From Candidatus Latescibacterota bacterium (GTDB lineage: Bacteria > Latescibacterota > UBA2968 > UBA8231): 64,000 nucleotides of DNA. The position numbers and the translations under genes are program-made. The DNA is taken from assembly GCA_965261395.1 (NCBI GenBank), contig OZ253462.1, positions 139,439 through 203,438 on the forward strand. Direction: 5' to 3'. Shown here in pieces: positions 1 to 64,000 of the stretch. The notes under the pieces are model-generated. The model did no database searches. It had not been told where the DNA came from and worked only from the letters and a program-made list of their open reading frames with translations. Within the stretch, counting starts at the first letter, position 1. The number at the start of each line of letters is the position of its first letter.

Positions 1-2162
1 CGGATCGACGTCTGAGTCGCGCTCACACTAGCGACCATAGTCGTGGGTGCCGGTGCCGCATCAACCTCAATCTTGATAGGCAATGCCACGGCGGCACCAT
101 CGGTATCAAGCACCGTGTAGGTGATAGTGGTTACCTCTGTGACCGCCGTCGGCGTACCCGAAATCATCTGCGTAGCCGCGTCAAATAACAGGCCAGCAGG
201 CAGGGCCGAGACGCTGTACAACTTATCGTCATCGGTACCACCCATAGCAGCAGGCAGTTCCAAAGGATCAATCGCCTTGCCAGCAACATAAGTCCAGACC
301 GTGGCCCCCAGATCAACATCAGATTCAAAGGCCAGTGCGCCCGGATCGGCAGGCTCTGTCCCAGCCGGAGCATCTTTCAGCGTTATCGCTACCGCTTTAG
401 CGTTGACTGCCACCCCATCTTCATTCTTCGTGGGGCTTGCCAACTGCGTCACGAAGAGCTTCGCATCCCCACCTTTCAAAGCGGTGATGGAGATCGACGT
501 CGAACCACTTATCTTACCAGCCGAAATTGTCAGAGAACGAAGGACTGCGTCAAAGTCTATATCGCGCTGCGCGTTTGCTGTACCAGCCACGTTTGCTGCA
601 GTAGCATCAAATACAGTCGTTTTGGCAGCAAGGACCAAGACCACGGTCACATCCTCCTCAAACCTCTTGCCGTTTATGGTTCCAGTGACCATGATCTCCT
701 CACTCGTGCCCGCCGTTACCTCATCTGTATCCACTTCCAGCATTATCATATCGGTCGGCGTCTCGTCGTCGGAGATCGTTATTGTTCCTTTCGTAGAGGG
801 TGCTCCGGTGACGGTAGCCACCACTACGAAGCTTTTATTTACATTCGGCCCATCGTTGTCGAGGACGGTAAGCGTGAGGGTCGCCGTCCCCTCTTTCGAG
901 CCTGCGGGAATTGTGAGAGCACTGAACCCCGCTCTGTAATCCACATCGCGCTTGGCCGCTTCGTCCTCCATTGGGTCCTCGATCGTAAACGACACCTGCG
1001 CGGACTCCGACAACTCGTTTTTCAACGTAACGACCAAGTCAATCACCACCTCACCAGCGTCCTCGCGTACTGAGGGAAGAGACGGCTTCACCCCGTCAGG
1101 AGCTGCCTTTTTGGTGGCATCTATGAGGATGGGATCCCCAGAGGTAACCGTAAGTGCAATTCGACGGTTACGTGTCGCGCCTATTTTTACACCGTTAACC
1201 GCCGTGTCAAGATAGTCACCATCTCGGTTATAGTCGACCAGACCAGGTACACCAGCTATTACTGGTGCGGTTTCATTCAGGGCATCCCGGATGGTTAAGT
1301 CCTCATTTGCAGCCCCATCCGTGGCCATGATTACGTATGCAACGATCCCGTACACCTGGACACCCGTCGCAGCCTCACCCTCAGCCATGTTCATGTCCGT
1401 CGTCGTCAGCGCTATACCACCAGCCTTTTTGTTCAAGGGCGTGATCTCAATCTTCGCCGTTCCCGACGGGTCGCCTTTTCGGATTACTATTGGGACCCCG
1501 TCCCCTTTCCAATCCCGATCGCGTACCGCTCTATCCTCATCCGGGGGGTTTGCAGGATCAAAGAGCAAGGCAAACCTCAAGTTCTCTTTCAGCGTCGCTC
1601 CATCCAAGGTCGCTGTCACGGTGACAGCAGTCCGATCACCATCTTGGTTTATCATGGCCCCACCATACGTGAGCTCAATACCCTCGCTTACCCCATCGTC
1701 ATCGACCAGCGTAATCATCGCGTCGGTGTTAGTGATGGTGTAACCGTTGACGCCGGCGGTAAGTGTGTCAGGAAGAGTGGATTCAATCGTGATCACCAGA
1801 TCATCACCGTCGTCGTCCATATTCTGGATGGGAGTTAGGGTGATCGTCAGCTTCGCCTCCTCCGTATCCTTCGGGATTATGATAGTGGGCAAATCCATAT
1901 AGAAGCGACTATTGAGCGCACCGAGCGCATCATCATCAAGAGTCAAGCCCACATACGTAGGATTATCCGGATCCTTAGTAGCGCGTTTGGCTGTAACGAC
2001 TATCTCGGTGGCACCGCCATCTTCGCGCACCTTCATCTTGTCCACCGATAAGGTGATCCGTGTCTGTGCCTGCGCTTCCCCGGCCCAACCCAGCACCAAA
2101 CCAAACGCCAGCAACCAAGGCACGTAGGCCAAGCGCCGGATTAACAACTTCGTGTGTATCAT
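1..2162 (-). CDS. secreted Calx-beta / cadherin-like (He_PIG-type) repeat protein; its 3' end runs off the window
   Basis: My own minus-strand translation from ATG 2162-2160 reads MIHTKLLIRRLAYVPWLLAFGLVLGWAGEAQAQTRITLSVDKMKVREDGGATEIVVTAKRA (signal peptide, then repeat module). In-frame checks further down give SKEGTATLTLTVLDNDGPNV (899-840) and GTDDDKLYSVSALPAGLLFDAATQMISGTPTAVTEVTTIT (239-120). There is no stop in the segments I checked, down to nt 3. It is absent from the ORF track because it has no in-window stop. The + ORFs 301-1743 are its mirror frames. Confidence 0.75.
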   Translation of the reverse strand, partial: MIHTKLLIRRLAYVPWLLAFGLVLGWAGEAQAQTRITLSVDKMKVREDGGATEIVVTAKRATKDPDNPTYVGLTLDDDALGALNSRFYMDLPTIIIPKDTEEAKLTITLTPIQNMDDDGDDLVITIESTLPDTLTAGVNGYTITNTDAMITLVDDDGVSEGIELTYGGAMINQDGDRTAVTVTATLDGATLKENLRFALLFDPANPPDEDRAVRDRDWKGDGVPIVIRKGDPSGTAKIEITPLNKKAGGIALTTTDMNMAEGEAATGVQVYGIVAYVIMATDGAANEDLTIRDALNETAPVIAGVPGLVDYNRDGDYLDTAVNGVKIGATRNRRIALTVTSGDPILIDATKKAAPDGVKPSLPSVREDAGEVVIDLVVTLKNELSESAQVSFTIEDPMEDEAAKRDVDYRAGFSALTIPAGSKEGTATLTLTVLDNDGPNVNKSFVVVATVTGAPSTKGTITISDDETPTDMIMLEVDTDEVTAGTSEEIMVTGTINGKRFEEDVTVVLVLAAKTTVFDATAANVAGTANAQRDIDFDAVLRSLTISAGKISGSTSISITALKGGDAKLFVTQLASPTKNEDGVAVNAKAVAITLKDAPAGTEPADPGALAFESDVDLGATVWTYVAGKAIDPLELPAAMGGTDDDKLYSVSALPAGLLFDAATQMISGTPTAVTEVTTITYTVLDTDGAAVALPIKIEVDAAPAPTTMVASVSATQTSI

Positions 2163-2562
2163 TACTCAACCTCCCCAGGGAAAACGTCCCTGATTAAGAA
2201 AGTGATATAAGAAGAAGATGGATTTGCTCTAAACCCACTTAGATGTTGCATTCGTGCATTTTTCATAAGCCCCCTTTCGCGGCTTTTCCGTTCACAATGC
2301 ATAGCGCATTATCCTATATAATAGAGTTAATTATACCGAGAAAAAATAGAAGTGTCAAGAATTAATTACCCTTAAAAACCTTGGCCAAAACGCCTTATCC
2401 CCCCTGTGCCATCCCCTATTTTCCACGGCGCGGCCAACGCCAAACCACCCAGCCCGCCAAAATCGGGCGCTAGTTCGCTCCTTTTTTCGCGTGACAAAGT
2501 CTTTAGTATAGGCCGATAACCCCGCCTGTCAAGGCCATTATCGATGAAAGGTTTCCCGCCCA

Positions 2563-3069
2563 TCACTCCTCCGGCTCGTACGATTCAGCCGACTCGGCCA
2601 CGCGGTCGCCCGCATCCGCGCGCTCCACTCGATAAGAAAGCCCTGCCCGAATCGTCTCCAGCATCCCATTCATCCGCGCCTGTTCCTGCTCCAACCGCCC
2701 CAACCGCTCGGAAAGCCCATCCATCTTATGGTCCTGACGCACCGCCAGCCCATCTATCCTCTCGTCCTGACGCACCGCCAGCCCATCTATCCTCTCGTCC
2801 TGACGCACCGCCAGCCCATCTATCCTCTCGTCCATCCGCACCAACAGCCCATCTATCCTCTCGTCCATCCGCACCAACAGCGCATCCATCTTATCGTCCA
2901 TCCGCGCCGAGAGCCCATCTATCCTCTTGTCCAACCGGTCTGAAAGCGCCCGCATATCGGCGCGAATACCCCGCGTCGTAGCCAGTATTAACCCCGCCAA
3001 CGCGATGCTGACGCTCGCCAAAGCGATACCAACGCCTATAACAGTCCAATTTATCGCACCACTATCCAT
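2563..3069 (-). CDS. small membrane-anchored coiled-coil protein with 11-residue (hendecad) repeats
   Basis: The internal ATG at 3069 of ORF 2563..3336 gives MDSGAINWTVIGVGIALASVSIALAGLILATT (N-terminal TM helix). It is followed by DxRIDGLxxRxD units such as ERIDGLAVRQD x3. The longer ORF start would overlap the upstream gene, which ends at 3126. Confidence 0.6.
   Translation of the reverse strand: MDSGAINWTVIGVGIALASVSIALAGLILATTRGIRADMRALSDRLDKRIDGLSARMDDKMDALLVRMDERIDGLLVRMDERIDGLAVRQDERIDGLAVRQDERIDGLAVRQDHKMDGLSERLGRLEQEQARMNGMLETIRAGLSYRVERADAGDRVAESAESYEPEE
2731..2928. repeat. 33-bp in-frame tandem repeat (about 6 units, the first 3 identical)
   Basis: The unit gtcctgacgcaccgccagcccatctatcctctc occurs at 2731-2763, 2764-2796 and 2797-2829. 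Degenerate units gtccatccgcaccaacag... continue to about 2928. Confidence 0.9.
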
Positions 3070-3125
3070 AGCAGACGCCCCTTCAAGGCCATCGTCGGCT
3101 AATATCACGCACCCCCATCCCTTTG

Positions 3126-5567
3126 TCAACCATCCCGCCGCCGCTGCCGCCACGCCCCCACCCCCACGCCCACCACCACCACCAACCCCAGCAAAGCCGC
3201 CACCCGCGCCCCAACCAACACCGGCGAAAAATAGCGCAACTCCACCTCGTGCTCCCCCCCCGGCAACGCCACCCCCTTCCATATATAGTTCACCCGCAGC
3301 AGCTCGGCCTCCTCCCCATCCACCCACACCGACCAATTCGATTGGTAATTCTCCGACACCACCAGCACGCGCGGCCCCCCGCTGTGCGTCCGCAGGCGAA
3401 TCAACCCGTCCTTTGGATCGTACGCCAGCCGCTCCACCCGGTCGCCGGCCCGCTCCCCCGCGCCATCGAGCCGCACCGCCGGCGCACTCTCCAACAACGC
3501 CAGCCGCTGCGGATCCACCCGCCCACTCAACAGCCGCGCCAACACCGCCTCGCCACTATCCAACACCTCGGCTTGCGGTACCAAGTAAAACCACGGCAAC
3601 GCCTGCGGATTTTCGTACAGCCGAAAGCGCGCCCCCTCAAAGCGCCGCGGATACGCCGCCAAATTCAATTCTAGCGGTTTAGGCACCGCCAAATACTTCC
3701 CATTGAGCAAATTCAACAACGACTGAAACCCAGCCGACGGCGCACCCGTGCGCAGAAACTGCTGCACCAGCGGCTCAAACTCCTTCAGCATCCGGTCGTA
3801 GCGCCCCACCGTCAAATCGTGAAAGCCCGTGATGGACCAAACGCCGTGCAAGTGATAGCCCGGCTCCTCCAGCACCCGAAAACTCGGCAAAGGCAAGACG
3901 CGAAACAGCGACTCATCGCTTTGCAAAAACTGCACCGCGCGCAGATTCTCGCGGCGAATATCCGTGTACCGGCCTGGATCCCGATAGCTCAAATAAACCC
4001 GATCAACGCGCCACGTATCGAACAGCGTCACCACACACAAGCCCGCCACCAACACCGTCGCCGAAAGCTGGCCCCCCAGCCGCAAATAGAGCAACGCCAA
4101 CCCCGCACCCAAAGCCACCACCACACACCAACCGCCGCGCGCAATCCAATCGTAGCTCCCAGCCAACACCGCCCGCTTCTGCGGCGCAATATCTTCGTAC
4201 AACAAATTCACCCACGCATCGGTCGCCCCCTTGGGAAACAGCGCGACCAGCAGGGCGAACGCGGCGAGAATACCGCCGACATAGGCCAAGCGACTCCGCA
4301 ACAACGCCCGCTCATCCGCGTCCGCATCCAACACCCGCTGCAACCCCAACCCGGCCAGCGCACACCCGGCAAACGCAAACACAAACGACCCCATGCCAAT
4401 GGCCCGCTGCACATCCGCCCCAAGCAGCAAGTGAAACGCCAGCCAGTGCACGGGCGTGTGCTCGCCCAGCACGTAGGCCAACGCCAGCACAAACACGCCC
4501 CCCAGCAGCGCCACTTGCGGCCGCCGCCTACACTCCGGCACCATCAGCAAAGCCAACAGCACGGCGAGCGCGCCAAAGTACTCGGAATTAATCTTAAACG
4601 CATTGCGTCCCCAATAGCGCGAGCCACCCTCTACCAGCACGTCGTCATACCCACCGAACTCCGGCACCACCAGCGACGCCACTTCCTCGGGATGCAGCGA
4701 CCAGCTCTGCGCATACGCGAGCTGTTCCTCCGCGGTCTTGCCGCCCACCTCGTCGCCCGTGGCCCGCTTGGACTCGGCGCGGGTGTAGAGCATCACCGGA
4801 AAAGCCCCCTCGGCTCCCAAGGCCAACCCCAGCACCACCGCGCCGATAAAATGCACCACGCGCCGGATCACGGCTCGCTCGCGGCGCATCTGGTACAGCT
4901 TAAATAGGAAATAGACGCCCAGACCCAGCAGCGCGAAGTACGTCATCGGCGGATGGGAATAGATGCACGCGCCAATCAGCGCGCCGAGAGCCGCCCAATA
5001 GATCAGCCGCCCCTGCGCCAGAGCCTTTTCCAACGCCCAGATAATCCACGGGAACAGGGCGATGACGCCCATCTTGGCATAGTGGCCAGCCAAGGGGAAC
5101 GCCAAAAAGGTCGGCGCGGACATGAACGCTACTCCGCCCCACAGCGCGGCGCGACCGCCCACGTGGATTTGGCGCAAGTACGCGTACATACCGAGGCCAG
5201 CGGCGAACATCGTCAGGATATAGCGCCAGCCGATATACCGCTGAAAGGTCGTAAAAAAATACAAGACGTAGGCCGGGAAGTATTGGGGACGAATGGCCTC
5301 GGACTGGGGGAAGCCGCCCATCTTGGGATCCCACATCGGCTGCGCCACCGTCTGCACCTTGTCCCAAAAGCTCAGGGCCGTGCCCTTGTGGTAGTCCGTG
5401 CCCACGTCCATGCCAAAGACGATCTTGTCCGACAGGGGAAATTCGTAGAAGTACAGCAGGCTCAGGGCGAGGAAAAAGACCGGCGGGAACAAGCGGTGAT
5501 TCCACAGGGGCGACCCAGCGGCCTTTGCCGGGGCTTGGGTTTTGGCGCGTTTGTTCTTTTTGACCAT
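3126..5567 (-). CDS. YfhO-like polytopic membrane protein (putative GT-C type glycosyltransferase)
   Basis: 813-835 aa with many hydrophobic segments. The C-terminal soluble tail VVSENYQSNWSVWVDGEEAELLRVNYIWKGVALPGGEHEVELRYFSP resembles the YfhO family as I remember it. I prefer the start MVKKNKRAKT at 5567; the ORF is open to 5633. Confidence 0.55.
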   Translation of the reverse strand: MVKKNKRAKTQAPAKAAGSPLWNHRLFPPVFFLALSLLYFYEFPLSDKIVFGMDVGTDYHKGTALSFWDKVQTVAQPMWDPKMGGFPQSEAIRPQYFPAYVLYFFTTFQRYIGWRYILTMFAAGLGMYAYLRQIHVGGRAALWGGVAFMSAPTFLAFPLAGHYAKMGVIALFPWIIWALEKALAQGRLIYWAALGALIGACIYSHPPMTYFALLGLGVYFLFKLYQMRRERAVIRRVVHFIGAVVLGLALGAEGAFPVMLYTRAESKRATGDEVGGKTAEEQLAYAQSWSLHPEEVASLVVPEFGGYDDVLVEGGSRYWGRNAFKINSEYFGALAVLLALLMVPECRRRPQVALLGGVFVLALAYVLGEHTPVHWLAFHLLLGADVQRAIGMGSFVFAFAGCALAGLGLQRVLDADADERALLRSRLAYVGGILAAFALLVALFPKGATDAWVNLLYEDIAPQKRAVLAGSYDWIARGGWCVVVALGAGLALLYLRLGGQLSATVLVAGLCVVTLFDTWRVDRVYLSYRDPGRYTDIRRENLRAVQFLQSDESLFRVLPLPSFRVLEEPGYHLHGVWSITGFHDLTVGRYDRMLKEFEPLVQQFLRTGAPSAGFQSLLNLLNGKYLAVPKPLELNLAAYPRRFEGARFRLYENPQALPWFYLVPQAEVLDSGEAVLARLLSGRVDPQRLALLESAPAVRLDGAGERAGDRVERLAYDPKDGLIRLRTHSGGPRVLVVSENYQSNWSVWVDGEEAELLRVNYIWKGVALPGGEHEVELRYFSPVLVGARVAALLGLVVVVGVGVGAWRQRRRDG

Positions 5568-5643
5568 GAACGATCTCCGTGGGGCAACCAGCAGTGGGTC
5601 CCTTAATACACGACCGTAATCCAATGGACGCATCGAGATACAA

Positions 5644-5724
5644 GATGCTTCGACTCCGCTTTGCTGCGCTCAGCATGACAGCATGGGACGTCAACACCTG
5701 TCATGCTGAGCGCAGCGAAGCATC
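5644..5724. repeat. long imperfect palindrome (REP-like hairpin) between GT4 and the YfhO-like gene
   Basis: The left arm is gatgcttcg[actccgcttt]gctgcgctcagcatgaca (5644-5680). The right arm is tgtcatgctgagcgcagcgaagcatc (5699-5724). They pair over 17 bp plus 9 bp, with an 18-nt loop. Confidence 0.7.
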
Positions 5725-5763
5725 TCATACCACTCCACTGTCCTGTACTTAGGGTCCGTCCTA

Positions 5764-6885
5764 TTACCGTCCCCGTTTCATTTCCTCAACAGTCCGCAAA
5801 TACACCTCCTCCAAATCCTCCGCCAACCGATCCCAACCAAACCGCCTCGCCCACGCACGGCCCGCCGCCCCCAAGGCCCGCCGCCTTGGGTCGTCAACAA
5901 TCAGCGCTCGCATCCCAGCCGCCAAGGCATTCACATCGCCGGAGGGCACCAACACTCCGGTCTCGTCGTGGCGCACGGCATCGCGCAGGCCGTCGATGTT
6001 AGTCCCCAACACAGCCTTGCCAGCGGCGGCAGCTTCTACGGCCACCATGCACCAGCCCTCGTAGCGAGACGGGGAGCAGACCATGAGGGCGCGGCGCAAG
6101 AGTTCGCCTTTTTCCTCCTCTTCCACGCTCCCTATGATTTCCATCCGGCCTTCCAATCCCGCCCGCCGCGCCAAGCTCCGCACGCTAGCGAGTTGCTTAG
6201 GGGTGCCGCGTCCAGCCAGCTTGAGGCGGATATCCGGATGCTCGGGGGCCATCTGGGCAAACGCGGCGATCAATAGGTCAATCCCCTTGGTGTGTATATC
6301 CATGCGACCAAAGTAGAGCAGATACGGGGCTTCCTCGGGGACCAGCGCGAAAAAACGGCGATCAACGCCGCTATACACTATATCAACCTCCGCGTCACGC
6401 GCGCGCCGCTGAATGCGCGCTTGCACGCTAGGGGCAATCGTCAAAATCCGGCCATAGGCGCGCAGGGCGCGTTGCTCGCACAGCCACGCCACACCGCCCA
6501 CCAGCGGATGCTTGACGAGGGCGTGCCGCCCCATGAAGTGATAAAACAGGAGCAAACCCTGCCGCCGCAGCGCGGCCGGGACGCGCAAGGGCGCGAAGGC
6601 CGAAAACTCATTGATCCACAAATCCCACTCCAGCCGCTGCAACTCGGCTACGGCCGCGCGGCAATAGCCCACACGGCTCAAGGCATAGCTGCGGGCCGAG
6701 CCAACGCGTAGCAGGCGCAGCCCGTGCCGTTCGGTCTCTGGCTCGGCTCCGGGGAAAAGGCCGCTAACCACGGTGATCTCATGGCGGCTGGACAGGCGGC
6801 GGTAGAGCTCCATCGCTCGCACTGCGCCGCCGCCGCCTAACCACGGGTTGGCAATATCATCGTACATCAGGTGGCAGATCTTCAT
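5764..6885 (-). CDS. glycosyltransferase family 4 (retaining GT-B)
   Basis: 373 aa. The N-terminus is MKICHLMYDDIANPWLGGGGAVRAMEL. The EX7E motif is EGWCMVAVEAAAAG. Confidence 0.85.
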   Translation of the reverse strand: MKICHLMYDDIANPWLGGGGAVRAMELYRRLSSRHEITVVSGLFPGAEPETERHGLRLLRVGSARSYALSRVGYCRAAVAELQRLEWDLWINEFSAFAPLRVPAALRRQGLLLFYHFMGRHALVKHPLVGGVAWLCEQRALRAYGRILTIAPSVQARIQRRARDAEVDIVYSGVDRRFFALVPEEAPYLLYFGRMDIHTKGIDLLIAAFAQMAPEHPDIRLKLAGRGTPKQLASVRSLARRAGLEGRMEIIGSVEEEEKGELLRRALMVCSPSRYEGWCMVAVEAAAAGKAVLGTNIDGLRDAVRHDETGVLVPSGDVNALAAGMRALIVDDPRRRALGAAGRAWARRFGWDRLAEDLEEVYLRTVEEMKRGR

Positions 6886-6902
6886 GGGCGAGTGCCCGCG
6901 TC

Positions 6903-7499
6903 TCAGAGCACACCCTTGGTCGAAGGAATGCCCTGGACCCGCTCGTTCCGCTGCGCAGCCATCAGCAGGGCGCGGGCGAATGCCTTGAACAGGGCCTCAA
7001 TACCGTGGTGGGCATTGTGTCCGCGCACGAGGTCGAGGTGCAGATTCATCCGGCCTTGATCGGCCACGGCGTAGAAAAACTCGCGCACCAAGGACACATC
7101 TAGCGCGCCGACCCGCTCCTCATTGAAGGCCGCGGCAAAAACCAGATAGGCTCGGCCCGACAAATCCACCACCGCCCGCGCCAGCGCTTCGTCCATGGGC
7201 ACGTAGCTGTGACCGTAGCGTTGGATGCCAGCTTTGTCGCCCAAGGCTTGGCCGATGGCTTGGCCGAGGCAGATCCCTACGTCTTCCACGGTGTGGTGGG
7301 CATCCACGTGCAGGTCTCCTCGGCATTGGACTTCTAGATCGCACAGACCGTGCCGGGCCAAGGCGTGAAGCATGTGATCGAAAAAGCCGAGGCCAGTGTC
7401 AACGCGGCACTGGCCGCTGCCGTCGAGGCCTAGCTGCAACTCGATCTCGGTCTCGGTCGTCTGGCGCACAATCCGCGCCGTGCGTTGCTCTGCGCTCAT
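6903..7499 (-). CDS. hisB: imidazoleglycerol-phosphate dehydratase
   Basis: 198 aa with RQTTETEIELQL, GLGFFDHMLHALARHG, DAHHTVEDVGI and HNAHHGIEALFKAFARAL. The ATGA overlap with the hisD stop lies at 7496-7499. Confidence 0.95.
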   Translation of the reverse strand: MSAEQRTARIVRQTTETEIELQLGLDGSGQCRVDTGLGFFDHMLHALARHGLCDLEVQCRGDLHVDAHHTVEDVGICLGQAIGQALGDKAGIQRYGHSYVPMDEALARAVVDLSGRAYLVFAAAFNEERVGALDVSLVREFFYAVADQGRMNLHLDLVRGHNAHHGIEALFKAFARALLMAAQRNERVQGIPSTKGVL

Positions 7500-8800
7500 G
7501 GTGCGGTCCCCTGTTGGCGAATGCGGACGGCTTGCGCGTGGGCCTCAAGGCCCTCGGCCTGCGCCATGCGGGCGATGTGCTCAGCCGTGTCGGCCAACCG
7601 CTCGGGGGTGTAGGCGATGATGCTCGTCGTCTTGACGAAATCGGCCCACCCCAACGACGAGGCGTAGCGGGCCGCGCCCTGAGTCGGCAGCACGTGGTTG
7701 GTGCCGGCAAAGTAATCGCCGACCGGCTCGGTGGCCGCTGCGCCGAGGAACAGCGCGCCGCAGTGGCGAATGGAATCCACCCAGCGCCACGGGTCGGCCA
7801 CCTGCAATTCGGCGTGTTCCGGCGCTAGGCGGTTGAGCAGCTCGATCCCCACGGCGAGGCTAGGAACCACGACAATCGCGCCGTATTCTGCTAGGGCCCT
7901 ATCTATAATTGAATGGCGCGGCAGCGCCGCTCGCTGCACTTCGAGTTCCGCCTGCACGCGGCGCGCCAAGGCCGCGCAATCCGTAATGCACACGGACGCC
8001 ACCCCCCAGCCGTGCTCGGCTTGCGCGAGCAAATCCGCGGCCACCAAGCGCGGATCAGCCGCCGCGTCGGCGAGCACCACGATTTCCGATGGACCGGGCA
8101 ACAGCGCGATGCCCACGGTGCCGAAGACCTGCCGCTGCGCGGCCACCGTATAGGGGGAACCCGGGCCGACGATCTTGTGTACCGGCGGGATGCTCTCCGT
8201 GCCATAAGCCAGCGCCCCCACCGCCTGCGCCCCGCCCACGGCGTACACCTCGTCAATGCCCAACAAGCGCGCAGCCGCCGCAATTACTGGGGCTGGCCGA
8301 CCGGCCGCCACCGGCGGCGTGACCACGCAGAGCTGGTCCACGCCAGCCACCTGCGCGGGCACGGCCGTCATCAGCAGGCTCGAAAACAGCGGCACCTCGC
8401 CAGCCGGGACACACAGCCCCACCCGCTCGATGGGCGTGATTTTCTTACCCAGCACCACCCCGTCGCCATCTTCGACAAACCAAGAGTTGAGTTTTTGCCG
8501 CTCGTGGAAGGCGCGGATATTGGCTACCGCCGCCTCCATAGAAGCACGCAGGCGCGGATCGAGCGCGGCCTCGGCCTCGGCGAGTACAGACGCCGACACC
8601 CGCAACTGCCCGGGGCATATCTCCACGCCATCGAAGCGCTGCGTCAGCGCGCACAACGCGGCATCACCTTCTTCCCGCACCTGCCGCAGAATGTCCCGCA
8701 CCGCATCCTCGACCTCGGAATCGGACTCGGGACGACGCGCCAACAGCGCGGCCAGCGGGGCGGCCAGCGGCTCGGCGGGATAGGACGCAATGGGCACCAT
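7496..8800 (-). CDS. hisD: histidinol dehydrogenase
   Basis: Start MVPIASYPAEP at 8800 gives 434 aa. Sequence includes ...RFDGV..., SPYTVAAQRQVFGTVGIALLPGPSEIVVLAD, LLAQAEHG and GDYFAGTNHVLPT. ORF 7496..9466 is an artefactual upstream extension through hisG. Confidence 0.93.
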   Translation of the reverse strand: MVPIASYPAEPLAAPLAALLARRPESDSEVEDAVRDILRQVREEGDAALCALTQRFDGVEICPGQLRVSASVLAEAEAALDPRLRASMEAAVANIRAFHERQKLNSWFVEDGDGVVLGKKITPIERVGLCVPAGEVPLFSSLLMTAVPAQVAGVDQLCVVTPPVAAGRPAPVIAAAARLLGIDEVYAVGGAQAVGALAYGTESIPPVHKIVGPGSPYTVAAQRQVFGTVGIALLPGPSEIVVLADAAADPRLVAADLLAQAEHGWGVASVCITDCAALARRVQAELEVQRAALPRHSIIDRALAEYGAIVVVPSLAVGIELLNRLAPEHAELQVADPWRWVDSIRHCGALFLGAAATEPVGDYFAGTNHVLPTQGAARYASSLGWADFVKTTSIIAYTPERLADTAEHIARMAQAEGLEAHAQAVRIRQQGTAP

Positions 8801-9678
8801 CAATACACCACCTTGTTGAGCGGGTATTCGATGATGCCTTCGGCCCCGAGCCGCTTGAGCTGGGGAATCAGCTCGCGCACCACGCGCTCGTCGGCGACGA
8901 TTTCCAGCGCCACCCATTCGGCGTCCATCTGGCTGGAGACCGTGGGCGTGTGCAGGGCCGGCAGCCGGGCGATGACGCGTTCGAGCTGGTCGAGCGGCAC
9001 GTTCATCTTGAGGCCGACCTTGTGCTCGGCTTCGAGCGCGCCCTTGAGCAGCATCAGCAAATTCTCGGCCTGCTCTCGCTTCCAGCCATCGGCCCACGCG
9101 GCCTTGTTGGCAATCAAGCGCGGCGTCGATTCGCAGACCGTATCGACGATGCGCAGCCGGTTGGCCTTGAGCGATGCGCCGGTCTCGGTCGCCTCGACGA
9201 TAGCGTCCACCAGCCCGGGAATGCCGGCCTTGACCTCGGTCGCACCCCACGAAAACTCCACCTCGGCCTCCACGCCGCGCGCCTGCAAGAAGCGGCGGGT
9301 CGCGCCGACTAGCTCGCTGGCGATGCGGCGGCCCTGCAGGTCTTCGACGCATTGGATGGCGGAATCCTCGGGCACGGCAATGACCCAGCGCAAGGGCCGC
9401 GCCGTGCTCTTGCTGTAGGTCAGCTCGCCAACTTCGACTACCTCGGCCTCGCTTTCGAGGATCCAATCTCGGCCCGTCAGGCCCACATCGACGACGCCGC
9501 GCGCCACGTACTGGGCGATTTCCTGCGCCCGGAACATCAGGCCCGCGATCTGGGGATCGTCGATGTCGGGCACGTACGAGCGCGGCGCGAGCCGCACCCG
9601 ATAGCCAGCGCGGACAAACAGATCAAACGTGGACTCCTGCAAGCTCCCGGACGGGAAGCCGATCTTCAATTCCTTCAT
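8800..9678 (-). CDS. hisG: ATP phosphoribosyltransferase, long form with C-terminal regulatory domain
   Basis: 292 aa with MKELKIGFPSGSLQESTFDLF, DVGLTGRDWILES and LVDAIVEATETGASLKANRL. The stop overlaps the hisD start (ATGA at 8798-8802). Confidence 0.93.
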   Translation of the reverse strand: MKELKIGFPSGSLQESTFDLFVRAGYRVRLAPRSYVPDIDDPQIAGLMFRAQEIAQYVARGVVDVGLTGRDWILESEAEVVEVGELTYSKSTARPLRWVIAVPEDSAIQCVEDLQGRRIASELVGATRRFLQARGVEAEVEFSWGATEVKAGIPGLVDAIVEATETGASLKANRLRIVDTVCESTPRLIANKAAWADGWKREQAENLLMLLKGALEAEHKVGLKMNVPLDQLERVIARLPALHTPTVSSQMDAEWVALEIVADERVVRELIPQLKRLGAEGIIEYPLNKVVY

Positions 9679-10631
9679 TTCGCTCCTAACTCAGTTCCTC
9701 TCATCGCCTCGGCGACTTGGGGGCTTAGCTTGTACAGGGCTTGCCGCGCTGTGGTCTGGTCTTTTTCCGTGCCCTCTTTCATCAGCCGCTGCAAGTGCGG
9801 CACGGCCCGCTCATCGCCCACCTCGGCGAGGGCCTGCACGGCTTTGCTGCGGATGCTCTGCAACTCGTCGGCGTCGAGGGCGACTAGCAGGGCCTCGTAG
9901 ATGGCGTTGCGGGCAGGCGCACCGAGCGTCGCATGGCCGATGTGGCCGAGGGCCTGCACGGCCACGTAGCGCACCTCATCCGAGGGGTCCAGCGACATGC
10001 GGATGACCTCTTCCACTGCGTCGCGGTACCCGTAGGCGCGCAGGCTCTGCAAGGCGGCGATCCGCCACTTGGGCTTGGCGGCGCGCAAGGCGCGGCGCAC
10101 CACGCGGAAGGCCGAGTCGCTCAAGGCCGGCTCGGCTGCGTACGAATGGCACGGGCCGAGCGCGCCGAGCACGTATTGGCGTACTTCTACCGTGGGGTCG
10201 CGCACGTACTTGAGCAGCGGGGCGAGCGCAGTGGGCGAGCCGATCTGGCCCAGCGCCCACGCGGCCGCGGCCGCCACCCGCGGCGACCGGTCTTTTAGGG
10301 ACGCGACCAAAGTCGGCACGGCGCGCTCGTCCTTAAAGCGACCCAGCAGGTGCATCACCTCAAACCGCACGCGGATGTAGCCGGAGTCGGCCTCCTCGAT
10401 CAGCAGCGGTACGACCTCGTCGGCGTCGAAGCGGATGAGCTGGTTGGCGGCTTTGGTGCGCTCGACTTTTTGCCTGCTTTCGAGCTGGTGAATGTACTCT
10501 TCGGGCGAGGCCCCCCCACACGCGAGGCCCAAACCCGCGCACAGCAATAAGGCCCACAGGGCGAGTCGCGTACTGCTGCCAAATTTTTGCTTTTTAAAAA
10601 AAGTGCTGGCCATATCGCGTTCTCTATTCAA
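9675..10631 (-). CDS. HEAT-repeat (PBS-lyase type) lipoprotein
   Basis: 318 aa. The signal plus lipobox is LLLCAGLGLACGG. Repeated units of the type D..VR..AA.ALG.IG follow. The stop overlaps the hisG start (ATGA at 9675-9678). Confidence 0.75.
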   Translation of the reverse strand: MNRERDMASTFFKKQKFGSSTRLALWALLLCAGLGLACGGASPEEYIHQLESRQKVERTKAANQLIRFDADEVVPLLIEEADSGYIRVRFEVMHLLGRFKDERAVPTLVASLKDRSPRVAAAAAWALGQIGSPTALAPLLKYVRDPTVEVRQYVLGALGPCHSYAAEPALSDSAFRVVRRALRAAKPKWRIAALQSLRAYGYRDAVEEVIRMSLDPSDEVRYVAVQALGHIGHATLGAPARNAIYEALLVALDADELQSIRSKAVQALAEVGDERAVPHLQRLMKEGTEKDQTTARQALYKLSPQVAEAMRGTELGAK

Positions 10632-10756
10632 TGATTTAGATATGTATGGAAGCGTCTAAGGAGTTTGCGGAGGCTACTGTTTATTCAATATATATAGGGT
10701 ACGTATTTAAAATAAGGGCCGACCATAACATCGTCCACTGCACCCGTTTCCCGTCT

Positions 10757-10785
10757 TTGACAATACTCCTAGTGACTTTTATACT
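10757..10785 (+). promoter_or_regulatory. sigma70-like promoter TTGACA-17 nt-TATACT for the SelW-like gene
   Basis: TTGACA is at 10757-10762, a 17-nt spacer follows, and TATACT is at 10780-10785. AGGAGG at 10805-10810 lies 6 nt before GTG 10817. Confidence 0.5.
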
Positions 10786-10816
10786 TTTTCAACCCCTATT
10801 CCACAGGAGGTTCCCC

Positions 10817-11050
10817 GTGAACTTGGAACTCATTTATTGCTCTGCTTGAGGCTACGAAACCAAAGCCGCCAGTTTGGCGGAACAGTTACTCGTCGCCTAT
10901 AAGCAAGACATCGCCGCCTTCTCGCTAGTGCCCTCAGACCGGGGGCGGTTTGAACTCAGCCTCGATGGCGAACTGATCTTTTCCAAGCTGCAAGAAGGTC
11001 GCTTTCCCGACGCCGGCGAAGTCGAGGCCCAGCTCGACGCCCGTCGCTAA
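10817..11050 (+). CDS. SelW/Rdx-family selenoprotein with an in-frame UGA (Sec) in a CxxU motif
   Basis: The frame of ORF 10646..10849 stays open past TGA 10847-10849 to TAA 11048-11050. The product is VNLELIYCSA-U-GYETKAASLAEQLLVAYKQDIAAFSLVPSDRGRFELSLDGELIFSKLQEGRFPDAGEVEAQLDARR (77 aa). This layout matches Rdx-fold proteins, which run I.YC..[CU]G ... P...G.FE/V..dG.li.Sk...GrFP. Confidence 0.8.
10861..10886 (+). promoter_or_regulatory. candidate bacterial SECIS hairpin of the SelW-like gene
   Basis: CCGCC (10866-10870) pairs with GGCGG (10876-10880) around the loop AGUUU. A possible lower AAC/GUU helix flanks it. The apical loop lies 22-26 nt after the UGA. Confidence 0.45.
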
Positions 11051-11089
11051 ACGCCTGCCCACTCCTTTCACTGTATAGGAGGACCCGTT

Positions 11090-12148
11090 TTGAAGTACTG
11101 CCGCTTGCTCAGTTTCGCCCTCGCGCTTTTGAGCGCGCCGGCCCTCGCCCAGTCGCCCGAAGCCCTCGATTACTTCCGCGAGGGCTACGACTCGGTCAAA
11201 AAGGGCAACTATCGCAACGCCGTCATCGAGCTCGAAAAGTCCGTGGCGGCCGATTCCTCCTACGGCAACGCCCACTACGTCCTCGGCCTTTCCTACAAGG
11301 CCCTCAACGAATACGACAAAGCCATCGGCAGCTTTACCGCGGCCTGGGTCCTCGGCACCAAGCCGGAACAGGCCGCTAAGGCCCTAGCCCAGCTCTATCA
11401 AAAGGCCGCCCTCAACAGCTTTCGGCAAAAGAAATACCGCGAGTCCATCAACTATTTCACTAAAGTGCGCGACTTCAGCACCCAAAGCGCCCAAGCGCTC
11501 TACGTCATGGGCCTTGCCCACAGTGGCCTGCACGAAAAAGACAAGGCCAAGGTGGCTTTTGCCGAGGCCATAGCAGCCGATCCCACCGACGCCAGGCCCT
11601 ACAATGCCCTCGGCGACATCCAGCGCCTCAGCCGCGACTACGGCAAAGCCATCGTCACCTACCAGCGTGCCATAGAGGCCAACCCCGCGTACATGGAATC
11701 ATACGGCGACTTGGCGCGGTTGAAGTTCAATACCCAAGACACAGAGGGTGTCGTGCCGCTTCTGCAAAAAGCCCTAAAGATCGACGCCACGTACGCCGAA
11801 GGGCAGCGCTTGCTCGGCATTGCGCTCAACCAACTCGGCCGGTTCGACGAGGCCATTGCCCCGCTGAACAAGGCAGCCGATCTAGACAAGGCCTACTGCG
11901 AGACGCATTACCGGCTGGGCGAGGCCCACTACGGCATGGGCAACTTCCGCCAAGCCATTGAGCACACCCGGCGCGCCACGAGTTGCCAATCTGACTACCG
12001 AGCCGCCGAAGTGCTACTGGGCGACGCGCATTTTCAGCTAGACCAACGACAGGAAGCGCGGCGCTGGTACAACCGAGCGGTAAAAGACACCCGCTACAAG
12101 GACTACGTAGCGAGCAAACTCTCAGAGATTGACGAGCAGCCCCAATAG
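11090..12148 (+). CDS. secreted tetratricopeptide-repeat protein
   Basis: 352 aa. The signal peptide is MKYCRLLSFALALLSAPALAQS. Repeated ..A...Y..A....P....A...LG motifs follow. AGGAGG lies upstream of the TTG start. Confidence 0.8.
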   Translation: MKYCRLLSFALALLSAPALAQSPEALDYFREGYDSVKKGNYRNAVIELEKSVAADSSYGNAHYVLGLSYKALNEYDKAIGSFTAAWVLGTKPEQAAKALAQLYQKAALNSFRQKKYRESINYFTKVRDFSTQSAQALYVMGLAHSGLHEKDKAKVAFAEAIAADPTDARPYNALGDIQRLSRDYGKAIVTYQRAIEANPAYMESYGDLARLKFNTQDTEGVVPLLQKALKIDATYAEGQRLLGIALNQLGRFDEAIAPLNKAADLDKAYCETHYRLGEAHYGMGNFRQAIEHTRRATSCQSDYRAAEVLLGDAHFQLDQRQEARRWYNRAVKDTRYKDYVASKLSEIDEQPQ

Positions 12149-12153
12149 CCGCG

Positions 12154-12762
12154 ATGGCGCTGCTTCTGGCCTCGAACAACGCCGGCAAGCTGCGCGAAGT
12201 CCGCGCCCTGTTCGCCGATGTCGAGGTCCTCGCACCGGCGGCACTGGGCCTTGACCTCTGCGTCGAGGAAAGCGGTCAGACCTTTGCCGCCAACGCCCAA
12301 CTCAAGGCCCGCGCCTATGCCGCGGCCAGCGGACAAATCGCCCTCGCCGACGACTCCGGGCTTGAGGTGGATGCCCTCGGCGGTGCGCCTGGGATCTACT
12401 CGGCTCGCTACGGCGGCCCCGACCTCGACGACGCCAGCCGATGCCGGCTCTTGCTCGCCCAGCTTGCGCCCTATCCCGAGCCAGCCCAACGCCGTGCTCG
12501 GTTCCGCTGCGTCCTCTGCGCAGCAAGTCCCGACGGCCACCACTGCCAAGCCGAGGGCACCTGTGAAGGGCTAATCGCCCCGGCCCCAGCCGGGACCAAC
12601 GGCTTTGGCTACGATCCGGTCTTTTTGCTCCCCGCCTACGCCAAAACTATGGCCCAGCTCGACCCGCACATAAAAAATCGGCTCAGTCACCGCGCCCAAG
12701 CGCTGGCGGCCATGCGCCCGCTGCTGGCCAGCACCTTTCCCGAGCTTGCCCTCTCCCGCTAA
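12154..12762 (+). CDS. rdgB: non-canonical purine NTP pyrophosphatase (RdgB/HAM1)
   Basis: 202 aa with LASNNAGKLRE, EESGQTFAANA, DDSGLEVDALGGAPGIYSARY, FGYDPVF and SHRAQAL. Confidence 0.9.
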   Translation: MALLLASNNAGKLREVRALFADVEVLAPAALGLDLCVEESGQTFAANAQLKARAYAAASGQIALADDSGLEVDALGGAPGIYSARYGGPDLDDASRCRLLLAQLAPYPEPAQRRARFRCVLCAASPDGHHCQAEGTCEGLIAPAPAGTNGFGYDPVFLLPAYAKTMAQLDPHIKNRLSHRAQALAAMRPLLASTFPELALSR

Positions 12763-14498
12763 TGTTTGGTCCGTTTTCCCAATACGCCCGTCCCTATCGA
12801 GGGCGCATCCTGCTCGGCGCGCTCTGCATCGGGTTGGGGCAGGCGGCGACGGCGCGCATCCCACTGCTGGTGCGCGATGCCGTCGATGCGGTCTCGGCGA
12901 CGGATCCTACCTCCGAGGAAGTCGCAACCTACGTCTTCCACATCCTCGCCTTAGCCTTGGGCGTGGCCTTGTGCGGCTATGTCATGCGGATACTGCTAGG
13001 CCGCGTCGCCAACCGCATCGAATACGACATCCGCACCGCGTATTTTGCCCACCTGCTCAAGCTGCCGCTGTCGTACTACCAGCAGCGCCGCACCGGCGAC
13101 CTCATGGCGCGGGCGACCAACGATCTCCACTCGGTGCATATTTTTTGGGTCTATGGCATTCGCGGCATCGTCGATACCGCCTTGGGGCTGACCTTCACGC
13201 TCGCCTGTATGTGCCTGATCGACTGGAAGCTGGCTCTGCTGGTGCTGATACCCATGCCGCTTTTTAGCGTCGTGATGATCCGCATCGCCGCGGTCATCCA
13301 CACCCGCTACAAGGCCATCCAAGAATACTTCGGTCAGATCAGCACCTTCATCCAGGAAAACCTCTCCGGCATCCGCGTGGTCCGGGCCTACACCCAAGAG
13401 CCAGCGCAAAACGCCGCGTTCGACCAACTCAATTTGGCGTACCTAGAAAAAAACCGCGCCTATATCCTCACCCGCGCCAACTACCGGCCGCTCTCCTATG
13501 TCATCGCCGCGCTCTGCTTGGGGCTGAACTTGTGGCTGGGCGGGCGCGCAGTCATCGACGGCGAACTCAGCTTAGGGGCCTTCGTCGCCTTCAACGCCTA
13601 CCTGACCCAACTGATCCGCCCGATCATGTACACCGGCTGGGTCATCGACCGCGCCCAGCGCGCCCTCGTGTCCATGCAGCGCATCAACGAGATCCTCGCC
13701 GTCGAGCCTGAAATCCAAGATCGCGCCCTGCCCCCGGCCAGTCCGCGCCCAATCGCCGGGCACATCGCCTTCCGCCAGCTCAGCTTCTCCTACGGCGAGG
13801 AGCAAGTCCTACACCAGATTGATCTCGAAATTCCCCAAGGCGCGACCCTCGGCATCATCGGCCGCGTCGGCTCGGGCAAGACCACCCTAGCCCGCCTCGT
13901 GCCGCGCTTGATCCAAGCCGGGCCGGGGCAGCTGCTCATCGACGGGGTGCCGATCGAGGAATGGCCCCTAGCGAGCTTGCGCGACGCCATCGGCTACGTC
14001 CCGCAAAACCCCTTTCTATTTTCCAACACCCTCCATGCCAACATCGCCTACGGCGCGGACTCGGCCGCTGCGGCCCAGATCCACGCCGCGGCCGAAGAGG
14101 CCCAGCTCAAAAAGGACATCGACCAATTCGACGAGGGCTTCGACACCCTCATCGGCGAGCGCGGCGTCACCCTGTCCGGCGGCCAGAAGCAGCGCGCGAC
14201 CTTGGCCCGGGCGCTCATTCGCCGCCCGCAGATCCTCATCCTCGACGACTCGCTCTCCGCGGTGGACACCCACACCGAGGAAGCGATCCTCGACCACTTG
14301 CATACCCTCATGCAGGGCCGCACCACCCTCCTCATCGCCCACCGCATCTCGACCCTGCGCCACGCCGACTACATCGTCGTCTTAGAAGAGGGCCGCATCG
14401 CCGAGCAGGGCACCCACGACGAGCTGGTCAACAGCGGCGGCTTCTACGCCGAGCTGTACCAGCGCCAGCAGCTTAGCGCCGAGCTAGAAACGCTGTGA
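12762..14498 (+). CDS. ABC exporter, fused permease/ATPase (heterodimer partner 1)
   Basis: 578 aa. The N-terminal 6-TM domain is followed by Walker A GRVGSGKTT, signature LSGGQKQR and Walker B ILILDD. The start overlaps the rdgB stop (TAATG). Confidence 0.9.
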   Translation: MFGPFSQYARPYRGRILLGALCIGLGQAATARIPLLVRDAVDAVSATDPTSEEVATYVFHILALALGVALCGYVMRILLGRVANRIEYDIRTAYFAHLLKLPLSYYQQRRTGDLMARATNDLHSVHIFWVYGIRGIVDTALGLTFTLACMCLIDWKLALLVLIPMPLFSVVMIRIAAVIHTRYKAIQEYFGQISTFIQENLSGIRVVRAYTQEPAQNAAFDQLNLAYLEKNRAYILTRANYRPLSYVIAALCLGLNLWLGGRAVIDGELSLGAFVAFNAYLTQLIRPIMYTGWVIDRAQRALVSMQRINEILAVEPEIQDRALPPASPRPIAGHIAFRQLSFSYGEEQVLHQIDLEIPQGATLGIIGRVGSGKTTLARLVPRLIQAGPGQLLIDGVPIEEWPLASLRDAIGYVPQNPFLFSNTLHANIAYGADSAAAAQIHAAAEEAQLKKDIDQFDEGFDTLIGERGVTLSGGQKQRATLARALIRRPQILILDDSLSAVDTHTEEAILDHLHTLMQGRTTLLIAHRISTLRHADYIVVLEEGRIAEQGTHDELVNSGGFYAELYQRQQLSAELETL

Positions 14499-16279
14499 GC
14501 ACCGAACTCAACAAAGAAGAAGAAATCCAGCAGCGCGCCTTCAACTTGGGGCTGACGCTGCAACTGTTGCGGTATCTCAAACCCCATCGCGGGCGCGTAG
14601 TCATCGCCTTCGGCACCATTGCCCTCGCCGCCGGTACCGGCCAGATCGGCCCCTATCTGACGCAGGTGGCTGTGGACGACTACATCGCCGTCGGCGACTG
14701 GTTGGGTTTGCGGTGGATGATCGCGGCCTTCTTTGGCAGTGTCGCCGTGCAGTACGGCGCTCAATATGCCCAGACCTTGGTCACCGGCATGATCGGCCAG
14801 CAGGTCATGTACGACATGCGCCGCGACCTCTTCGCCCACCTGCAACGGCTGCCGCTGCGCTACTTCGACCGCACGCCGCTGGGCCGGATTATGACCCGCG
14901 CCACCAACGACATTGACGCCCTCAACGAATTTTTTAGCGAGGGCATCGTCTCGGTCTTTATGGACCTGTTCACCCTGCTGGCTATCGTCGGCTTCATGGC
15001 CTATATCGACCTTGAGCTCGCCCTGATCTGCTGCACGGTAGTCCCGGTCATCGCCACCTCGACCTTCTACCTCCAAGGCCTAGCGGTGCGCGCCTATCGG
15101 GAGTTGCGCACGCGCCTAGCGCGGCTCAATGCCTATTTGCAGGAGAACATCACCGGCGTGGAGGTGGTGCAGCTCTTCAACCGCCAGCAGCGCAATTTGC
15201 GCGACTTCGACGCCGAGCACCTGCCCTATCGCCGCGCCGAAGACCGCGAAATCCACTGCTATGCCATCTTCTTCCCCTTCACCGAACTACTCGGCACCTT
15301 CGGCATGGCGCTGGTGCTGTGGTACGGGGCCTCGGACGTGATCGACGGCCGCGTCGAGTTGGGGGTGCTGGTGGCCTTTCTCCAGTACATCCGCCGCTTC
15401 TTCCGCCCGATCATGGACATCTCCGACCGCTATGCCCTGTTGCAGAGCGCCATGGCCGCGTCTGAGCGCATCTTCGAACTGTTGGCCGTCCCCGGCGAAC
15501 CCGCCGGCGGACCGCGGCGCAAGCTGCCGGTGGCCAGTCGCGGCGGCGCGATTGAATTCCGCAACGTGTTCTTCAAGTACGATCCAGCGGCCGCAGACTG
15601 GATTCTCAAGGATGTCTCGTTTGAACTACAGGCCGGGCAGAGCCTGGCGTTGGTCGGGGCCACCGGCTCGGGCAAGACCACGATCGTCAGCCTGCTCTGC
15701 CGCTTCTACGACATCCAGCGCGGGGAAATCCTCGTCGATGGCCGCGACGTGCGCCAGTGGCACGCCGCGGAATTGCGCCGCCGCATCAGCATCGTCCAGC
15801 AGGAGGTGTTCTTGTTTTCCGGGAATATCAGCGGCAACATCCGCCTCGGCGAGGACGCCATCGACGACGCCCAAGTCGAGCGCGCGGCCCGCTACGTCAA
15901 TGCCGCGCCCTTTATCGAACGCCTCCCCCAAGGCTTTGCCCACGCCGTGGCCGAAGGCGGCTCAACCCTGTCGGCTGGCCAGCGCCAGTTGTTGGCCTTT
16001 GCCCGGGCCTTAGCCTTCGACCCGCAGATCCTCGTCCTCGACGAGGCCACCTCCAGCATCGACACCGAGACCGAACAGCTCATCCAAGACGCCATCGCCA
16101 AGCTGATGCACGACCGCACCTCCATCGTCATCGCCCACCGCCTCTCGACCATCCGCAGTGCCGACCAAATCTTGGTAATGCACCGCGGCGAGGTGCGCGA
16201 GCGGGGCCGCCACGAAGAGCTGTTGCTCCAAGGCGGCATCTATGCGCGGCTCCACCACCTCAACTACGGCCGATCTTAA
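14495..16279 (+). CDS. ABC exporter, fused permease/ATPase (heterodimer partner 2)
   Basis: 594 aa with Walker A GATGSGKTT, signature LSAGQRQL and Walker B ILVLDEATS. It shares a GTGA overlap with the upstream gene. Confidence 0.9.
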   Translation: MSTELNKEEEIQQRAFNLGLTLQLLRYLKPHRGRVVIAFGTIALAAGTGQIGPYLTQVAVDDYIAVGDWLGLRWMIAAFFGSVAVQYGAQYAQTLVTGMIGQQVMYDMRRDLFAHLQRLPLRYFDRTPLGRIMTRATNDIDALNEFFSEGIVSVFMDLFTLLAIVGFMAYIDLELALICCTVVPVIATSTFYLQGLAVRAYRELRTRLARLNAYLQENITGVEVVQLFNRQQRNLRDFDAEHLPYRRAEDREIHCYAIFFPFTELLGTFGMALVLWYGASDVIDGRVELGVLVAFLQYIRRFFRPIMDISDRYALLQSAMAASERIFELLAVPGEPAGGPRRKLPVASRGGAIEFRNVFFKYDPAAADWILKDVSFELQAGQSLALVGATGSGKTTIVSLLCRFYDIQRGEILVDGRDVRQWHAAELRRRISIVQQEVFLFSGNISGNIRLGEDAIDDAQVERAARYVNAAPFIERLPQGFAHAVAEGGSTLSAGQRQLLAFARALAFDPQILVLDEATSSIDTETEQLIQDAIAKLMHDRTSIVIAHRLSTIRSADQILVMHRGEVRERGRHEELLLQGGIYARLHHLNYGRS

Positions 16280-16524
16280 GCCGCCTCTTCCTCCTGTGGG
16301 GCCTTTCCGCGCCGCGCCGCAATCCCGTCCACGGCCTTCACCACCTGGTCGCGCGTCTCCTCGGCTTGGCGCGCGATTAGACGCCGGGTGTCTTCGCCCT
16401 TGTGCGGGGCCAGTAACACGCCTATGGCCGCGCCGACCGCGATGCCGGCCATAAAACCGGCCAAGAGGCACGTCGTGCCGTTGGTTGAATGCTGCTGCCT
16501 GGGGTAAATCTTTTCGTAAAACAT
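16276..16524 (-). CDS. YtxH-domain small membrane/stress protein
   Basis: 82 aa with LLAGFMAGIAVGAAIGVLLAPHKGEDTRRLI, which is the typical YtxH signature. Confidence 0.7.
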   Translation of the reverse strand: MFYEKIYPRQQHSTNGTTCLLAGFMAGIAVGAAIGVLLAPHKGEDTRRLIARQAEETRDQVVKAVDGIAARRGKAPQEEEAA

Positions 16525-16657
16525 ACAAAGCTCCTTTGGCTATGGGTACATTCTATAATCTAAAGAAAACTAAGTGTCTTGAATAAAACCAATGCAATTT
16601 TTATACTTTAAGGCTAAATCCTTCCCCCTTCCCCCCGCCAACGCTGAGAGGACTTCT

Positions 16658-18139
16658 ATGGCCCAAGTCCTGAGCACCCCTTCGCACAGCCTCAAAGAGT
16701 TTCGCATTCTGCCTGGGTACACGCCAACCGACGGCAGCGCCCCCAACGCGTCGCTCAAAACCCGGCTCTGCCGCAAGGGGGACGGCTTTCTCTATCTGCA
16801 CGTTCCCTTCCTCAGCGCCGCCATGCAGGCCGTGACTGGCGGCGAGATGGCCATTGCCTTGGCCCAGCTAGGCGGCATCGGCATCCTGCCCGTCAGCCAA
16901 CCCACGGACGAGCAGTGCGCCAAAATCAGCCAAGTCAAGCGCTTCAAGGCCGGCTTTCAGACCGATATTCTCACCTTGGCCCCCGAGCAGCCCATCGCCG
17001 AAGTAGTCGAGATCATCCACCGCACCGGCTATACGACCTTTCCGGTCACCACCAGCGGCCAGTTCCACGACCAGCTCCTCGGCATCCTCACCGACAAGGA
17101 CTTCGACGAGCGCCGCGACCTCGACTGCCAAGTCGCCTCGCGCATGAAAACCGACGTGCAGGCCGGCCGCGAAATAAGCGACCTCAAAGCCGCCAACGAG
17201 CTGATGATCCGCTATGGCCGCGGCTTCCTGCCCATTCTATCCAAGGGGGGCGTCCTGCAAGCGGTGGTCTTCAAAAAGGACCTCGACAAGCACTTGCGGC
17301 ATCCCAACGAATCGATCGACGAAAAGAAGCGCCTGCTCGTCGGCGCGGCTGTCTCTACCCACCCAGAGGACCGCGAGCGGGCCGAAGCCCTCATTGAGCA
17401 AGAAGTGGACGTGCTGGTCATCGACGCCTCCGACGGCCACACCGAGTACCAGCGGCAGATGATCCAATTCCTCAAGGAGCGCACCGACGCCCCGGTCATC
17501 GGCGGCAACGTCGTCACCGCCGAGGGATTTCGCTTTTTGGCCGCGGCCGGTGCCGACGCCATCAAAGTCGGCATGGGGATCGGCTCGGGCTGCATTACGC
17601 AGGAAGTCAAGGCCACCGGCCGCGGTCAAGGCACGGCCTTGATGGAAATCAGCGCGGCGCGCAACCAGTGGCAGCAGGATTGCAACGCCTACTTGCCCAT
17701 CGTCGCCGACGGCGGCATTTCGAGCCCGGCTGAGATCGCCGTGGCCATGGCCTTGGGTGCCAACGCCGTGATGATGGGGCACTTCTTCGCCGGCTACACC
17801 GAAAGCCAAGGCAACCTCGTGCGCACCGCGGCCGGCGACATCGTCAAAGAGTACTGGATGGAAGGTTCGCTGCGCGCCCACAACATGCGGCGCTATGCCC
17901 AGGCACAAGAGCACTTCTTCGAGGAGGGCATCGCCGGCTACGTGCCCCACATCGGCTCGCTGCACGACAAATTGCCAATCCGCATCCAAATGCTGCGTGC
18001 CACCCTCGCCACGGCCGGTTGCCGCACCATCGACGAGCTGCACGAAAAGGCCGTGCTCGAAATGCAGTCGTCCACCGCGCTGATGGACAGCCAAATCCAC
18101 GACATCGTTCCCACCCCAACCGACCAACAGATCCTCTAG
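16658..18139 (+). CDS. guaB: IMP dehydrogenase (CBS-pair containing)
   Basis: The start is MAQVLSTPSHSLKEFRILPGYTP (ATG 16658, GAGAGGA upstream). Sequence includes FLSAAMQAVTGGEMAIALAQLGGIGILP, an inserted CBS pair, the catalytic loop GMGIGSGCITQEVKATGRGQGTA and ADGGISSPAEIAVAMALGA. The loop is of the GS.CIT.E type rather than the E. coli GSICTTR type, as I remember it. Confidence 0.8.
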   Translation: MAQVLSTPSHSLKEFRILPGYTPTDGSAPNASLKTRLCRKGDGFLYLHVPFLSAAMQAVTGGEMAIALAQLGGIGILPVSQPTDEQCAKISQVKRFKAGFQTDILTLAPEQPIAEVVEIIHRTGYTTFPVTTSGQFHDQLLGILTDKDFDERRDLDCQVASRMKTDVQAGREISDLKAANELMIRYGRGFLPILSKGGVLQAVVFKKDLDKHLRHPNESIDEKKRLLVGAAVSTHPEDRERAEALIEQEVDVLVIDASDGHTEYQRQMIQFLKERTDAPVIGGNVVTAEGFRFLAAAGADAIKVGMGIGSGCITQEVKATGRGQGTALMEISAARNQWQQDCNAYLPIVADGGISSPAEIAVAMALGANAVMMGHFFAGYTESQGNLVRTAAGDIVKEYWMEGSLRAHNMRRYAQAQEHFFEEGIAGYVPHIGSLHDKLPIRIQMLRATLATAGCRTIDELHEKAVLEMQSSTALMDSQIHDIVPTPTDQQIL

Positions 18140-18142
18140 GCT

Positions 18143-18841
18143 ATGCGCATACTCCTTACCAACGCCGCCACCTCGCTCGGCCAAGCCCTAGCCGCTGGTC
18201 TCAGCGACGCACACCTATTGCGCCTGACCGACCCTGAGCCAGGGGTTGGGATCCAAAGCGATCTAGGCCACGGCTCAGAGACCGATGCACTCGTCAAAGA
18301 CATCGACGCCATCGTCCACCGCGCCTACGCGCCGCGTGCAGGGGACGGCGAGGTCACTTGGCTGGACCGCAATACGCGCCGCACGTACAATCTGCTCTTG
18401 GCCGCGGCCGCCGCGGAAGTCGAACACGTCATCCTCTTGAGCACCCTCGACCTGTTCGCCCCGTACGCAGAAGATCTCACCGTTGACGAGACTTGGAAGC
18501 CGCTGCCCTCCTGCGCGCCGGCCGTTCTCGGCGCTCACCTAGCCGAGTTCACCGCCCGCGAATTTGCCCACAGCCACGCGCTCGCCGTCACCATCGCCCG
18601 TCTCGGCCACCTAGTCCGCGCCGAAGAGATCGCCGGCCAGCCCTACGATCCAATGTGGCTCGACGAGCGCGACGCCGCCCAAGCCGTGGCCCAGATCGTG
18701 CAAAAGGGACCCTCCAGTCGCCGCCGCCAGTACGGCGTGATGCACATCCAGTCTGACGCCCCCCGCGCCCGTTTCTCCATCGAGTCGGCCAAGAGCCACC
18801 TAACATTCGCCCCCCAATACAACTTTGAGGCCAACCCATGA
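18143..18841 (+). CDS. NAD-dependent epimerase/dehydratase-like protein (atypical SDR)
   Basis: 232 aa with a Rossmann-like N-terminus, MRILLTNAATSLGQALAAGL. It overlaps the next gene by 4 nt. Confidence 0.55.
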   Translation: MRILLTNAATSLGQALAAGLSDAHLLRLTDPEPGVGIQSDLGHGSETDALVKDIDAIVHRAYAPRAGDGEVTWLDRNTRRTYNLLLAAAAAEVEHVILLSTLDLFAPYAEDLTVDETWKPLPSCAPAVLGAHLAEFTAREFAHSHALAVTIARLGHLVRAEEIAGQPYDPMWLDERDAAQAVAQIVQKGPSSRRRQYGVMHIQSDAPRARFSIESAKSHLTFAPQYNFEANP

Positions 18842-19566
18842 AAGTTCTGCTCCTCGGTGGCAACGGCTTTCTCGGCCCGCACGTGGTCAACCAACTCCAA
18901 GACACCTACGAGTTGCGCATCACCGACATCGTGCCCATCGATAGCCCGCACGAGACCATGCAGGTGGACGTCTCCGACCTCGATCAAGTGCGCCGTGCCA
19001 CCGAGGGCACCGATGTAACCATCAACTGCTCGGTGCTGCGCCCCGACCGCAAGATCGCCTTCGACGTCAACACCACCGGCACGTACAACGGCATCCTCGC
19101 CGCCGTCGAAAACGGCCACACCCGCTTCGTCAATACCGGGCCGCACTTCACCCAAGCCGGCCCCTCGTACGATCACTACGACTTCGACATCAACGAGGAA
19201 GCCCCCCTGCATTCAGGTGTCAACCTCTACGCCCACAGCAAGTCGCTCGGCCAAGAGATTTGCCGCGTATTCGCCGCCAACCACCCCATCCACGTACTCA
19301 CCACCCTCTTTTTGAGCTTCCGCGAGGCCGAGACGCCAGCGGAGCAACTCGGCAGCGGCACCAATCCCTTTTCGGTCACCTTTCCCGACGCTGCCCGCGC
19401 CCTGCAAAAGTGCCTGAAGGTGGCCTTGGCGTCCCTGCCCTCGCGCTGCGAGATTTTTCACATCACCACGGACACGCCCCACGGCCGCTACAGCAACGCC
19501 AAGGCCCGACGGCTGCTCGGCTGGGTGCCGCAAGATCTGCTCGAAGGCTACTGGCGCAAGCCATAA
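18838..19566 (+). CDS. NAD-dependent epimerase/dehydratase family protein
   Basis: 242 aa with MKVLLLGGNGFLGPHVVNQL and the YAHSK catalytic YxxxK. Confidence 0.7.
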   Translation: MKVLLLGGNGFLGPHVVNQLQDTYELRITDIVPIDSPHETMQVDVSDLDQVRRATEGTDVTINCSVLRPDRKIAFDVNTTGTYNGILAAVENGHTRFVNTGPHFTQAGPSYDHYDFDINEEAPLHSGVNLYAHSKSLGQEICRVFAANHPIHVLTTLFLSFREAETPAEQLGSGTNPFSVTFPDAARALQKCLKVALASLPSRCEIFHITTDTPHGRYSNAKARRLLGWVPQDLLEGYWRKP

Positions 19567-19577
19567 GGCTAGCAGCC

Positions 19578-20603
19578 ATGCCCACGGCCTCCGCACAGAT
19601 ATTCGACGGCCCAGGCCATCCGCTGCGCAGTGAAAACCTGCCTCTGCCCGACTCCCTCGCGCCCGGTGCAGTGCTCGTCGAAATCGGTCTAGCCACGATC
19701 TGCGGCTCCGACCTCCACACGCTGTCCGGCCTGCGCTGTGAGCCTGCGCCCCTGATCCTCGGCCACGAGGCCGTCGGCCGCGTCGTCACCTCGCAGCGCC
19801 CCACCTTCGCGCCGGGCGACCGCATAAGCTGGAGCATTGCCGACAGTTGCGGTACCTGTCTGGCCTGCACCCAACATCGCTTGCCGGAAAAATGCGCTGC
19901 GCTTTTTAAATATGGCCACGCCACCCTCACCGACGGCAGCGGGCTCAACGGCTGTTACGCCACCCATCTGCTCCTTAGACCCGGCACCCATATCGCCAAA
20001 GTGGACGACCGCTTGCCCGACTCCGTAGTCGCGCCGGCCAACTGCGCCTTGGCCACTGCGGTCAACGCCGTCGCGGTGCTGCCCATCCCCTGCCACAGGG
20101 TCCTAGTCCAAGGCGCTGGTCTGCTCGGCCTCTATACCTGCGCCCTGCTCGCCGAGCGCGGCATCGAGCAAATCTACTGCACCGATATCGACGCAGACCG
20201 CCTAGCGCTGTCCACCGAATTCGGCGCTATACCCCTAATCGATCCACCACCGGCAGGACTCGACGCTGTTTTTGAAGTCGCCGGCAACTCGGACTTGATC
20301 CCCGCAGGGATCGCGGCCCTGCGCCCAGGCGGCAGCTACTTTTTCGTCGGCATGGTCCATCCCGACACCCGGCTAGCGCTGACCGGCGAGCAGATCATCC
20401 GCAAGTGCTTGACGATCCGCGGCGTCCACAACTATAGCCCGCGCCATCTCGACGAGGCGCTCGCCTTTCTCGCCCGCACCGCCGACCGCTATCCGTACCC
20501 GTCGCTGGTCAGCGACCCCTTTGCCCTCGCAGCGCTAGAGCAAGCCATCGCCTTGGCCGAGACGCGCCAACACATCCGCGTCGCCATTGACCCCAAGTTA
20601 TGA
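19578..20603 (+). CDS. zinc-type (MDR) alcohol dehydrogenase, phosphonate-cluster associated
   Basis: The start is MPTASAQIFDG at 19578. Sequence includes ICGSDLHT, LILGHEAVG, CGTCLAC and VLVQGAGLLGL. The upstream part of ORF 19260..20603 overlaps the previous gene. Confidence 0.8.
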   Translation: MPTASAQIFDGPGHPLRSENLPLPDSLAPGAVLVEIGLATICGSDLHTLSGLRCEPAPLILGHEAVGRVVTSQRPTFAPGDRISWSIADSCGTCLACTQHRLPEKCAALFKYGHATLTDGSGLNGCYATHLLLRPGTHIAKVDDRLPDSVVAPANCALATAVNAVAVLPIPCHRVLVQGAGLLGLYTCALLAERGIEQIYCTDIDADRLALSTEFGAIPLIDPPPAGLDAVFEVAGNSDLIPAGIAALRPGGSYFFVGMVHPDTRLALTGEQIIRKCLTIRGVHNYSPRHLDEALAFLARTADRYPYPSLVSDPFALAALEQAIALAETRQHIRVAIDPKL

Positions 20604-21817
20604 TCCAAGTCAATGACCGCGGCTATCGCCCACGCGAGAAAACCATCGTCGGCATCTGCCTCGACGGTTGCGCCCAAGCCTACCTCGACCAAGCCGCCGC
20701 CCAGATGCCCAATCTCCGTGCGATCATTGAGCGCGGCGTCCACGGCCAAGTCCACACCGCGATCCCCTCTTTCACCAATCCCAACAACGTCGCCATCATC
20801 ACCGGTGCGCCGCCGGCCATAAACGGCATTCCCGGCAATTTCTACTACGACCTAGACGCCGAGGCGGAAGTGATGATGAACGACCCCCGCTTCCTGCGCG
20901 CCCCGACGATCCTCGCCGCCTTCCATCAAGCCGGCCAACAAGTCGCTGCCATCACCACCAAAGACAAGTTGCGCCTGCTTTTGGCCCACGGCTGGCAAGG
21001 CATCAATTTCTCTGTGGAAAAAGCGCACGAAGCCGCGCTGGCCACCCACGGCATCGCCGACGTCCTCGGCCTAGTCGGGCGGGAAAATCCCGGCATTTAC
21101 GATCCCGAAGCCAGCGTGTACTGCATCGAGGCTGGCACGCGGCTGCTCGAACGCCACGACCTCGACCTGCTCTACCTTTCGACCACCGATTTCGTCCAGC
21201 ACAAGTGGGCACCCGGCGAGCCGGAAGCCAACGCCTTCTACGCTCGCCTCGACCGCTTTATCGGCGCGCTCGACGCCCAGGACATTATCTTGGGCATTAC
21301 CGCCGATCACGGCATGAACGCCAAAACCAACGCCGACGGCTCGCCCAAGGTGCAGTTTATCGAAACCCAACTCGTCGCAGCCGGCATCGCCGGAGTTAGG
21401 GTCATCCTGCCCATCACCGACCCCTATGTCGTCCACCACGGCGCGTTAGGCTCCTACGCCACCGTCTATCTCGACGACGAGCACATCGCACGAGCCACCG
21501 CCATCCTCCGCGCCATCCCCGGCGTCGAGCAGGTGCTCAGCCGCGAGCAAGCGGCCGCCACCTACCAACTCCCTTCCGACCGCATCGGCGAACTGGTCGT
21601 TCTCGCCGACCAAGATACCGTCCTTGGCCGCACCCCCGACTGGCACCAACTCGCCGACGTCGCCCAAGGTCTGCGCTCGCACGGCGGTCTGCACGAAGGC
21701 GTGGTGCCCATGATCTGCAATAGGCCGCTAACAGCCCAATACGCCGAGTTATTGGCCTCGGGCCAAGCGCGCAACTGGGATCTTTTTGACTTTCTCTGCA
21801 ATGGAGTCCTAGCCTGA
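20600..21817 (+). CDS. phnA: phosphonoacetate hydrolase
   Basis: 405 aa with ICLDGC, IPSFTNPNNVAIITGAPP..NGIPGNFYYD, LYLSTTDFVQHKWAPGEPEANAFY, ITADHGMNAKT, LPITDPYVVHHGALGSYATVYL and LRSHGG. This closely resembles Pseudomonas PhnA as I remember it. Confidence 0.85.
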   Translation: MIQVNDRGYRPREKTIVGICLDGCAQAYLDQAAAQMPNLRAIIERGVHGQVHTAIPSFTNPNNVAIITGAPPAINGIPGNFYYDLDAEAEVMMNDPRFLRAPTILAAFHQAGQQVAAITTKDKLRLLLAHGWQGINFSVEKAHEAALATHGIADVLGLVGRENPGIYDPEASVYCIEAGTRLLERHDLDLLYLSTTDFVQHKWAPGEPEANAFYARLDRFIGALDAQDIILGITADHGMNAKTNADGSPKVQFIETQLVAAGIAGVRVILPITDPYVVHHGALGSYATVYLDDEHIARATAILRAIPGVEQVLSREQAAATYQLPSDRIGELVVLADQDTVLGRTPDWHQLADVAQGLRSHGGLHEGVVPMICNRPLTAQYAELLASGQARNWDLFDFLCNGVLA

Positions 21818-23241
21818 TGCATCAATTCGGCAGCATCATCGGCGGCACCCAAGTCGAAAGTGGGCAGTGGATCGATGTCCATAATCCCTTCACCGGCCAG
21901 CAAGTCGGCCGCGTCGCCGCCATCGCCCCCGCAAAAGCCGACGCCGTCCTGCGCCAGACCCACGCCGCCAAATTCGACCTCAGCCGCTACGACCGCGCCC
22001 GAATCCTCAACGAAATGGCCGACGCCATCGAATCCCGTCGCGACGAAGTCGCCCGTCTGATCACCGCTGAGTCCGGCCTCTGCCTCAAGGACACCACCTA
22101 CGAAGCCAGCCGCGTCTGCGACGTATTGCGCGTCGCCGCCATCAAGGCCCTCGACGACGACTCCGAGGTCTTCCCCTGCGACATCTCCCAAAACGGCCGT
22201 CGCCGCCGCATCTATACCACCCGCCAGCCCCTGCACCTCATCGCCGCGATCACCCCCTTCAACCACCCGATGAACCAAGTGGTCCATAAGATCGCCCCCG
22301 CTATCGCCACCGCTAACGCCGTCGTCCTCAAACCCTCGGAGCAAACCCCGCTCGCCGCCTATTACCTAGCGCAACTCGCCCTCGACTGCGGCTTGCCTGC
22401 CGACATGCTCAACGTCATCAACGGCCCATCCCCGGCAATCCCCGACCTGCTGGTCAAACACGAGCTCGTCGACTTGGTCACCTTCACCGGCAGCAGCGCC
22501 ATCGGCCGCTCCATCGCCGAGCGCGCTGGCTACAAACGTCTGGTCCTAGAGCTCGGTGGTAGCTCGGCTCTGCTCGTCCTGCAGGACGCCGATGTCGAAG
22601 AAGCCGCCAACATCACCGTCGCCGGCCTCTATAAAAACTCGGGCCAGCGCTGCACCGCCATCCGCCGCATCCTAGTCCATCGCTCCTTGGCCGACGCCTT
22701 CGCCACCGTCCTAACCGCCAAGACCGCCGCCCTCAAATACGGCGATCCCTACGACCCTGCAAACGACATGGGTACGGTCATCAGTGAGACCGCGGCCAGC
22801 GCCATAGAACAGCGCGTCGCCAACGCCATCAGCAACGGAGCCACCTTATTAATCGGCCATAAACGCGATGGCGCCCTCTACGCTCCCACCGTCCTCGACC
22901 ACGTCGAAAACAGCCACCCCCTCGTCGCCGAGGAGACCTTTGGCCCGGTCGCTCCGATCCTCCGCTTCAACACCCTCGACGAAGCCATCGCCATCGCCAA
23001 CGACACCCCCTACGGCCTCTCCGGAGGCGTCGTCAGCAACCACTGGCCCTCGATCCAACGCGTCATCTCCGAACTCGAAGTGGGCACCGTCAACGTCAAC
23101 GAGGCTCCCAGCTACCGCCTCGAATGGACCCCTTTCGGCGGCATCAAAGCCTCGGGCCTCGGTTACAAAGAAGGCGTCATCGAAACCATGAAGGCCATGA
23201 CCAACGTCAAAACCTATTCACTGCCTTGGGACGCGCCCTAA
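21817..23241 (+). CDS. phnY: aldehyde dehydrogenase, probable phosphonoacetaldehyde dehydrogenase
   Basis: 474 aa. The ALDH motifs are FNHPMNQV, LELGGSSA and the catalytic Cys in SGQRCTA. It lies directly after phnA, with an ATGA-type overlap. Confidence 0.7.
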   Translation: MHQFGSIIGGTQVESGQWIDVHNPFTGQQVGRVAAIAPAKADAVLRQTHAAKFDLSRYDRARILNEMADAIESRRDEVARLITAESGLCLKDTTYEASRVCDVLRVAAIKALDDDSEVFPCDISQNGRRRRIYTTRQPLHLIAAITPFNHPMNQVVHKIAPAIATANAVVLKPSEQTPLAAYYLAQLALDCGLPADMLNVINGPSPAIPDLLVKHELVDLVTFTGSSAIGRSIAERAGYKRLVLELGGSSALLVLQDADVEEAANITVAGLYKNSGQRCTAIRRILVHRSLADAFATVLTAKTAALKYGDPYDPANDMGTVISETAASAIEQRVANAISNGATLLIGHKRDGALYAPTVLDHVENSHPLVAEETFGPVAPILRFNTLDEAIAIANDTPYGLSGGVVSNHWPSIQRVISELEVGTVNVNEAPSYRLEWTPFGGIKASGLGYKEGVIETMKAMTNVKTYSLPWDAP

Positions 23242-23243
23242 AC

Positions 23244-24377
23244 ATGACCGACCTCAAAGCGGATATCGCCGTAGTCGGTGCCGGCATCGTCGGCCTAGCC
23301 CACGCTCTTGCGGCCGCCCATCGCGGCCACCGCGTCGTCCTCTTCGAGCGCACTCCCCAGGCGCAAGGGGCCTCTATCCGCAACTTCGGCATGATCTGGC
23401 CCATCGGCCAAGCTCCCGATAAAATCCACCAACGCGCCCTCGCCACCCGCCAAACCTGGCTCGATCTCGCCCCCAAAGCCGATATCTGGTTAGCTCAAAC
23501 CGGCTCGCTGCACCTGGCCTACGCCAATGACGAGTACGCCGTACTCACCGAATTCGCCGCCCTCGCTCCCGAGCTCGGCTATGATGTCGAACTGCTCGAC
23601 GCAGCCGGCGTCCTCGCTCGCAGCCACGCCGTGCAGCCCGCTGGACTCAAAGGCGGCCTCTGGAGCGCGACCGAACTCTGCGTCGATCCCCGCCAAGCCA
23701 TCGCCGCGCTGCCAGGCTACCTAGCACGCGAGTGCGGCGTGGCCCTCCGCTTCTCCACCCCGGTCCATCACATCGACCTGCCCCTGATCTACACGCCAGC
23801 GGAAACCTGGGCCGTTGACCGCGCCATCGTCTGCAGCGGCACCGACTTTGAATCGCTTTACCCCCAAGTATTCGCCACCAGCGGACTTACCCGCTGCAAG
23901 TTGCAGATGATGCGCACCGCACCTCAGCCCGGCAACTGGCGTCTCGGCCCAATGCTCGCCGCCGGGTTGACCTTGCGCCACTACGCCGCCTTCAAGCAGT
24001 GCCAGACACTGGCCGCCTACACCCAGCGCATCGCCACCGAGCGCCCCGAATTCGACCAGTGGGGCATCCACGTCATGGCCTCGCAAAACGGTCTCGGCGA
24101 AATCGTCATCGGCGACTCGCACGAATACGGCTGGGTAATAGATCCCTTCGACAAACCCGCAATCGACCAACTAATCCTCGACTATCTCCAGACCTTCCTC
24201 GCCGCCCCCGCGCTGCACATTGCCCAGCGCTGGCACGGCATCTACGCCAAACACCCCGACCAAGCCGACTTTATCGCCGACCCCGCACCCGGCGTAAAAA
24301 TCGTCAATGGCATCAGCGGTGCCGGCATGACCACCGCTTTCGGGCTGGCCGAGGAGATCTTCGCCGAGTGGGAGTAA
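23244..24377 (+). CDS. FAD-dependent oxidoreductase (DAO family), phosphonate-cluster associated
   Basis: The start MTDLKADIAVVGAGIVGLAHALAAAHRGHRVVLFER (ATG 23244) carries a GxGxxG FAD fold. 377 aa. Confidence 0.75.
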   Translation: MTDLKADIAVVGAGIVGLAHALAAAHRGHRVVLFERTPQAQGASIRNFGMIWPIGQAPDKIHQRALATRQTWLDLAPKADIWLAQTGSLHLAYANDEYAVLTEFAALAPELGYDVELLDAAGVLARSHAVQPAGLKGGLWSATELCVDPRQAIAALPGYLARECGVALRFSTPVHHIDLPLIYTPAETWAVDRAIVCSGTDFESLYPQVFATSGLTRCKLQMMRTAPQPGNWRLGPMLAAGLTLRHYAAFKQCQTLAAYTQRIATERPEFDQWGIHVMASQNGLGEIVIGDSHEYGWVIDPFDKPAIDQLILDYLQTFLAAPALHIAQRWHGIYAKHPDQADFIADPAPGVKIVNGISGAGMTTAFGLAEEIFAEWE

Positions 24378-24381
24378 AAAC

Positions 24382-25176
24382 ATGAGCCTCCGAGAGCGCG
24401 TCTATCACTTTATCGAGCCAGACTATGAGCCGGGGCGCATCATCGATGTGGCCATCATCGTCCTGATTCTGCTCAACATCGTCGCTCTGATCCTCGAAAC
24501 CGTCGAGCCTATCTACAACCTCAATCGCGCCGCCTTTGAACTTTTTGAAGACTGTTCGCTGACCGTGTTCGCGGTTGAGTACTTCGTGCGCCTGTGGGCC
24601 ATTACCGCCAACCCTCGGTTTTCGCGGCCCGTGACCGGGCGCATCCGCTTTGTCCTCACGCCCCTCGCCATCATTGACCTCATAGCCATCCTCCCCTTAT
24701 TCCTGCCGCCCATGGGCGTAGATGCACGCTTTGTCCGCGTGATACGCGTCCTGCGGATCTTCCGCGTCCTCAAGCTGGTGCGCTACTTCCGCGCCCTGCG
24801 CTTGCTCGGCCAAGTCATCGCCGAGCGCAAAGAAGAGCTTGTTAGCATCTTCTTAGTGCTGCTGATCCTTTTGGCCCTCTCCTCGTCGCTGATGTACTTC
24901 GTCGAGCACGAGGAGCAGCCCGAGGTCTTTCCCAGCATCCCGGCCACCATGTGGTGGAGCATCGTCACCTTGACGACGGTCGGCTACGGCGACGCCTATC
25001 CGATCACCGCCCTCGGCCAGACTATCGCCGCCGTCATCGCCATCATGGGGATCGGCATGTTCGCGCTACCGGCCGGCATTCTCGGCGCGGGATTTGTCGA
25101 GGCCCTAGCGGCAAACCGGTCCGAAGACCCAGAGCGCCGCTGCCCGCACTGCGGCGAGCGACTCGACGCGCATTAA
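24382..25176 (+). CDS. voltage-sensor-containing potassium channel
   Basis: 264 aa. The S4-like segment is RFVRVIRVLRIFRVLKLVRYFRALRL and the selectivity filter is TLTTVGYGD. Confidence 0.85.
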   Translation: MSLRERVYHFIEPDYEPGRIIDVAIIVLILLNIVALILETVEPIYNLNRAAFELFEDCSLTVFAVEYFVRLWAITANPRFSRPVTGRIRFVLTPLAIIDLIAILPLFLPPMGVDARFVRVIRVLRIFRVLKLVRYFRALRLLGQVIAERKEELVSIFLVLLILLALSSSLMYFVEHEEQPEVFPSIPATMWWSIVTLTTVGYGDAYPITALGQTIAAVIAIMGIGMFALPAGILGAGFVEALAANRSEDPERRCPHCGERLDAH

Positions 25177-25444
25177 AAAAGCGGCCGAGGCAAAAGCCCC
25201 AGCCGCTTCTCTAGCTGCTGAACAGGCGTTATTTCATTTACTACGCTTTTTCGTTTTAAGTTCCTCAAGAAAAATCCTGATGATGCTTTTTCTTGGCAGC
25301 CGAACCGGGGCCGTTATGACTTGTTCTATCATTTTATACATAACAGCCTTTTTCGCCGCCTTTCCAACCTTTTTGGCAGAGCTCCACATAGTCCCATCTC
25401 CTTTTCTTTTTTTCCTAAAATGGCCGACTCAAGATAACCTTCTC

Positions 25445-25807
25445 TCAGAAAAACGCGATTTTGACCAGCAACGCCAAAACGACGGGACCGTATCCAAACT
25501 TGAGCAACGCCAAATCGCGCTCAATTTTGGCAAAGCGCTCGTTAAAGCTGGCTTTTAACTCGTTAAAGCTGGCTTTCAGTGCGTCCAAGTCCTCTTTGGT
25601 GGCCGCTTTCAACTCGTCCAAGTCCTCTTTGGTGGCGGCTTTCAACTCGTCCAAGTCCTCTTTGGTAGCAGCTTTCAACTCGTCCAAGTCCTCTTTGGTG
25701 GCCAGCCGCTCGGCCAAGGGAATCGCCCCCGCAGCCGCCTTGGCCTTTTCTTCGGACGTTCCCGCTTCGATCAGCGCGTCATAGACTTCAGCAACAATCA
25801 GACTCAT
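25445..25807 (-). CDS. C-terminally membrane-anchored coiled-coil protein with 11-residue repeats (DUF1640-like)
   Basis: The start MSLIVAEVYDAL at 25807 has GAGGAGGGA upstream. KEDLDELKAAT occurs x3, followed by KEDLDALKASFNELKASFNE. The C-terminal TM is LLKFGYGPVVLALLVKIAFF. Confidence 0.65.
   Translation of the reverse strand: MSLIVAEVYDALIEAGTSEEKAKAAAGAIPLAERLATKEDLDELKAATKEDLDELKAATKEDLDELKAATKEDLDALKASFNELKASFNERFAKIERDLALLKFGYGPVVLALLVKIAFF
25582..25705. repeat. 33-bp in-frame tandem repeat (about 3.7 units)
   Basis: The unit cgtccaagtcctctttggtggccgctttcaact occurs at 25582-25614, 25615-25647 and 25648-25680, with a partial fourth unit. Confidence 0.9.
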
Positions 25808-25818
25808 CGTTTCCCTCC

Positions 25819-26844
25819 TCAATCAAGCGGCAGTTCCACCCGCCGCCCTTCGGCCATACTGATCTGCACGGCCTCGGTAAACTCCATGTACTTAACCCCG
25901 TCGGCAAAGCTAGTATGCGTAACGGGCCGACCGTCGCGGACGGAAGCGACAAAGTCCTCTTCCACCTGCCAGCCGTCGCGCGGATGCTCGGGGATGTCGA
26001 AGGGCTGGTACTCGTCGTCGCCCTCGCCGGCTATCCATATCCCACTCTCGTCCATCTTAAACGAGCCTTTGGTGCCGTAAAAGGCAAAGCCAAAGGAAGG
26101 GCCTAAGCGCGCGACGCTGCTCAGGTGATAAACCGCTGTCGCGCCGCTTTCCAGCTCGGCGACAATGCCCAAGCTCTCCGGCACATCGGCCGGGGCGTTC
26201 TCCCCGGTCTCCTCGTCGAGCCGCTCGGTCGTAAACGTCTTGCCGTAGGCTATCACGGCCTTCTCGTGCCCGGCATAGCGGCGCACCGTCTCATTGCCAA
26301 TGCCCATCGCCATGATGTTGTTACCCGAAAGATCGCGGCGCTGTCGCCAGTGCAGTGGCGCGTCCGGGGCGTAGCCGCCGGAGAGGCCAGCGAAGTGAAT
26401 TTCCAACAAGTCGCCGAAAAAACCGCTGTGCAGCTTGTCGAGCAAGAGCGGTTCGGCCGACAAATAGAAGGGCGCTGGCACGATCATCGCCACCTTGTCG
26501 GTTTGCTGCGAGGCCGCGTACATCTGCCGCGCCTCGGCCAGATTCATGCACATCCGCGCCTCGGTCAGCACGTGCTTGCCCGCTTCGAGCCCGGCCAGCG
26601 TCAGCGGACAGTGCATATAGGGCCACGTGCCGATGCTGATCGCATCGACGTCGTCGCTTGCGATCAGCGCCCGCCAATCTTCGAATACCTGCGGGATGCC
26701 GTACTCGTCGGCGATCCTTTGGCCCGATTCGCGCGAGCGGTTGCAGACCGCGGTTATTTCTACTCCGTCAATACCTTGAAAACCGGGAATGTGCTGCAAG
26801 CGGGTATTGGCCCCCGCGCCGATTAGTCCTATGCGAAGTGTCAC
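25819..26844 (-). CDS. Gfo/Idh/MocA family oxidoreductase
   Basis: 341 aa with MTLRIGLIGAGANTRLQHIPGF and the EKP-like TEARM region. Confidence 0.8.
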   Translation of the reverse strand: MTLRIGLIGAGANTRLQHIPGFQGIDGVEITAVCNRSRESGQRIADEYGIPQVFEDWRALIASDDVDAISIGTWPYMHCPLTLAGLEAGKHVLTEARMCMNLAEARQMYAASQQTDKVAMIVPAPFYLSAEPLLLDKLHSGFFGDLLEIHFAGLSGGYAPDAPLHWRQRRDLSGNNIMAMGIGNETVRRYAGHEKAVIAYGKTFTTERLDEETGENAPADVPESLGIVAELESGATAVYHLSSVARLGPSFGFAFYGTKGSFKMDESGIWIAGEGDDEYQPFDIPEHPRDGWQVEEDFVASVRDGRPVTHTSFADGVKYMEFTEAVQISMAEGRRVELPLD

Positions 26845-26914
26845 AGCCGTTTTCCTCCTGTGTGTTTGTAGTCTGGATTGGAACGGCCTAAGCTAGCCGC
26901 CCCTCTCGAACCTG

Positions 26915-28375
26915 TCAACGCCACTCATAGAGCGACTTCCGCGCTAGCCGGTACTCATCGGCGGGCCGGTCAATCGCCGTCGCCCCACCCGAGGCCACCT
27001 CGATTAGGCGCGCACACACCGGTTCATACGCAGCCCTAGGAGCCACCGCGCCCTTGGCCACCAAGATCCGCTGGTGCTCGGGCTGGATCCCGGCGCAGGT
27101 AATCTGGTGAATGCTGTTGGGACAGGCGCGCTCGCTGTTGAGCAAGAGCAGCCCTTTGCGTCCAGCCCGCTCGACTTGTACAACTGCGGTCGGCCCCTGA
27201 TTAAAATAGCGGCCCCCACCGTGCCGACGCTCGCGCTCTTCGTACGATCCATCGTGCAGCGTCCGCACCCGGCCGGCAATTTCCAAGGTCGGCCCGTGCA
27301 TGTCGTCGGTCTTGCCACCCACGCTGAGCTGGACCTGCCCACCGACGCCAGCCGCAAAGCACGCTTGCGCGCTTTCGACATCCCAGATCGACACAACCCA
27401 GCCGTCCGCCTCCTGCGCGAGCAATTGCTCCAACACAAACGTCGAGTCCCCGGACGAGCCGCCGCCGATGTTGTCGCCCATGTCGAGCAGACACACGGGC
27501 GTCTCCTCGCTCGCCAAAGCTAACCGCACGGCCTCGGCTGGAGCGGGCACCGCGGGCTTTAGCTGATCGCGGCTGGCCCACATCTGCTCGCCCAACCGCT
27601 CGGCCTCGTGCTGTGCCCTTTCTTCGTCGCCATCGGCAATCACCACCACCGACGGCCCCATATAGGGCACGTCCGCGTACTGGTAGCCCCCGGCGATGCT
27701 ACACCCGAGAATCCCCGCTGCGGACTCCAACTCAATCGCCGCCTGCATCAGCGGCTGCATGGGCGCGACGCTCGTGTTGTGGAAGTAGATATTGAAAAGC
27801 ACCTCTGGCTTGACCAACGCCATCTTGGGTTGGACCTCGCCCCGAATCTGCCGCGTCAGGATGGACGCGGCCTGCAAGCCTCGTTCCCGCTGGTCGATAT
27901 GGGGATTGGTCTTGTAGATGATCAAGGAGTCGGCCGCGGCCACCAGTTCCGGGGGCACGTTGGCGTGGTAGTCGTGGGTCACGGCAATGGGCAAGTCGCC
28001 CACCAGCGCGCGCACCCGGCGCACGGTCTCGCCGTCGGCTTGGGGGAAGCCCTCGGCGACCATGGCCCCGTGCAGTGCCAACAGCACCCCGTCGAGCTTG
28101 GGGGCTGCCTCCAGTCCGCTGAGGATGCGCCCGACAAAGTGCTCGTATGTGGACGCGGTCACCGGGCCGCCCGGAGTCGCCGACGTCGCCAAGAGCGGAT
28201 ACAGTTCATAGCCGAACTGTTCGGCCCCGGCGATATAGCCGGCGATCTCGTGGAAGGTTCCTTCGTACTGGCCGATCAGGTCCGCGCCTTCGCAGCCCCC
28301 GAAATCCTCCAATTGCGTCGGCTGCGAATAGAACGAATTCGACTCGTGGGAAAAACCTGCTGTTGCAATGCGCAT
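26915..28375 (-). CDS. M81 family metallopeptidase (MlrC-like)
   Basis: 486 aa. The MRIATAGFSHESNSF N-terminus is typical of MlrC/DUF1485 proteins. Confidence 0.75.
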   Translation of the reverse strand: MRIATAGFSHESNSFYSQPTQLEDFGGCEGADLIGQYEGTFHEIAGYIAGAEQFGYELYPLLATSATPGGPVTASTYEHFVGRILSGLEAAPKLDGVLLALHGAMVAEGFPQADGETVRRVRALVGDLPIAVTHDYHANVPPELVAAADSLIIYKTNPHIDQRERGLQAASILTRQIRGEVQPKMALVKPEVLFNIYFHNTSVAPMQPLMQAAIELESAAGILGCSIAGGYQYADVPYMGPSVVVIADGDEERAQHEAERLGEQMWASRDQLKPAVPAPAEAVRLALASEETPVCLLDMGDNIGGGSSGDSTFVLEQLLAQEADGWVVSIWDVESAQACFAAGVGGQVQLSVGGKTDDMHGPTLEIAGRVRTLHDGSYEERERRHGGGRYFNQGPTAVVQVERAGRKGLLLLNSERACPNSIHQITCAGIQPEHQRILVAKGAVAPRAAYEPVCARLIEVASGGATAIDRPADEYRLARKSLYEWR

Positions 28376-28455
28376 TCGGTATCACCTTTCTGGCGCACAG
28401 ATCGCTCTGCCGCCTCGCTTGTCATAGAATATAATGCTATCTTTCCCAAACGCTT

Positions 28456-29526
28456 ATGAACCGTTGGCAAAAGATATTCACCTATAAAAAGACCAAGCGT
28501 CTAACGCAAATGGTCGCCTGCGGCGGCTGAGCCTCCAAACTGCGCCCCGATCAGTTGCGGCGCGCCCTGGCAGGTCTGCCAGCAAACAGCGATCCCAACC
28601 TGCTGGTCGGCTTCAACCTCGCCGACGACGCCGGCGTCTATCGCCTCAGCGACAGCGAGGCCCTCGTGCAGACCGTCGATTTCTTCACCCCCATCGTCGA
28701 CGATCCCTATACCTTTGGGGCCATTGCCGCGGCCAACTCGCTCAGCGACGTGTACGCCATGGGTGGCAAGCCCCTCACCGCGCTCAACATCGCGGGTTTT
28801 CCCGCCAACGAACTCGATCCAGAAGTCCTCAACCAGATTCTCCTCGGCGGTCAGTCCAAGGCCGCTGAGGCCGGCTGCACCCTCGTCGGCGGCCACACCG
28901 TGCAAGACCCCGAACTAAAATACGGCCTCGCCGTCACCGGCCTCGTCCACCCCGAGCGCATCTACACCAACGCCGGTGCCCAGCCCGGCGACCGCCTCAT
29001 CCTCAGCAAGAAGCTGGGCACCGGGCTGATCGCCAACGCCTTCAAGGCCGGTCACCTCGCCGAGGCCGACCTCGCCGAGGCCGTGGAATCCATGCTCGCG
29101 CTCAACAAGGCCGCCGCCGAAATCCTGCCGGACTTCGCCGTCCACGCCGTCACCGACGTCACCGGCTTCGGCCTTTTGGGACACGCCGCGGAAATGGCCG
29201 AGGGCAGCCAGATGGGTTTGGTCTTTCACGCGGCCCAAGTCCCGGCCTTGGCCCTCGGTCTAGCGCTGGCCGCCAACGGCCTCGAAGGCGGCTCCCGCGA
29301 TAACCAGCGTTTCTTGGAATCCAAAGTCACCGTCGCCGCCAGCGTTGATCCGGCCCGCGCCAATCTCCTCTTCGACGCCCAGACCTCCGGCGGCCTCCTC
29401 ATCGCCGTAGCCGCAGCCGAGGCCGAGGCCCTCCTCCACGCCCTTCGCCAAAACGGAGTAGAGGCCGCCGCGCTCGTCGGCGAGGTCATCGGGGAAAACC
29501 CCGGCCGCATCCTCGTCGAGCCGTGA
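28456..29526 (+). CDS. selD: selenide, water dikinase (selenophosphate synthetase) with in-frame UGA (Sec)
   Basis: ORF 28555..29526 carries the SelD core: NLLVGFNLADDAGVYRL, VDFFTPIVDDPYTFGAIAAANSLSDVYAMGGKP, GGHTV and DVTGFGLLGH. The same frame is open upstream through TGA 28528-28530 to ATG 28456. That gives MNRWQKIFTYKKTKRLTQMVACGGUASKLRPDQL. The U aligns with Cys17 and the K with Lys20 of E. coli SelD (RLTQYSHGAGCGCKISP). 356 aa. Confidence 0.85.
28541..28582 (+). promoter_or_regulatory. candidate SECIS hairpin(s) downstream of the selD UGA
   Basis: Hairpin 1 pairs GCGCC (28542-28546) with GGCGC (28559-28563), plus 3 inner pairs and the loop UCAG. Hairpin 2 is CUGGCA-GGUC-UGCCAG (28567-28582). 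Confidence 0.4.
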
Positions 29527-29698
29527 TCTTCTCGACTAGCACCGTTTCCTTGCCGGTGGCGCGCTCGATCATGCGGACTTCGCCCACGTAGCCGACGGGA
29601 TGGATAATTGATGAGGTGCTTGCTTATTGGATAAGTTTTAATAATACCAGTACCACTCCGATAGTAACTAGTATGGAGGTAGGAGACAGAGGATTGCG

Positions 29699-31282
29699 AT
29701 GAGTAACGGATGGAAGGATGTGCGCGGTTATTTTCCTGGAGATTGGGTCAGGCCCAGGCAGAACACGGGGCATTGGCGTCCATTGGTCGATTGGACGGAG
29801 GTTTTTCCGGGCCATCGCTCCGTCGATCGAACTGGCGCGTTCGAACTCTACGATGCCCCCATCGGCGTCCGCTTGGCGGTCGAGGAGGCGGACAAATCGG
29901 CTCCGCTCGAGTTCGATGGCGCAGTGGATGGTGACGTCGATGACGTAGGCAATTCCGTGCGGGTGTGGCAGGCGGATGACCGATACCACCTGCTCTACTA
30001 CCAGGGGAGACACGTCGCTTATGCGGTAAGTGAAGATGCTTACCGCTGGACCCGTCCCGGCTTGGGCATCATCGAGCAGAACGGCTCGAAAGAAAACAAC
30101 CTGGTTACCGATGTAGGGGGCGACCTGCTCAAAGCGGTATTCGAGGATCCAACCGCGCCACCTGAAGAGCGGTTTAAGGGCATGGGTTGTGAGGGGGCTC
30201 TGATCAATTCGGAGACCGGAGAGGTCGCCAACGCGGGTGAGGAGGTTGACGATGAATACATACAAAAGTGGTGGGCCGATCAGGAATACTTGGGTCCAGC
30301 CTACAAAGGGCCCAGACTGATTCTCAAGGGCCGGGTAATGGGGTGGGTCTCCCCTGACCGCGTTCACTGGAAGCGGACCGACAAGATTCTCGCCAATTTT
30401 CCCATGGATGGAGGCCTCTCCGCCAGATACGACGAGGAATCCGGTTACTACTACGCCTACTGTCGCATCCAGGGCGTCCCCCAAGAACAGTTCGACCTGA
30501 TCGGCAGCGGCGTTCCGGAGGATGGCATCTTCCACCGGGCGATCGGGCTGACTCGGACCAAGGACTTCAACCACTGGCCCGCTCCCAAGCTCCTCCTCTT
30601 TCCAGATGGTCAGGATGAGCCCGACCTCTCGTTCTACGGCGGCGACTACTTTCCCTATCCGGGTAGAGACGATCTGCACTGCATGTTGGTACAGGCCTAC
30701 CATCATGCCACCGACCACGTGGACAGCCAGCTCGCCATCAGTCGCGACGGTTTGATTTGGCAGCGGCCGGAGCGCAAGCCGATTGTTCCGGTGGGAGGTC
30801 CGGGTGCGCCCGACGCGGCCATGGTCTATTCCTGGGGCAGCGGCATCGCGGAATTGCCGGACGGCAATTGGGGGTCTCTCTACGGAGGGCACACGTCGCT
30901 GCACAACGAACCGCAGAGAGGAGAGGCGGTGTTACAGTGGGCCCGGTGGCGGCCCCACAGATTCTGCGGCATCGAAACGGATGTGGAGGGTCGGTTTACC
31001 TTGCCGACCGTAGTGAGGACCGCCAGTCAGCTGAGGCTCAACTACCGCTGTCGCCCGGGTGGCTGGATCAAGGTCGAGATTCTGCGCAACATTCCCTCGC
31101 GGATTCACCCCGACGTCGATCCGATCGCCGGCCTGACCTTCGAAGAAAGCGATCTGCTGAAAGGAGATTCGCTCGACCAGACGGTCACCTGGAACGGCAA
31201 CAGCAACTTGTCCGAGGTGGGTGAGATGTTGGCGATTCGGATCCGGATGTTTCAGGCAAAGATCTTCGCGTACCACGTTTAA
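29699..31282 (+). CDS. hypothetical protein (possibly a beta-propeller glycoside-hydrolase-like enzyme)
   Basis: A 527-aa ORF with an RBS-like GGAGACAGAGGA upstream. I recognise no diagnostic motif. The antisense ORF 29624..30904 is its shadow. Confidence 0.6.
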   Translation: MSNGWKDVRGYFPGDWVRPRQNTGHWRPLVDWTEVFPGHRSVDRTGAFELYDAPIGVRLAVEEADKSAPLEFDGAVDGDVDDVGNSVRVWQADDRYHLLYYQGRHVAYAVSEDAYRWTRPGLGIIEQNGSKENNLVTDVGGDLLKAVFEDPTAPPEERFKGMGCEGALINSETGEVANAGEEVDDEYIQKWWADQEYLGPAYKGPRLILKGRVMGWVSPDRVHWKRTDKILANFPMDGGLSARYDEESGYYYAYCRIQGVPQEQFDLIGSGVPEDGIFHRAIGLTRTKDFNHWPAPKLLLFPDGQDEPDLSFYGGDYFPYPGRDDLHCMLVQAYHHATDHVDSQLAISRDGLIWQRPERKPIVPVGGPGAPDAAMVYSWGSGIAELPDGNWGSLYGGHTSLHNEPQRGEAVLQWARWRPHRFCGIETDVEGRFTLPTVVRTASQLRLNYRCRPGGWIKVEILRNIPSRIHPDVDPIAGLTFEESDLLKGDSLDQTVTWNGNSNLSEVGEMLAIRIRMFQAKIFAYHV

Positions 31283-31318
31283 GAAGCATGAGGATTGGGT
31301 TGCCAGGAGGTTGATCGC

Positions 31319-33304
31319 ATGACATGTAATCAGACGGGTGCATCAGGCGCAACTATCGCCGACGCGGGCTCATCCCCGAGACCGGGCGCGGTCCCTGGGT
31401 TGGTCGAGGTCAGGGCGACGCGAGTATCGCCGCCCCCCGGATGGGCGCTTCTGGAACGCCGGTTGATGAAGCTGATGGAGGACGCGGTCGAGCCAATGGT
31501 CGACAAGTACGCGGAAAAGGGCGGAGCATTCTACTACGCCGACGATGTCGACGACCTGTACGAAAGGGTGTACAACTGGGGCCTGTTCTACGCCATGGGG
31601 GCCGATCGAAAGGTGCTCGACCTCGGGTTGCAGCAATGGCACGCAACCACGCGGTTCTTCGTCGACGACATCGTCAGCCGCATCCACCCCCGCTTCCATC
31701 CCCAGATCCACAACGAGTACTACAACCAGGCCTCCGCCGGTGCGAATGAGTGGTACCACCAAGGCGAGGGCAACATGGCCTTCTACCATTTCGGCCTGGC
31801 CGATCCCACCATTTCGGAAAACGTGCGCCGCGCCAGGCGGTTCGCGGCGATGTTCATGGACGAGGATCCCGAGGCCCCCAACTACGATCCACGGCACAGG
31901 ATCTTCCGCTGCCCCATTCAGACCAGCGTCGGCCCCATGCGCCACGCAACGGTCGACAACGCGATCATGTGGCTGCAGGGAGGGGAAACGGGTTACGAGA
32001 AGGGATACCGCCCCTACAAGGTGCGGGCCACCCTTGATCCGGTGGTGACAGACCTCGAGGGGAACTGGTTCGAGAATCCCGCGCGCCGGGACGAGATCCT
32101 AAAGCTGTTCGACCACATCGTTCTCAACGGCGACGTCCCCCACAGCCTCGGCGCCACCGCCCTGATCACCAACGCCTTCCTCTACACCGGCGAGGACAAG
32201 TACAAGCAGTGGGTGCTCGACTACACCGAGGGGTGGATGGAGCGCATCGAGCGCAACGGCGGCATCCTGCCCGACAACGTCGGGCCGACCGGCAAGATCG
32301 GCGAAAACCGCAACGGCCTCTGGTGGGGCGGGCTCTACGGCTGGAACACCTTCGTCGGCCACTACATCATGTTCAGCGCCCTCACCATCGCCGCGGAGTG
32401 CGCCCTCCTGCTCACCGGCGACTTCGGCTATCTCGAGCTGCTGCGCTCGCAGATCCGGCTTCTCATGGACAACGCCATCACCCGCGAGGACGGCCAGCTT
32501 CTGTTGCCGGCCCGCTACGGTTCTGACGGCTGGGAGTACGCCAGGGACAACTACGACTACGAAAGAGGCAGGTTCGTGCCCTACCGCATGCAGGAGCTGG
32601 CCCACCTCTATCACGCCTCAATGGCCCAAGAGGACTACGACCTCATCGTCCGCATTCGGGACACCGACAAAATGCGCGACTGGAACCACGTGCCCGTCCT
32701 CGGAGAGAAGAGCTACGCCGACACCGAACTGGCGCGCTTCCAGTACTACGACGGCAAGAACCCGGACTGGCCCGAGAAGATCCTGCAGGCCGAGTACCAG
32801 AATGCCCAGACTGACTTCCAGTCGATACTGAAAGAAACCCGCGATGCCAAGACCTTGATCGCGGACAACCCCTCTCCCCCCACTACGGTCTACACCAAGG
32901 GGTTGACGCAGGTGACAATGGGGGCACCGCAATCGGTGTACACGGGAGGGCTGTTGCGCGCCACCGTCCGCTACTTCGATGCAGACCGCACGCGGCCGGG
33001 CCTGCCACCCGACGTGGCTGCTCTCATCGACAAACTGGGAGCTGACAGCGCAGGTCTTCAGCTTGTCAACCTGAACGCCGGCGAGACGCGCAACCTGATC
33101 GTGCAGGCCGGGGCTTTCGCCGAGCACGAATTTGTCGAACTGACGCATGAAGAGCAGACCGTCGAGGTGGAGTCGAAGTATTTCGCGGTGCAACTCCCCC
33201 CCGGCACCTCCATCCGGCTGGATGTGGGCATGCGCCGCTTTGCTCACCGGCCGACCTATGCCTTCCCCTGGCACGGGGACGCTATCCCGGTGCCGTACCA
33301 GTAG
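31319..33304 (+). CDS. hypothetical protein
   Basis: About 661 aa from ATG 31319, with AGGAGG at 31305-31310. The ORF is open from 31295. No family recognised. Confidence 0.6.
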   Translation: MTCNQTGASGATIADAGSSPRPGAVPGLVEVRATRVSPPPGWALLERRLMKLMEDAVEPMVDKYAEKGGAFYYADDVDDLYERVYNWGLFYAMGADRKVLDLGLQQWHATTRFFVDDIVSRIHPRFHPQIHNEYYNQASAGANEWYHQGEGNMAFYHFGLADPTISENVRRARRFAAMFMDEDPEAPNYDPRHRIFRCPIQTSVGPMRHATVDNAIMWLQGGETGYEKGYRPYKVRATLDPVVTDLEGNWFENPARRDEILKLFDHIVLNGDVPHSLGATALITNAFLYTGEDKYKQWVLDYTEGWMERIERNGGILPDNVGPTGKIGENRNGLWWGGLYGWNTFVGHYIMFSALTIAAECALLLTGDFGYLELLRSQIRLLMDNAITREDGQLLLPARYGSDGWEYARDNYDYERGRFVPYRMQELAHLYHASMAQEDYDLIVRIRDTDKMRDWNHVPVLGEKSYADTELARFQYYDGKNPDWPEKILQAEYQNAQTDFQSILKETRDAKTLIADNPSPPTTVYTKGLTQVTMGAPQSVYTGGLLRATVRYFDADRTRPGLPPDVAALIDKLGADSAGLQLVNLNAGETRNLIVQAGAFAEHEFVELTHEEQTVEVESKYFAVQLPPGTSIRLDVGMRRFAHRPTYAFPWHGDAIPVPYQ

Positions 33305-33446
33305 CTCCCCACATAGAGTCAACCATCAACATCAGGGCATCCAGATATTCCACTTGCCATACTTTTCCCAGATGCGACAGGCGTCACAGGTACACATCAA
33401 CCGGAGTGCAAAACGCGGTTTGTTACCAAAACTTTCGAACTCTCAG

Positions 33447-34781
33447 CTATAGCCCCTGCATCGCTGATTCGGGATCGAGAATTACATCAGCAGCAATCAA
33501 TCGATCCTGTAGCTCGGCCATCGGCACGCCACGACTATCCACACCTGTTGCCCTTGCTATCGCAGCGGCCGTGCCAGCAGCCTGCCCCATGCCCATCGAG
33601 TTGGCTGTGACTCGACTTGATGCCAGGGCCTCTGAAGTTGCCGAGTGACAACGACCCGCAACCCAGAGATTCTCTACGCCCTGCGGCAGCAACGTTCTGT
33701 ACGAAATATCGTACGGCGGTACGATCGGCTGATCGTGATACCCGGCTGCGTCCTCAGGATGCCGGTCTATCCTCCACGCCCCAAGCACTACTACGTCATC
33801 CTGTCGTTTCGCAGTTCTTATATCGTCGCCGGTCAGCATGTAATCGCCGACGATTCTTCTGGATTCTCGCGATCCAGCAGTCGGACCACTGGTGAAAAAG
33901 TATGCGTCTTTGAACTCGGGTAGTGCTTCTTTCCAGAGCTCGAACATGGTCCACGCATCACGTCGGCCCTGGATTTCTGCGTTCGTCCAGTCTTGCGGAT
34001 TAGTTGCGTTTCTGGGAGTGCGAATCACATTGAAATAGATGTCTCGACCTGAGAAAGTTGCCGGCCACGGACCACCATAAAGGCCGATCTTTCCTTCGGC
34101 ACGTGCCTTCTCCAGAACGGCCGCACATTTACGACGCAGCTCAAATGTAAGTTCAACAAAGCCAATTCGGAAGTGCAAGCTCATCGGCTGAAGCGACTCG
34201 GCGACCTCGTATGGACATCCTGCCCAGGCGGCGACATCGGCATCACCCGTGGCATCGATAACGTACTGGGGTCGTATAGCGACGAGGCCGTCTTTGTTGC
34301 TGACTACGACACTGTCCACCCGGTCACCCTTCACGATCACGTCAGACACCTGTGTGTGGAAAAGCGGATTTACGCCAGACTCGACTAAAACGTCATCCGC
34401 AGCCTTCTTGAACAACTCCGGATCAGTGCGCGGAATTACGCGATCAGGATGCTTTTCGACCTCGGTGAAATCACCGTTCACGTTGTATGAGAGATGTCGA
34501 GCCTGCCCGGGCTCAACCACCCCCATTCGTTCGAGCATCTCAAAGACAAGTCCACCCACAACAGGCTTACCAGTCTCTTCGTAGACGAATCCATCGAACG
34601 CCGAGCCGATGATGTTCGTAAAGAACCCACCGGCAAATCCCATGCGGTCAACTGCCATCACAGAAGCACCGTTCCGTGCCGCGCCAACAGCCGCACCAAT
34701 ACCCGCCAGCCCCGTTCCGCAAACGAGAACATCTGGTTCAGCGACTACAGGAAGTGATTTTGTGTACTGGATTATGGACAT
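33447..34781 (-). CDS. FAD-dependent oxidoreductase
   Basis: 444 aa with the dinucleotide fold DVLVCGTGLAGIGAAVGAARNGASVMAVDR. Confidence 0.75.
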   Translation of the reverse strand: MSIIQYTKSLPVVAEPDVLVCGTGLAGIGAAVGAARNGASVMAVDRMGFAGGFFTNIIGSAFDGFVYEETGKPVVGGLVFEMLERMGVVEPGQARHLSYNVNGDFTEVEKHPDRVIPRTDPELFKKAADDVLVESGVNPLFHTQVSDVIVKGDRVDSVVVSNKDGLVAIRPQYVIDATGDADVAAWAGCPYEVAESLQPMSLHFRIGFVELTFELRRKCAAVLEKARAEGKIGLYGGPWPATFSGRDIYFNVIRTPRNATNPQDWTNAEIQGRRDAWTMFELWKEALPEFKDAYFFTSGPTAGSRESRRIVGDYMLTGDDIRTAKRQDDVVVLGAWRIDRHPEDAAGYHDQPIVPPYDISYRTLLPQGVENLWVAGRCHSATSEALASSRVTANSMGMGQAAGTAAAIARATGVDSRGVPMAELQDRLIAADVILDPESAMQGL

Positions 34782-34823
34782 GATTTGCTACTCGACCAGC
34801 CCCCAATCCCCAGCCCCCGCTTC

Positions 34824-35561
34824 TCAATGCTTACACGCCACATGTCGATCTTCATATATTCCCTTTAGAAACTTTTCTGGATTGAGTTCTTCGGGCAAAT
34901 AATGCCATGCCGTACTATAGCGCGTGCGATTGCTGTGGTTATCATAAGCACCGTGCAAGAGATTGGCGGAAAACAGAACAACCGTGCCAGCGGGAATGAC
35001 CAGATCCACAGCCTGCGATTCATCGACCTCTGTCCAACTGCCATGCCTGCTTGGATCTCTGCGGTGCTCGACAATCTCGCCCATCCGGTGGCTGCCGGGC
35101 ACCACCCGCAAACACCCATTCTCCACATCTGAATCTTCCAGATAAATTCCGCAACTGATAATGCGATCCGTATCAGTCCCAAAATAAAAACTGTCCTGAT
35201 GCCAGCCCGTTGACGTGCCGCCGTTGGGCAACTTCGGAAAGAACTTGGTGCCAAACACATCAAAATTTTCACCAATCAATACTGCTACACGGTCTAAAAT
35301 CGCCGTTTCACGCGCCAGTTCCAACACGCGGGAATCGACCACGCAAACACCCTGAATTTTGTGCAACAAACCCGCCCGGGGTTCACCGCACTCGTCCAAC
35401 TCGAGCGTCCAGTGCGGCACCTGCTCGGTCAGCTTGCGCCCCTCTGCGACTAGTTCATCAAACACCTGCTTGTAATAGGCCAATCGCTCGCCTTGAATCA
35501 GGGTTTCAAAAACAAGATAGCCATCTTCTCGAAACTGCCGCGCCTGTTCGTCTGTCAACAT
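34824..35561 (-). CDS. phytanoyl-CoA dioxygenase (PhyH) family Fe(II)/2-oxoglutarate oxygenase
   Basis: 245 aa with MLTDEQARQFREDGYLVFETL, WHQDSFYF and LHGAYDN. GAGGAGG lies upstream. Confidence 0.8.
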   Translation of the reverse strand: MLTDEQARQFREDGYLVFETLIQGERLAYYKQVFDELVAEGRKLTEQVPHWTLELDECGEPRAGLLHKIQGVCVVDSRVLELARETAILDRVAVLIGENFDVFGTKFFPKLPNGGTSTGWHQDSFYFGTDTDRIISCGIYLEDSDVENGCLRVVPGSHRMGEIVEHRRDPSRHGSWTEVDESQAVDLVIPAGTVVLFSANLLHGAYDNHSNRTRYSTAWHYLPEELNPEKFLKGIYEDRHVACKH

Positions 35562-35578
35562 TCTTGTTCCTCCTCAAG

Positions 35579-35595
35579 GTATAGGAAAAATAAGG
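35579..35595 (+). repeat. 17-nt copy of the 5' terminus of the island repeat family, at the composition break
   Basis: gtataggaaaaataagg is identical to 41811-41827 and has 1 mismatch to 49499-49515. It lies 18 nt upstream of the PhyH start. AT-rich DNA begins immediately to its right. Confidence 0.7.
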
Positions 35596-35625
35596 GAATT
35601 ATATATTTGACTTCACAAATCCGTT

Positions 35626-35674
35626 CAAAACACAAAATCGGCGGTCAGATAGGGTTTCTATGCTGACCGCCGAT
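35626..35674 (-). terminator. rho-independent terminator (perfect 12-bp stem) after the 95-aa gene
   Basis: atcggcggtcag (35637-35648) pairs with ctgaccgccgat (35663-35674). On the minus strand the stem is followed by TTTTGTGTTTT. There is also a T-run on the + side. Confidence 0.7.
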
Positions 35675-35701
35675 TTTTCATTTTAGAAAAGGAGTTATGG
35701 G

Positions 35702-35989
35702 TTATGGAGACTCAGAAGGATTGTTTGGATTCGTTAAGGAATCATTTATTTCTTGTTGAATGTGCTTTACGCCATCTTGGAAACCTTGCTTTACGTGAGG
35801 CGGAATATCAGACCTTTGGACGCGATTTTCGTAAAACTCAAGATAAGTGCCAATAACTTGGGCAATTTGATCTCCATTAGGTATATGATTTTTGATATAT
35901 CCTAATGTTCCTATTATTGCTTGAGTTGTTGCCATTCTTTGCCCTGAAAGATACTCAGATATTTCTTCAGGGCTTTGAGGATTAGACAT
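35702..35989 (-). CDS. hypothetical small protein (AT-rich island)
   Basis: A 95-aa ORF with GGAGA 8 nt upstream of the ATG and a terminator directly downstream. Confidence 0.55.
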   Translation of the reverse strand: MSNPQSPEEISEYLSGQRMATTQAIIGTLGYIKNHIPNGDQIAQVIGTYLEFYENRVQRSDIPPHVKQGFQDGVKHIQQEINDSLTNPNNPSESP

Positions 35990-36297
35990 AGCTAAGTCTC
36001 CATTGGTTTGGGATGGTTCAGGCCAGAATTGCCGTCAACGTAACGGAATCCAGTAGCCCGGATTTGGACGAAATTGCTCAAAATCGAGCGGAATCAGAGA
36101 AAGTAAGGAGAGAATTCCTTAAAATCAATACTTGCTCTGGTTGAAAAATCATTTTATTCTATGGCCGTTCATACTCTTGTAGAGACCCCGTTTAGTCGGG
36201 TCTTCTACCCAATACAACAGCCAGAAAGACCCGGCAACAGGGTAGCTCCCTATTGCCCCGGCGAATAAGTGGAACTTCTCTGATTCTCTACGAGAGT

Positions 36298-36340
36298 GTG
36301 AACAGGCCCGGCCCCTTTAACGGGGGCCATCCCTGTTCAC
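36298..36340 (+). other. strong interrupted hairpin in the 5' leader of the lipoprotein gene
   Basis: gtgaacagg (36298-36306) pairs with cctgttcac (36332-36340), 9 bp. An inner helix pairs ggcccc (36310-15) with ggggcc (36323-28). It ends 20 nt before ATG 36361. No T-run follows. Confidence 0.6.
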
Positions 36341-36360
36341 CTCAACAAAGGAGAATCGCC

Positions 36361-36963
36361 ATGAAGTTTGCGGTGTTTTTCGTCATTATCGCCCTATTTG
36401 CTTGTTCATCGGATAGTCCGGTAGGGCCTAATACGGAGTCTGAACCTGTATTAGAGTCTTCGGGCAAGGCGGTTGATATAGAAGCAATAGGCGGTCTGTT
36501 AAAAGGTCGCTGGTTTAATGTTCACGAACTTAGAGATTCGGATATAATATCATCTATTTGGATTTTGGAAGTTCGTGAAATGCCCGGAGAGTCAAGCATT
36601 TTTGAATATGACTTAGCCCGGATATATGATGCGAGACAGGAATACTCTCTGAAAGATTACGGGGAGGAAATAGGTGGTGGAGCTTTCAACGATTTATTGA
36701 CTTGGGAGTTTGTTGAACGGGGAAGAATCCGGCCATATTCTACGAATGACTCAGGTCATATTCTATTTGATAGGATATTCAATGATCTCTCTAAAGTCGT
36801 TGAAATCGAGATATTTTCTAGTAATCGAGTCATTGTATGGGATTCGATACTTAAAATATCTCGATGGGATTCATTTGAATATTCTTTAGGCAATCAGATT
36901 TTTTTGAATTGTGAAGAATATTCTGATAATGATATATGCCTTTTTGACTACGGTTTCAAATAA
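36361..36963 (+). CDS. lipoprotein, unknown function (AT-rich island)
   Basis: The start MKFAVFFVIIALFACSSDSP has an LFAC lipobox and AAAGGAG upstream. 200 aa. The upstream part of ORF 36253..36963 runs through the hairpin. Confidence 0.7.
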   Translation: MKFAVFFVIIALFACSSDSPVGPNTESEPVLESSGKAVDIEAIGGLLKGRWFNVHELRDSDIISSIWILEVREMPGESSIFEYDLARIYDARQEYSLKDYGEEIGGGAFNDLLTWEFVERGRIRPYSTNDSGHILFDRIFNDLSKVVEIEIFSSNRVIVWDSILKISRWDSFEYSLGNQIFLNCEEYSDNDICLFDYGFK

Positions 36964-37051
36964 AGGAGTTTATGATGGTAAAGCGTGAAGCGATTCCTCA
37001 AGAAGTCCATGAGCAGGCCAACTGTCCACGTTCAAGAGAGGGAGGTAAATC

Positions 37052-37657
37052 TTGTCTTATTTAGTAGGAACTCTCATTGCTGTAATTACAGTATTTGCTT
37101 TTTCGCAGCCTTCAGTTGCCCGTGAAAACGAGTTGGAAAGCTGGTACATGTACTGGGGGTTTGGAGCTTCTGATAATGACCTTTTTGACGATGTAGACCT
37201 AGAGGGTACAGGGGTAAGCCATACCTCCCTGTCTGTGGATTCCTTTGGGTTTTATTGGCCGAGAGGTCAAAAAACACTGGTCGGCGGGGTCATTAATACT
37301 TTTGCCGATTTTTTTGAGGGAAGTGATCTTCTTTCTAGTGCCGAGATTAATTCCTATAACTCGCTTTACTCAATTTCTGCGATGCACTTTCTGTCTCCAA
37401 AGATAGGACAGGGATTTTTTGTGCGAGCGGATGCCGGATTAGCCCTTCACTATGCTGAAGTAAAACTCGATATATTAGGTAATGAAGCAGATTCCGAGTG
37501 GACAAGTGAATGGGGATCGGGGTTTCTGATAGGAGGAGGGTACGGACTTCCGATAACAAGCGGAACGCGATTGCTCCTTAATGCTAATGTCTCTCAGCGG
37601 TATGTTGAGGAGGAATCTATGACCAATGTTGGGATCACACTTAACGGGCTGTTTTAG
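37052..37657 (+). CDS. outer-membrane beta-barrel-like protein
   Basis: 201 aa with the signal peptide LIAVITVFAFSQPSVARE, alternating aromatic/Gly-rich segments and a C-terminal ...GITLNGLF with terminal Phe. Confidence 0.6.
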   Translation: MSYLVGTLIAVITVFAFSQPSVARENELESWYMYWGFGASDNDLFDDVDLEGTGVSHTSLSVDSFGFYWPRGQKTLVGGVINTFADFFEGSDLLSSAEINSYNSLYSISAMHFLSPKIGQGFFVRADAGLALHYAEVKLDILGNEADSEWTSEWGSGFLIGGGYGLPITSGTRLLLNANVSQRYVEEESMTNVGITLNGLF

Positions 37658-37729
37658 CTGGAGTTAAGAGCTAAAGAAGTCGATTTCCACTAAAATGGTG
37701 CCTGTGAGGGTTTCGACCAAGTGATAAGA

Positions 37730-38010
37730 GGTAGGCCGGGGAGACTGTCTGACGAATCGCCTCTTGCAGCCCCCGTGATCGACATTACACAACCCTTAGT
37801 TACGCACCCGTCCGGTCGCGTGCGTCGCGAGGCAGTTCGCCTCCTGCAAGGAGCCTAGCCGCCACACCGGATGCACTCGCACCAAGCCGAACTCCCGGTT
37901 GCCCCAGTGTCGGGGGGCGTCCTCGGTAGCAGCGCTACTGCGGAGGATGGACGCCCGAACCTGCTCCATTTCCCGAGCCAGATTCCCCTTGTATGGGAAC
38001 GAGAGAGGGC
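37730..38010 (+). repeat. island repeat family, copy D (divergent 5'/central part, conserved 3' module)
   Basis: 37918-38010 reads gtcctcggtagcagcgctactgcggaggatggacgcccgaacctgctccatttcccgagccagattccccttgtatgggaacgagagagggc. It matches 49678-49770 and 44325-44404 with scattered substitutions. Confidence 0.65.
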
Positions 38011-38013
38011 ACG

Positions 38014-38199
38014 TCGCAAGCGCTGGCCGGCGCATGCCCCGGTGGCGATGGTCCCTCGCACCGAGGCCGCCGTCAGGGCGGCCAGCACGGGCTCCTCATC
38101 GGCGAACTGATCGGCGTCGAGTAGGCCGTGTTGGGTACACAGGCGGATGATGAGGCGCGCACTCGTCTGCACGATCTGCTGCACCTCTGGGTCGGACAA
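38014..38199 (-). pseudogene. internal fragment resembling an IS91-family (Y2) transposase
   Basis: The fragment is IVQTSARLIIRLCTQHGLLDADQFADEEPVLAALTAASVRGTIATGACAGQRLRRAL. It resembles the ...R.L.R.GLL......D..L..L...S...RIA.GP.AG.. region of IS91/IS801 transposases as I remember them. It has no catalytic region, and repeat copy D abuts it. Confidence 0.35.
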
Positions 38200-38207
38200 C
38201 GGCGGGG

Positions 38208-38414
38208 CTGACAGCCGGAGAAATTGAGATCCTCACGCTGTTTGCCACTGGCAAATCGTACGCTCAGATAGCAGAGGTGAAGGGCAACAGCCCGATTACT
38301 GTTCGGAATGCCATCTACCGCATTTAAGATAGACTTGGAGTAAAGACCAAACAGGAAGTCGTAGGGTGGGCAGTGCGAAATGGCTTGCTGGGTGACATGC
38401 AGCTAGACGACTAG
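38208..38414 (+). pseudogene. LuxR/GerE-type HTH fragment with an in-frame stop
   Basis: LTAGEIEILTLFATGKSYAQIAEVKGNSPITVRNAIYRI*DRLGVKTKQEVVGWAVRNGLL has TAA at 38325-38327 where family members have Q/K. There is no N-terminal domain and no start codon. Confidence 0.65.
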
Positions 38415-38705
38415 CGCCCGCTGGCAGCGGTCAGGTCAGACTTCGTAGGATGTACGACAGTTGAGGTTGTCGGTTCGGTTTCAGTTCCATTGAGACCTTC
38501 CAGCTGAACATTCGCAATACACAATAGACACGAAAAACTCAGGTAATCGTGGCTGGTGGGGCTAAAGCCAGCACGTAGTCGGACGACACCATTCGTGTGG
38601 GGTGGTATCGTCCCCGAGGAGGACCCGTTGTCTCCCCCTTCGGCATCCGATAGCCACCGCGCGGCCCGGTGAAAATGTAGGTGGGATTGCCCCACGGCAT
38701 ACCAC

Positions 38706-40178
38706 TCAAGCACCCCCACCTTTCGGTTCCGCCGATTGCGTTGACTGACTTTGCCCGCCCTCTCCAGCTGACATCACTAAGCGGTCCCAGTCGGGAGCGC
38801 TTCCATCTCGCAACAAAGCCAACAGAGTGTCTCGGGCCAACTGCCGACCATCGGACAGCGCTTTCCCAAGGTCAATCCGTTTCCGCCTTGCCCGTGACCC
38901 GTGGACCAAAGCGGAACGCGCACCATAGAAATCCTTGACTTTGCGAAATATCCCTATGCGTTCTTCACCGTTGGTCCCGAGGAGATACCCGGCGCGGGTT
39001 TCCAACTTATAGGTGATCTCTGGTGCGTCCAAGCTGTACATGGTCTCAAGAGCTATGGCGGTATCTAGGATGCGGTCTTCTGTACCGAATCGCCCAACTC
39101 TCGAAGGCAAACCCCCGAGCCGTCGGATGGCAAGGCCAAGCCGATCCCGGTCGTCCTGGTACATTCGCCAAGCCCGAACCATTTCAAGAAAGACTTCTGC
39201 ACTGTCCTCAGAAAAGTGATTCTCACGCCACCAGTCGTTCGCCCACCCCCCACCACTGGTCCACCCGAATTTAACGTTGGGGTCCAGGTCCTCCATCCAT
39301 TTGTCCACCCGCACATACTGCCGCCGCGATATTTGTTGTTCTCCAGTTGCAATACAGAGGAAGTCCCGTACCGTTTCGTGGTCCCTGGGGAATTGGTACG
39401 TGGACGACGGGTCTTCCATGGTTTCTTCCTCAAAGGAGAATCGGAACCGGGTATTTAAGATTTTCTCTGATTCCACCTCCGTCGAGGTAATTGCAGGCCC
39501 CCAGGTCAGTTCTCTGACGAGCGCCGCGATGCTCTCCGGAGCTTCATCCAAGGGATGACGCTGTTCGATGCCCGCTGGAAGGTGCCTAAGATTCAGGAAC
39601 GGGAACTCGCCACAAATCGCTTTAGCCTCTTCGTAGGGAGCCAGGAACGCGCCATCCCCGATGTCAAGGCGGCGATCCAACTTGAGTCCGTAGAATAGAG
39701 TAACCTCGTAAGCCTTGAGATCCCGGGCCTCACCCAGCGTCAGGAATCGGTGTAATGTCTCGGCGGCGTTGCTCCCGTCAGTTTTGATAGCCAGTTTGGT
39801 CAAGCTAAGCGCCAAGGTCTTTAGTTCGACACGAAACGCGCCGTATGGTCTTAGAAAATGAACAGCTTGGCCTTGGCTGGAATGGTCCAACGCCTGGCGT
39901 ATCACCGGATGTTCACATAGGGCTGCCTTCACATCGGCCGGGTCGTCATCAAACCATAGGTGGGATTCTTCGAATGCAACCTCCGCGCCGGGTTCATGTT
40001 GCGCCCTACTTGCCAGGGTGCGGTACTCCTCATATGACACCTGTCCGGTATATCTATGGACCCGTCCGAAATCATCGACTTCCTCATAGGGGACCATTGG
40101 TCTTACCCTTGGGGCCAGAGCCATCAGGCTGGCAGCCAACCCTTCAATCCAGCAACTAAGTTCGAAATCTTGCTTCAT
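38706..40178 (-). CDS. hypothetical protein with a C-terminal HEPN-like domain (Apea-like; Rx4H)
   Basis: 490 aa. The C-terminal ~130 aa read RLGLAIRRLG...EDRILDTAIALETMYSL...EITYKLETRAGYLLG...IFRKVKDFYGARSALVHGS. I verified the RSALVH codons at 38918-38901. GAGGAAGG lies upstream of the ATG. Confidence 0.6.
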   Translation of the reverse strand: MKQDFELSCWIEGLAASLMALAPRVRPMVPYEEVDDFGRVHRYTGQVSYEEYRTLASRAQHEPGAEVAFEESHLWFDDDPADVKAALCEHPVIRQALDHSSQGQAVHFLRPYGAFRVELKTLALSLTKLAIKTDGSNAAETLHRFLTLGEARDLKAYEVTLFYGLKLDRRLDIGDGAFLAPYEEAKAICGEFPFLNLRHLPAGIEQRHPLDEAPESIAALVRELTWGPAITSTEVESEKILNTRFRFSFEEETMEDPSSTYQFPRDHETVRDFLCIATGEQQISRRQYVRVDKWMEDLDPNVKFGWTSGGGWANDWWRENHFSEDSAEVFLEMVRAWRMYQDDRDRLGLAIRRLGGLPSRVGRFGTEDRILDTAIALETMYSLDAPEITYKLETRAGYLLGTNGEERIGIFRKVKDFYGARSALVHGSRARRKRIDLGKALSDGRQLARDTLLALLRDGSAPDWDRLVMSAGEGGQSQSTQSAEPKGGGA

Positions 40179-40442
40179 CCTTCCTCACCTCTTTTGGGAA
40201 TTGGCTTCGTGCTCCGAACCCCCAAGCCGATCTGGAGGACGCATCATCACAGACCCCTTACAGGTTCTCCTTGTCAGGCGGTCCCTCTGAGTAGGACTGG
40301 AACAAAGCCGGCTACGTTCTCATCGAGTCGGGCGCTTTCCCGGTCGGCCCTTCGCCGACAGTCAGCAGGCCAGCCAAGCACGAGGCGTGGGAGGATGGCT
40401 CCACCAGCGCAGTGGAAAACATTCTCGCCCGCCGCAGTATCG

Positions 40443-41750
40443 TCACGGAACAGCCATGTAGAACTCCATCAAGTGGGGGAGTAGACTCAGCGCATGGAGG
40501 TGCTCTCCTAGCTGAGAGACGAACACTGACTCAGTATCATCTGGGTCAATGTTGTCAGACGCTACGTGAAACACAATGTTCCGAAAGTATCTAAGCTTGG
40601 GCGGAACGGCTTGCGGTCCCGCAATTCCTTCAATCTCATCGTGTCGTAACTCAGGAAACTCTTCGACAGCCTGGTGGTATATCCTCAGAGGTTCGGCAAG
40701 CAATGCGGTACTCACGCGCACCGGAGCAATCAGGTTTTGAGCCTGCTGATCGGTGATTGAGCTAGTATCCATGACCAATAAATCAAAGGGGCTGTGGGCA
40801 TCCAGTTCAGTCCGGCTTCTGATTGCTCGTAACTTGCTGATGTCGAGTAGATTCACAAACTCATTTGACAGTACCAGAGACCGCATCAGAATTCTCACGC
40901 AGTCCGTCTTAGCCTCCTGAACAAAGGATGGATAGCGTGGCCCATGGCTGACATTGTGCTTTCTGAACAACCCGAGCATATACCATGTTCGCAGGTTAAA
41001 CGGTGTCTGGGTTGATTCATCAGTTGGGGTGTTGTATAAGCCGGGCAATGGACGCGAGAAAACTTCCCACCTCTTATGCAATTTTGAAAGTTTGTCCTTG
41101 TCAGCTGGTCCAGAAGATTTGTTGGCGCGAAGTAACTCTTCGCCGACCAACTCGGATAATGACCATCGGAGCCATGCTGCATACGCATCAATTGCCGACT
41201 GAGCCTTAAACACAGTGGAGTAGTAGTGACCATCTATCCCTCCGCCAGTCTCCATGAAGTTGTCGAGTGCGTCATGGAGATGTATTCGTTTAGCAGGATG
41301 CAACACCTTATCCCTAAGAGTGGTCAGATGTTGAATAGTAGTCTCGTTGGACTGGAACAAGGCTTCGAGGGGATCGAAGAGGAGGGCTGGGTCTCTTCTT
41401 GACTCCCTTCTATAACTCTCCAATTCCGCAGAGAGTAGGCACAAGTACATTTCCCATGGAACCCAAGTCACAAACTCCAATATCCTGCGACTATTTAAGT
41501 CTGGGTCGAGGTCTTGGTCTTGGAACATCAGGTTATATACGGCGTCAATGTCCCTGTCATCGATCAGTTGGGACATGCCTAGATTCTTCATCACACGAGT
41601 TTGGTGGTTGATATTGCGGAATGCAATGACGCGAACACCTTCCAATATGACACTCCGGTGATACTGAAGGTTTCGGTAGTGCTTTATTGCCTCATTCGGC
41701 AAATGGCTTCGCATTTTCTTATAGGCACCCTTATGTTTATCGGTCATCAT
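40443..41750 (-). CDS. hypothetical protein with two Rx4H (HEPN-type) motifs
   Basis: 435 aa. I verified TLRDKVLHP (codons 41315-41298) and YFRNIVFHV (codons 40583-40566) on the sequence. No other family signal recognised. Confidence 0.5.
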   Translation of the reverse strand: MMTDKHKGAYKKMRSHLPNEAIKHYRNLQYHRSVILEGVRVIAFRNINHQTRVMKNLGMSQLIDDRDIDAVYNLMFQDQDLDPDLNSRRILEFVTWVPWEMYLCLLSAELESYRRESRRDPALLFDPLEALFQSNETTIQHLTTLRDKVLHPAKRIHLHDALDNFMETGGGIDGHYYSTVFKAQSAIDAYAAWLRWSLSELVGEELLRANKSSGPADKDKLSKLHKRWEVFSRPLPGLYNTPTDESTQTPFNLRTWYMLGLFRKHNVSHGPRYPSFVQEAKTDCVRILMRSLVLSNEFVNLLDISKLRAIRSRTELDAHSPFDLLVMDTSSITDQQAQNLIAPVRVSTALLAEPLRIYHQAVEEFPELRHDEIEGIAGPQAVPPKLRYFRNIVFHVASDNIDPDDTESVFVSQLGEHLHALSLLPHLMEFYMAVP

Positions 41751-41808
41751 TCAAATCCCCAATGTTCAATGGATTGCGACGCTCAGATATCGGAGGCGGC
41801 TGTATGTT

Positions 41809-41999
41809 ATGTATAGGAAAAATAAGGCCCGATGTCGGTACTATGCAGTTCGCTGAAAACGTACGCAAGGGGCCAGCAGGGTCCCTGATGAATCGCTTGT
41901 CGTCGTCCAGCATCGTTCGGGACTGCTCTCAGTACCGTTGTAAAGGATTTCTGTGCGTTTCAGGGGTCAGCCCGGTACTTGAGGGTGCACTCCTCCGTA
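41809..41999 (+). repeat. island repeat family, copy A (5' and central modules; 3' module missing)
   Basis: It aligns to 49497-49689: atgtatagGaaaaataaggcCccgatGtcggtactatgcaGttcgctgaaaacgtacgcaagggg...caggggtca.. It diverges after tcctccgta, where the IS110-like fragment begins. Confidence 0.8.
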
Positions 42000-42033
42000 C
42001 CGCTCACGGCGCCGGGAGCGAATCGGGAGGAGG

Positions 42034-42219
42034 TCAGGCAGCGAACTCAAACTGCGGCTGAGGCGGGCCCTCGGCGGGGGCACCGCCGGCAGCCTTACCC
42101 CGCATCAGCACATCACGCCGGTCCGTCTTCACCCGCTCCCCACTGCGACGCGAGATCCGACTCGGTGCCACCACCTCGCACCGGTGGCCCGCTTGGCTAC
42201 TTCGGTCGCGCGAAGGCAA
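42034..42219 (-). pseudogene. short fragment resembling the IS110-family (DEDD) transposase N-domain
   Basis: EVVAPSRISRRSGERVKTDRRDVLM contains the KTDRRDA-like signature. Only about 25 residues are similar. Confidence 0.3.
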
Positions 42220-44151
42220 CGAGCGCGGCGTCTGGCCCGGTGCCCGTCGCGATGACGATGAACTGCCGCCCCGACCGCGCCCGGTAGGTCATCGGGTTCG
42301 CGTTCGTTGGAAACGGCGTCGCGCCACGCCAGACCTCGGTGCCCGTCGCCTTGTCGAACGCATATAGGTACGGAGTGCCGCCGCCGAGGAACACGAGGCC
42401 CCCCTTGGTCACCATCGGGCCGGAGTTGCCGCGCGTGCCCAGCCGCTCCGGCAGCTCGACGCCGCGCAGCAGCGGGTGATTGCGGATCTCGGGGCTGCCC
42501 TCACCGAACGGTATCTTCCACGCAATCTCGCCAGCATCGAGGTCAATAGCCACTAGGTGCGCGTACGGCGGCTTGATGAGCGGAATCGGGCCGAGCTTGC
42601 TCTCCGGGGTTTGCGCGGTGCCCGGTCCGTCGGCCTCCCGAAACATGAGGAGCGACGCACCCCATAGGGACAGTTGTTGCTGTACTCGACGTCGACTTCC
42701 GGGTCGTTGCCCGCATTCTCGCACAACTGGTTCGTGTCGGCGTCTTCCGATGTCCGAACGTACAGCAGCCCGGTCTCGGGATCAAAGGCCGCCCCGCCCC
42801 AGTTCGCGCCGCCGCTGGCGCCCGGGCGCTGGAGCGTCCCCTGAAGACTCGGCGGCGTGAAGAGCGGACCCAGCCGGAACCGCTGCATCTCCTCCACCGC
42901 GAGCGCGTGGATCTCCGGCGTCAGATCGTTCGCGTCCTCCAGCGACACCCCCTGCCTGCTGAAAGGCGGCGGCTTGGTCGGGAACGGCTGCGTCGGATAC
43001 AGCACCTCGCCCGGCACGTCCGTCGTCGTGTCCACCGCACGCTCCTCGATTGGCCACACCGGCTCGCCCGTCACCCGGTCGAACACGTACGTGAAGCCGT
43101 GCTTGGAAACCTGCGCCACCGCGTCGATCTCGCGCCCGTCCACCGTTACCGTCACGAGGTTCGGCGCTGCGGACAGGTCGTAGTCCCACACGCCGTGATG
43201 CACCGCTTGGAAGTGCCACTGCCGCTCACCCGTGCGCACGTCGAGGCACACCAGCGACTCGGCGAAGAGGTTCGCCCCCACCCGGCGGCCACCCCAGTAG
43301 TCGCTGCTCGGCGTGCTCGTCGGCACGTACAGCAGCCCGCGCTCGGCGTCGAGCGATATCAGCCCCCACACGTTGGCGTGGCCGGTGTAGCGCCACGACT
43401 CGTCCTCATAGGTGTCCGCGCCGAAGTCGTCGCTCGATTGCGGGATGGTGAAGAAGACCCAGCGGCGCTCGCCCGTGCGGGCGTCGAACGCCTGCACGGT
43501 TCCGGGGGTGTCGAACTTTCGCTGCAGCCGGTCAGGCACGCGGCTTCCCACGATCACTAGGTCCTCGAACACCACCGGCGGCGAGGTCTGGTCGAACTCG
43601 TGGCGGGTCACCGGGCGGCCATGGCCCTCGGTCAGCACAACGCTCCCGCTCTCGCCGAAGTCCGTGTCTAGCTCGCCGGTCGCGGCATCGATTGCGTACA
43701 GCCGGTCGCGGCTGTTGAGGAAAACGCGGTCGTCGTCGCCGTCGCTCCAGTAGGCGATACCCCGGTGCTTGAAGCCCCTCGGCCCCACACCCTTGGGCCC
43801 ACCTTCGTAGGCCTTGGGATCAAAGGTCCACAGTTCGGCACCCGTCTCCGCGTCGAGAGCCACCACACGCGTGTACATGGTGGAGAGGTAGAGGACGTTG
43901 CCGATCATGATGGGCGTTGCCTGGAATGGGCCCGGCCGGATGCCGTACTCCGCGAGGGGCATCTCGTTCGGCTCCCATTGCCAGACGATCTCCAGTTCGT
44001 CGACATTCGCGGCCGTGATCTCCTCAGCCGCCGAGTACTTAGTGGGCGCCTGCTCGGCACCGACGTACGGCCATTCAATCATGACGCCCGATTCCTGGGC
44101 GCCTGCGAGGGTGGTAAACAAGAGGGCGGCTGTCGCAACGAATCGCTTCAT
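42197..44151 (-). pseudogene. PQQ-dependent dehydrogenase (secreted beta-propeller), disrupted by a 1-nt frameshift
   Basis: The start is MKRFVATAALLFTTLAGAQE at 44151. ORF 42553..44268 carries the N-terminal ~530 aa and ORF 42197..42724 the C-terminal ...LIKPPYAHLVAIDLDAGEIAWKIPFG...RQFIVIATG. Adding one G to the GGGG run (+ strand cccc, 42659-42662) joins them as ...EYSNNCPYGGASLLMFREADGPG... Confidence 0.75.
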
Positions 44152-44191
44152 GGAGGGGAATCCGATTGGAGAATGGAAACTAGTTTCGCGG

Positions 44192-44227
44192 CGTATTCTA
44201 CGTATTCTAGGTATTCTACGTATTCTA
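44192..44227. repeat. 9-bp tandem repeat x4 (cgtattcta / ggtattcta)
   Basis: Copies lie at 44192-44200, 44201-44209, 44210-44218 (g variant) and 44219-44227. The array sits 41 nt upstream of the PQQ-DH start and directly abuts repeat copy B. Confidence 0.9.
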
Positions 44228-44404
44228 GATATCATGGGTCGGCAATATGCAGTTCGCTGAAAACGCACGCAAGGGTCCAGCAGGGTCTCTGATGAATCGC
44301 TTGTCGTCGCACAGAATCGTTCGGGCTACTGCGGAGGGTGGATGCCTGAACCTGCGCCATTTTCCTAGCCAGATTCCCCTTGCCTGGGGACGAGAGAATG
44401 CCCC
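44228..44404 (+). repeat. island repeat family, copy B (5' and 3' modules; central ~85 nt absent)
   Basis: ...tcggcaatatgcagttcgctgaaaacgcacgcaagggtccagcagggtctctgatgaatcgcttgtcgtcgcacagaatcgttcggg is joined directly to ctactgcggagggtggatgcctgaacctgcgccattttcctagccagattccccttgcctggggacgagagaatgcccc. Confidence 0.8.
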
Positions 44405-44707
44405 TATCCGCGCTGAGCTACCAGCAGGACTATGAAGAGACCGGGAGATGGCGAAAACACTGGTGGCAAAAGATCGCAGCACGGGTGAAGAAAATGGATA
44501 GAAAGCCTGGGTTGGCTACGCAGTCGACGGCGACAGTCGAAATCGTCGGGACAGGGTACGACTTCATGACGAACCACGCTCCCCGAAGATAAAAGGCGTG
44601 TAGTACGAACCCGAGGGAAGTTACAGTGTCGAGGTGTAGGGGCTCGTCGGGAAGGCCGAATGGACCCGTCCGGCGAGATTTGTATGCGATCATTTTGCAT
44701 CGGCTAC

Positions 44708-44736
44708 TTGACAATCAGCCGTAAACACCGTAAGCT
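44708..44736 (+). promoter_or_regulatory. sigma70-like promoter TTGACA-17 nt-TAAGCT, probably giving a leaderless XRE mRNA
   Basis: TTGACA lies at 44708-44713 and TAAGCT at 44731-44736. ATG 44743 follows 6 nt later and there is no SD sequence. The palindrome gtaagcttac (44730-44739) overlaps the -10. Confidence 0.4.
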
Positions 44737-44742
44737 TACAAC

Positions 44743-45087
44743 ATGTCCAAGACGTTGGGTGAGCGTATTCGCGAGCTGCGTGATCAGGCAGATCTCTCCC
44801 TACGCGACCTGTCAAAGAGGACCGGTGGCCTGACGGCTGCTTTCCTTTCGGATATTGAGCTGGGGCGACGTTTTCCCTCAGATGATGCCCTTGTCCGTTT
44901 GGCCAAGGCGTTGGGGACGACAGTCGAGGATCTTCGAACCTACGACACGCGTCCGCCAGTACAAGAGATCAAGCGGTTATCCGCGCAGAATCCCGCAATC
45001 GGTGCGGCTTTTCGTAAGATCACCGAGATGACGCCGGAAGAGATACTGAAGATGGTTGAGAAATCGACAAGAAAGAAAAAAAAGTGA
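44743..45087 (+). CDS. XRE-family helix-turn-helix regulator (CapH-like)
   Basis: 114 aa with the HTH_3 pattern LGERIRELRDQADLSLRDLSKRTGGLTAAFLSDIELGRRFPS and a basic C-terminal tail. Confidence 0.85.
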   Translation: MSKTLGERIRELRDQADLSLRDLSKRTGGLTAAFLSDIELGRRFPSDDALVRLAKALGTTVEDLRTYDTRPPVQEIKRLSAQNPAIGAAFRKITEMTPEEILKMVEKSTRKKKK

Positions 45088-45779
45088 GGAGTCTACGCGC
45101 GGATTCGGGTCCCTTCACGGAGAAGCCATTCTTCACCGAGAGCGAGATCGAACGAATGTGCGAGTGTGCCCTCCGCGAAGCAGGATATTACCCTTCCGAA
45201 CCGTCGCGGGTGAACATCGACCGGTTTATCGAGAAGCACTTTGATGTTTCGCCACAGTTCGAGGATCTTCCGGAAGGAGTTCTCGGTTACTCTTGCTTCG
45301 GCGGCGATGGAATGATCAGCATGCACATTACGACGGCACTTACAAACGCGGGAACGCGAGTAGCCGAACGTCGCGTGAACACGACCCTAGCGCACGAGGC
45401 AGGTCACGGGCTGTTTCACTCATATCTCTTCAGCCTTGCTGAAGCCGGGTTAGAGCTTTTTGAGTCTGATCCCGATGTGACAAAGACTAGGATCCTCTGC
45501 CGCGATGAGAATACGCAACGGCAGAAGGTCAACGGGCGATGGTGGGAGACTCAGGCAAATATGGCGATCGGTCCCCTGCTGATGCCAAGATCACTTGTCG
45601 TGGAAGTGGTTAAGCCATTTCTTGTCTCTACAGGCCTCTTGGGAATCGGGGATGTGCCTGAAGATAAGCGCGAGAATGTGGTCGCGACGCTCTCCGACGT
45701 TTTCGACGTTAACCCTGTCGTGGCGCGTATTCGATTGGAGGGAATTTTCAAGCCCTCGGGGGGGCAGCTGTCGCTCTGA
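45084..45779 (+). CDS. ImmA/IrrE-family zinc metallopeptidase (CapP-like)
   Basis: 231 aa. The HEXXH motif is in TLAHEAGHGLFH (H104 codon 45393-45395). It shares a GTGA overlap with the XRE gene. Confidence 0.8.
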   Translation: MRSLRADSGPFTEKPFFTESEIERMCECALREAGYYPSEPSRVNIDRFIEKHFDVSPQFEDLPEGVLGYSCFGGDGMISMHITTALTNAGTRVAERRVNTTLAHEAGHGLFHSYLFSLAEAGLELFESDPDVTKTRILCRDENTQRQKVNGRWWETQANMAIGPLLMPRSLVVEVVKPFLVSTGLLGIGDVPEDKRENVVATLSDVFDVNPVVARIRLEGIFKPSGGQLSL

Positions 45780-45808
45780 TTTTTTTTGGATAAGATGTAA
45801 TCATTGTC

Positions 45809-45822
45809 AGCTTACATAAGCT
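45809..45822. promoter_or_regulatory. inverted repeat AGCTTA-ca-TAAGCT, candidate operator upstream of the Ubl operon
   Basis: agcttacataagct uses the same TAAGCT/AGCTTA half-sites as the palindrome at 44730-44739. Confidence 0.35.
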
Positions 45823-45883
45823 TCTATTGAACCTGAATTCCGGTCTCTATGGACGAGCCGGGATTGCGAGTAAAGGAGAAACA

Positions 45884-45952
45884 ATGGAAAAAATTTTGAC
45901 TTACCTTCGATATGGGAACCAACCGATGTCCATCAGAAAGGAAACCAACTGA
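45884..45952 (+). CDS. possible 22-codon leader ORF coupled to the Ubl gene
   Basis: AAAGGAG (45872-45878) is followed 5 nt later by the ATG at 45884. The peptide is MEKILTYLRYGNQPMSIRKETN. Stop TGA 45950-45952 overlaps the Ubl ATG 45952 (TGATG). Confidence 0.3.
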   Translation: MEKILTYLRYGNQPMSIRKETN

Positions 45953-46218
45953 TGTCCACCCCAAAGAAGATTTCAATCACCGTAGTCGTCAACGGCCAGC
46001 CAACTGTGGTCGATGCCAGCCAAGATGAACCCCTCGGTACGATTATTCCTGATGCGTTGCGTCAGACAGAGAACTCGGGCCAGCCACCAGAGAATTGGGA
46101 GCTCCGCGGTGCCGATGGGACGCTTCTTGACCTAGACAAGAAGATCGAGGACTACGGCTTCCCATCCAAGGTCCGCCTGTTCCTGAATCTCAAGGCGGGG
46201 GTTGGAGGCCATGGTTAA
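45952..46218 (+). CDS. ubiquitin-like beta-grasp protein (BilA-like), C-terminus ...GVGG-HG
   Basis: The 88-aa sequence is MSTPKKISITVVVNGQPTVVDASQDEPLGTIIPDALRQTENSGQPPENWELRGADGTLLDLDKKIEDYGFPSKVRLFLNLKAGVGGHG. The size, the alternating beta pattern, the Gly-Gly near the C-terminus and first position in an E2/JAB/E1 operon support the call. Confidence 0.7.
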   Translation: MSTPKKISITVVVNGQPTVVDASQDEPLGTIIPDALRQTENSGQPPENWELRGADGTLLDLDKKIEDYGFPSKVRLFLNLKAGVGGHG

Positions 46219-46816
46219 CGCGACCGAACAGCATGTAGACCCCGAGGTATCCCGTACCAAGTTCGATCGCGAGATTACCGAGTACCTTTCCCTTGAGGCT
46301 GACTACCGCGCCCGGGGCTGGTTTCTTGTGAAGGCGGACTGGCCTGTGGCAGTCGTTGTTCTGGCCTCGAATAAGACCAGCCCGCCGGCGATTGTGACCG
46401 CCGTCCAGTTCGACTATACGAACTATGACGCCGAGCCGCCCTCAGTTCGCATGACTGATCCGTTCTCCGGCCGATTTCTTCTAAGCAAGGAGCTCCCCAC
46501 CCGCCTCCTTCGCGCGATCCCCGGACCGGAGATGCCCCTACCGAACGGCACCAAGGTGCAGCAGGTATCGGTGCAGGAGCTGATGCAGGCTCACTCTCCG
46601 GAAGACCAACCCTTCCTCTGCGTAGCCGGGGTCAAGGAATATCACGACCACCCTGGCCATTCCGGTGACCAGTGGGAAATACACCGGTCCGCTGGCGAAG
46701 GTCGGATGGTTCGCCTGTTGGAGGTGATTTCCAAGTACGGCCTCGAACCGGTGCAGGGGTTCAACGTCAACCTCGTACCGCAAGTTACCTTCACTGTCTC
46801 GGAGCCTCCCCAGTGA
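46211..46816 (+). CDS. E2-like ubiquitin-conjugating enzyme homologue (BilB-like)
   Basis: About 201 aa from ATG 46211 (open from 46202). The candidate catalytic Cys is in QPFLCVAGVKEYHDHPGH (codon 46619-46621). Its position between the Ubl and JAB genes supports the call. The start overlaps the Ubl stop (ATGGTTAA). Confidence 0.6.
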   Translation: MVNATEQHVDPEVSRTKFDREITEYLSLEADYRARGWFLVKADWPVAVVVLASNKTSPPAIVTAVQFDYTNYDAEPPSVRMTDPFSGRFLLSKELPTRLLRAIPGPEMPLPNGTKVQQVSVQELMQAHSPEDQPFLCVAGVKEYHDHPGHSGDQWEIHRSAGEGRMVRLLEVISKYGLEPVQGFNVNLVPQVTFTVSEPPQ

Positions 46817-47304
46817 CCCTACGAGGCGTGCGGCGTTTTCGAATCCAGGCGAGTGCCATACGCGAAACCATGGAGGCGATTCGGTCTGCAGGACAGGATG
46901 GCTACGAGTTGTTCGTAGTATGGTCGGGTACGCGTGATGACGACATCTTCACCGTCGCCAAGGTGCATATCCCTAAACAAACCTCCTACAAACTCGATGC
47001 CGGACTCTGCGTACGAGTTGACGGTCCTGAGCTCCATCGCTTGAACATGTGGCTCTACGAGGCACAGCAGGCCATAGGAGTGCAGGTCCACGGTCATCCA
47101 GCCGATGCCTATCACTCGGAAACCGACGACACCTACCCGATCGCCACAATGCACGGAAGCCTATCCATCGTCCTTCCCTTCTTCGGCCACGACGGCTGGG
47201 AGTCAAGTGATATCGCGGCCTATCGTCTCGGGCAAGACGGATGGGTCGAACTAACCGGCCCCTTGAGTGACCTGATAGAGGTTGTTGACAATGGCGTTAG
47301 CTGA
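46813..47304 (+). CDS. JAB/MPN+ metalloisopeptidase (BilC-like)
   Basis: GTG 46813 overlaps the E2 stop (GTGA). 163 aa with the Glu in GYELFVVWSG and the motif HGHPADAYHSETD, which is HxH...SxxD (47089-47127). Confidence 0.8.
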   Translation: MTLRGVRRFRIQASAIRETMEAIRSAGQDGYELFVVWSGTRDDDIFTVAKVHIPKQTSYKLDAGLCVRVDGPELHRLNMWLYEAQQAIGVQVHGHPADAYHSETDDTYPIATMHGSLSIVLPFFGHDGWESSDIAAYRLGQDGWVELTGPLSDLIEVVDNGVS

Positions 47305-48796
47305 CTATTTCCCTCGCGACGCGGTCGCCATCTCGCAAGTGCTCCAGGGGTTTCAACGCGACGCCTTCATCGAAAAGCTCGAGGGTGTCCGAGTGGCAAT
47401 CGCCTTCGGCGAGGAGGCGGCTACCAGCCGCGACGGGCGCGAACTCCTTGATCTCTCTGTCAGGCTAGCGGCTCGCTTGTACCCGAGCCTGACGTTTGCC
47501 ACCGTTCCTGCCGGAGATCGGTTCGCCGATGAACTGATGGCGTTGGCCAGTAGCATCAACCCTAACATCGAAGCGTCTAAGACGGGTACTGCTAATGTTG
47601 GTCTCTCGATCGGCGGGGATGCACCGGCCCTAAACGCACCAACCGTATATGCTGGCTGCGATGGCTGGCTGGCCAAGGTGGGAACTGAGGGCCCATACAT
47701 GACCAGCGACCTAGGGAACCCCTTTGGAGCCGGCTTCGCCGCCTGCTTGGCGGCAGCCAACTTGTTTCGCTTCCTCTTCCTCCCCAACGGCACAACTTTG
47801 CTGGATACCGACATTAGTTTCCCTCCCGACGACGCCTCTTTCCCCAGTCTTGCGGCGTCCACACTGGCGGATCCCCTGGTGTTGGTCGGCGTTGGGGCGG
47901 TCGGCAACAGTGCCTCCTGGGCCCTATCGCGTACGCCGCTCACCGGCCAGATTTACCTAGTCGATCCACAAGTCGTCGAACTTAGCAATCTCCAGCGCTA
48001 CGTTCTTGGTGCACGGAGCGACGAAGGCGGCATCAAAGTTGATGTCGCTGCGAAGGAGTTTCGCGCCGCGCTACAGGCGCTTTCTCATCATGGAACATGG
48101 GCTTCCTTCCTCTGCGCCAATGGCTACAAGTGGGAACGCGTTCTAGTTGCCCTCGACTCCGCCCATGACAGGCGAGCCGTACAAGGGAGCCTGCCACGTT
48201 GGATCGCTAACGCATGGACCCAAATAGGCGATCTCGGCGTGTCCTCTCACTCTTTCTTGGGTCAAGACGCCTGTCTTGCCTGCCTTTACTTGCCAACCGA
48301 GAAATCCAAGAGCGAAGACCAGATCGTCGCTGAAGGCCTTAAGATCCCTCAATTCCAGGATCCGGTTCGCTTTCTGCTCGGAAGCGGGCAGGCGACCGGC
48401 AAGGAGCTCTGTGACGCGGTTGCTGCCGCTTGGGGCATCCCGGCCGAGACACTGGAGCCTTATATAGGTAGGTCGATACGTGAACTTTGGGTGGAGGGCA
48501 TCTGTGGCGGCGGTATCATTCCTCTCGGAGAAGCCGGACCTACTCCGGGAGACCGGCAAGTTCCGCTTGCTTTCCAATCGGCTCTTGCCGGTATGCTGCT
48601 GGCCGCGGAAACGGTACGCGACGTGTTGACCGACGGTGCTCAACGCAAGACCCTCATGCGCCGGCTTGATGTCTTGCGCCCCTTAGGCGATCCTTCACCC
48701 CAACCGGCGCTCAAGGCCGGAACGGGTAGCTGTATCTGTGAGGATCGCGATTTTATTACTACCTATCGAACAAAGTATGGAGCAGAAACTGGCTGA
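47291..48796 (+). CDS. E1-like ThiF-family adenylating enzyme (BilD-like)
   Basis: About 501 aa. An N-terminal degenerate domain precedes the active Rossmann domain, which has LVLVGVGAVGNSASWAL, VDPQVVELSNLQRYV, LDSAHDRR and DACLACLY. It overlaps the JAB gene by 14 nt. Confidence 0.8.
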   Translation: MALADYFPRDAVAISQVLQGFQRDAFIEKLEGVRVAIAFGEEAATSRDGRELLDLSVRLAARLYPSLTFATVPAGDRFADELMALASSINPNIEASKTGTANVGLSIGGDAPALNAPTVYAGCDGWLAKVGTEGPYMTSDLGNPFGAGFAACLAAANLFRFLFLPNGTTLLDTDISFPPDDASFPSLAASTLADPLVLVGVGAVGNSASWALSRTPLTGQIYLVDPQVVELSNLQRYVLGARSDEGGIKVDVAAKEFRAALQALSHHGTWASFLCANGYKWERVLVALDSAHDRRAVQGSLPRWIANAWTQIGDLGVSSHSFLGQDACLACLYLPTEKSKSEDQIVAEGLKIPQFQDPVRFLLGSGQATGKELCDAVAAAWGIPAETLEPYIGRSIRELWVEGICGGGIIPLGEAGPTPGDRQVPLAFQSALAGMLLAAETVRDVLTDGAQRKTLMRRLDVLRPLGDPSPQPALKAGTGSCICEDRDFITTYRTKYGAETG

Positions 48797-48812
48797 CTTT
48801 GATGGCTGATTG

Positions 48813-48838
48813 GAGCGGGTTAGCTGATCGACCCGCTC
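48813..48838. terminator. hairpin between convergent genes (possible bidirectional terminator)
   Basis: gagcgggt (48813-48820) pairs with acccgctc (48831-48838) around a 10-nt loop. There is no clear U-tract. Confidence 0.35.
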
Positions 48839-48851
48839 TAGGCATCGAGTC

Positions 48852-49184
48852 CTACGCCTCAACAAGCCAATCCTCACACGGTTTATACCCTTCATTCACC
48901 GCATCCTGATAGTAAGATGTGAGGCCAGAGACGGCCCTATTAAGGGCATGCGCAGGATCATCGGCGCACGGAAGGCTGGTCCGGTAGGCATCCACCTGCC
49001 TAGGCGTATGAATCACATGGCTGACCTCAAAGGTTGTCTTTTCGCTGCTCATAAATCTACAAAGTCTTATGGTGATGTGAGTCTTAAGATCTCCAAGCCG
49101 GATGACGAACCTTCCTAGGTCATCATCTCGTTCAAGTACGGTGATGAGATCCTGGTCCAAGACGTTATCAAAGGTGTAAGGCAT
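48852..49184 (-). CDS. hypothetical protein, convergent with the Ubl operon
   Basis: A 110-aa ORF with GAGGAGG 6 nt upstream of ATG 49184. No family recognised. Confidence 0.55.
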   Translation of the reverse strand: MPYTFDNVLDQDLITVLERDDDLGRFVIRLGDLKTHITIRLCRFMSSEKTTFEVSHVIHTPRQVDAYRTSLPCADDPAHALNRAVSGLTSYYQDAVNEGYKPCEDWLVEA

Positions 49185-49496
49185 CGAACTCCTCCTCTGT
49201 GAGTTGGTTTAACTTCTCTATGTGCCGGGCCAAGGGAGGAACGTCCGTGCTGACTTCGACCCCTCCCTTTGGATGGCCCGGCAACTCTTCTCAATCCTGC
49301 TTCGTTGGTGGCTAGGGGCCTACTACCGGCTTGAGTAAGGGCTTTGTTTTTGTGACGGTCACCGTTAGATCCTCAAAGGCGACTTCTTGGTTGCCACCAA
49401 CAAAGACACCTACACTCCCTCCATAAGCAGTAAAACCCCGCCAATACCGACTATTCCAAACATAGCGTCTGCACTGGCATCTTTTCCTAAATAGAA

Positions 49497-49770
49497 ATGT
49501 ATAGAAAAAATAAGGCACCGATATCGGTACTATGCAATTCGCTGAAAACGTACGCAAGGGGTCAGCAGGGTCCCTGATGAGTCGCTTGGTCGTCGCACCG
49601 AATCGTTCGGGAATGCTCAGAGCACCGTTGTAAAGGATTTCGGCGCGTTTCAGGGGTCAACCTAGTACTTCCCCCCGTCCTCCGTAGCAGCGCTACTGCG
49701 GAGGGTGGACGCCCGAACCTGCGCCATTACCCGAGCCAGATTCCCCTTGCTTGGAAACGAGAGAACGCCC
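49497..49770 (+). repeat. island repeat family, copy C (complete: 5', central and 3' modules)
   Basis: It contains all segments shared with copies A (41809-41999), B (44228-44404) and D (3' module). It ends 74 nt before the katG ATG. Confidence 0.8.
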
Positions 49771-49784
49771 TTTATTATTTCTAA

Positions 49785-51977
<2,193 letters not shown>

Positions 51978-52147
51978 TCTCAGCGGGGTGCTCGGTAACG
52001 GTGGTCTCCGGTGCATCTGAGGGCCGCCTTGTGACTCCGTCGATGATGCCCGCCGACGGAGTCGCAAGGTGGCAACCCAAGGCAAAACAACCGGATACGA
52101 CGCGAAATTCTTTGGCGGCCCCAAGGTCGCGCTCTTCGAGTCCCACT

Positions 52148-53236
52148 ATGGCCCATCGTCCTCGCATCCTCTTCCTCGCCCGCCGCTACCCGCCCACCAT
52201 CGGTGGCATCCAGACCCACTGTCACGCGCTCTATACCCGACTGGCCAACCAAGCCCAAGTCCGTCTCGTCGCGCTGGGCCGCCAATCGCTTCTGCATCTA
52301 ACTTGGTTCCTCCCCTATTGCTTCGCTGTCGCCTTTTGGGCCGTGCTCGGCCGCCGCGTCGATGCCGTGTACTTCGCCGACGGGGTCGCCGCGTCGTTGG
52401 CTCCACTCCTGCGTCCTTTGGGTCCGGCGCGATTCGTCACCACCGTCTATGGCCTCGAAATGACCTACAAAAATCCCCTCGCGCGCGCGCTGATGCACTG
52501 GGGAGTCCGCGCCTGCGACAAGGTCGTCGTCATCAGCGAACACAGCCGCCGCATTACCGCTGCCAGCGGCGTCCCCGAGGCCAAGTTGGAAATCGTCTAT
52601 CTAGGGGTTGAGCCGCTGGAGTTGGCACCAGACGAGTTGGCAGCCGTCCGAGCGCGCTTTGAGCAGGAACACGGGCTGCGCTTTGGCCAAGACCGCATCC
52701 TGTTGCTTTTCGGCCGCCAGGTTCCCCGCAAGGGCATGGTCGAATTTTTGGCAAAAGGTATGCCCCTGCTCGACGCGGATATTCGCCTCTTGATCTGCGG
52801 TCCGCCAGCAAGCGAGACCGCACGCTTGCAGGAGTGCTGTCAATCGGGCCTAAAGGACCGCGTCACCTTGCTCGGGCCAGTCCCCGACGATGTGCTGGCC
52901 ATGCTGCGCACCAGTTGCGATCTTTTCCTCATGCCCAACCTCCACCTACCCGGCGATGTCGAAGGCTTCGGCCAGACCCAACTCGAATGTATGTACGCTG
53001 GCACCCCGGCCGTGGCCTTTGCTGTCGATGCCCTGACCGAGAGCGTGCGCGAAGGCGGATTTCTCGTTGACCCGGAAGATTACCCGGCCTTCGTCGCGCA
53101 AATCCATCGCTTCCTCGCGCTCGGCCCGGCGGAGCGCGCCGATATCGGCCGCCAGTGCCGCGCCTACGTGCGACGCGAATACGCTCAGCAAAGAATCGCC
53201 GCCCAATACATGGATCTCTTTACTGGAAGGATCTAA
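52148..53236 (+). CDS. glycosyltransferase family 4
   Basis: The start is MAHRPRILFLARRYPPTIGGIQTH at 52148. The EX7E motif is EGFGQTQLECMYAG. The upstream part of ORF 51935..53236 overlaps katG. Confidence 0.8.
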   Translation: MAHRPRILFLARRYPPTIGGIQTHCHALYTRLANQAQVRLVALGRQSLLHLTWFLPYCFAVAFWAVLGRRVDAVYFADGVAASLAPLLRPLGPARFVTTVYGLEMTYKNPLARALMHWGVRACDKVVVISEHSRRITAASGVPEAKLEIVYLGVEPLELAPDELAAVRARFEQEHGLRFGQDRILLLFGRQVPRKGMVEFLAKGMPLLDADIRLLICGPPASETARLQECCQSGLKDRVTLLGPVPDDVLAMLRTSCDLFLMPNLHLPGDVEGFGQTQLECMYAGTPAVAFAVDALTESVREGGFLVDPEDYPAFVAQIHRFLALGPAERADIGRQCRAYVRREYAQQRIAAQYMDLFTGRI

Positions 53237-53241
53237 GCACC

Positions 53242-54291
53242 ATGCACTTTACCGAACTCGACACCCCCGCCCTCTGCGTCGATCTCGACGTGCTAGAAAA
53301 AAACATCCGCGACTTGCAAAACGCCTGCGATCAGCTCGAAATTGGCCTACGCGTCCACACCAAGACCCACAAGACGCCAGCCATTGCACGCCTGCAAATC
53401 GCCGCGGGGGCCATTGGCATCGTCAGCCAGAAGCTGGGCGAGGCCGAGGCCATGGCCGACGGCGGCATCCAAGACATCCTGATTCCCTACAACATCGTCG
53501 GCCAGCCCAAGCTAGCCCGCCTGACGCGCCTGATCCAAAGCGGCAAGAGCACCCTAACGCTCGCTGCCGACTCCGCGGCCACCGTTGACGGGCTATCGCA
53601 AGCAGCCACGGCCGCTGGTTGCCGCATCCGCGTGATCATCGAGATGGACAGCGGCGGGGGCCGCGTCGGCACCCAATCGCCCGCCGATACCCTCGCGCTG
53701 GCCCAACACATCGACCGGCTGCCGGGGCTGGACTTTACCGGCGTTATGACCTATCCCAGCAGCGAGCGCGCCCGCCCCTTCCTCGACGAAGTGCGCGACC
53801 TAACGCACAAAAGCGGCCTGCCCCTGCACATCATCAGCGGTGGCGGTACCGGCAGCGAAGCCATATCCAAATCCCTCGGCTGCACCGAGACCCGCATCGG
53901 CTCGTACGCCTATGAGGGCATGACCCGCGTGGGCAAGCGCGAAGACCTCGACCCCACCCGCTGCCCGCTGCGCTTGGTCGTCACCGTGGTCAGCACCTCT
54001 CGCCCGGGGCAAGCCATCGTCGATGCCGGCCAGAAGGCCTTCACCAGCTACCCGCCGACTCCTTATGGCTACTGCATCGAGCAGCCTGAGCTTTTTCTCA
54101 AAGGCATGTCCGTCGAGCACGGCCACGTCGATACCACCGCCGCAAATCGTCCAGTCAACGTAGGCGATATCCTCTCTTTCATCCCCCTGCACGGCGGGAT
54201 GACCACCAACCTCCACGACCGTCTCTTCGCCCTCCGCAACGGCGAGGTCGTCGAAGAATGGGCAGTCGCCGGGCGCGGGCGCGCCCAGTAG
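53242..54291 (+). CDS. PLP-dependent D-threonine aldolase / D-serine dehydratase-like (alanine-racemase N-domain) enzyme
   Basis: The start is MHFTELDTPALCVDLDVLEKNIRDL at 53242. The PLP lysine context is VHTKTHKT. 349 aa. Confidence 0.7.
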   Translation: MHFTELDTPALCVDLDVLEKNIRDLQNACDQLEIGLRVHTKTHKTPAIARLQIAAGAIGIVSQKLGEAEAMADGGIQDILIPYNIVGQPKLARLTRLIQSGKSTLTLAADSAATVDGLSQAATAAGCRIRVIIEMDSGGGRVGTQSPADTLALAQHIDRLPGLDFTGVMTYPSSERARPFLDEVRDLTHKSGLPLHIISGGGTGSEAISKSLGCTETRIGSYAYEGMTRVGKREDLDPTRCPLRLVVTVVSTSRPGQAIVDAGQKAFTSYPPTPYGYCIEQPELFLKGMSVEHGHVDTTAANRPVNVGDILSFIPLHGGMTTNLHDRLFALRNGEVVEEWAVAGRGRAQ

Positions 54292-54364
54292 GGGCAACCC
54301 GCGTGGTTGCCCTCCGCCGACTTAGAAGCCGACATATACCCCTTTTCCCCACCGGAAGGACGCC

Positions 54365-55237
54365 ATGGAAATCCAACCCCAACCGCAGATATTCGACGTC
54401 GATGAGCAAAACTTTGAAGAGCTGGTCCTCCAAGGCTCGCAAGAGCGCGTCATCGTCGTCGATTTTTGGGCCCCTTGGTGTGGCCCCTGCAAAACCCTAG
54501 GCCCCATCCTCGAAGACGTCGTCGCGGCGCTTGGCCCCGGCGTGGCCCTAGCAAAAATTAACGTCGATGAAAACCAGCAGCTCGCCACGGCCTTTCGGGT
54601 CCAAGGCATCCCCGCGGTCAAAATCGTCAAGGACGGCCAGCTAGCCCAAGAATTCACCGGCGCTCTGCCCAAGGAGCAGATTGAAGCGATCCTCCGCCCC
54701 TTGGTCTCCGATGCCCTCATCCCCGAAGCCCAAGTAATTGACCAAGCCGACGACTTAGCGACCATGGGCGACCTCGACGCGGCCGCCCGCCAGTACGAGA
54801 ACGTGCTTGAGGAAAATCCCACCGACGGCCCCGCCCTCCTCGGCCTAGCGAAGATCCACCTGCAGCAGGGCCGCTTCGAGACCGTGCAGGAACTGGTCAA
54901 TCTCGTCGAGACGGACACCCCCGAGTACCCGCAGGCCCAGGCGCTGCTCACTCAGATCGAGTTTGCCCATCAGTGCCAGCAGGCAGGGGGCCGCGCCGCC
55001 TGCGCCCAGCGGATACTCGGTCAGCCCGACGACTACGAGGCCCGCTACCTCTTGGCCTGTTGCGCGGCCTCCGAAGGCGACTACGAAACCGCGTTGCAGG
55101 AATGGCTACAGGTCGTGGGTAAAAACCCCAACGGCGACCAAGCCAAGGACGCCATGATCGCCGTCTTCCATCTACTCGGCCGCGACAATCCGCTGGTGGC
55201 CGACTACCAGCGCAAGCTCTACCAAACCCTGTACTGA
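54365..55237 (+). CDS. thioredoxin-domain protein with C-terminal TPR-like domain (YbbN/CnoX-like)
   Basis: 290 aa with VVDFWAPWCGPCKTLGPILE, followed by helical repeats. Confidence 0.8.
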   Translation: MEIQPQPQIFDVDEQNFEELVLQGSQERVIVVDFWAPWCGPCKTLGPILEDVVAALGPGVALAKINVDENQQLATAFRVQGIPAVKIVKDGQLAQEFTGALPKEQIEAILRPLVSDALIPEAQVIDQADDLATMGDLDAAARQYENVLEENPTDGPALLGLAKIHLQQGRFETVQELVNLVETDTPEYPQAQALLTQIEFAHQCQQAGGRAACAQRILGQPDDYEARYLLACCAASEGDYETALQEWLQVVGKNPNGDQAKDAMIAVFHLLGRDNPLVADYQRKLYQTLY

Positions 55238-55244
55238 GGACGCC

Positions 55245-56300
55245 ATGCAGATTACCCGCCTCGAACGCACCGTCTGTTGCGTGCCCTTCCTCCCGGGCAT
55301 CCTGCCCCCGCCCGAGTACGACGAGCCCGCGCCGGGCTATCCCGAGCCGCTCTCGGCGCGGCGTCAAGACGTCCTCAGAATCCACACCGACCAAGGACTA
55401 ACCGGCCTCGGCATGAGCGGACCGTACTACGGCGACCGCACAGAGCAACCACCCGATCTGATCGGCAAAGACCCCAACACCTTTGAGCCACGCACTTTGC
55501 GCGGCGGTAGCTGGAACATCGCCCTCCTCGACCTGATCGGCAAAACGATCGGCTGGCCGCTGTGCCGCATTTTCGGCGGCAAGCTGCAAGACAAGGTACT
55601 GGTTGACTACTGGATCAGTCGGATGAGCGCTGCGGATACCGCCCGCGCGGCCCAACGCGCCGCCGAGCTGGGTTTCCACGGCATCAAAATGAAGTGCAAG
55701 TGGGAAGATGCCAATATGGAGGACCGGGTCCGCGCCAGCCTCGAAGTTGCGCCGCACCTGCGGATGGTCCTAGACTTCAACGAGCGCTTGTACAATCTCA
55801 ACAACGCGCTCGACCTAGCCCGCCGCCTCGACGGACTCGACGTGGTCCTCGAAGATCCCCTCCCCAAAACCGATCTCAACGAATATCGCCGCCTCAAGGG
55901 AGAGACCAGCGTCCTCGTCGCCCCGCACTTCCAGAACCCCCGCCAGATCATCGACGCAGTACACCTCGAAGCGGTTGACGCCTTCAACGTCGCCCCCTCG
56001 GATTGGGATTTCCTCGACATGGCGCGCATCGCCGCAAGCGGGGACATCCCCGTGTGGCAAGCCTCCAATGTCGATCTGGGGATTTTCGACGCCTTCCGCC
56101 TCCACGCCTCGGCCGCCGCGCCCAACTGCACTTTTGGCTCCGACCTCTGCGGCAACTTCGTGCACGAGCACAGCCTGCTCAAAGAGCCGCTGGTCCAAGA
56201 CGGCTACGCCATCGTGCCCACCGGCCCGGGTTTGGGCGTGGAATTGGACGAGGAGGCCGTCGCCCGCTATGCCATCTCCGCGCAGCAGTGGCCCGGCTAG
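55245..56300 (+). CDS. enolase-superfamily enzyme (mandelate racemase/muconate lactonizing family)
   Basis: 351 aa with HGIKMKCK (KxK), LDFNE and LEDP metal-ligand contexts. Confidence 0.7.
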   Translation: MQITRLERTVCCVPFLPGILPPPEYDEPAPGYPEPLSARRQDVLRIHTDQGLTGLGMSGPYYGDRTEQPPDLIGKDPNTFEPRTLRGGSWNIALLDLIGKTIGWPLCRIFGGKLQDKVLVDYWISRMSAADTARAAQRAAELGFHGIKMKCKWEDANMEDRVRASLEVAPHLRMVLDFNERLYNLNNALDLARRLDGLDVVLEDPLPKTDLNEYRRLKGETSVLVAPHFQNPRQIIDAVHLEAVDAFNVAPSDWDFLDMARIAASGDIPVWQASNVDLGIFDAFRLHASAAAPNCTFGSDLCGNFVHEHSLLKEPLVQDGYAIVPTGPGLGVELDEEAVARYAISAQQWPG

Positions 56301-57067
56301 GCCGGGACCAGCGCCTCTGCGCCAAAGATCATCGGATAGCCCTCGCCCGTGTGCACGGAGCGCGCGGCCCCGTCCATATAGGCGATGCTAAAGGCGCGGC
56401 GCGACTGACCCGTCGGGTTGATTCCCGAGCGGTGCAGCAGCAGGTTGTTGAGCAAAATCGCCTCGCCCGCCTCGGCTTCGAGGTCGATTTCCGCTCCCGG
56501 CGGCGCGCATTCGGCTAGCTGCTCCTCCGAAGGAAAGTGCCCTTCGGTGATCACTCCCCGCTTGTGGCTGCCGGGCACGATCTGCATACAGCCGTTTGCG
56601 ACCATCGCTGGGTCGAGCGCGGTCCACACCGTGATCGTCGGATTGTAACCCACGCCCCAACCCACGCCCACATCCTGATGCCAGGGCAATATCGTGCCCT
56701 TTTCCGCTGGCTTGTTCATAAACATCGCCCGGAAGATCGACACGTCTTCGCCGATATAGCGCCGAGTGATCTGGCGGAAGAGCGGGTGCTGCATATAGGT
56801 GAGATAAACGGGGTCCTGCTCCAAACCCATGATCTTGCGGTACTGAAGCGTGGTGCCCTTGTGGCCGGGAGAGACGGTCGGCATTTTCGCGTAGTCGGCA
56901 TCCTCCCCGTCGAGCTGAAAGTCCATCTCCGGGTAGGGGATCTCGCCGAGCATGATCTCGTCGATGCGCTGCCGTAATTCCGCCAGTTCCGCGTCGTCCA
57001 GTACTTTGCCGAGCCGCGCGTACCCGTGCTCCTCAAAGTGGGCGTGGTGTTCGTCGCTGTATTCCAT
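56297..57067 (-). CDS. phytanoyl-CoA dioxygenase family protein
   Basis: 256 aa with FEEHGYARLGKVL, PWHQDVG and LLHRSGIN. Confidence 0.8.
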   Translation of the reverse strand: MEYSDEHHAHFEEHGYARLGKVLDDAELAELRQRIDEIMLGEIPYPEMDFQLDGEDADYAKMPTVSPGHKGTTLQYRKIMGLEQDPVYLTYMQHPLFRQITRRYIGEDVSIFRAMFMNKPAEKGTILPWHQDVGVGWGVGYNPTITVWTALDPAMVANGCMQIVPGSHKRGVITEGHFPSEEQLAECAPPGAEIDLEAEAGEAILLNNLLLHRSGINPTGQSRRAFSIAYMDGAARSVHTGEGYPMIFGAEALVPA

Positions 57068-57173
57068 TACCTACTCCCTTCGTTTCCCTAGAAATCAGCA
57101 ATGTTCTCCCCTGTGTCAAATTTTCCTACCTTTCTACCCGCTCGTCCGCTCCGTTCCAAACGAGGAATCCACC

Positions 57174-58010
57174 ATGTCCACAGACCACACGCCCTTTCCC
57201 GCGTTGACCCCGTCCCAACGCCTACACCTCGAAATCTATGGCTATGTCGTCCTCGAAAAACTCCTGACCGAGGCCGAAGTCGCCGCGCTCCTAGAAGTTA
57301 TCTACCGGATCGAAGCCGATTTTCAGCGCACGGGCCAACTGCCCGGAGCAAGCTGCCATTTGTCTAGTTCGACTCGGGAGTTTTTCCGCATCGACAACCT
57401 CCCCCATCTAGCTCCGTGCTTCTACGAATATCTAACTCATCCTAGGATCTTGGGGATGGCTGAGGAGATCGGCGGCGGCACCGTCCGCCTAGAACAGTCA
57501 GACGCCCATATCCGGCGACCGGGTGGGGAGCAAAAGCATGGCTTCCATCGGGGCATCAACCCCGCCTATGCCCACACCGGCAACGGCCTCTATCACTTCT
57601 CCTTTGTCAAAGCGCTCACCAATCTCACCGAACTCGGCCCCGACGACGGCGGCACTACCGTCATCCCCGGAACCCACAAAATCCCCCAAGAAGTTGACGG
57701 TCGAGCAATCATCGACGCGGCCTTGGCCGACCCTGCGCTCATCCACCAAGTCGAAGCACCGGCTGGATCGACGCTGCTCTTCTACGAATCGCTGATGCAC
57801 TCCTCGGGCATCATCCGCTCGCAGCGAGATCGCGTCTTAATTCTCGGCGGCTACACCCCGACGATGTTCCAAGCGTGGAACGGCTACGACCCCGACCCCG
57901 AATTCGTCGCCGGCTTACCCGCGGAACGGGCCGCCTTGCTCACCGGCGGAACCAAATACGGCTGGCAACGCAAACTGCGCGATTTAGCCGCACCCGCAGA
58001 AACTGTTTAA
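57174..58010 (+). CDS. phytanoyl-CoA dioxygenase family protein
   Basis: The start is MSTDHTPFPALTPSQRLHLEIYGYVVLEKLL at 57174. Sequence includes FHRGIN, IPGTHK and LMHSSG. 278 aa. Confidence 0.75.
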   Translation: MSTDHTPFPALTPSQRLHLEIYGYVVLEKLLTEAEVAALLEVIYRIEADFQRTGQLPGASCHLSSSTREFFRIDNLPHLAPCFYEYLTHPRILGMAEEIGGGTVRLEQSDAHIRRPGGEQKHGFHRGINPAYAHTGNGLYHFSFVKALTNLTELGPDDGGTTVIPGTHKIPQEVDGRAIIDAALADPALIHQVEAPAGSTLLFYESLMHSSGIIRSQRDRVLILGGYTPTMFQAWNGYDPDPEFVAGLPAERAALLTGGTKYGWQRKLRDLAAPAETV

Positions 58011-58028
58011 ACGGCTAAGGAATCTCAC

Positions 58029-59777
58029 ATGCGATATGGAAGCCAAACGCGGATTTGGTGCTCTTTGCTTTGTTGCGCTTTGCTCTTAGCGTGCGGTGGT
58101 GCCGAAGACCAAGCGGGACAAGAGCCGAGTGTGCGACAAGTCCCGCGCGACCGGACGCTGATCCTCGGGCTGACCCAGATGCTGGACTACGACGCCTTCA
58201 ACCCCTTTATCCCCGGCACGGGGTCTGCGACCGGATCTAACTTTCTCTTCGAGCCGCTCTATTACTACAATGCCTATAGCGAAGAAAACAACCTCATCTC
58301 CTGGATCGCGGAGAGCCACCAATACAACGAAGATTACACCGAAGTCACCATCAAGATCCGCGCTGGGGTCCAGTGGAGCGACGGCATGCCGTGGACGGCG
58401 CGCGACTTGGTCTTCACCATTAATATGCTCAAGGCTCATGCGCCGGAACTGCTGCTGTCCACCGATATGCAAACCTGGGTCGCCGAGGCGGTGGCCGTGG
58501 ACGAGTTGACGGCGCGCATCACACTGCGGGCATCCAATCCAAGATTTCTGTTTTCGTACTTCACCGATTGTTTCGGCAATGGGGTCCGCATCGTCCCCGA
58601 GCACATCTGGAAAGACCAAGACCCCAAGACCTTCAAAAACCTCGACCTAGCCAAGGACTGGCCGGTGGTCAGCGGGCCTTATCGCCTGGCGATTACCGCT
58701 CCCGAACAGCGAGTTTGGGATCTGCGGCCGGACTGGTGGGCGGCTGGCTTGGGGTTCCAGAGACTACCCAAGGTGGAGCGCATCATCTATCTGCCCTTCG
58801 GCAGTGAAGCCAAGTGGGCTCAGCAACTCTTGGCCAACGAGATTGATTCGAGCATCGACTTGCGCCCCGTCAATATCAAGACCGTTCTCGAACAAAACCC
58901 CAATATCTCCACTTGGACAGGCAGAGAAGCACCGTACGGCTATCTGGATTGGTGGCCGCTGTCGCTGGGTTTCAACAATCTCGAAGAACCCTTCAGCGAT
59001 TCGGAGATTCGCTGGGCCATCAACTACGCGATCAATCGCGCCCAAGTAATTGACGTCGGTTGGCAAGGGGCGGGCACGTTCACGCTGCATCCCTATCCCG
59101 AATTTCCCCCGCTGATGCGCTATCTCGACCAGATCCAAGATCTTTTCGCCCAATACCAATTGAACACCTACGATCCAGCCCGCACGGCGGAGATCATGCA
59201 GCGCAAGGGATGGCACAAGGACGAGGACGGGTTTTGGAGCAAGAACGGGACGCGCTTCAAGATAGTGGTCGATGTCTTCCCCAACCTCTTCCAAGACTTC
59301 ACGCCGGTGCTGATCGAACAATTGCGCCAAGCCGGTTTTGACGCCAGCTTCCGCGCCACCAACGACGCCTATACCCGCATGACCCAAGGCACGGCTCGCG
59401 CCTTTGTGGTGGGACACGCGGCTTCGGTGCGAGATCCTTACTTCACCTTGCGCCTCTACCATAGTCGCTTCGTGCAGCCGACGGGCACCTCAGCCGAGCA
59501 CTTCTGGCGCTGGAAAAATGAGGAATTCGACGCGATCGTCGATCGCATGGCAGAGGTCGCCCCGGAAGACCCAGAGCTAGTCGCGCTCTTCCGCCGGGCG
59601 ATGGATATCTGGTTGCGCGAACTGCCTTCGATCCCGTTAATCCAGTGGTATCACCGGATTCCCCACAACGAGACCTATTGGAAAAACTGGCCCACGGCTG
59701 AAAACCCCTACGTCAACAGCGCCTACTGGCACCGCACCTGGCTGCTCGTTTTACTTAATTTAGAACCCACACAATAA
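58029..59777 (+). CDS. ABC transporter substrate-binding lipoprotein, family 5 (peptide/oligosaccharide type)
   Basis: 582 aa with the lipobox LLLACGG. The length and WSDG.P.TA.D..F motif are typical of SBP_bac_5. Confidence 0.8.
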   Translation: MRYGSQTRIWCSLLCCALLLACGGAEDQAGQEPSVRQVPRDRTLILGLTQMLDYDAFNPFIPGTGSATGSNFLFEPLYYYNAYSEENNLISWIAESHQYNEDYTEVTIKIRAGVQWSDGMPWTARDLVFTINMLKAHAPELLLSTDMQTWVAEAVAVDELTARITLRASNPRFLFSYFTDCFGNGVRIVPEHIWKDQDPKTFKNLDLAKDWPVVSGPYRLAITAPEQRVWDLRPDWWAAGLGFQRLPKVERIIYLPFGSEAKWAQQLLANEIDSSIDLRPVNIKTVLEQNPNISTWTGREAPYGYLDWWPLSLGFNNLEEPFSDSEIRWAINYAINRAQVIDVGWQGAGTFTLHPYPEFPPLMRYLDQIQDLFAQYQLNTYDPARTAEIMQRKGWHKDEDGFWSKNGTRFKIVVDVFPNLFQDFTPVLIEQLRQAGFDASFRATNDAYTRMTQGTARAFVVGHAASVRDPYFTLRLYHSRFVQPTGTSAEHFWRWKNEEFDAIVDRMAEVAPEDPELVALFRRAMDIWLRELPSIPLIQWYHRIPHNETYWKNWPTAENPYVNSAYWHRTWLLVLLNLEPTQ

Positions 59778-59821
59778 GGCATGGATGTTCAAATCGACTC
59801 CATACCAACGAAAGGAATCCC

Positions 59822-60892
59822 ATGAAGAAATCCGATCCATTTGAAAAAGGCCTCGCAGCCGGTGAGGCCGCGGCTTCTGCCGCCGGAGGCGCATCACCAA
59901 CATCGGCGAACGGCGGGCGCATGTATGTGCGCACACAGAGTTTTGGGACAACCGATGCCGAGTTGCGCTTTTTGCAGCGCTGTGGCGTGCGCCACAAGGC
60001 CGCCACCTTTCCCTTCCACCCCGACCGAGGCTGGGATCTCGACGAGTTGGTCCGGGAAAGAGAGCACCACGAGGCCTTCGGGCTGACACTGGATATGAGC
60101 GCGCTACCCATATATGAGAGATTTCCCAACATCATCTATTTTGGCAAAAGCCCGGAGCGCGACCGGGAAATCGATCTCGTATGCGAAATGATCCGAACCG
60201 CTTCGCGCGCCGGCATCAATTCTCTGCGCTATAACACTTGCGTCCTGTCCATCGACCGTACCGAACGAGAAGAAGGTCGCGGCGGCTACTACCACACTGC
60301 GTTCCGCCTGGACAAGGTCCCGGCAGAAGAACAGGCCAGGCTGACTGAGGCCGGGCGCGTCACGGCAGACATGCACTGGGAACGAATTGAGTATCTGCTC
60401 GAACGCATGATTCCGGTGGCAGAAGAATTCAAGGTTCGAATGGGCAATTCTCAGGAAGACCCTGCCACACCCCTCGGTTATAAGGGCGTTGACAAAGTCC
60501 TCAATGAATTTGAGGGCATGAAGCGTTTCATTGAGATTCAGCGCAGCCCGTATCACGGCTGGAACTTCTGCGTCGGCTCCGTCGCTGAAGGGCTCGAAGA
60601 TCCGGCCAATGAAATCTACCCCATCGTAGAATACTTTGGCAGCCGCAATACGATCTTCCTCGTTCACTATCGCAACCTCCTCGGGGGGCGCTACAGCTTC
60701 CGCGAGGCTCTGCCCGATGAAGGAGATATGGACTTCCACCGGGTATTAAAAGCCCTCAAGGACACAGGCTACTGTTACGGCATTGATCCCGACCACGTCC
60801 CGCGCACCGACGACGATCCGCAGGGCTACTATCAGTCCTATGCTTACTGCTTCGGCTACATCAATGCCATGATTCAGGCGGTCTACGGTTAA
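59822..60892 (+). CDS. mannonate dehydratase (UxuA)-like TIM-barrel enzyme
   Basis: MIPVAEEFKVRMG...CVGS...IFLVHYRN...GDMDF..VLKAL...GIDPDHVP parallels E. coli UxuA [20 protein letters not shown]...CTGS...IYFTHLRS...GDVDM...MRPDHGH, from memory. The start is uncertain (59822 or the internal MYVRTQ). Confidence 0.6.
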   Translation: MKKSDPFEKGLAAGEAAASAAGGASPTSANGGRMYVRTQSFGTTDAELRFLQRCGVRHKAATFPFHPDRGWDLDELVREREHHEAFGLTLDMSALPIYERFPNIIYFGKSPERDREIDLVCEMIRTASRAGINSLRYNTCVLSIDRTEREEGRGGYYHTAFRLDKVPAEEQARLTEAGRVTADMHWERIEYLLERMIPVAEEFKVRMGNSQEDPATPLGYKGVDKVLNEFEGMKRFIEIQRSPYHGWNFCVGSVAEGLEDPANEIYPIVEYFGSRNTIFLVHYRNLLGGRYSFREALPDEGDMDFHRVLKALKDTGYCYGIDPDHVPRTDDDPQGYYQSYAYCFGYINAMIQAVYG

Positions 60893-60920
60893 TCCATAGG
60901 TAGGTGGTAATGGTTCAGAT

Positions 60921-62333
60921 ATGAAGAACATCAATCGACCCAACATCGTCTTCATCCTCAGCGACGACCAAGGCCCTTGGGCCGCCGGCTGTTATGGCAA
61001 CACAGAAATCCGCACCCCGGCAATCGACCGCATCGCCCAGACCGGCATGCGCTTTGACAATTTCTTCGTCGCCACTCCAGTCTGTTCGCCAAGCCGCGCG
61101 ACTTTTTTGACCGGGCGGATACCCTCGCAGCACGGGGTCCACGACTGGATCCGAGAGGGCAATGTCGGCGCGTCCGCAGCCGCTTATCTCGCAGGCGAGG
61201 TGGCTTATACCGACATCCTCGCTGACAATGGCTGGGTCTGCGGGCTAAGCGGCAAGTGGCACCTCGGGCACAGCCAACTCGCGCAGCACGGCTTTTCGCA
61301 TTGGTACGTACATCAGCAGGGCGGCGGGCCGTACAACGACGCACCCATGATCCGCGACGGCGAGCTGATCACCGAGCCGGGCTACGTGACAACGGCGATC
61401 ACCGACGACGCGCTGGCGTTTATCGATCGGCATGCCGACAGTGACTCACCCTTTTACCTAGGCGTCCACTACACCGCGCCGCATAGTCCGTGGACTGGCC
61501 ACCCACAGGAAATCGTCGATTCCTATGACGACTGCGCGTTCGACTCCTGCCCGCAGGAGGAAATTCACCCTTGGGCGGTGGGCCACCCGCTGAGCGAAAA
61601 CTGCTTGGGCAACCGCGAGATGCTCAAGGGCTATTTCGCGGCGGTGACGGCCATGGACCGCGACATCGGGCGAATCATCGACAAGCTAAAAGAAAAGGGT
61701 CTACGCGAGGACACGCTCGTTGTCTTCGTCAGCGACAATGGCTTTAGCTGCGGCCACCACGGCTTTTGGGGCAAAGGCAACGGCACCTATCCGCCAAACA
61801 TGTACGAGAACTCGATCAAGGTGCCCTTCGTCATCAGCCACCCCGGCCGCATACCTGCGGGGAGCGTCCAAACGGCTATGGTCAGCGCCTACGACTTTAT
61901 GCCGACCTTGCTCGACTATCTAGGACTGCCGCTGCCCAAGGACCTCGACTGGCCCGGACAAAGCGCGCTGCCGCTATTGTTAGGAGCAGACGACACCGGT
62001 CGGCAGGAAGTCGTCATCTACGACGAGTACGGGGCGACGCGGATGATGCGCACCGAGGAATGGAAATACGTTCACCGCTATCCAGATGGACCGCACGAAC
62101 TCTACGACCTAGCCAACGATCCGGCCGAGCGCGCCAATCTGGTGGACGATCCCGGCCAAGCGGAGCGAATCGGCGACCTAAAGCAGCGACTAGAGGAGTG
62201 GTACGAACGCTACGTAGTGCCCGATCGCGACGGTCGCAATTTCGCGGTGACGGGCAAGGGACAGCTCAGACCGGTGGGCGGTCAGTGGGAAGACGGCACC
62301 ACTCAGCGTCCCCAACCTTTCGCTCAGGGGTAG
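60921..62333 (+). CDS. sulfatase (formylglycine-dependent, arylsulfatase A family)
   Basis: 470 aa with NIVFILSDDQG and the FGly motif PVCSPSRATFLTGR. Confidence 0.9.
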   Translation: MKNINRPNIVFILSDDQGPWAAGCYGNTEIRTPAIDRIAQTGMRFDNFFVATPVCSPSRATFLTGRIPSQHGVHDWIREGNVGASAAAYLAGEVAYTDILADNGWVCGLSGKWHLGHSQLAQHGFSHWYVHQQGGGPYNDAPMIRDGELITEPGYVTTAITDDALAFIDRHADSDSPFYLGVHYTAPHSPWTGHPQEIVDSYDDCAFDSCPQEEIHPWAVGHPLSENCLGNREMLKGYFAAVTAMDRDIGRIIDKLKEKGLREDTLVVFVSDNGFSCGHHGFWGKGNGTYPPNMYENSIKVPFVISHPGRIPAGSVQTAMVSAYDFMPTLLDYLGLPLPKDLDWPGQSALPLLLGADDTGRQEVVIYDEYGATRMMRTEEWKYVHRYPDGPHELYDLANDPAERANLVDDPGQAERIGDLKQRLEEWYERYVVPDRDGRNFAVTGKGQLRPVGGQWEDGTTQRPQPFAQG

Positions 62334-62356
62334 CTAGTGGCAGGTGTGGCACGCGC

Positions 62357-63202
62357 TCACTCCGGCAACACACTCCGCGCCGGCACAAATCCCAACTCCG
62401 CTTTAATCCGCGCAATATCATACACCGGATCCCGCTCGTGCCCCGCCCGCTCATAATGCGCCATGTCGATCTCCTCAGCATCCGCCCCATACCAAATCCG
62501 CATCAACTCCGGCACCGTACAGGCCACACAGGCCTGCGTTCCCACCGCGTTCAAAATCCGCACCCCCGCCTTGTGCGCGCTCTCGGCCGCCAGCCGGAAG
62601 CACCGCACCGCATCGCTCAAATACATACACGAAATCGCCCCCATCCCCCACGGTCCCACCGGCCCCGGCTGCCGTGGCGCAGGCACCCTGTCCTCGGGCC
62701 AAATCGAAGCCAGCCTAATATTGATGAAGTCTAGGTCCTCCCGCTGCCGCGCCAGATAGCGGGTCGTCTCCTCCATCATGTATTTGGAAAAACCGTAGCC
62801 ATCGCGGTCGAGACACGGATGCTCATCCGACATCGGCAGTTCAAGCGGCCGAAAATGCACCGACTGCATCCCGACTGCCGCAATCGACGAGGCCAATGCG
62901 AATTTGCCGCAACCCCGATCGATCAGATAGCGCAACAAGCCGTAGGTCCCCATGACATTGGCCCGCATGAGATCCGCTTCGGCGCCCGCGCCCGTCACCG
63001 CCCCCAGATGGACCAGCGCGTCGAAGTCCCACCGGTCCAACTGGTGCAGATCCTCCACCCGCGAAAAGTCTCCAACCACCACCGCCACCCCCGCGACCTC
63101 CGTCGGCTGGCGCGACAGACAGACCACCTCGTGGTCCGCCGCCATATCCGCGGCCAACGCCCGGCCGATAAAACCGCTAGTCCCCGTAATCAATACGCGC
63201 AT
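62357..63202 (-). CDS. NAD-dependent epimerase/dehydratase
   Basis: 281 aa with MRVLITGTSGFIGRALA and the YGFSK YxxxK. Confidence 0.8.
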   Translation of the reverse strand: MRVLITGTSGFIGRALAADMAADHEVVCLSRQPTEVAGVAVVVGDFSRVEDLHQLDRWDFDALVHLGAVTGAGAEADLMRANVMGTYGLLRYLIDRGCGKFALASSIAAVGMQSVHFRPLELPMSDEHPCLDRDGYGFSKYMMEETTRYLARQREDLDFINIRLASIWPEDRVPAPRQPGPVGPWGMGAISCMYLSDAVRCFRLAAESAHKAGVRILNAVGTQACVACTVPELMRIWYGADAEEIDMAHYERAGHERDPVYDIARIKAELGFVPARSVLPE

Positions 63203-63203
63203 C

Positions 63204-64000
63204 TCAACCTCCCGGCGGGGCGATCCGCTCCCGCCCTAAGCCTTCGGGACGCACAAAATCCTTGTAGCGCACCAAAATTTCCGCCCCATTAATGCTGCGG
63301 GCAAAACCCGCGCGCGCCTCCAGTTTCTTCACCTCGATCTCCACCCGATTGGCCCCGCGCCTTATTTCCTCCGCTGCTATACGAAAACGGAACCAGTGCG
63401 CTGAAAAACCCAACGGGGCCTGCACCGCCATACTGCCGGCGAGCTGAACGGGAATGGTCAGCGCGCGCTCGTCGCTGATTTCGGCTTCGGCGCGAGGCAA
63501 GACCCGACCGTTAAAGCGCATCTCGATCTCGTCCTCAATGCAGAAAAAGGCAAAGCGCAGCGTCAAAATGGCCGGGCGCATCTCGCCATCGCGCCGGGCG
63601 CTCTCCACATCGTCGGCCACCCATATATCGAGCGCGACCGTCTCGCCCTCCAAGAGCTGTTCCGGCACTTGGCGCTCCGGCGTAGAAGTCTCCTCACCCA
63701 ACACTCCCTCGCGCGGCTGTAACAAGTAGCGCTTGTCGCGCCGGGCGTGTACCTGCGGATAGGCCACCTCGCGCAGGATCTGGTACTCGCGCTCTGCAAA
63801 GGGCCAAGGCATATAGCCCAAATACATCCCGGCGTAGCCCTGCCAAGCGAGGGTCTGGCTAAGGGCGCGGTACATCTCAATGCTCGGCAACCCCACCCGC
63901 TCGTCGTAGATCCGCCGCGGCGGCCGGTAATACGCCGCACCGCCAGCATTCTCGGCCACTTCGGCCAACCACGGCGCCTGAATGCCTGGATCAACCAGCG
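63204..64000 (-). CDS. hypothetical protein; 5' end beyond the window
   Basis: The frame stays open from the listed TTG at 63968 to the window edge, reading ...LVDPGIQAPWLAEVAENAGG. No family recognised. Confidence 0.55.
   Translation of the reverse strand, partial: LVDPGIQAPWLAEVAENAGGAAYYRPPRRIYDERVGLPSIEMYRALSQTLAWQGYAGMYLGYMPWPFAEREYQILREVAYPQVHARRDKRYLLQPREGVLGEETSTPERQVPEQLLEGETVALDIWVADDVESARRDGEMRPAILTLRFAFFCIEDEIEMRFNGRVLPRAEAEISDERALTIPVQLAGSMAVQAPLGFSAHWFRFRIAAEEIRRGANRVEIEVKKLEARAGFARSINGAEILVRYKDFVRPEGLGRERIAPPGG

Follow-up and report, generated by a model that had tools for sequence, protein, structure and literature searches.

Modular repeats at the joints of a chromosomal defence island beside katG as probable debris of IS91-family insertion sequences

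Introduction

IS91 typically targets the tetranucleotide GTTC/CTTG, which adjoins its oriIS end, and target-site duplication is absent. The oriIS ends of IS91 elements carry subterminal palindromes and permit one-ended transposition (PMC13181058). In ISCR1 the oriIS region is 232 bp long and holds two outward promoters, and ISCR elements are often found without their terIS side (PMC6218425). Highly similar non-coding sequences lying upstream of unrelated genes, both within and between taxa, have been described as putative mobile promoters by Matus-Garcia, Nijveen and van Passel (2012), with some of the families being derived from insertion sequences (PMC3575422). In Pseudomonas aeruginosa the core defence hotspots cDHS1/2 lie between conserved genes, and recombination via the conserved flanks has been proposed for them (PMC10250203).

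We analysed a 64,000-nt stretch of chromosome ("the window") from an uncultured Latescibacterota-labelled MAG, in which a family of modular repeats lies between blocks of defence and metabolic genes. We consider it likely that this family is the debris of IS91-family (ISCR-like) rolling-circle insertion sequences, consisting of two types of end, here called A-type and K-type, and of truncated copies of them. The resemblance to ISCR elements lies in the transposase family (Y2 HUH), in a non-coding region of ~230 nt past the stop codon that forms a fixed boundary (232 bp in ISCR1, ~225 nt here), in the diverse unrelated genes found just outside this boundary, in same-orientation copies that separate gene blocks, and in the missing terIS. 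Here, however, the elements reside in an uncultured Latescibacterota-labelled MAG, and defence and metabolic genes, not resistance genes, form the cargo; the sequence is unrelated to that of ISCR1, there is no intact transposase gene, the ends of two subfamilies stand back to back, and the outward promoters are putative. With IS91, IS801 and IS1294 the locus shares transposase homologues containing PF14319 and PF04986, distinct ends without terminal inverted repeats, and an imperfect palindrome placed subterminally, near the end that follows tnpA, and the one-ended transposition of these elements is a route to variable-length copies sharing one end (PMC13181058), whereas the tetranucleotide GTTC/CTTG is not seen next to the terminus here (1/31 flanks). 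As with the putative mobile promoters, similar non-coding sequence precedes unrelated genes, but in this case the element of origin could be identified, and the stretch in common bears a transposon terminus. As in cDHS1/2, the flanks are conserved, the defence content varies between strains and an integrase is absent from the region, but the joints at this locus are marked by repeated IS ends inside it.

Results

Repeat Copies and Their Distribution

The sequence-only reading had proposed four modular copies in a single orientation, and sequence comparison confirmed each of them where it had been placed (Table 1). Throughout, q positions are counted from window position 49497, the start of copy C. 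Against the 6.55-Mb genome the copies match with BLAST E values of 1e-18 to 1e-48, far above chance. The direct joining of the 5' to the 3' module in copy B was confirmed, with the missing stretch amounting to ~80 nt rather than the ~85 nt given previously, and the front of copy D, described as divergent, is indeed a different sequence; window positions 37743-38006 as a whole align to locus L043 6991-6729.

Table 1. Features of the repeat family and its surroundings (window coordinates unless a contig or a position in Mb is given)
Feature	Position	Strand	Description
Solo A-type terminal motif	35579-35595	-	CCTTATTTTTCCTATACC; ~17 nt upstream of PhyH dioxygenase start codon
Copy D, front	37743-37917	+	without homology to copy C; common (87.6%) to native katG upstream region of G010
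Copy D proper	37918-38006	+	putative K-type IS91 end, internal piece q180-268, 92% to C; stops just before terminal motif
IS91 transposase internal fragment	38005-38232	-	residues 202-274 of 475-aa protein; joined directly to copy D end
Copy A	41809-42033	-	complete ~225-nt end, oriIS-type by position, terminus at 41809; 86% to L196
Copy A, q match	41809-41980		q1-174 at 88.5%
Module E	42034-42101	-	stop codon and last ~22 codons of IS91 transposase gene, ...PQPQFEFAA and stop
IS110-like remnant	42100-42200	-	~28 residues with KTDRRD, in-frame fusion to module E
Copy B	44239-44325 and 44325-44403		q28-115 (89%) fused directly to q196-274 (89%)
Copy B, left half	44239-44325	-	internal A-type piece q28-115, terminal 27 nt missing
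Copy B, right half	44325-44403	+	putative K-type piece q196-274; ~10 nt with TTTATT part of motif deleted
Copy C	49497-49770		full unit; homology to relatives extends to about 49788
Copy C, left part	49497-49705	-	A-type end q1-209, terminus 49497; 83% to L196 end
Subterminal imperfect palindrome, copy C	49515-49530		16 nt, ~20 nt from terminus
Copy C, right part	49709-49788	+	putative terminal ~80-90 nt of K-type end, terminates ...CCCTTTATTATTTCTAATTCC
Sigma-70-like site inside K-type end	49751-49778		TTGGAA-16-TATTAT (predicted)
katG (catalase-peroxidase)	49845-51977	+	starts ~57 nt past K-type terminus
Solo end outside locus	C1:5002291		50 nt
Diverged family relatives, own genome	2.12 and 2.93 Mb

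Six BLAST matches were found in the 6.55 Mb, five of them in the katG-side locus; by sequence search, the family is confined to this locus within its own genome, except for the 50-nt solo end and the diverged relatives. More widely, it is present in 37 of 61 searched genomes (G000 included), where it is usually clustered. Internal boundaries of the copies are scattered (q40, 58, 115, 174, 209, 223, 230, 268 and others), a pattern that ordinary deletion could explain as easily as aberrant transposition. A small ORF within the repeat was considered and rejected, since the repeat has no coding periodicity.

Next to katG lies a defence island of strain-variable content, a hotspot defined from only about 15 genomes, and the repeats are found at its joints. 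The gene blocks between the ends are an uncharacterised gene pair, a PQQ dehydrogenase, and capH/capP with a Bil system, and the conserved flanks of the island are an FAD oxidoreductase and PhyH on one side and katG on the other. A modular repeat family at gene-block joints, linked to IS91-like and IS110-like remnants, had been proposed from the sequence and is borne out. The island measures 13.9 kb and is bracketed by a 17-20-nt direct repeat, whose left copy is the solo A-type motif. Genome G022 has one copy of a stretch that is present twice in the window, 13.9 kb apart, with window positions 34793-35595 and 49496-53000 both mapping to locus L039 around 8063-8082.

The 5' and Central Modules as an A-Type End

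On the evidence of alignments, the minus strand of the 5' and central modules (q1 to ~q209, plus the tail of copy A) is the non-coding end, ~225 nt long, that lies beyond the stop codon of an IS91-family (Y2 HUH) transposase gene. In locus L196 of genome G101, the stop codon of the transposase is followed by 229 nt, with 86% identity to copy A over q1-293 and 83% to copy C over q1-209, and the terminus is shared. The intact 475-aa element L138 has the same transposase-end layout at 67% identity, and the distance from transposase stop to terminus is ~225-229 nt in L196, L138, L194, L197 and L198. Contiguity of transposase and end is also seen in fragments of G029, of G032 and of the window's own genome at 2.12 Mb. 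Judged by its position, the A-type end would be the counterpart of oriIS in IS91 and ISCR1. A terIS-side (5') end was sought with the 5' sequence that L138 and L139 have in common, which is unmatched in the window, the genome and related loci; a missing terIS is no argument against reading the repeats as ori-side ends.

On the minus strand the A-type end terminates sharply in ...CCTTATTTTTCCTATACAT, a CCTATAC(A/T)T motif, and the 31 distinct flanks that follow ...CCTATAC diverge past the next two bases. These two bases track the subfamily and may belong to the element rather than to the target; the second is T in 30 of the 31 flanks, and CTTG starts only one of them. A single terminal motif is common to IS91-family ends across the class. 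It occurs at both edges of copy C and in the G022 copy that precedes a 663-aa gene, and in copies B and D homology is lost exactly at this motif. In other subfamilies the position of the palindrome is occupied by unrelated sequence, with the terminal motif kept.

The A-type terminus is located 15-60 nt upstream of start codons in at least 10 unrelated gene families. That of copy A, for example, lies 58 nt upstream of a leftward 435-aa gene, the first of the uncharacterised pair (41750-38706). The left half of copy B closely precedes the PQQ dehydrogenase gene, which is read leftward; the fused copy-B variant also precedes katG in G001 and adjoins the same PQQ gene in G010. Termini placed in this way relative to genes have been reported for the oriIS side of ISCR1, so that, by analogy, the ends probably carry outward promoters reading into the genes 15-60 nt beyond.

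The 3' Module and katG

The assignment of the 3' module is less certain. Its plus strand appears to be the outermost ~90 nt of the equivalent end from another IS91 subfamily, the K-type, facing katG: over ~80 nt it has 72% and 71% identity to the post-stop ends in L141 and L171, and q213-293 of copy C matches ends that follow transposase fragments in G059 and G062, with the right part of the copy reaching 97% over 31 nt to G059. The same stretch serves as the conserved upstream region of katG and carries the sigma-70-like site, and the two descriptions of the module, a native katG promoter or an IS end with an outward promoter, are therefore not fully separable. Copy C would thus be composed of two outward-facing IS91 ends placed back to back, from which the transposase genes have been deleted. 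This arrangement is old, being conserved upstream of katG across the genus.

Transposase Fragments and the IS110-like Remnant

The IS91-like fragment that had been noticed beside copy D is real. The peptide encoded at 38035-38232 on the minus strand has 75 homologues, most with PF04986 and with or without PF14319, and it maps to residues 202-274 of protein P0003 at 81% identity; the long homologues (~475 aa; P0003, P0006 and others) carry both PF14319 (Zn_Tnp_IS91) and PF04986 (Y2_Tnp). The fragment was identified by a protein search, not by Pfam scan, and the scan of the whole genome for PF04986 (Y2_Tnp) gave no match because only non-catalytic fragments, and no catalytic part, are left. The 125-aa ORF adjoining copy D has no Pfam or NCBIfam match, and there is no full-length match to this transposase in the genome or in the 60 relatives searched. 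The ending of module E recurs in homologues, with P0003 ending in ...EFA and L196, L177 and L197 ending in ...FEFAA and stop.

Copy A had been described as replaced by an IS110-like fragment after its central module. The IS110-like remnant is present, although its match is weak (NF033542, E 0.021, 14 bits) and DEDD_Tnp_IS110 has no Pfam match anywhere in the genome, but the replacement is not immediate: what follows q174 is first ~120 nt of IS91 end and last transposase codons, and IS110-like sequence appears only near 42100.

In G032, the ORF just upstream of one of the repeat copies encodes a Fic-domain protein, not a transposase.

Alternative Explanations

The ties of the family to katG allow an explanation that we consider unlikely, namely that the repeats are copies of the native katG promoter/leader, which homologous recombination among strains duplicated and imported as the defence hotspot turned over, with the IS fragments as bystanders. 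The full copy is indeed the orthologous katG upstream region across the genus, and G001 and G010 have the B-type and D-type variants as their native katG leaders; in several independent elements, however, no break separates the 5' and central modules from the transposase stop codon, and the divergence of these modules follows that of the transposase subfamily. Similarly, q230-304 is conserved upstream of katG, including in MAGs that carry the labels Gemmatimonadota and Opitutales, and the predicted sigma-70-like site suits a katG promoter, yet copies also occur far from any katG (at least four in G032, and at 2.12 Mb in the own genome), and an identical terminus is found in ~30 contexts, an outcome not expected of random segmental duplication. 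As a weak hint in its favour, some contigs of other metagenomes link copy B to C or to katG, and copy C to A, with the junctions at homologous places in the repeats; the likeness is 90% and the sides are short, so that other strains may be their source. Duplication of katG leaders may still account for the stacking of copies, and in this respect it is compatible with an origin of the repeats as IS91 ends.

A structured ncRNA or cis-regulatory leader, the minus strand forming an attenuator (a sensor domain and then, within the first 40 nt, the hairpin and U-run) before diverse genes, seems highly improbable. The first 40 nt of the minus strand do contain a 6-bp hairpin and then a T-run, start codons follow 15-60 nt further on, and some local hairpins are predicted, but Rfam gave no match even at E<=1, consistent with the earlier remark that no known RNA family was recognised; fold z-scores are -0.36 and -0.59, RNAalifold consensus energies are -1.8, -8.0, -5.2 and -0.07 kcal/mol with 0-3 compensatory pairs, and diverged members swap the palindrome for unrelated sequence with the terminal motif kept. 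The 12-bp hairpin pointed out in the sequence-only reading exists in C and D, but it is not conserved, pairing no better than shuffled columns (63.8% of cells paired versus 64.1% in shuffles). The structured RNA that had been offered as an option thus receives no support from Rfam, fold z-scores or covariation, and a minus-strand leader/attenuator RNA was dropped after reverse-strand alignments that included diverged paralogues. REP/BIME and BOX elements are short, high-copy and dispersed. Modules present or absent in a mosaic, intergenic location and a GC-rich palindrome in C and D are reminiscent of them, and the IS remnants adjoining copies A and D had suggested a specific target for IS91 or IS110 insertion. 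We give either possibility very little credence: the copies of this family are few and clustered, and its sequence runs on into a transposase gene; the 6.55-Mb genome has ~5 close copies, all but one in a single locus, and the palindrome is not dispersed. A handful of copies does not make a dispersed high-copy family of BOX/BIME type, and the repeated sequence is part of the IS, not of its flank, so that, in place of insertion targets, the copies would be the ends of IS91-family elements themselves. Integron attC sites have R''-L''/L'-R' boxes and usually an accompanying IntI integrase. Site-specific recombination sites of attC-like or Xer/dif-module-like type, defining true cassettes, would fit the shared orientation and sharp edge of the copies, the direct repeat bracketing the island and the single-copy "empty site" in G022, but this explanation is extremely improbable, as the window has no tyrosine recombinase (Phage_integrase match) and the four of the genome are >3 Mb away, an attC-type R/L box layout is absent by eye with the GTT...AAC order reversed, and breakpoints are scattered apart from the terminus. 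The earlier suggestion of a recombination site holds only in the sense of an oriIS-type end at which a rolling-circle transposase acts, and not for an attC/Xer-type site. Inspection of the first 40 nt by eye gave no convincing match to dif/Xer-like sites or to sigma-54, ECF or Bacteroidetes-type promoters.

Discussion

With the repeats as IS91-family ends, copies A, B and D would be further truncated or rearranged versions of such ends, A having retained the last transposase codons and D having been joined to an inner part of the transposase gene. As for the intervening gene blocks, their arrival or rearrangement is probably due either to one-ended rolling-circle transposition or to homologous recombination that used the repeated ends. 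More speculatively, and with considerable doubt on our part, orphan ori-type ends of the two IS91 subfamilies may be used in trans, now or until recently, to move neighbouring DNA by one-ended transposition; the katG-flanking site would then act as a landing pad that renews itself and gathers defence systems (Bil with capH/capP, and the uncharacterised pair), and the same process may have carried katG with an IS-derived outward promoter between phyla.

What seemed to be a new repeat, RNA or cassette system is hereby given a checkable identity, decayed IS91/ISCR-type ends, in agreement with the fallback previously allowed for, that the repeat would match an already described element. This is a known kind of mobile-element debris, and the current understanding of the IS91-family mechanism is unchanged. 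For Latescibacterota and related MAGs, the comparison provides an annotation signature in the form of a ~225-nt stretch past the transposase stop with a CCTAT(A/C)C-type motif at its end. In a chromosomal defence hotspot of this uncultured, little-studied phylum, the joints between gene blocks are marked by ISCR-style "common regions", and a widely shared katG sits directly behind a putative IS91-type end. Outward promoters, if carried by the ends, would set the expression of the adjoining accessory genes. Across contigs in four DNA metagenome sets, the blocks of the island differ in coverage between samples.

Four Repeat Copies with One Fixed Edge

The sequence-only reading had described four modular, same-orientation copies of a repeat; inspection of the sequence, a search for repeats, and genome-wide BLAST (6.55 Mb) bear these out. 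The family has one fixed edge and variable inner ends, its same-orientation copies lying between foreign gene blocks. The left edge is razor sharp: all copies start at the same ATGTATAG. On the opposite strand, no fewer than 10 unrelated genes have their start codons 15-60 nt downstream of this edge; they include the genes for PhyH, the FAD oxidoreductase, and a PIN protein, and also the 435-aa gene adjoining copy A. A regular-expression scan found 31 different flanks behind ...CCTATAC, with divergence two bases further on. Copy A runs ~120 nt past q174, a form seen again in three other genomes (G032, G029, and G052).

Repeat copies and neighboring features in the window (q, position in copy C counted from 49497)
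Feature	Position	Strand	Remarks
Possible old IS91 remnant	3309-3539	minus	
Rearranged FAD oxidoreductase/PhyH genes	33447-35561		
Copy D	37918-38006		q180-268; 92%; unrelated front before
LuxR/GerE-type fragment	38154-38327	plus	57 aa
Uncharacterized gene pair	38706-41750	minus	block between copies
Copy A	41809-41980		q1-174; 88.5% identity
Transposase stop codon, copy A tail	42034-42036	minus	
IS110-like remnant piece	42157-42201		45 nt
PQQ-dependent dehydrogenase	42197-44268	minus	block between copies; looks frameshifted
Copy B	44239-44403		q28-115 joined straight to q196-274
capH-like/capP-like regulators, small Ubl-like ORF, BilB/BilC/BilD-matching genes	44743-48796		between copies B and C
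Copy C	49497-49770		
Palindrome	49515-49530		16 nt
katG	49845-51977	plus	

The 5' and Central Modules as an IS91-Family End

The sharp left edge and the recurring extension of copy A pointed our search for an identity to the IS91 family. The ORF fragment adjoining copy D is 75-84% identical to ~475-aa proteins with Zn_Tnp_IS91 and Y2_Tnp, which are IS91-family transposases, and maps to their residues 202-274; the minus strand of the copy A tail codes for the C terminus of the same transposases (...FEFAA*). At a locus in another genome (L196, in G101), the 229 nt behind the transposase stop codon match all of copy A at 86% and the q1-209 part of copy C at 83%, and have the same terminus, ...CCTTATTTTTCCTATACAT. 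The arrangement recurs, at 67% identity, in an intact element on a metagenome contig (L138), and transposase and end are also contiguous in partial elements of G029, G032, and the organism's own genome (at 2.12 Mb). Given the transposase C terminus in the copy A tail, this contiguity, and the 31 flanks, the reading of the 5' and central modules as the transposase-distal noncoding end of an IS91-family element, on the minus strand, is well supported. Neither the organism's own genome nor 60 relatives yielded a full-length match to this transposase; near-full-length frames occur in G101, G103, and G104. A search of the window, the genome, and related loci for a terIS-side remnant found none, and the GTTC/CTTG target is not seen beside the terminus, where CTTG begins 1 of the 31 flanks.

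In both IS91 and ISCR1, the transposase-distal noncoding end is the oriIS side. The oriIS of ISCR1 is a 232-bp region (PMC6218425), and subterminal palindromes are present in oriIS ends of the IS91 family (PMC13181058); the 16-nt palindrome near the start of copy C is consistent with an end of this type. The repeat family is of a known kind, the ISCR/IS91 "common regions," rather than a new class, here in a new host and with nonresistance cargo.

The 3' Module and katG

Across this class, IS91-family elements end in a shared GCC-TTTATT-n-CCTAT(A/C)C-type motif. It is present at the right edge of copy C, ...CCCTTTATTATTTCTAATTCC, which ends at ~49788, and at the corresponding edges in relatives; in copies B and D homology ends exactly at it, with loss by a ~10-nt deletion in copy B and by fusion to the transposase fragment in copy D. 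In addition, q213-293 of copy C aligns, in the orientation of the transposase genes, with the ends behind transposase fragments in two further genomes, G059 (72%, plus 97% over 31 nt) and G062 (71%). From this motif and these alignments, the 3' module is quite probably the outermost part of an end from a second IS91 subfamily, aimed at katG; the whole of copy C would then consist of two back-to-back ends that have lost everything in between. This identity for the 3' module, fairly well supported, is less secure than that of the other modules because the same sequence, which contains a sigma-70-like TTGGAA-16-TATTAT, is conserved upstream of katG, including in a few MAGs labelled Gemmatimonadota and Opitutales. 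The back-to-back pair before katG, conserved across the genus, is a small curiosity.

The katG protein is 84-92% identical to its counterparts from MAGs with the labels Dehalococcoidia, Chloroflexota, Gemmatimonadota, and Opitutales (loci L052-L131) and ~73% identical to those in Poribacteria-labelled records, and a subset of the katG records has the same ~140 nt upstream, IS-end motif included. These similarities suggest that katG has spread horizontally and widely; so widely shared a gene directly behind an IS end is a further small curiosity.

RNA Readings and the Origin of the Gene Blocks

The sequence-only reading had also offered a structured noncoding RNA, for which Rfam search, folding, and covariation gave no support. 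No Rfam family matched at gathering score or E<=1, and on neither strand does the full copy fold better than shuffled sequence (z -0.36 and -0.59). RNAalifold was applied to the 3' module (24 copies), the 5' module (19 copies, both strands), and a set with diverged paralogues; the consensus energies were -1.8, -8.0, -5.2, and -0.07 kcal/mol, and compensatory changes were almost absent. For the proposed 12-bp hairpin, the paired fraction of cells is 63.8%, as against 64.1% after column shuffling, and several copies have it deleted or replaced. Codon periodicity was not found in the repeat either. The family and its modules are thus retained from that reading, the RNA is dropped, and the modules are now read as IS91-family ends.

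The oriIS of ISCR1 has two outward promoters that boost whatever gene lies beyond, in a variable region (PMC6218425), and IS91-family elements miss terIS in 1-14% of events, moving neighboring DNA (PMC13181058). The fixed edge with variable inner ends, the unrelated genes tens of bases outside it, and the same-orientation copies between foreign blocks fit this picture. By analogy, we infer functional roles for the ends: putative outward promoters would drive the genes beyond the edge, and transposition missing terIS would carry neighboring gene blocks. Homologous recombination between copies would explain block gain and loss equally well: in other genomes katG has a B-type or D-type variant as its native leader, and contigs from other samples, as weak evidence, join copies at homologous positions.

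Distribution and Variation of the Island

Of 61 genomes searched, the window's own among them, 37 contain the repeat, nearly always as same-orientation pieces in clusters; the nearest public relatives of the organism are MAGs labelled Candidatus Latescibacterota. BLAST of the organism's own 6.55-Mb genome returned no other full copy, a single 50-nt solo piece of the first module between convergent genes (C1:5002291), and, at 2.12 and 2.93 Mb, more divergent family members (62-80%). A second variable locus there (L132, C1:2115000-2129000) contains the same IS91 end in three diverged copies, together with an IS5-like transposase ORF and several pieces of IS91 transposase (residues 340-475). A similar island in a related genome (L036/L037, G032:C1:4334000-4371000) has at least six copies of the 5'-plus-central end in 33 kb, interspersed among Fic, SIR2-like, PIN, and aldo-keto reductase genes, and no intact transposase.

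Gene content varies from genome to genome between a conserved left flank (a 669-aa gene, FAD-dependent oxidoreductase, and PhyH dioxygenase) and katG as the conserved right flank. In G009, G020, and G021, the full repeat is just the ~300 nt separating the oxidoreductase/PhyH operon from the divergent katG. Compared with G022, the window has 13.9 kb of inserted DNA, flanked by a 17-20-nt direct repeat that is the first part of the repeat. The PQQ dehydrogenase lies in two overlapping frames (42553-44268, profile positions 1-452 of 595; 42197-42724, positions 484-595), either a frameshifted pseudogene or an assembly error, and the HTH gene of the capH/capP block has its own TTGACA-17-TAAGCT site.

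The FAD oxidoreductase and PhyH genes are in swapped order with respect to G009, G001, and others (compared with locus L048, 4900-7887), and a second PhyH paralogue (256 aa) is absent; relatives have solo IS-end motifs at the affected junctions. An isolated LuxR/GerE-type helix-turn-helix fragment (best E 1e-5) sits between the IS91 fragment and the uncharacterized gene pair, and the IS110-like remnant piece recurs in isolation, at 91-96% identity, at the same hotspot in three other genomes (L040, L044, and L046). Near the start of the window, a weak tblastn match (E 0.003-0.009, ~30-44% identity) to other IS91-family transposase subfamilies is possibly another old IS91 remnant.

Follow-up and report, generated by a model that had tools for sequence, protein, structure and literature searches.

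Two adjacent but separately distributed genes with conserved HEPN-type motifs, candidates for single-gene HEPN RNases in a bacterial defence island

Two neighbouring genes, here called A and B, in the window (the whole 64,000-nt stretch of DNA analysed) are best explained as unrelated, independently inherited single-gene candidates for HEPN RNases, which have become neighbours by happenstance in an island of defence and mobile genes; we give this reading a probability of roughly 0.65. Both are rare, unnamed HEPN defence candidates that consist of a single gene, and B is the more novel of the two.

Gene layout and conservation of the Rx4H motifs

The two ORFs, the spacer between them and three Rx4H motifs were all found exactly where the original prediction had placed them, and the codons of the motifs were verified (Table 1). 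Both genes are under purifying selection: dN/dS values of 0.19–0.38 were obtained in comparisons with the nearest homologues (approximately 0.2–0.3 for A; 0.19–0.38 for B).

Table 1. Features of genes A and B and of the sequences that bound them (positions in the window).
Feature	Position	Strand	Description or basis
Gene A	38706-40178	-	490-aa ORF; putative C-terminal Apea-like HEPN domain and novel N-terminal domain; stand-alone
Gene B	40443-41750	-	435-aa ORF; predicted all-helical tandem-HEPN protein; stand-alone
Spacer B/A	40179-40442	-	264 nt; A and B on the same strand
A N-terminal alpha/beta domain, residues 1-320	39219-40178	-	AF2 model, conserved residues
A helical HEPN-like domain, residues 324-473	38760-39209	-	AF2 helices, invariant residues, plasmid relatives
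A catalytic-type motif R421-S-A-L-V-H426	38901-38918	-	Codons verified
B first internal-repeat copy (putative HEPN1 core), residues 98-180, E109 and R146..H151	41211-41459	-	hhalign
B second internal-repeat copy (putative HEPN2 core), residues 343-424, E353 and R390..H395	40479-40724	-	hhalign
B motif 1, R146-D-K-V-L-H151	41298-41315	-	Codons verified
B motif 2, R390-N-I-V-F-H395	40566-40583	-	Codons verified
Terminator-like hairpin directly after the A stop codon	38681-38695	-	Consensus scan; inside repeated sequence
Right-hand part of island-specific repeat (~250 nt)	37934-38006	+	Bounds the A+B block on the low-coordinate side
Left-hand part of the same ~250-nt island-specific repeat	41834-41926	+	Bounds the A+B block just upstream of B

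The bare Rx4H motif was not regarded as evidence, since 1.1 matches in A and 1.5 in B are expected by chance from composition, and since each protein contains a further match that had not been listed in the original prediction: RQALDH at position 94 of A, which is not conserved, and RNLQYH at position 26 of B, the Arg of which is kept in 32 of 63 homologues. The three motifs that had been flagged as HEPN-type are set apart by their conservation among diverse homologues, which shows them to be real. R421 and H426 of A were invariant (31/31 homologues) and were also kept in more distant relatives. Among 63 full-length homologues of B, with identities of 19–65%, R146 was present in 63, H151 in 62, and R390 and H395 in 61 each. 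Conservation of the Arg and His residues was the check that had been proposed for these motifs, and they were borne out by it.

A HEPN domain is defined as a bundle of four helices in which an Rx4-6H motif closes helix 3 and extends into the loop that leads to helix 4; the position next to the Arg is polar (mostly N, D or H), and an acidic residue is conserved upstream of the motif (PMC3710099). All three motifs appear to behave like HEPN catalytic dyads, judged from the alignments and the AF2 models, since they are conserved, each stand at the end of a helix with a loop and another helix after it, and have a conserved acidic residue upstream. For A, the upstream acidic residue E378 was invariant, and the S or T found after R421 is atypical compared to the usual N, D or H. 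For B, the residue after the Arg was D, H or N in 62 of 63 homologues at motif 1 and N in 49 of 63 at motif 2, while upstream E109 was kept in 53/63 and the position of E353 was occupied by E or D in 53/63.

The predicted A and B proteins

Gene A gave 51 homologue clusters, none of them annotated. Its C-terminal helical domain of approximately 150 aa seems to belong to the fringe of the Apea-like HEPN family, which agrees with how it had originally been read: plasmid-borne relatives of this domain carry the names 'HEPN domain-containing protein' (NCBI) and 'Apea-like HEPN domain-containing' (UniRef). The AF2 model of A (pLDDT 83, pTM 0.79) places helices in this domain at residues 324–339, 344–355, 365–380, 388–400, 404–426, 437–458 and 464–473, with R421..H426 at the C-terminal end of helix 404–426, followed by a loop and helix 437–458. 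Residues D368, D372, E378, Y381, R395, Y418, R421, S422, H426 and G427 were found to be invariant. The plasmid relative named Apea-like HEPN by UniRef showed no Pfam match when searched here.

Residues 1–320 of A are modelled with approximately 12 strands and approximately 11 helices of at least 4 residues, and W10, H90-P91, G164-L165 and W226-G227 are conserved within them. Searches of Pfam and PDB gave no match to this part of the protein, in line with the earlier statement that nothing could be recognized there. This previously undescribed alpha/beta domain of approximately 320 aa is presumed to be the sensor or regulatory part.

Gene B gave 48 homologue clusters in one homologue search, and when 1.84 billion representative clusters were searched, 246 were assigned to its family at E <= 1e-3, none of them named. 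The best 150 of these 246 representative matches, which do not extend to the distant fringe, were all clear family members. Full-length members are approximately 420–510 aa and cover both halves of B, and a metagenome scan found two loci only. The AF2 model of the whole chain (pLDDT 86, pTM 0.89) is all-helical, with motif 1 at the end of helix 135–149 (numbering of the 434-aa database form) and motif 2 at the end of helix 383–393.

Comparison of the two halves of B by hhalign aligned residues 98–180 with residues 343–424 over 81 columns (P = 2.5e-4), with the E and the R..H in register; the score was 32.2, compared to 14.1 ± 3.1 (maximum 26.4) for 60 column shuffles. Since the halves are homologous and the catalytic residues are in register, B has arisen by internal duplication of a HEPN-like unit and is likely to be a compact tandem-HEPN protein. 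The tandem-HEPN arrangement suggested in the original prediction is thereby supported. Members of the B family also showed sub-threshold Pfam matches to HEPN_Cthe2314 (5e-5), Swt1-like HEPN (1.2e-3) and DUF4145 (0.052), and three of the four Pfam families with two such matches each are these HEPN families (Cthe2314, Swt1, DUF4145). One of the Cthe2314 matches corresponds to the C-terminal half of a B member and the rest of these sub-threshold matches, by elimination, to the N-terminal part. A and B were ruled out as paralogues, because no similarity was found by hhalign between the HEPN domain of A and either half of B.

Searches of Pfam (including HEPN_Apea), NCBIfam and PADLOC gave no family match for A or B. 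Nothing was found at curated thresholds when Pfam was searched with alignment members, family consensuses, distant members and the plasmid relatives, or when NCBIfam was searched with the plasmid relatives of A, and no PADLOC model matched A at E <= 1 (PADLOC-DB presumably holds models for ApeA and PD-T7-3). PDB sequence profile searches gave nothing for either protein, and Foldseek with whole-chain models showed no significant match in PDB or BFVD: the only HEPN matches of A were 2hsb and 1ufb (E 2–3, TM 0.43, not significant), and B had no HEPN match at all. Nothing was found by tblastn against phages for A or B; the plasmid search gave nothing for B, and for A only the relatives of the HEPN domain.

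That neither sequence nor structure (whole-chain Foldseek) showed a significant match to solved or curated HEPN domains would fit another explanation, namely that the domains are non-catalytic helical bundles in which the Arg and His serve ligand or nucleic-acid binding, or that the dyads of B pair between chains (N-N', C-C'). Non-catalytic HEPN domains do exist, for instance in fusions with nucleotidyltransferases and in the inactive dyad of Swt1 (PMC3710099). However, such domains characteristically lose the Rx4-6H motif (PMC3710099), whereas this motif is the best-conserved feature of both families studied here. In addition, the weak Pfam matches of the B family are concentrated on HEPN families, and both dyads have been kept through the internal duplication of B, so that we consider this explanation quite unlikely.

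Distribution and genomic neighbourhood of A and B

In the original prediction, A and B were taken to be one two-gene module, and a co-occurrence check was therefore run. The module idea fails because A and B were not found to co-occur. Intact B was absent from 45 of 45 A loci (flanks of up to ±10 kb; the 36 loci from genomes represent at least nine phyla) and A was absent from 11 of 11 B loci, including the loci of B homologues with 83 and 79% identity and of A homologues with 84 and 70% identity. The sole trace of the pair was seen in L050/L051, the nearest relative, with an A of 88% identity; a 71-codon remnant of B (residues 364–434) and the spacer are located there upstream of A. In this relative A has remained intact, B has decayed and the spacer is kept along with A; the spacer most likely contains the promoter and 5' UTR of A itself. 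Since both the spacer and the B remnant are kept upstream of A in L050/L051, the adjacency of the two genes is older than the genome analysed here.

This old adjacency, the location of both genes on the same strand with a 264-nt spacer that lacks a convincing terminator, and the two halves of one repeat that bound the block would all be in agreement with a single two-gene RNase module for defence or abortive infection, for example a sensor with an effector or a toxin with a regulator. Nevertheless, such a module is very improbable in view of the missing co-occurrence, close homologues included, the decay of B next to an intact A in L050/L051, and the presence of GAGGTGAGGAAGG before the start codon of A, which gives A its own ribosome-binding site. 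Adjacency within a defence island is thus no evidence of a system, and A and B each travel alone.

The possibility of an ncRNA in the spacer or the flanks, which had been put forward as something to check, found no backing: an Rfam search of the window and seven B homologue loci gave nothing except one tRNA, and neither the spacer (z = -0.01) nor the region upstream of B folded better than shuffles. In the consensus scan, the counts of terminator-like hairpins were not above those of shuffles. The region downstream of A at 38486–38690 was also found 3' of A homologues in L011, L026 and L050/L051. It was rejected as a candidate partner RNA, as it is made up of two repeated pieces that are also present at unrelated places and in unrelated orientations in other loci. 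The designation of the ORF at 37855–38199 as an IS91-type transposase fragment was a guess and received no support when searched.

The Ubl system that had been reported close to A and B is real and is located at 44743–48796, with capH/capP-like regulators, a DUF2604 Ubl and BilB/C/D-like genes. The defence-island setting was likewise recovered, defence and mobile genes being found around A and B in the window. At homologue loci, the neighbours included SIR2_2, GmrSD, methyltransferases and a protein with fused AAA_21 and DUF4435 domains, the domain pair of the PARIS system; an E2/ThiF/JAB protein was found beside patatin and MBL-fold genes. Toxin-antitoxin and mobile neighbours at these loci comprised HicAB, RelB, BrnA, Gp49/HTH_37, resolvases, integrases, transposases and conjugation genes. 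A and B each sit alone among these variable defence and mobile genes.

The toxin-antitoxin and mobile neighbours, together with the plasmid location of relatives of the A HEPN domain, might indicate that A, B or both serve mobile elements as selfish addiction or toxin genes, or are RNases of a stress response, and do not act in anti-phage defence. This is unlikely, however, as the examined A and B loci showed no candidate antitoxin in the form of a conserved small neighbour gene or ncRNA, as both proteins, in contrast to minimal HEPN toxins, are large and contain several domains, and as bona fide defence genes are frequent neighbours.

Working model and comparison with known HEPN systems

HEPN RNases are a main effector class of prokaryotic immunity and include Cas13, Csm6, ApeA, DARNA, AbiF and PrrC. 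Cas13 is defined by two HEPN domains that pair with each other inside one chain; outside CRISPR, to our knowledge, HEPN RNases are almost always single-domain and dimerizing.

For A and B as two independent single-gene HEPN RNase candidates, the following model is our inference as regards the cleavage of RNA, the oligomeric state, the site formed within one chain, the trigger and the role against phages. A would be a sensor-plus-effector protein, with the alpha/beta N-terminal domain fused to the HEPN-like domain. It would have to pair with a second copy, joining two R-x4-H dyads, as in other single-HEPN proteins, and would stay inactive until an infection cue acts via the N-terminal domain. 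Once active, A may cut cellular RNA (tRNA or mRNA) and thereby abort the infection. In B, HEPN1 and HEPN2 would come together intramolecularly, as in Cas13, and make up one composite RNase site, and activation would have to come from a protein or small-molecule cue, since no guide RNA or CRISPR array is involved. Two characterized HEPN defence proteins, ApeA (10.64898/2026.01.26.701840) and DARNA (10.64898/2026.02.22.705581), are precedents for such a single-gene mode of action. An argument against this reading is that neither an antitoxin nor an immunity partner is evident.

In ApeA, a tRNA anticodon nuclease, auto-inhibition is lifted by a ligand that binds outside the active site (10.64898/2026.01.26.701840), and we adopt this as the working model for A. 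A resembles ApeA in being stand-alone and in combining a HEPN domain at the C-terminus with a large non-catalytic part in front of it; the signature of A is ...ALExxY...RA...FYxxRSxxxHG. [quoted passage not shown] A also differs from ApeA in that no match was found to any PADLOC model, to Pfam HEPN_Apea or to any ApeA N-terminal family, the consensus included.

DARNA (PD-T7-3) is an ssDNA-activated single-gene HEPN tRNase of 456 aa, encoded by a stand-alone abortive-infection gene (10.64898/2026.02.22.705581). DARNA is similar to B in size, is likewise all alpha-helical and, with its Rx4H in the N-terminal third (R117..H122), resembles the N-terminal half of B. The C-terminal domain of DARNA is non-catalytic and Pds5-like, whereas the C-terminal half of B would be a second HEPN unit with a conserved dyad; moreover, B matches no PADLOC model.

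AbiD and AbiF (Abi_2) are defence-associated HEPN RNases of the Swt1/Abi2 clade, and two B members showed weak Pfam matches to Swt1-like HEPN. AbiF has one HEPN domain per chain, dimerizes and is neutralized by an adjacent ncRNA; in contrast, B appears to have two HEPN units, has no Abi_2 match, and neither RF03085 nor any other conserved flanking RNA was found. Swt1 has a tandem HEPN pair in one protein (PMC3710099 Table 1), but the HEPN dyad, having lost the motif, is described as inactive and in eukaryotes is joined to a PIN domain (PMC3710099). B has conserved both of its dyads and lacks a PIN domain.

B, at 435 aa, would resemble Cas13, and especially the compact Cas13an, in that a single polypeptide carries two HEPN units, each with an intact Rx4H dyad. 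Unlike Cas13, no CRISPR array or array-like repeats were present around B or at six B homologue loci, no guide RNA was found with Rfam, and B showed no structural or sequence match to Cas13 in PDB (whole-chain Foldseek, profiles). Neither unit of B has a closer detectable relative than the other unit, and this points to a duplication of independent origin. We tentatively suggest, at somewhat less than even odds, that B is the founding member of a hitherto undescribed family of compact tandem-HEPN RNases that work without CRISPR, with a Cas13-like intramolecular site acquired via duplication, and that A adds a new sensor domain to the Apea-like effectors. If so, the N-terminal domain of A, of approximately 320 aa, would be a candidate infection sensor joined to an Apea-like effector. 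In the B family, the Cas13-defining architecture would have originated a second time and independently, and B would be a living example of the stage of 'fusion of two related HEPN genes' proposed for Cas13 ancestry. A Cas13-type pseudo-dimer could then arise without guide RNAs, and B would offer a small scaffold for studying how such an enzyme is held off and then switched on.

Genes A and B and their Rx4H motifs

Gene A, which encodes a 490-aa protein with a C-terminal Apea-like HEPN-type domain, and gene B, which encodes an all-helical protein with two Rx4H dyads, are separated by a spacer of 264 nt (Table). The database form of B starts at the second Met and has 434 aa. A strong ribosome-binding site, GAGGTGAGGAAGG, is located directly ahead of the gene A ATG. 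The GC content of the A/B region was 49-59% compared to 60-69% in most of the window, and dN/dS values of 0.19-0.38 for A and B show that purifying selection acts on both genes. Translation confirmed all three Rx4H motifs at the codons named in the original prediction.

From composition, 1.1 Rx4H matches are expected in A and 1.5 in B, and a bare match has no significance in either protein. The three motifs stand apart from such chance matches because they are conserved in homologues. Across the aligned homologues of A (31 sequences, 33-88% identity), R421, S422, H426, and G427 were invariant, as were D368, D372, E378, Y381, R395, and Y418, and the R..H pair was retained even in much remoter relatives, which belong to other phyla or are carried on plasmids. 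In the full-length homologues of B (63 sequences, 19-65% identity), motif 1 showed R146 in 63 and H151 in 62, with D, H or N following the R in 62, and motif 2 showed R390 and H395 in 61 each, with N following the R in 49. One extra Rx4H match was present in each protein: RQALDH at A94 was not conserved, and RNLQYH at B26 had its R in just 32 of the 63 homologues. Besides, a further conserved R-N-x-x-H was observed in the first long helix of B (R44 in 59/63, N45 in 58/63), its three-residue spacing lying outside the HEPN rule.

The AF2 models of both proteins are confident predictions (A: pLDDT 83, pTM 0.79; B: pLDDT 86, pTM 0.89). In the model of A, residues 1 to ~320 are alpha/beta with ~12 strands and residues 324-473 are helical; R421..H426 ends helix 404-426, and a loop then leads to helix 437-458. 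In the all-helical model of B, motif 1 (R145..H150 in 434-aa numbering) ends helix 135-149 and motif 2 (R389..H394) ends helix 383-393; in both cases a loop and then another helix come next. HEPN domains are defined by an Rx4-6H motif that closes helix 3 and leads into the loop before helix 4, together with a polar residue after the R and an upstream acidic residue (PMC3710099). The predicted placement of the motifs in A and B corresponds to this defining position. A Foldseek search with the whole-chain models against PDB and BFVD gave no significant match (the best HEPN entries for A, 2hsb and 1ufb, reached E 2-3 and TM 0.43), and profile searches of PDB sequences with A and B gave no matches. 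Thus, the putative HEPN fold is assigned from motif position and conservation and not from a matching structure.

Features of the A/B region and of homologous loci (window positions unless another locus is named)
Feature	Position	Strand	Remarks
Repeat, right part only	37934-38006		below gene A
DNA shared with L011 and L026	38486-38690		directly downstream of A
Gene A ORF	38706-40178	minus	490 aa
A motif RSALVH	38918-38901	minus	codons translated
Gene B ORF	40443-41750	minus	435 aa
B motif 2 RNIVFH	40583-40566	minus	codons translated
B motif 1 RDKVLH	41315-41298	minus	codons translated
B first-helix R-N-x-x-H	41618-41632		residues 40-44 (434-aa form), AFRNxNH
Repeat, left part only	41834-41926		above gene B
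PQQ-dependent dehydrogenase	42197-44268	minus	two overlapping ORFs, 42553-44268 and 42197-42724
Repeat copy without 80-nt middle	44238-44403
Ubl system	44743-48796		capH/capP-like regulators and DUF2604-Ubl/BilB/BilC/BilD-like genes
Repeat, full copy	49524-49770
Decayed B remnant	L050/L051 5338-5717		last 71 codons (residues 364-434), 69-86% identical, upstream of intact A
Distant B homologue and AAA_21+DUF4435 protein	L006 6275-9479		492 aa and 559 aa

The families of A and B

The A family comprised 51 clusters and was present in 36 of 185,579 species genomes from at least nine phyla, all 36 being MAGs; several copies were pseudogenes. From the record titles, we take the phyla to be Latescibacterota, Chloroflexota/Dehalococcoidia, Gemmatimonadota, Acidobacteriota, Nitrospinota, Actinomycetota, Tectimicrobiota and Pseudomonadota, plus a Versatilivoraceae MAG. 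The C-terminal domain was also found on its own behind different N-termini, including genes on plasmids of Aminobacter, Agrobacterium, and Sagittula named 'HEPN domain-containing protein' by NCBI, and the Aminobacter plasmid protein is 'Apea-like HEPN domain-containing' in UniRef. These names agree with the Apea-like HEPN domain originally predicted for A, but A, its consensus, its distant members and the plasmid relatives reached no Pfam, NCBIfam or PADLOC model. The N-terminal 320 residues gave no matches and are alpha/beta in the model, whereas ApeA is mainly helical with three domains (10.64898/2026.01.26.701840), and for this reason A is placed beside ApeA and not within it.

For B, a profile-profile comparison of the N-terminal and C-terminal halves aligned 81 columns (P = 2.5e-4), with PWEMYLCLLSAELESY...LRDKVLH opposite PVRVSTALLAEPLRIY...FRNIVFH and with an acidic residue and the R..H dyad in register. 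The score of 32.2 compares to 14.1 +/- 3.1 (maximum 26.4) in 60 column-shuffled controls and 16.3 in a reversed control. This homology supports the tandem-HEPN proposal of the original prediction, and the alignment argues that B arose by duplication. Three of the four Pfam families matched below threshold by two B members each were HEPN families (best values: HEPN_Cthe2314 5e-5, HEPN_Swt1 1.2e-3, DUF4145 0.052); scanning the C-terminal halves alone left one Cthe2314 match, and the other matches therefore belong to the N-terminal part. An exhaustive profile search of 1.84 billion proteins found 246 representative clusters of the B family (E <= 1e-3), in which full-length members of ~420-510 aa covered both units and no member had a name. 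An ncRNA around the genes, raised earlier, was not borne out: B and its homologues were accompanied neither by CRISPR-like repeats nor by any Rfam family or flanking RNA that is conserved.

Adjacency of A and B and the surrounding island

A and B had been proposed to form one two-gene RNase defence or abortive-infection system. Intact B was found in none of 45 A loci examined with flanks of up to 10 kb per side, and A in none of 11 B loci, not even where the homologues are closest (84% and 70% identity for A, 83% and 79% for B). The sole trace of A-B adjacency outside the window was in L050/L051, the locus of the nearest relative of A (88% identical), where A is intact and B decayed. Since the two loci are similar at the nucleotide level from A across the entire spacer and into the B remnant, the adjacency is inherited in the narrow lineage of the window and L050/L051. 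A does not need B, close homologues of B manage without A, and A and B are not a system.

The neighbours at other A and B loci were variable and of the kinds usual in defence and mobile regions. Among them were SIR2_2, GmrSD, a fused AAA_21+DUF4435 protein (the domain pairing known from PARIS), an E2/ThiF/JAB protein adjoining patatin and MBL-fold genes, methyltransferases, helicases, HicAB, RelB, BrnA, DUF3800 and DUF4238, as well as resolvases, integrases, transposases, and conjugation genes. In L006, which lies on a conjugative element encoding a serine recombinase as well as TraC/TraG-type and relaxase-like genes, the distant B homologue begins 47 nt past the fused AAA_21+DUF4435 protein. 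L050/L051 and L057, another A locus, each contain two DUF3800 genes within a few kb of the A homologue in otherwise different contexts, and this recurrence may be a coincidence arising from the make-up of the islands.

An island-specific repeat of ~250 nt was found at boundaries between gene modules of the window. The two partial copies are broken at one identical point (GTACTT|CCCCCC), and the A+B block therefore reads as right part, cargo and left part, which resembles a circularly permuted element together with its cargo. The repeat was absent from the other loci that were searched for it, and its folding was nothing special (z = +1.4). The DNA directly downstream of A showed ~73% identity to that downstream of the A homologues in L011 and L026, which are themselves just 36-53% identical as proteins. 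It consists of two repeated pieces that recur in either orientation at unrelated positions in L001, L003, L004, L006, and L027, the L006 copy adjoining transposase genes, and is probably shared mobile-element debris. Between the A+B block and the Ubl system stands a PQQ-dependent dehydrogenase, probably a frameshifted pseudogene, with 67-69% GC within an island of 49-59%. The Ubl system predicted near the two genes was recovered at 44.7-48.8 kb: a capH-like gene for an HTH protein (E = 8.7e-15) and a capP-like gene for a peptidase (E = 4.5e-7) are followed by DUF2604 ubiquitin-like, Metal_CEHH/BilB-like, BilC-like JAB and BilD-like E1 genes, an arrangement resembling a Bil-type Ubl conjugation system under CapH/CapP control.

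Proposed mechanism and comparison with known systems

The analysis establishes the two genes, the conserved motifs, the duplication in B, the independence of A from B and their genomic settings. The HEPN active site consists of two Rx4H dyads side by side, and by analogy we infer an RNase mechanism for A and B. Because each A chain carries a single dyad and two are needed, A would be expected to form a dimer or higher oligomer, kept inactive until a cue is sensed via the N-terminal domain. Such a cue-switched model resembles ApeA, with its ligand pocket and tRNA anticodon cleavage (10.64898/2026.01.26.701840), and the ssDNA-activated DARNA (10.64898/2026.02.22.705581). In B, the two dyads would pair within the chain into one composite site, and such a pseudo-dimer is the most economical reading, since both dyads come from a duplicated unit and the model is a single body, packed with confidence.

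No source names the A or the B family. A would join the Apea-like HEPN effectors, as a new member or a variant whose N-terminal domain is new, and B would likewise be a new variant, a compact tandem HEPN that is independent of CRISPR. Both HEPN RNases and abortive-infection effectors encoded by a single gene are well known, and thus A and B are not categorically new. The composite site proposed for B is like that of Cas13, which is likewise built from an in-chain HEPN pair, but B would work without a guide RNA. The two units of B are one another's closest detectable relatives, which implies that the duplication in B occurred independently of Cas13.

What the first reader, a model, noticed from the sequence alone, without database searches (positions are those of the whole stretch)
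45952..48796. Four-gene ubiquitin-like conjugation operon (Ubl-E2-JAB-E1) with Bil-type architecture in a mobile island
Four consecutive + strand genes have overlapping start and stop codons (ATGGTTAA, GTGA, 14-nt overlap). The first encodes an 88-aa beta-grasp-sized protein ending ...LKAGVGGHG. The second encodes a ~200-aa protein with one conspicuous Cys (QPFLCVAGVKEYHDHPGH). The third is a 163-aa JAB/MPN+ protein (Glu in YELF; HGHPADAYHSETD). The fourth is a ~500-aa ThiF/E1-like enzyme (GVGAVGN, ELSNLQRY, DSAHDRR, CLAC). Domain content and order equal BilA-BilB-BilC-BilD of bacterial ISG15-like antiphage systems, in the single-Ubl form. They also match the Ubl/E2/E1/JAB operons predicted by comparative genomics (Iyer, Burroughs, Aravind). 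The Ubl and E2 assignments rest on size, position and short motifs only. The proteins could therefore belong to a divergent or uncharacterised subtype. The operon lies in a mosaic island next to other defence-like genes.
Basis: partly seen in the sequence, partly recalled or inferred. Interest (0 to 1): 0.85.

Follow-up and report, generated by a model that had tools for sequence, protein, structure and literature searches.

The report
CapH/CapP-regulated Type II BilABCD operon
These four genes are a clear new member of an already characterised bacterial ubiquitin-like tagging system (Type II BilABCD), here wired to a DNA-damage-responsive switch that appears to have been taken from a different immune system, so the find is correct but largely ordinary.

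Summary
Four overlapping + strand genes at 45952-48796 encode a Ubl, an E2, a JAB peptidase and an E1. Each is a full-length homologue of the crystallised Ensifer aridi Type II BilA/B/C/D proteins (E 7e-25 to 3.5e-106; 38-57% identity), and every experimentally defined catalytic residue is conserved. Pfam gives the diagnostic 'CEHH/6C' set: DUF2604, Metal_CEHH, and Prok-E2_C+ThiF. The operon is therefore a member of a published, structurally and biochemically characterised family, not a divergent subtype.

The two upstream genes are a CapH/CapP repressor-protease pair, a known accessory in about 15% of Type II Bil operons.

What is particular to this locus is its history:
- The capH-capP-promoter block is 82-84% DNA-identical to blocks that precede Type II CBASS operons. 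It ends just after the fossil CD-NTase start codon, leaving a 22-codon uORF that abuts bilA.
- Ten close relatives of the bil core (76-93% DNA identity, at least five phyla, one plasmid-like contig) lack CapH/CapP. Nine of them carry a winged-helix fifth gene, and all ten carry a palindromic operator. The window has lost both, through a clean ~0.8-kb deletion and promoter replacement.

The bil genes are under purifying selection. The biological target of Type II Bil is still unknown. The claim of 'other defence-like genes' nearby is unproven.

The parts
44708..44739 (+). Candidate capH promoter/operator: TTGACA (44708-44713), a 17-nt spacer, then TAAGCT (44731-44736) inside the perfect palindrome GTAAGCTTAC (44730-44739). 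The capH ATG lies only 3 nt after the palindrome, so the mRNA may be leaderless.
   Evidence: Read directly from the sequence. TAAGCTTA is unique in the 64-kb window. The layout (TTGAC..., then GTAAGC-N3-GTAxGCTkAC just before the ATG) is conserved in L013 and L014. The consensus promoter scan did not call it. Inference only.
44743..45087 (+). capH: 114-aa XRE-type HTH repressor. The HTH spans residues 5-65. A C-terminal helical region contains F90-R91, a possible counterpart of the E. coli CapH F82|R83 cleavage site.
   Evidence: Pfam HTH_31 1.9e-13 and HTH_3 7.9e-12. PADLOC capH 8.7e-15 over residues 1-107. PDB: DdrO-type XRE repressors 3.7e-08 to 2.4e-06, and entry 7T5U 8e-04. The cleavage-site parallel comes and is a pattern match only.
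45084..45779 (+). capP-like Zn-metallopeptidase, 231 aa, GTGA overlap with capH. HEAGH at residues 104-108 (nt 45393-45407). C139 and E155 are invariant in the family. It is short, with no full GAF domain evident.
   Evidence: PADLOC capP 4.5e-07. Pfam Peptidase_M78 only 0.1, below its cutoff. No PDB sequence hit. AlphaFold model pLDDT 84.3; the top Foldseek hits are Thauera CapP 7T5T and Deinococcus PprI 8SLM/8SLN (E 3-5e-04, TM 0.40-0.49). The closest homologues (82-84%) sit with an HTH gene directly upstream of Type II CBASS operons. dN/dS 0.13-0.21.
45808..45822 (+). Candidate CapH operator in the capP-bilA intergenic region: the inverted repeat CAGCTTA-CA-TAAGCT.
   Evidence: Unique in the window; 0 of 100 shuffles reach the observed count. 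It is conserved exactly as CAGCTTACATAAGCTG at the same position in CBASS loci L011 and L012. It shares the TAAGCT half-site with the capH-proximal palindrome. Binding is not tested.
45884..45952 (+). 22-codon uORF (MEKILTYLRYGNQPMSIRKETN*). Its RBS and ATGGAAAA start are the fossil of the CD-NTase gene start of the CBASS-type donor. Its TGA overlaps the bilA ATG (TGATG). The recombination joint lies at 45893-45902.
   Evidence: Homology to L011/L012 ends at 45891/45892, which is their CD-NTase ATGGAAAA(G/A). Homology to the nearest Bil relative L015 starts at 45903. ORF coordinates.
45952..46218 (+). bilA: 88-aa single beta-grasp Ubl (DUF2604). The reactive Gly is predicted to be G86 (codon 46207-46209), so the mature C-terminus is ...KAGVGG, followed by a 2-residue tail (HG) that BilC would remove.
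   Evidence: Pfam DUF2604 9.9e-28. PDB 8TYX_A/8TYZ_B BilA 6.7e-25, 56.8% identity over 81 gapless columns, with G86 aligned to E. aridi G97. The GG + 2-residue tail is conserved in relatives, and three relatives fuse BilA in frame to BilB. Processing at G97 is shown experimentally for E. aridi.
46211..46816 (+). bilB: 201-aa E2 of the CEHH type. Catalytic Cys137 (46619-46621), E143, H145, H150. There is a variable loop (about residues 95-120) before the Cys.
   Evidence: Pfam Metal_CEHH 2.3e-55, full-length. PDB 8TYZ_C E2(BilB) 1.4e-49, 45.5% over 187 residues. The motif C-x5-E-x-H-x4-H is at residue 137. The only strongly variable stretch among relatives is the pre-Cys loop, which the paper proposes as the target-recognition loop.
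46813..47304 (+). bilC: 163-aa JAB/JAMM deubiquitinase-type peptidase. E32, H93-x-H95, S102, D105.
   Evidence: PDB 8TYX_B DUB(BilC) 2e-31, 37.9% over 145 residues. PADLOC BilC 7.3e-10. Residue positions. E. aridi E33 and D106 were shown to be catalytic.
47291..48796 (+). bilD: 501-aa E1 with an inactive adenylation domain (Pfam 'Prok-E2_C'), an active adenylation domain and an inserted CYS domain. Key residues: R9; GxGxxG at 200-205; R236 in NLQRY; Zn ligands C328/C331 and C481/C483; catalytic C405 (48503-48505). The last 2 codons and the stop derive from the 3' end of a deleted fifth gene.
   Evidence: PDB 8TYZ_A E1(BilD) 3.5e-106, residues 1-497 aligned to 1-507, 43.4% identity. Pfam Prok-E2_C 4.8e-22 and ThiF 6.7e-10. 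Residues map onto E. aridi R9, R246, C340/C343, C417 and C491/C493.
48785..48796 (+). Deletion scar. Relative to the nearest relative L015, about 815 bp (the bilD tail plus the whole fifth gene) are missing, joined at a GAAGC microhomology. The BilD C-terminal 13 residues are replaced by TG.
   Evidence: blastn: window 45964-48787 matches L015 700-3529, and window 48785-49460 matches L015 4344-4995. End-point sequences and BilD C-termini. No remnant of the fifth gene anywhere in the window.
48795..48851 (.). Stable hairpin between the convergent bilD and orf110 (core stem 48812-48839). A likely terminator, though it has no U-tract.
   Evidence: MFE -29.1 kcal/mol, z -3.76, 0 of 200 shuffles fold as well. 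Conserved in L015.
44238..44397 (.). Left boundary of the capHP-bil cassette: a partial diverged copy (parts A+C) of the ~270-nt block that lies upstream of katG.
49497..49764 (.). Right boundary: the full A+B+C block immediately upstream of katG (49809).
   Evidence: Part C is shared with the katG upstream region in L003.

Best explanation
The locus is a Type II BilABCD (CEHH/6C) ubiquitin-like conjugation operon under a CapH/CapP switch.

Mechanism for the conjugation core, taken from the E. aridi homologue. Homology is shown here; activity is inferred.
1. BilC, a JAMM peptidase, trims the 2-residue tail of BilA to expose Gly86.
2. BilD adenylates that glycine in its active adenylation domain, with Arg9 of the inactive domain and Arg236 contributing.
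3. BilD takes BilA as a thioester on Cys405 of its mobile CYS domain and passes it to Cys137 of BilB.
4. BilB transfers BilA to lysines of target proteins without an E3. Its variable pre-Cys loop probably chooses the target.
5. BilC can also reverse the conjugates.

Regulation (inferred). CapH represses its own promoter and the bil promoter at TAAGCT-containing palindromes. Single-stranded DNA produced by DNA damage or phage replication activates CapP, which cleaves CapH and derepresses the operon.

Biological role (inferred, least certain). Anti-phage defence by tagging a phage structural protein, as shown for Type I Bil.

History (shown by DNA comparison). A capH-capP-promoter module of the kind that normally drives Type II CBASS was joined to a horizontally mobile bilABCD core. 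That core's usual winged-helix fifth gene and palindromic operator were lost.
For: Identity of the four proteins:
- Full-length matches to the solved BilA/B/C/D chains, with identities of 56.8, 45.5, 37.9 and 43.4%.
- Pfam DUF2604, Metal_CEHH, and Prok-E2_C+ThiF.
- All catalytic and Zn residues conserved, matched against the residues defined experimentally.
- Gene order and overlaps as in the published family.

Functionality:
- Intact ORFs, with dN/dS of 0.04-0.52 against four relatives.

CapH/CapP:
- PADLOC capH 8.7e-15 and capP 4.5e-07.
- The CapP model's top structural hits are CapP 7T5T and PprI.
- The nearest homologues sit in front of Type II CBASS, an HNH-SAVED operon and a Bub-type operon.
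- The paper reports that 15% of Type II Bil operons have CapH/CapP.

Chimera:
- 82-84% DNA identity to CBASS loci from capH to 45892.
- 76-93% identity to Bil relatives from 45903-45952 (varying by locus) to about 48787.
- A clean deletion of the fifth gene relative to L015.
- The relatives' operator palindrome is absent.

Mobility of the core:
- 75-92% BilD identity across Spirochaetia, Chloroflexota, Latescibacterota, Gemmatimonadetes and Vicinamibacterales MAGs.
- One plasmid-like contig with RepA and MobA/MobL.
Against: - No experiment has been done on this locus.
- For Type II Bil, the literature at hand states that targets and biological consequences are unknown. Anti-phage function therefore rests on analogy with Type I Bil, on defence-island context and on CapH/CapP linkage.
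- The CapP-like protein is atypical. It is 231 aa, its Pfam M78 hit is below the cutoff, it has no PDB sequence hit, its Foldseek TM is only 0.40-0.49, and only about 50 residues follow the HTH-like linker. The ssDNA-sensing groove between the peptidase and GAF domains may therefore differ.
- The promoters and operators are pattern-level inferences, and the consensus promoter scan found none.
- The BilD C-terminal tail is truncated by the deletion, with unknown effect.
- The 22-codon uORF could dampen or couple bilA translation.
- The assembly is metagenomic, although a second assembly shows the same gene map.
Confidence: 0.85

Rival explanations
1. It is a sulfur-carrier pair (MoaD/ThiS-like protein activated by a MoeB/ThiF adenylyltransferase) for cofactor biosynthesis, not a protein-conjugation system.
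For: BilD contains a ThiF-family adenylation domain (Pfam ThiF 6.7e-10). NCBIfam lists MoeB and ThiF models.
Against: The NCBIfam MoeB/ThiF hits score 27.7-29.2 bits over about 60 residues, against cutoffs of 266-449 bits. The whole 501-aa protein aligns to E1(BilD) at 359 bits. An E2 with its catalytic Cys and a JAMM peptidase are encoded in the same overlapping operon. According to the paper, the BilA homologue is structurally closer to ubiquitin/SUMO than to ThiS/MoaD. No molybdopterin or thiamine genes are adjacent.
Confidence: 0.01
2. It is a Type I Bil (ISG15-like) system of the kind shown to tag phage central tail fibres.
For: Same gene order. PADLOC's Bil models hit BilB (1.3e-05), BilC (7.3e-10) and BilD (4.4e-15).
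Against: The PADLOC hits are weak and partial, and BilA has none. The Type II-specific profiles and structures score far higher: Metal_CEHH 187 bits against PADLOC BilB 23 bits, and 8TYZ_A 359 bits against PADLOC BilD 53 bits. BilA has one beta-grasp domain, not two. E143 and H145, which are conserved only in Type II, are present.
Confidence: 0.02
3. The operon is a decaying remnant. It lost its native regulator and promoter, carries a truncated E1 tail and a stray uORF, and is no longer functional.
For: Deletion of the fifth gene and of 13 C-terminal BilD residues, plus replacement of the native operator. Fragmentary BilD pseudogenes do exist in another genome, L008/L009. A neighbouring PQQ dehydrogenase is split.
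Against: All four ORFs are intact, with every catalytic residue present. dN/dS is 0.04-0.52. The E2-binding helix and the Zn site of BilD are retained up to residue 497. The characterised E. aridi system works with four genes and no fifth gene. L017 also lacks the fifth gene. The lost regulation is replaced by an intact CapH/CapP module that is itself under purifying selection.
Confidence: 0.07
4. It is an active Type II Bil system whose role is a DNA-damage or stress response that modifies host proteins, rather than anti-phage defence.
For: [quoted passage not shown] The authors themselves state that Type II Bil targets are unknown and that these pathways may be stress-response pathways. E. 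aridi Bil conjugates E. coli proteins non-specifically. No phage or viral contig carries a close relative. katG, an oxidative-stress gene, lies within about 5 kb of bil in three loci.
Against: Type II Bil operons are reported near CRISPR and other immune systems. The closest mechanistic relative, Type I Bil, is a proven anti-phage system. The regulator module here is otherwise attached to CBASS and similar defence operons. Rapid cross-phylum transfer and a variable E2 loop fit an arms-race gene.
Confidence: 0.25

Closest known systems
Type II BilABCD (CEHH/6C operon) of Ensifer aridi TW10 (PDB 8TYX, 8TYY, 8TYZ, 8TZ0; Chambers et al., bioRxiv 10.1101/2023.09.26.559546)
   Same: - Same four proteins in the same order with overlapping genes.
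- Full-length homology of each protein (38-57% identity).
- A single beta-grasp BilA with a conserved Gly followed by a short tail.
- The CEHH motif in BilB and the JAMM residues in BilC.
- IAD-AAD-CYS architecture, Arg finger, catalytic Cys and Cys4 Zn site in BilD.
- CapH/CapP association is reported for 15% of the family.
   Different: - It belongs to a separate subclade: only 40-43% BilD identity to rhizobial plasmid copies, but 75-92% to soil-MAG copies from several phyla.
- The BilA tail is HG rather than A.
- The BilD C-terminus is shortened by a deletion.
- The promoter/regulator block is of CBASS type and carries a fossil start codon.
- No biochemistry exists for this copy.
Type I BilABCD (ISG15-like) of Collimonas sp. 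OK412 (Hör et al., bioRxiv 10.1101/2023.09.04.556158)
   Same: Ubl-E2-JAB-E1 order, no E3, and the same catalytic logic. It is the only Bil system with a demonstrated anti-phage mechanism (tail-fibre tagging).
   Different: - Type I BilA has two beta-grasp domains.
- The proteins fall in a distinct sequence group (weak PADLOC hits only).
[quoted passage not shown]
CapH/CapP regulator of Type II CBASS (E. coli MS115-1, Thauera sp. K11; PDB 7T5T; Lau et al., bioRxiv 10.1101/2022.04.27.489752) and Deinococcus DdrO/IrrE(PprI)
   Same: - An XRE HTH repressor gene overlapping a downstream HExxH metallopeptidase gene, placed upstream of an immune operon.
- Top structural matches of the peptidase model are CapP and PprI.
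- The nearest sequence relatives sit in front of Type II CBASS.
- A Phe-Arg dipeptide in the CapH C-terminal region resembles the mapped cleavage site.
   Different: - The peptidase is short (231 aa, against 278 aa for the Thauera chain) and appears to lack a complete GAF domain.
- It fails the Pfam M78 threshold.
- The possible Cys switch (invariant C139) is spaced differently from C114 of E. coli CapP.
- It drives Bil, not CBASS.
Type II CBASS Cap2/Cap3 and Bub operons (other bacterial E1/E2/JAB conjugation systems)
   Same: ThiF-type E1 chemistry, JAB peptidase partner, defence-island context, and shared CapH/CapP regulators.
   Different: - CBASS has an E2-E1 fusion that conjugates a CD-NTase, plus an effector. 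None of these is present here, apart from the fossil CD-NTase start codon.
- Bub operons use Ubl-E2 or E2-E1 fusions and a DUF6527 protease.

Membership tests
Type II BilABCD (CEHH/6C) | Four genes in the order Ubl - CEHH/E2 - JAB DUB - multidomain E1 | tested here: met
   ORFs at 45952-46218, 46211-46816, 46813-47304 and 47291-48796 overlap one another.
Type II BilABCD (CEHH/6C) | BilA: a beta-grasp Ubl with a universally conserved Gly followed by up to nine non-conserved residues | tested here: met
   DUF2604 9.9e-28. An 81-column gapless alignment to crystallised BilA places G86 on G97. The tail is HG; relatives have HA, GG or NG tails, or a fusion to BilB.
Type II BilABCD (CEHH/6C) | BilB: E2 fold with the CEHH motif (E. 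aridi C138, E144, H146, H151). E and the first H are Type II-specific. | tested here: met
   Metal_CEHH 2.3e-55. 8TYZ_C 1.4e-49. C137, E143, H145 and H150 are present.
Type II BilABCD (CEHH/6C) | BilC: JAB/JAMM peptidase with a catalytic Glu (E33) and Asp (D106) and the HxH Zn site | tested here: met
   8TYX_B 2e-31. E32, H93, H95, S102 and D105 are present. The Pfam Prok-JAB hit is only 0.13, so the assignment rests on the structure-backed homologue.
Type II BilABCD (CEHH/6C) | BilD: N-terminal inactive adenylation domain (Pfam Prok-E2_C), an active adenylation domain and an inserted CYS domain. Key residues R9, R246, C417, and Zn ligands C340/C343/C491/C493. | tested here: met
   Prok-E2_C 4.8e-22 and ThiF 6.7e-10. 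8TYZ_A 3.5e-106 over residues 1-497. R9, R236, C405, C328/C331 and C481/C483 are present.
Type II BilABCD (CEHH/6C) | Proteins group with Type II rather than Type I Bil | tested here: met
   Tested by comparing scores, not by building a tree. Type II models and structures give 187 and 359 bits; PADLOC Bil models give 23 and 53 bits, and none for BilA.
Type II BilABCD (CEHH/6C) | E1/E2-dependent isopeptide conjugation of BilA, and BilC processing and deconjugation | not testable with these tools
   Shown only for the E. aridi homologue.
Type II BilABCD (CEHH/6C) | Anti-phage activity | not testable with these tools
   Not demonstrated for Type II in the papers read. Targets are stated to be 'thus far unknown'.
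CapH/CapP regulator pair | A small XRE HTH repressor gene next to an HExxH metallopeptidase gene, upstream of an immune operon | tested here: met
   PADLOC capH 8.7e-15 and capP 4.5e-07. GTGA gene overlap and HEAGH at residues 104-108.
CapH/CapP regulator pair | CapP three-domain fold: peptidase, HTH-like linker and C-terminal GAF domain | tested here: inconclusive
   The model (pLDDT 84) has CapP 7T5T and PprI 8SLM/8SLN as its best matches, but TM is 0.40-0.49. Only two short strands and two helices follow the linker, too few for a full GAF domain.
CapH/CapP regulator pair | Recurrent association with CBASS and other defence operons | tested here: met
   Homologues at 82-84% identity precede SMODS-ThiF-JAB-SAVED operons. 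One at 63% precedes an HNH-SAVED operon. One at 58% precedes a Multi_ubiq/Prok-E2_E/JAB-ThiF/BubE operon.
CapH/CapP regulator pair | ssDNA-stimulated cleavage of CapH (E. coli site F82|R83) and derepression | not testable with these tools
   F90-R91 is present in the CapH C-terminal region. This is only a pattern parallel.
Type I Bil (ISG15-like) | BilA with two beta-grasp domains | tested here: not met
   BilA is 88 aa with one DUF2604 domain.
MoeB/ThiF - MoaD/ThiS sulfur-carrier systems | The E1-like protein reaches the family score. It is a homodimeric single-domain adenylyltransferase with no E2 or DUB partner. | tested here: not met
   27.7-29.2 bits against cutoffs of 266-449 bits. A tandem IAD+AAD architecture, plus E2 and JAB genes in the operon.
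Type II CBASS | A CD-NTase, a Cap2 E2-E1 fusion, Cap3 and an effector | tested here: not met
   There is no SMODS/CD-NTase or effector gene. Only the RBS and the first ~3 codons of a CD-NTase gene survive, at 45884-45892. PADLOC E1-E2 hits are local and weak.

The most novel reading that the evidence does not exclude
The locus records a natural regulator swap between two immune systems. [quoted passage not shown] In this genome both were lost. They were replaced by a CapH/CapP-promoter cassette lifted from in front of a Type II CBASS operon. The cut falls three codons into the CD-NTase gene, and the fossil start now heads a uORF that is translationally coupled to bilA.

If true, this shows that CapH/CapP plus its promoter is a self-contained, portable 'DNA-damage switch' that recombines between defence operons. 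It also identifies the fifth gene as a candidate new dedicated Bil regulator or sensor.
Probability: 0.6. Interest if true: 0.5.

Novelty: new member of a known kind. Interest (0 to 1): 0.35.

Why it matters
The system itself has already been described structurally and biochemically, so the window adds a member rather than a mechanism. Its value is comparative, in three respects.
1. It extends Type II Bil, which was catalogued mainly in Rhizobiaceae, to a highly mobile soil subclade shared at 75-92% protein identity by at least five phyla and one plasmid-like element.
2. It gives a base-pair-resolved example of a CapH/CapP-promoter module moving from CBASS to Bil. This supports the idea that defence regulators are exchangeable cassettes.
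3. By contrast with its relatives, it points to an unstudied fifth gene and operator that may be the native control of this subclade.

The open question for the whole family is what Type II Bil tags and whether it stops phage. This locus does not make that question more testable than the existing model systems do.

Tried and rejected
- Sulfur-carrier (MoeB/ThiF) reading: rejected on scores and operon content.
- Type I Bil and CBASS Cap2/Cap3 readings: rejected.
- RNA explanation for the junction repeat: no tRNA or tmRNA, and no Rfam family at gathering threshold or at E ≤ 1. A CUGAUGAG string in the repeat was considered as a hammerhead core and dropped, because the rest of the core is absent and Rfam is silent.
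- Repeat as a widespread element: one exact-pattern scan of JGI metagenome contigs found nothing.
- Phage or viral carriage of this Bil clade: none in the INPHARED phages or in IMG/VR.
- 'Defence-like neighbours': orf490 and orf435 have no Pfam or PADLOC hits. They are not co-located elsewhere. The orf490 model has no PDB match with E < 1. The HEPN idea rests only on an invariant R-x4-H motif and Foldseek hits with probability below 0.3, so it is not accepted.
- Remnant of the relatives' fifth gene in the window: none.
- Consensus sigma-70 promoter scan over 44.2-49.4 kb: no call, so the promoter proposals are weak.
- The two structure-prediction jobs were not spent on BilA or BilB, because full-length homology to crystal structures already settles their folds.
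- The organism was not identified. The source is an unnamed metagenome assembly.

Full report
**1. Observation.**
The four + strand ORFs are present exactly as described. They are bilA 45952-46218 (88 aa), bilB 46211-46816 (201 aa from the ATG), bilC 46813-47304 (GTG start, 163 aa) and bilD 47291-48796 (501 aa). The overlaps are 8, 4 and 14 nt. An independent assembly of the same locus has the same gene calls.

**2. What the four proteins are.**
Profile searches give a specific set rather than generic domains:
- BilA is Pfam DUF2604 (9.9e-28).
- BilB is Metal_CEHH (2.3e-55, full length).
- BilD is Prok-E2_C (4.8e-22) plus ThiF (6.7e-10).
- BilC gives only a sub-threshold Prok-JAB hit.

A sequence search of the PDB is decisive. 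Each protein's best hit, over its whole length, is the corresponding chain of the Ensifer aridi Type II BilABCD structures:

| Protein | PDB chain | E-value | Identity |
|---|---|---|---|
| BilA | 8TYX_A | 6.7e-25 | 56.8% |
| BilB | 8TYZ_C | 1.4e-49 | 45.5% |
| BilC | 8TYX_B | 2e-31 | 37.9% |
| BilD | 8TYZ_A | 3.5e-106 | 43.4% |

The source paper explains the Pfam names. The 'CEHH' protein is a diverged E2. The 'Prok-E2_C' domain is in fact an inactive adenylation domain. The operon family that Iyer/Burroughs/Aravind called 6C was renamed Type II BilABCD.

**3. Residue-level test.**
Every residue that the paper shows or proposes to be catalytic is conserved:
- BilA Gly86 aligns with Gly97 and is followed by a 2-residue tail.
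- BilB has C137/E143/H145/H150, equivalent to C138/E144/H146/H151.
- BilC has E32, H93-x-H95, S102 and D105, with E32 and D105 equivalent to E33 and D106.
- BilD has R9, R236 (equivalent to R246), the Zn ligands C328/C331/C481/C483, and the catalytic C405 (equivalent to C417).

E143 and H145 are Type II-specific according to the paper. PADLOC's Bil models hit only weakly (BilB 1.3e-05, BilC 7.3e-10, BilD 4.4e-15, BilA none). NCBIfam MoeB/ThiF models reach 27.7-29.2 bits against cutoffs of 266-449. The Type I Bil, sulfur-carrier and CBASS-Cap2 readings are therefore rejected, and membership in Type II Bil is met on every sequence-testable criterion.

**4. Upstream genes.**
The gene at 44743-45087 encodes an XRE HTH protein (PADLOC capH 8.7e-15; PDB neighbours are DdrO-type repressors). 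The gene at 45084-45779 overlaps it (GTGA) and encodes an HEAGH metallopeptidase.

The CapP call was weak by sequence alone: PADLOC 4.5e-07, Pfam M78 0.1, and no PDB hit. I tested it in two further ways.
- An AlphaFold model built from 54 homologues (pLDDT 84.3) has Thauera CapP (7T5T) and Deinococcus PprI (8SLM, 8SLN) as its three best PDB matches. The TM-scores are only 0.40-0.49, and the C-terminal part is too short for a full GAF domain.
- Its closest homologues (82-84% identity) lie, each behind a small HTH gene, immediately upstream of SMODS-ThiF-JAB-SAVED operons, which are Type II CBASS. More distant homologues precede an HNH-SAVED operon and a Bub-type conjugation operon.

This is the behaviour that defines CapH/CapP. 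The Bil paper reports CapH/CapP next to 15% of Type II Bil operons.

**5. The locus is a chimera.**
- DNA identity of 82-84% to the CBASS loci L011 and L012 runs from capH through capP and the whole intergenic region. It stops at 45891/45892, which is the ATGGAAAA start of their CD-NTase gene.
- Identity to Bil relatives starts at 45903 for the nearest relative L015, and at 45920-45952 for the others. It ends at about 48787.
- Only about 10 nt lie between the two homology tracts.
- The fossil start codon opens a 22-codon ORF (45884-45952) whose TGA overlaps the bilA ATG.

Ten close relatives of the bil core were examined. They show 75-92% BilD identity and include MAGs labelled Spirochaetia, Chloroflexota, Latescibacterota, Dehalococcoidia and Gemmatimonadetes, plus a plasmid-like contig with RepA and MobA/MobL.
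- None has this capH/capP.
- Nine of the ten have a conserved fifth gene directly after bilD, of about 230-265 aa. All six copies that were scanned give sub-threshold MarR/winged-helix hits at the same C-terminal position.
- All ten have an inverted repeat, TTCACT-N6/7-AGTGAA, overlapping a -35-like hexamer upstream of bilA.

The window has neither the fifth gene nor the repeat. Relative to L015 (92.6% DNA identity), about 815 bp are cleanly missing between two GAAGC microhomologies. The deletion removes the fifth gene and replaces the last 13 BilD residues with two. Homology resumes at once and continues through the convergent orf110, which is 89% identical. The simplest reading is a regulator swap.

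**6. Is it functional?**
All ORFs are intact. Pairwise dN/dS against four relatives is 0.04-0.52 for the bil genes and 0.13-0.21 for capP. The BilD region that binds the E2 and the Zn ion in E. aridi (residues 490-504) is retained, because the alignment runs to residue 497 of 501. The only strongly variable stretch of BilB among relatives is the loop before the catalytic Cys, which the paper proposes as the substrate-recognition element. In three relatives BilA is fused in frame to BilB, which fits obligatory BilC cleavage after the Gly-Gly. A stable hairpin follows bilD (-29.1 kcal/mol, z -3.76).

**7. Regulation (inferred).**
Two palindromes that share TAAGCT are unique in the 64-kb window.
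- GTAAGCTTAC (44730-44739) overlaps a -10-like hexamer 17 nt after a perfect TTGACA, and lies 3 nt before the capH ATG.
- CAGCTTACATAAGCT (45808-45822) lies in the capP-bilA spacer and is conserved exactly in the CBASS loci.

They are the natural candidates for CapH operators. The consensus promoter scan called nothing, so this remains a hypothesis.

**8. Context.**
The capHP-bil cassette (GC 0.54-0.59) sits between partial copies of a ~270-nt block whose full copy lies directly upstream of katG. Further copies bracket two other segments of very different GC (0.44-0.67), against 0.61-0.62 in the flanks. This supports 'mosaic'. However, I found no integrase or transposase in the parts of the island I scanned, and the repeat has no RNA-family or metagenome match.

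orf490 and orf435 belong to small, unannotated, metagenome-only families. They are not linked elsewhere and give no Pfam, PADLOC or PDB-fold assignment.

**9. Comparison and novelty.**
The system works like, and is a member of, Type II BilABCD. Its regulator works like CapH/CapP, and membership there is met except for an inconclusive GAF domain.

Three things are not known for any Type II Bil: the target, the physiological trigger, and whether it blocks phage. Particular to this locus are the resolved CBASS-to-Bil regulator transfer, the loss of the subclade's fifth gene and operator, and the placement in a widely transferred soil subclade far from the rhizobial model (40-43% identity to plasmid copies).

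**10. Verdict.**
The novelty rating is 'new member of a known kind', and interest is modest at 0.35. The most novel reading still open is the regulator-swap and portable-switch story, together with the uncharacterised fifth gene of the relatives.

Noticed in passing
window 35577-35596, 37918-38006, 41809-41980, 44238-44397, 49497-49764: A ~270-nt block directly upstream of katG recurs as partial, 74-92% identical copies at the boundaries of four segments with very different GC (0.44, 0.54, 0.67, 0.54-0.59). It looks like serial insertions at one site, or a modular intergenic repeat. It has no tRNA, Rfam or JGI-metagenome match. A piece also lies upstream of the bil operon in L015.
   Followed up: partly
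L001 9518-10285, L002 9552-10253, L003 9454-10251, L004 9618-10328, L005 9537-10229, L006 9536-10231, L007 9534-10256, L015 3633-4355, L016 7602-8303: [quoted passage not shown] It has no PADLOC or PDB match. It was not mentioned in the Bil papers read, and it is absent from the window.
   Followed up: partly
about 60-100 nt upstream of bilA in L001-L007 and L015-L017: A conserved inverted repeat, TTCACT-N6/7-AGTGAA, overlaps a -35-like TTGAC/TTGCC followed by a -10-like hexamer. It is probably the native promoter/operator of this Bil subclade, and the window has lost it.
   Followed up: partly
L005 6411-7526, L006 6663-7526, L016 4663-5526; L015 445-954: BilA is fused in frame to BilB in three relatives. 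BilA has two tandem Ubl domains in L005 and L015. Two-domain BilA was reported as under 1% of catalogued Type II Bil operons.
   Followed up: no
L003 14261-16417, L006 2-1888, window 49809-51977: katG (catalase-peroxidase) lies within about 5 kb of the bil operon in three loci labelled as different phyla (73-84% KatG identity). This could be coincidence, a shared flexible region or co-transfer; I cannot tell which.
   Followed up: no
window 38706-40178 (-): orf490 belongs to a 51-member, metagenome-only family with no Pfam or PADLOC hit. Its model is confident (pLDDT 84) but has no PDB match with E < 1. The family has an invariant R421-x4-H426 motif in a C-terminal helical domain, and there are weak HEPN-like fold hits (probability below 0.3). 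Homologues sit near transposases and a SIR2-kinase gene. It may be a new HEPN-type protein, but this is not established.
   Followed up: partly
window 40443-41750 (-): orf435 is an unannotated family (154 representatives at 50% clustering) with no Pfam or PADLOC hit. It is not found next to the orf490 homologues in the two other loci examined.
   Followed up: partly
window 42197-44268 (-): A PQQ-dependent dehydrogenase is split into two overlapping ORFs, probably by a frameshift or as a pseudogene. It lies in a GC 0.67 segment bracketed by the junction repeats.
   Followed up: no
window 48852-49184 (-): orf110 is convergent with bilD and 89% identical to a gene at the same position in L015, but it is absent from the other relatives. 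It has no family hit, and dN/dS is 0.76.
   Followed up: partly
window 45926-45952; L015 and L003 upstream of bilA: A short duplication of the bilA start region (ATGTCCA...AAGGAxACCAAyyGATG) creates an 8-codon mini-ORF in the window and L015 that ends in TGATG on the bilA start codon; in L003 the duplicated ATG is out of frame and no such ORF forms. It may be a translational-coupling leader.
   Followed up: no
L008 8001-8930 and L009 8001-8316: Two separate BilD fragments (81-84% identity) occur in one Vicinamibacterales MAG. This suggests decayed copies of the same mobile operon.
   Followed up: no
L013 6660-9248; L014 5041-10297: More distant CapH/CapP pairs are followed by a DUF2188 gene and then either an HNH-SAVED operon or a Multi_ubiq / Prok-E2_E / JAB-ThiF / BubE operon next to a phage-type integrase. 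This shows the same regulator family on several conjugation-type systems.
   Followed up: no
window 35597-37917: A very low-GC (0.44) segment carries two ORFs (36253-36963 and 37052-37657) with no Pfam hit. One has only a marginal PADLOC CARF hit (E 0.0077).
   Followed up: no
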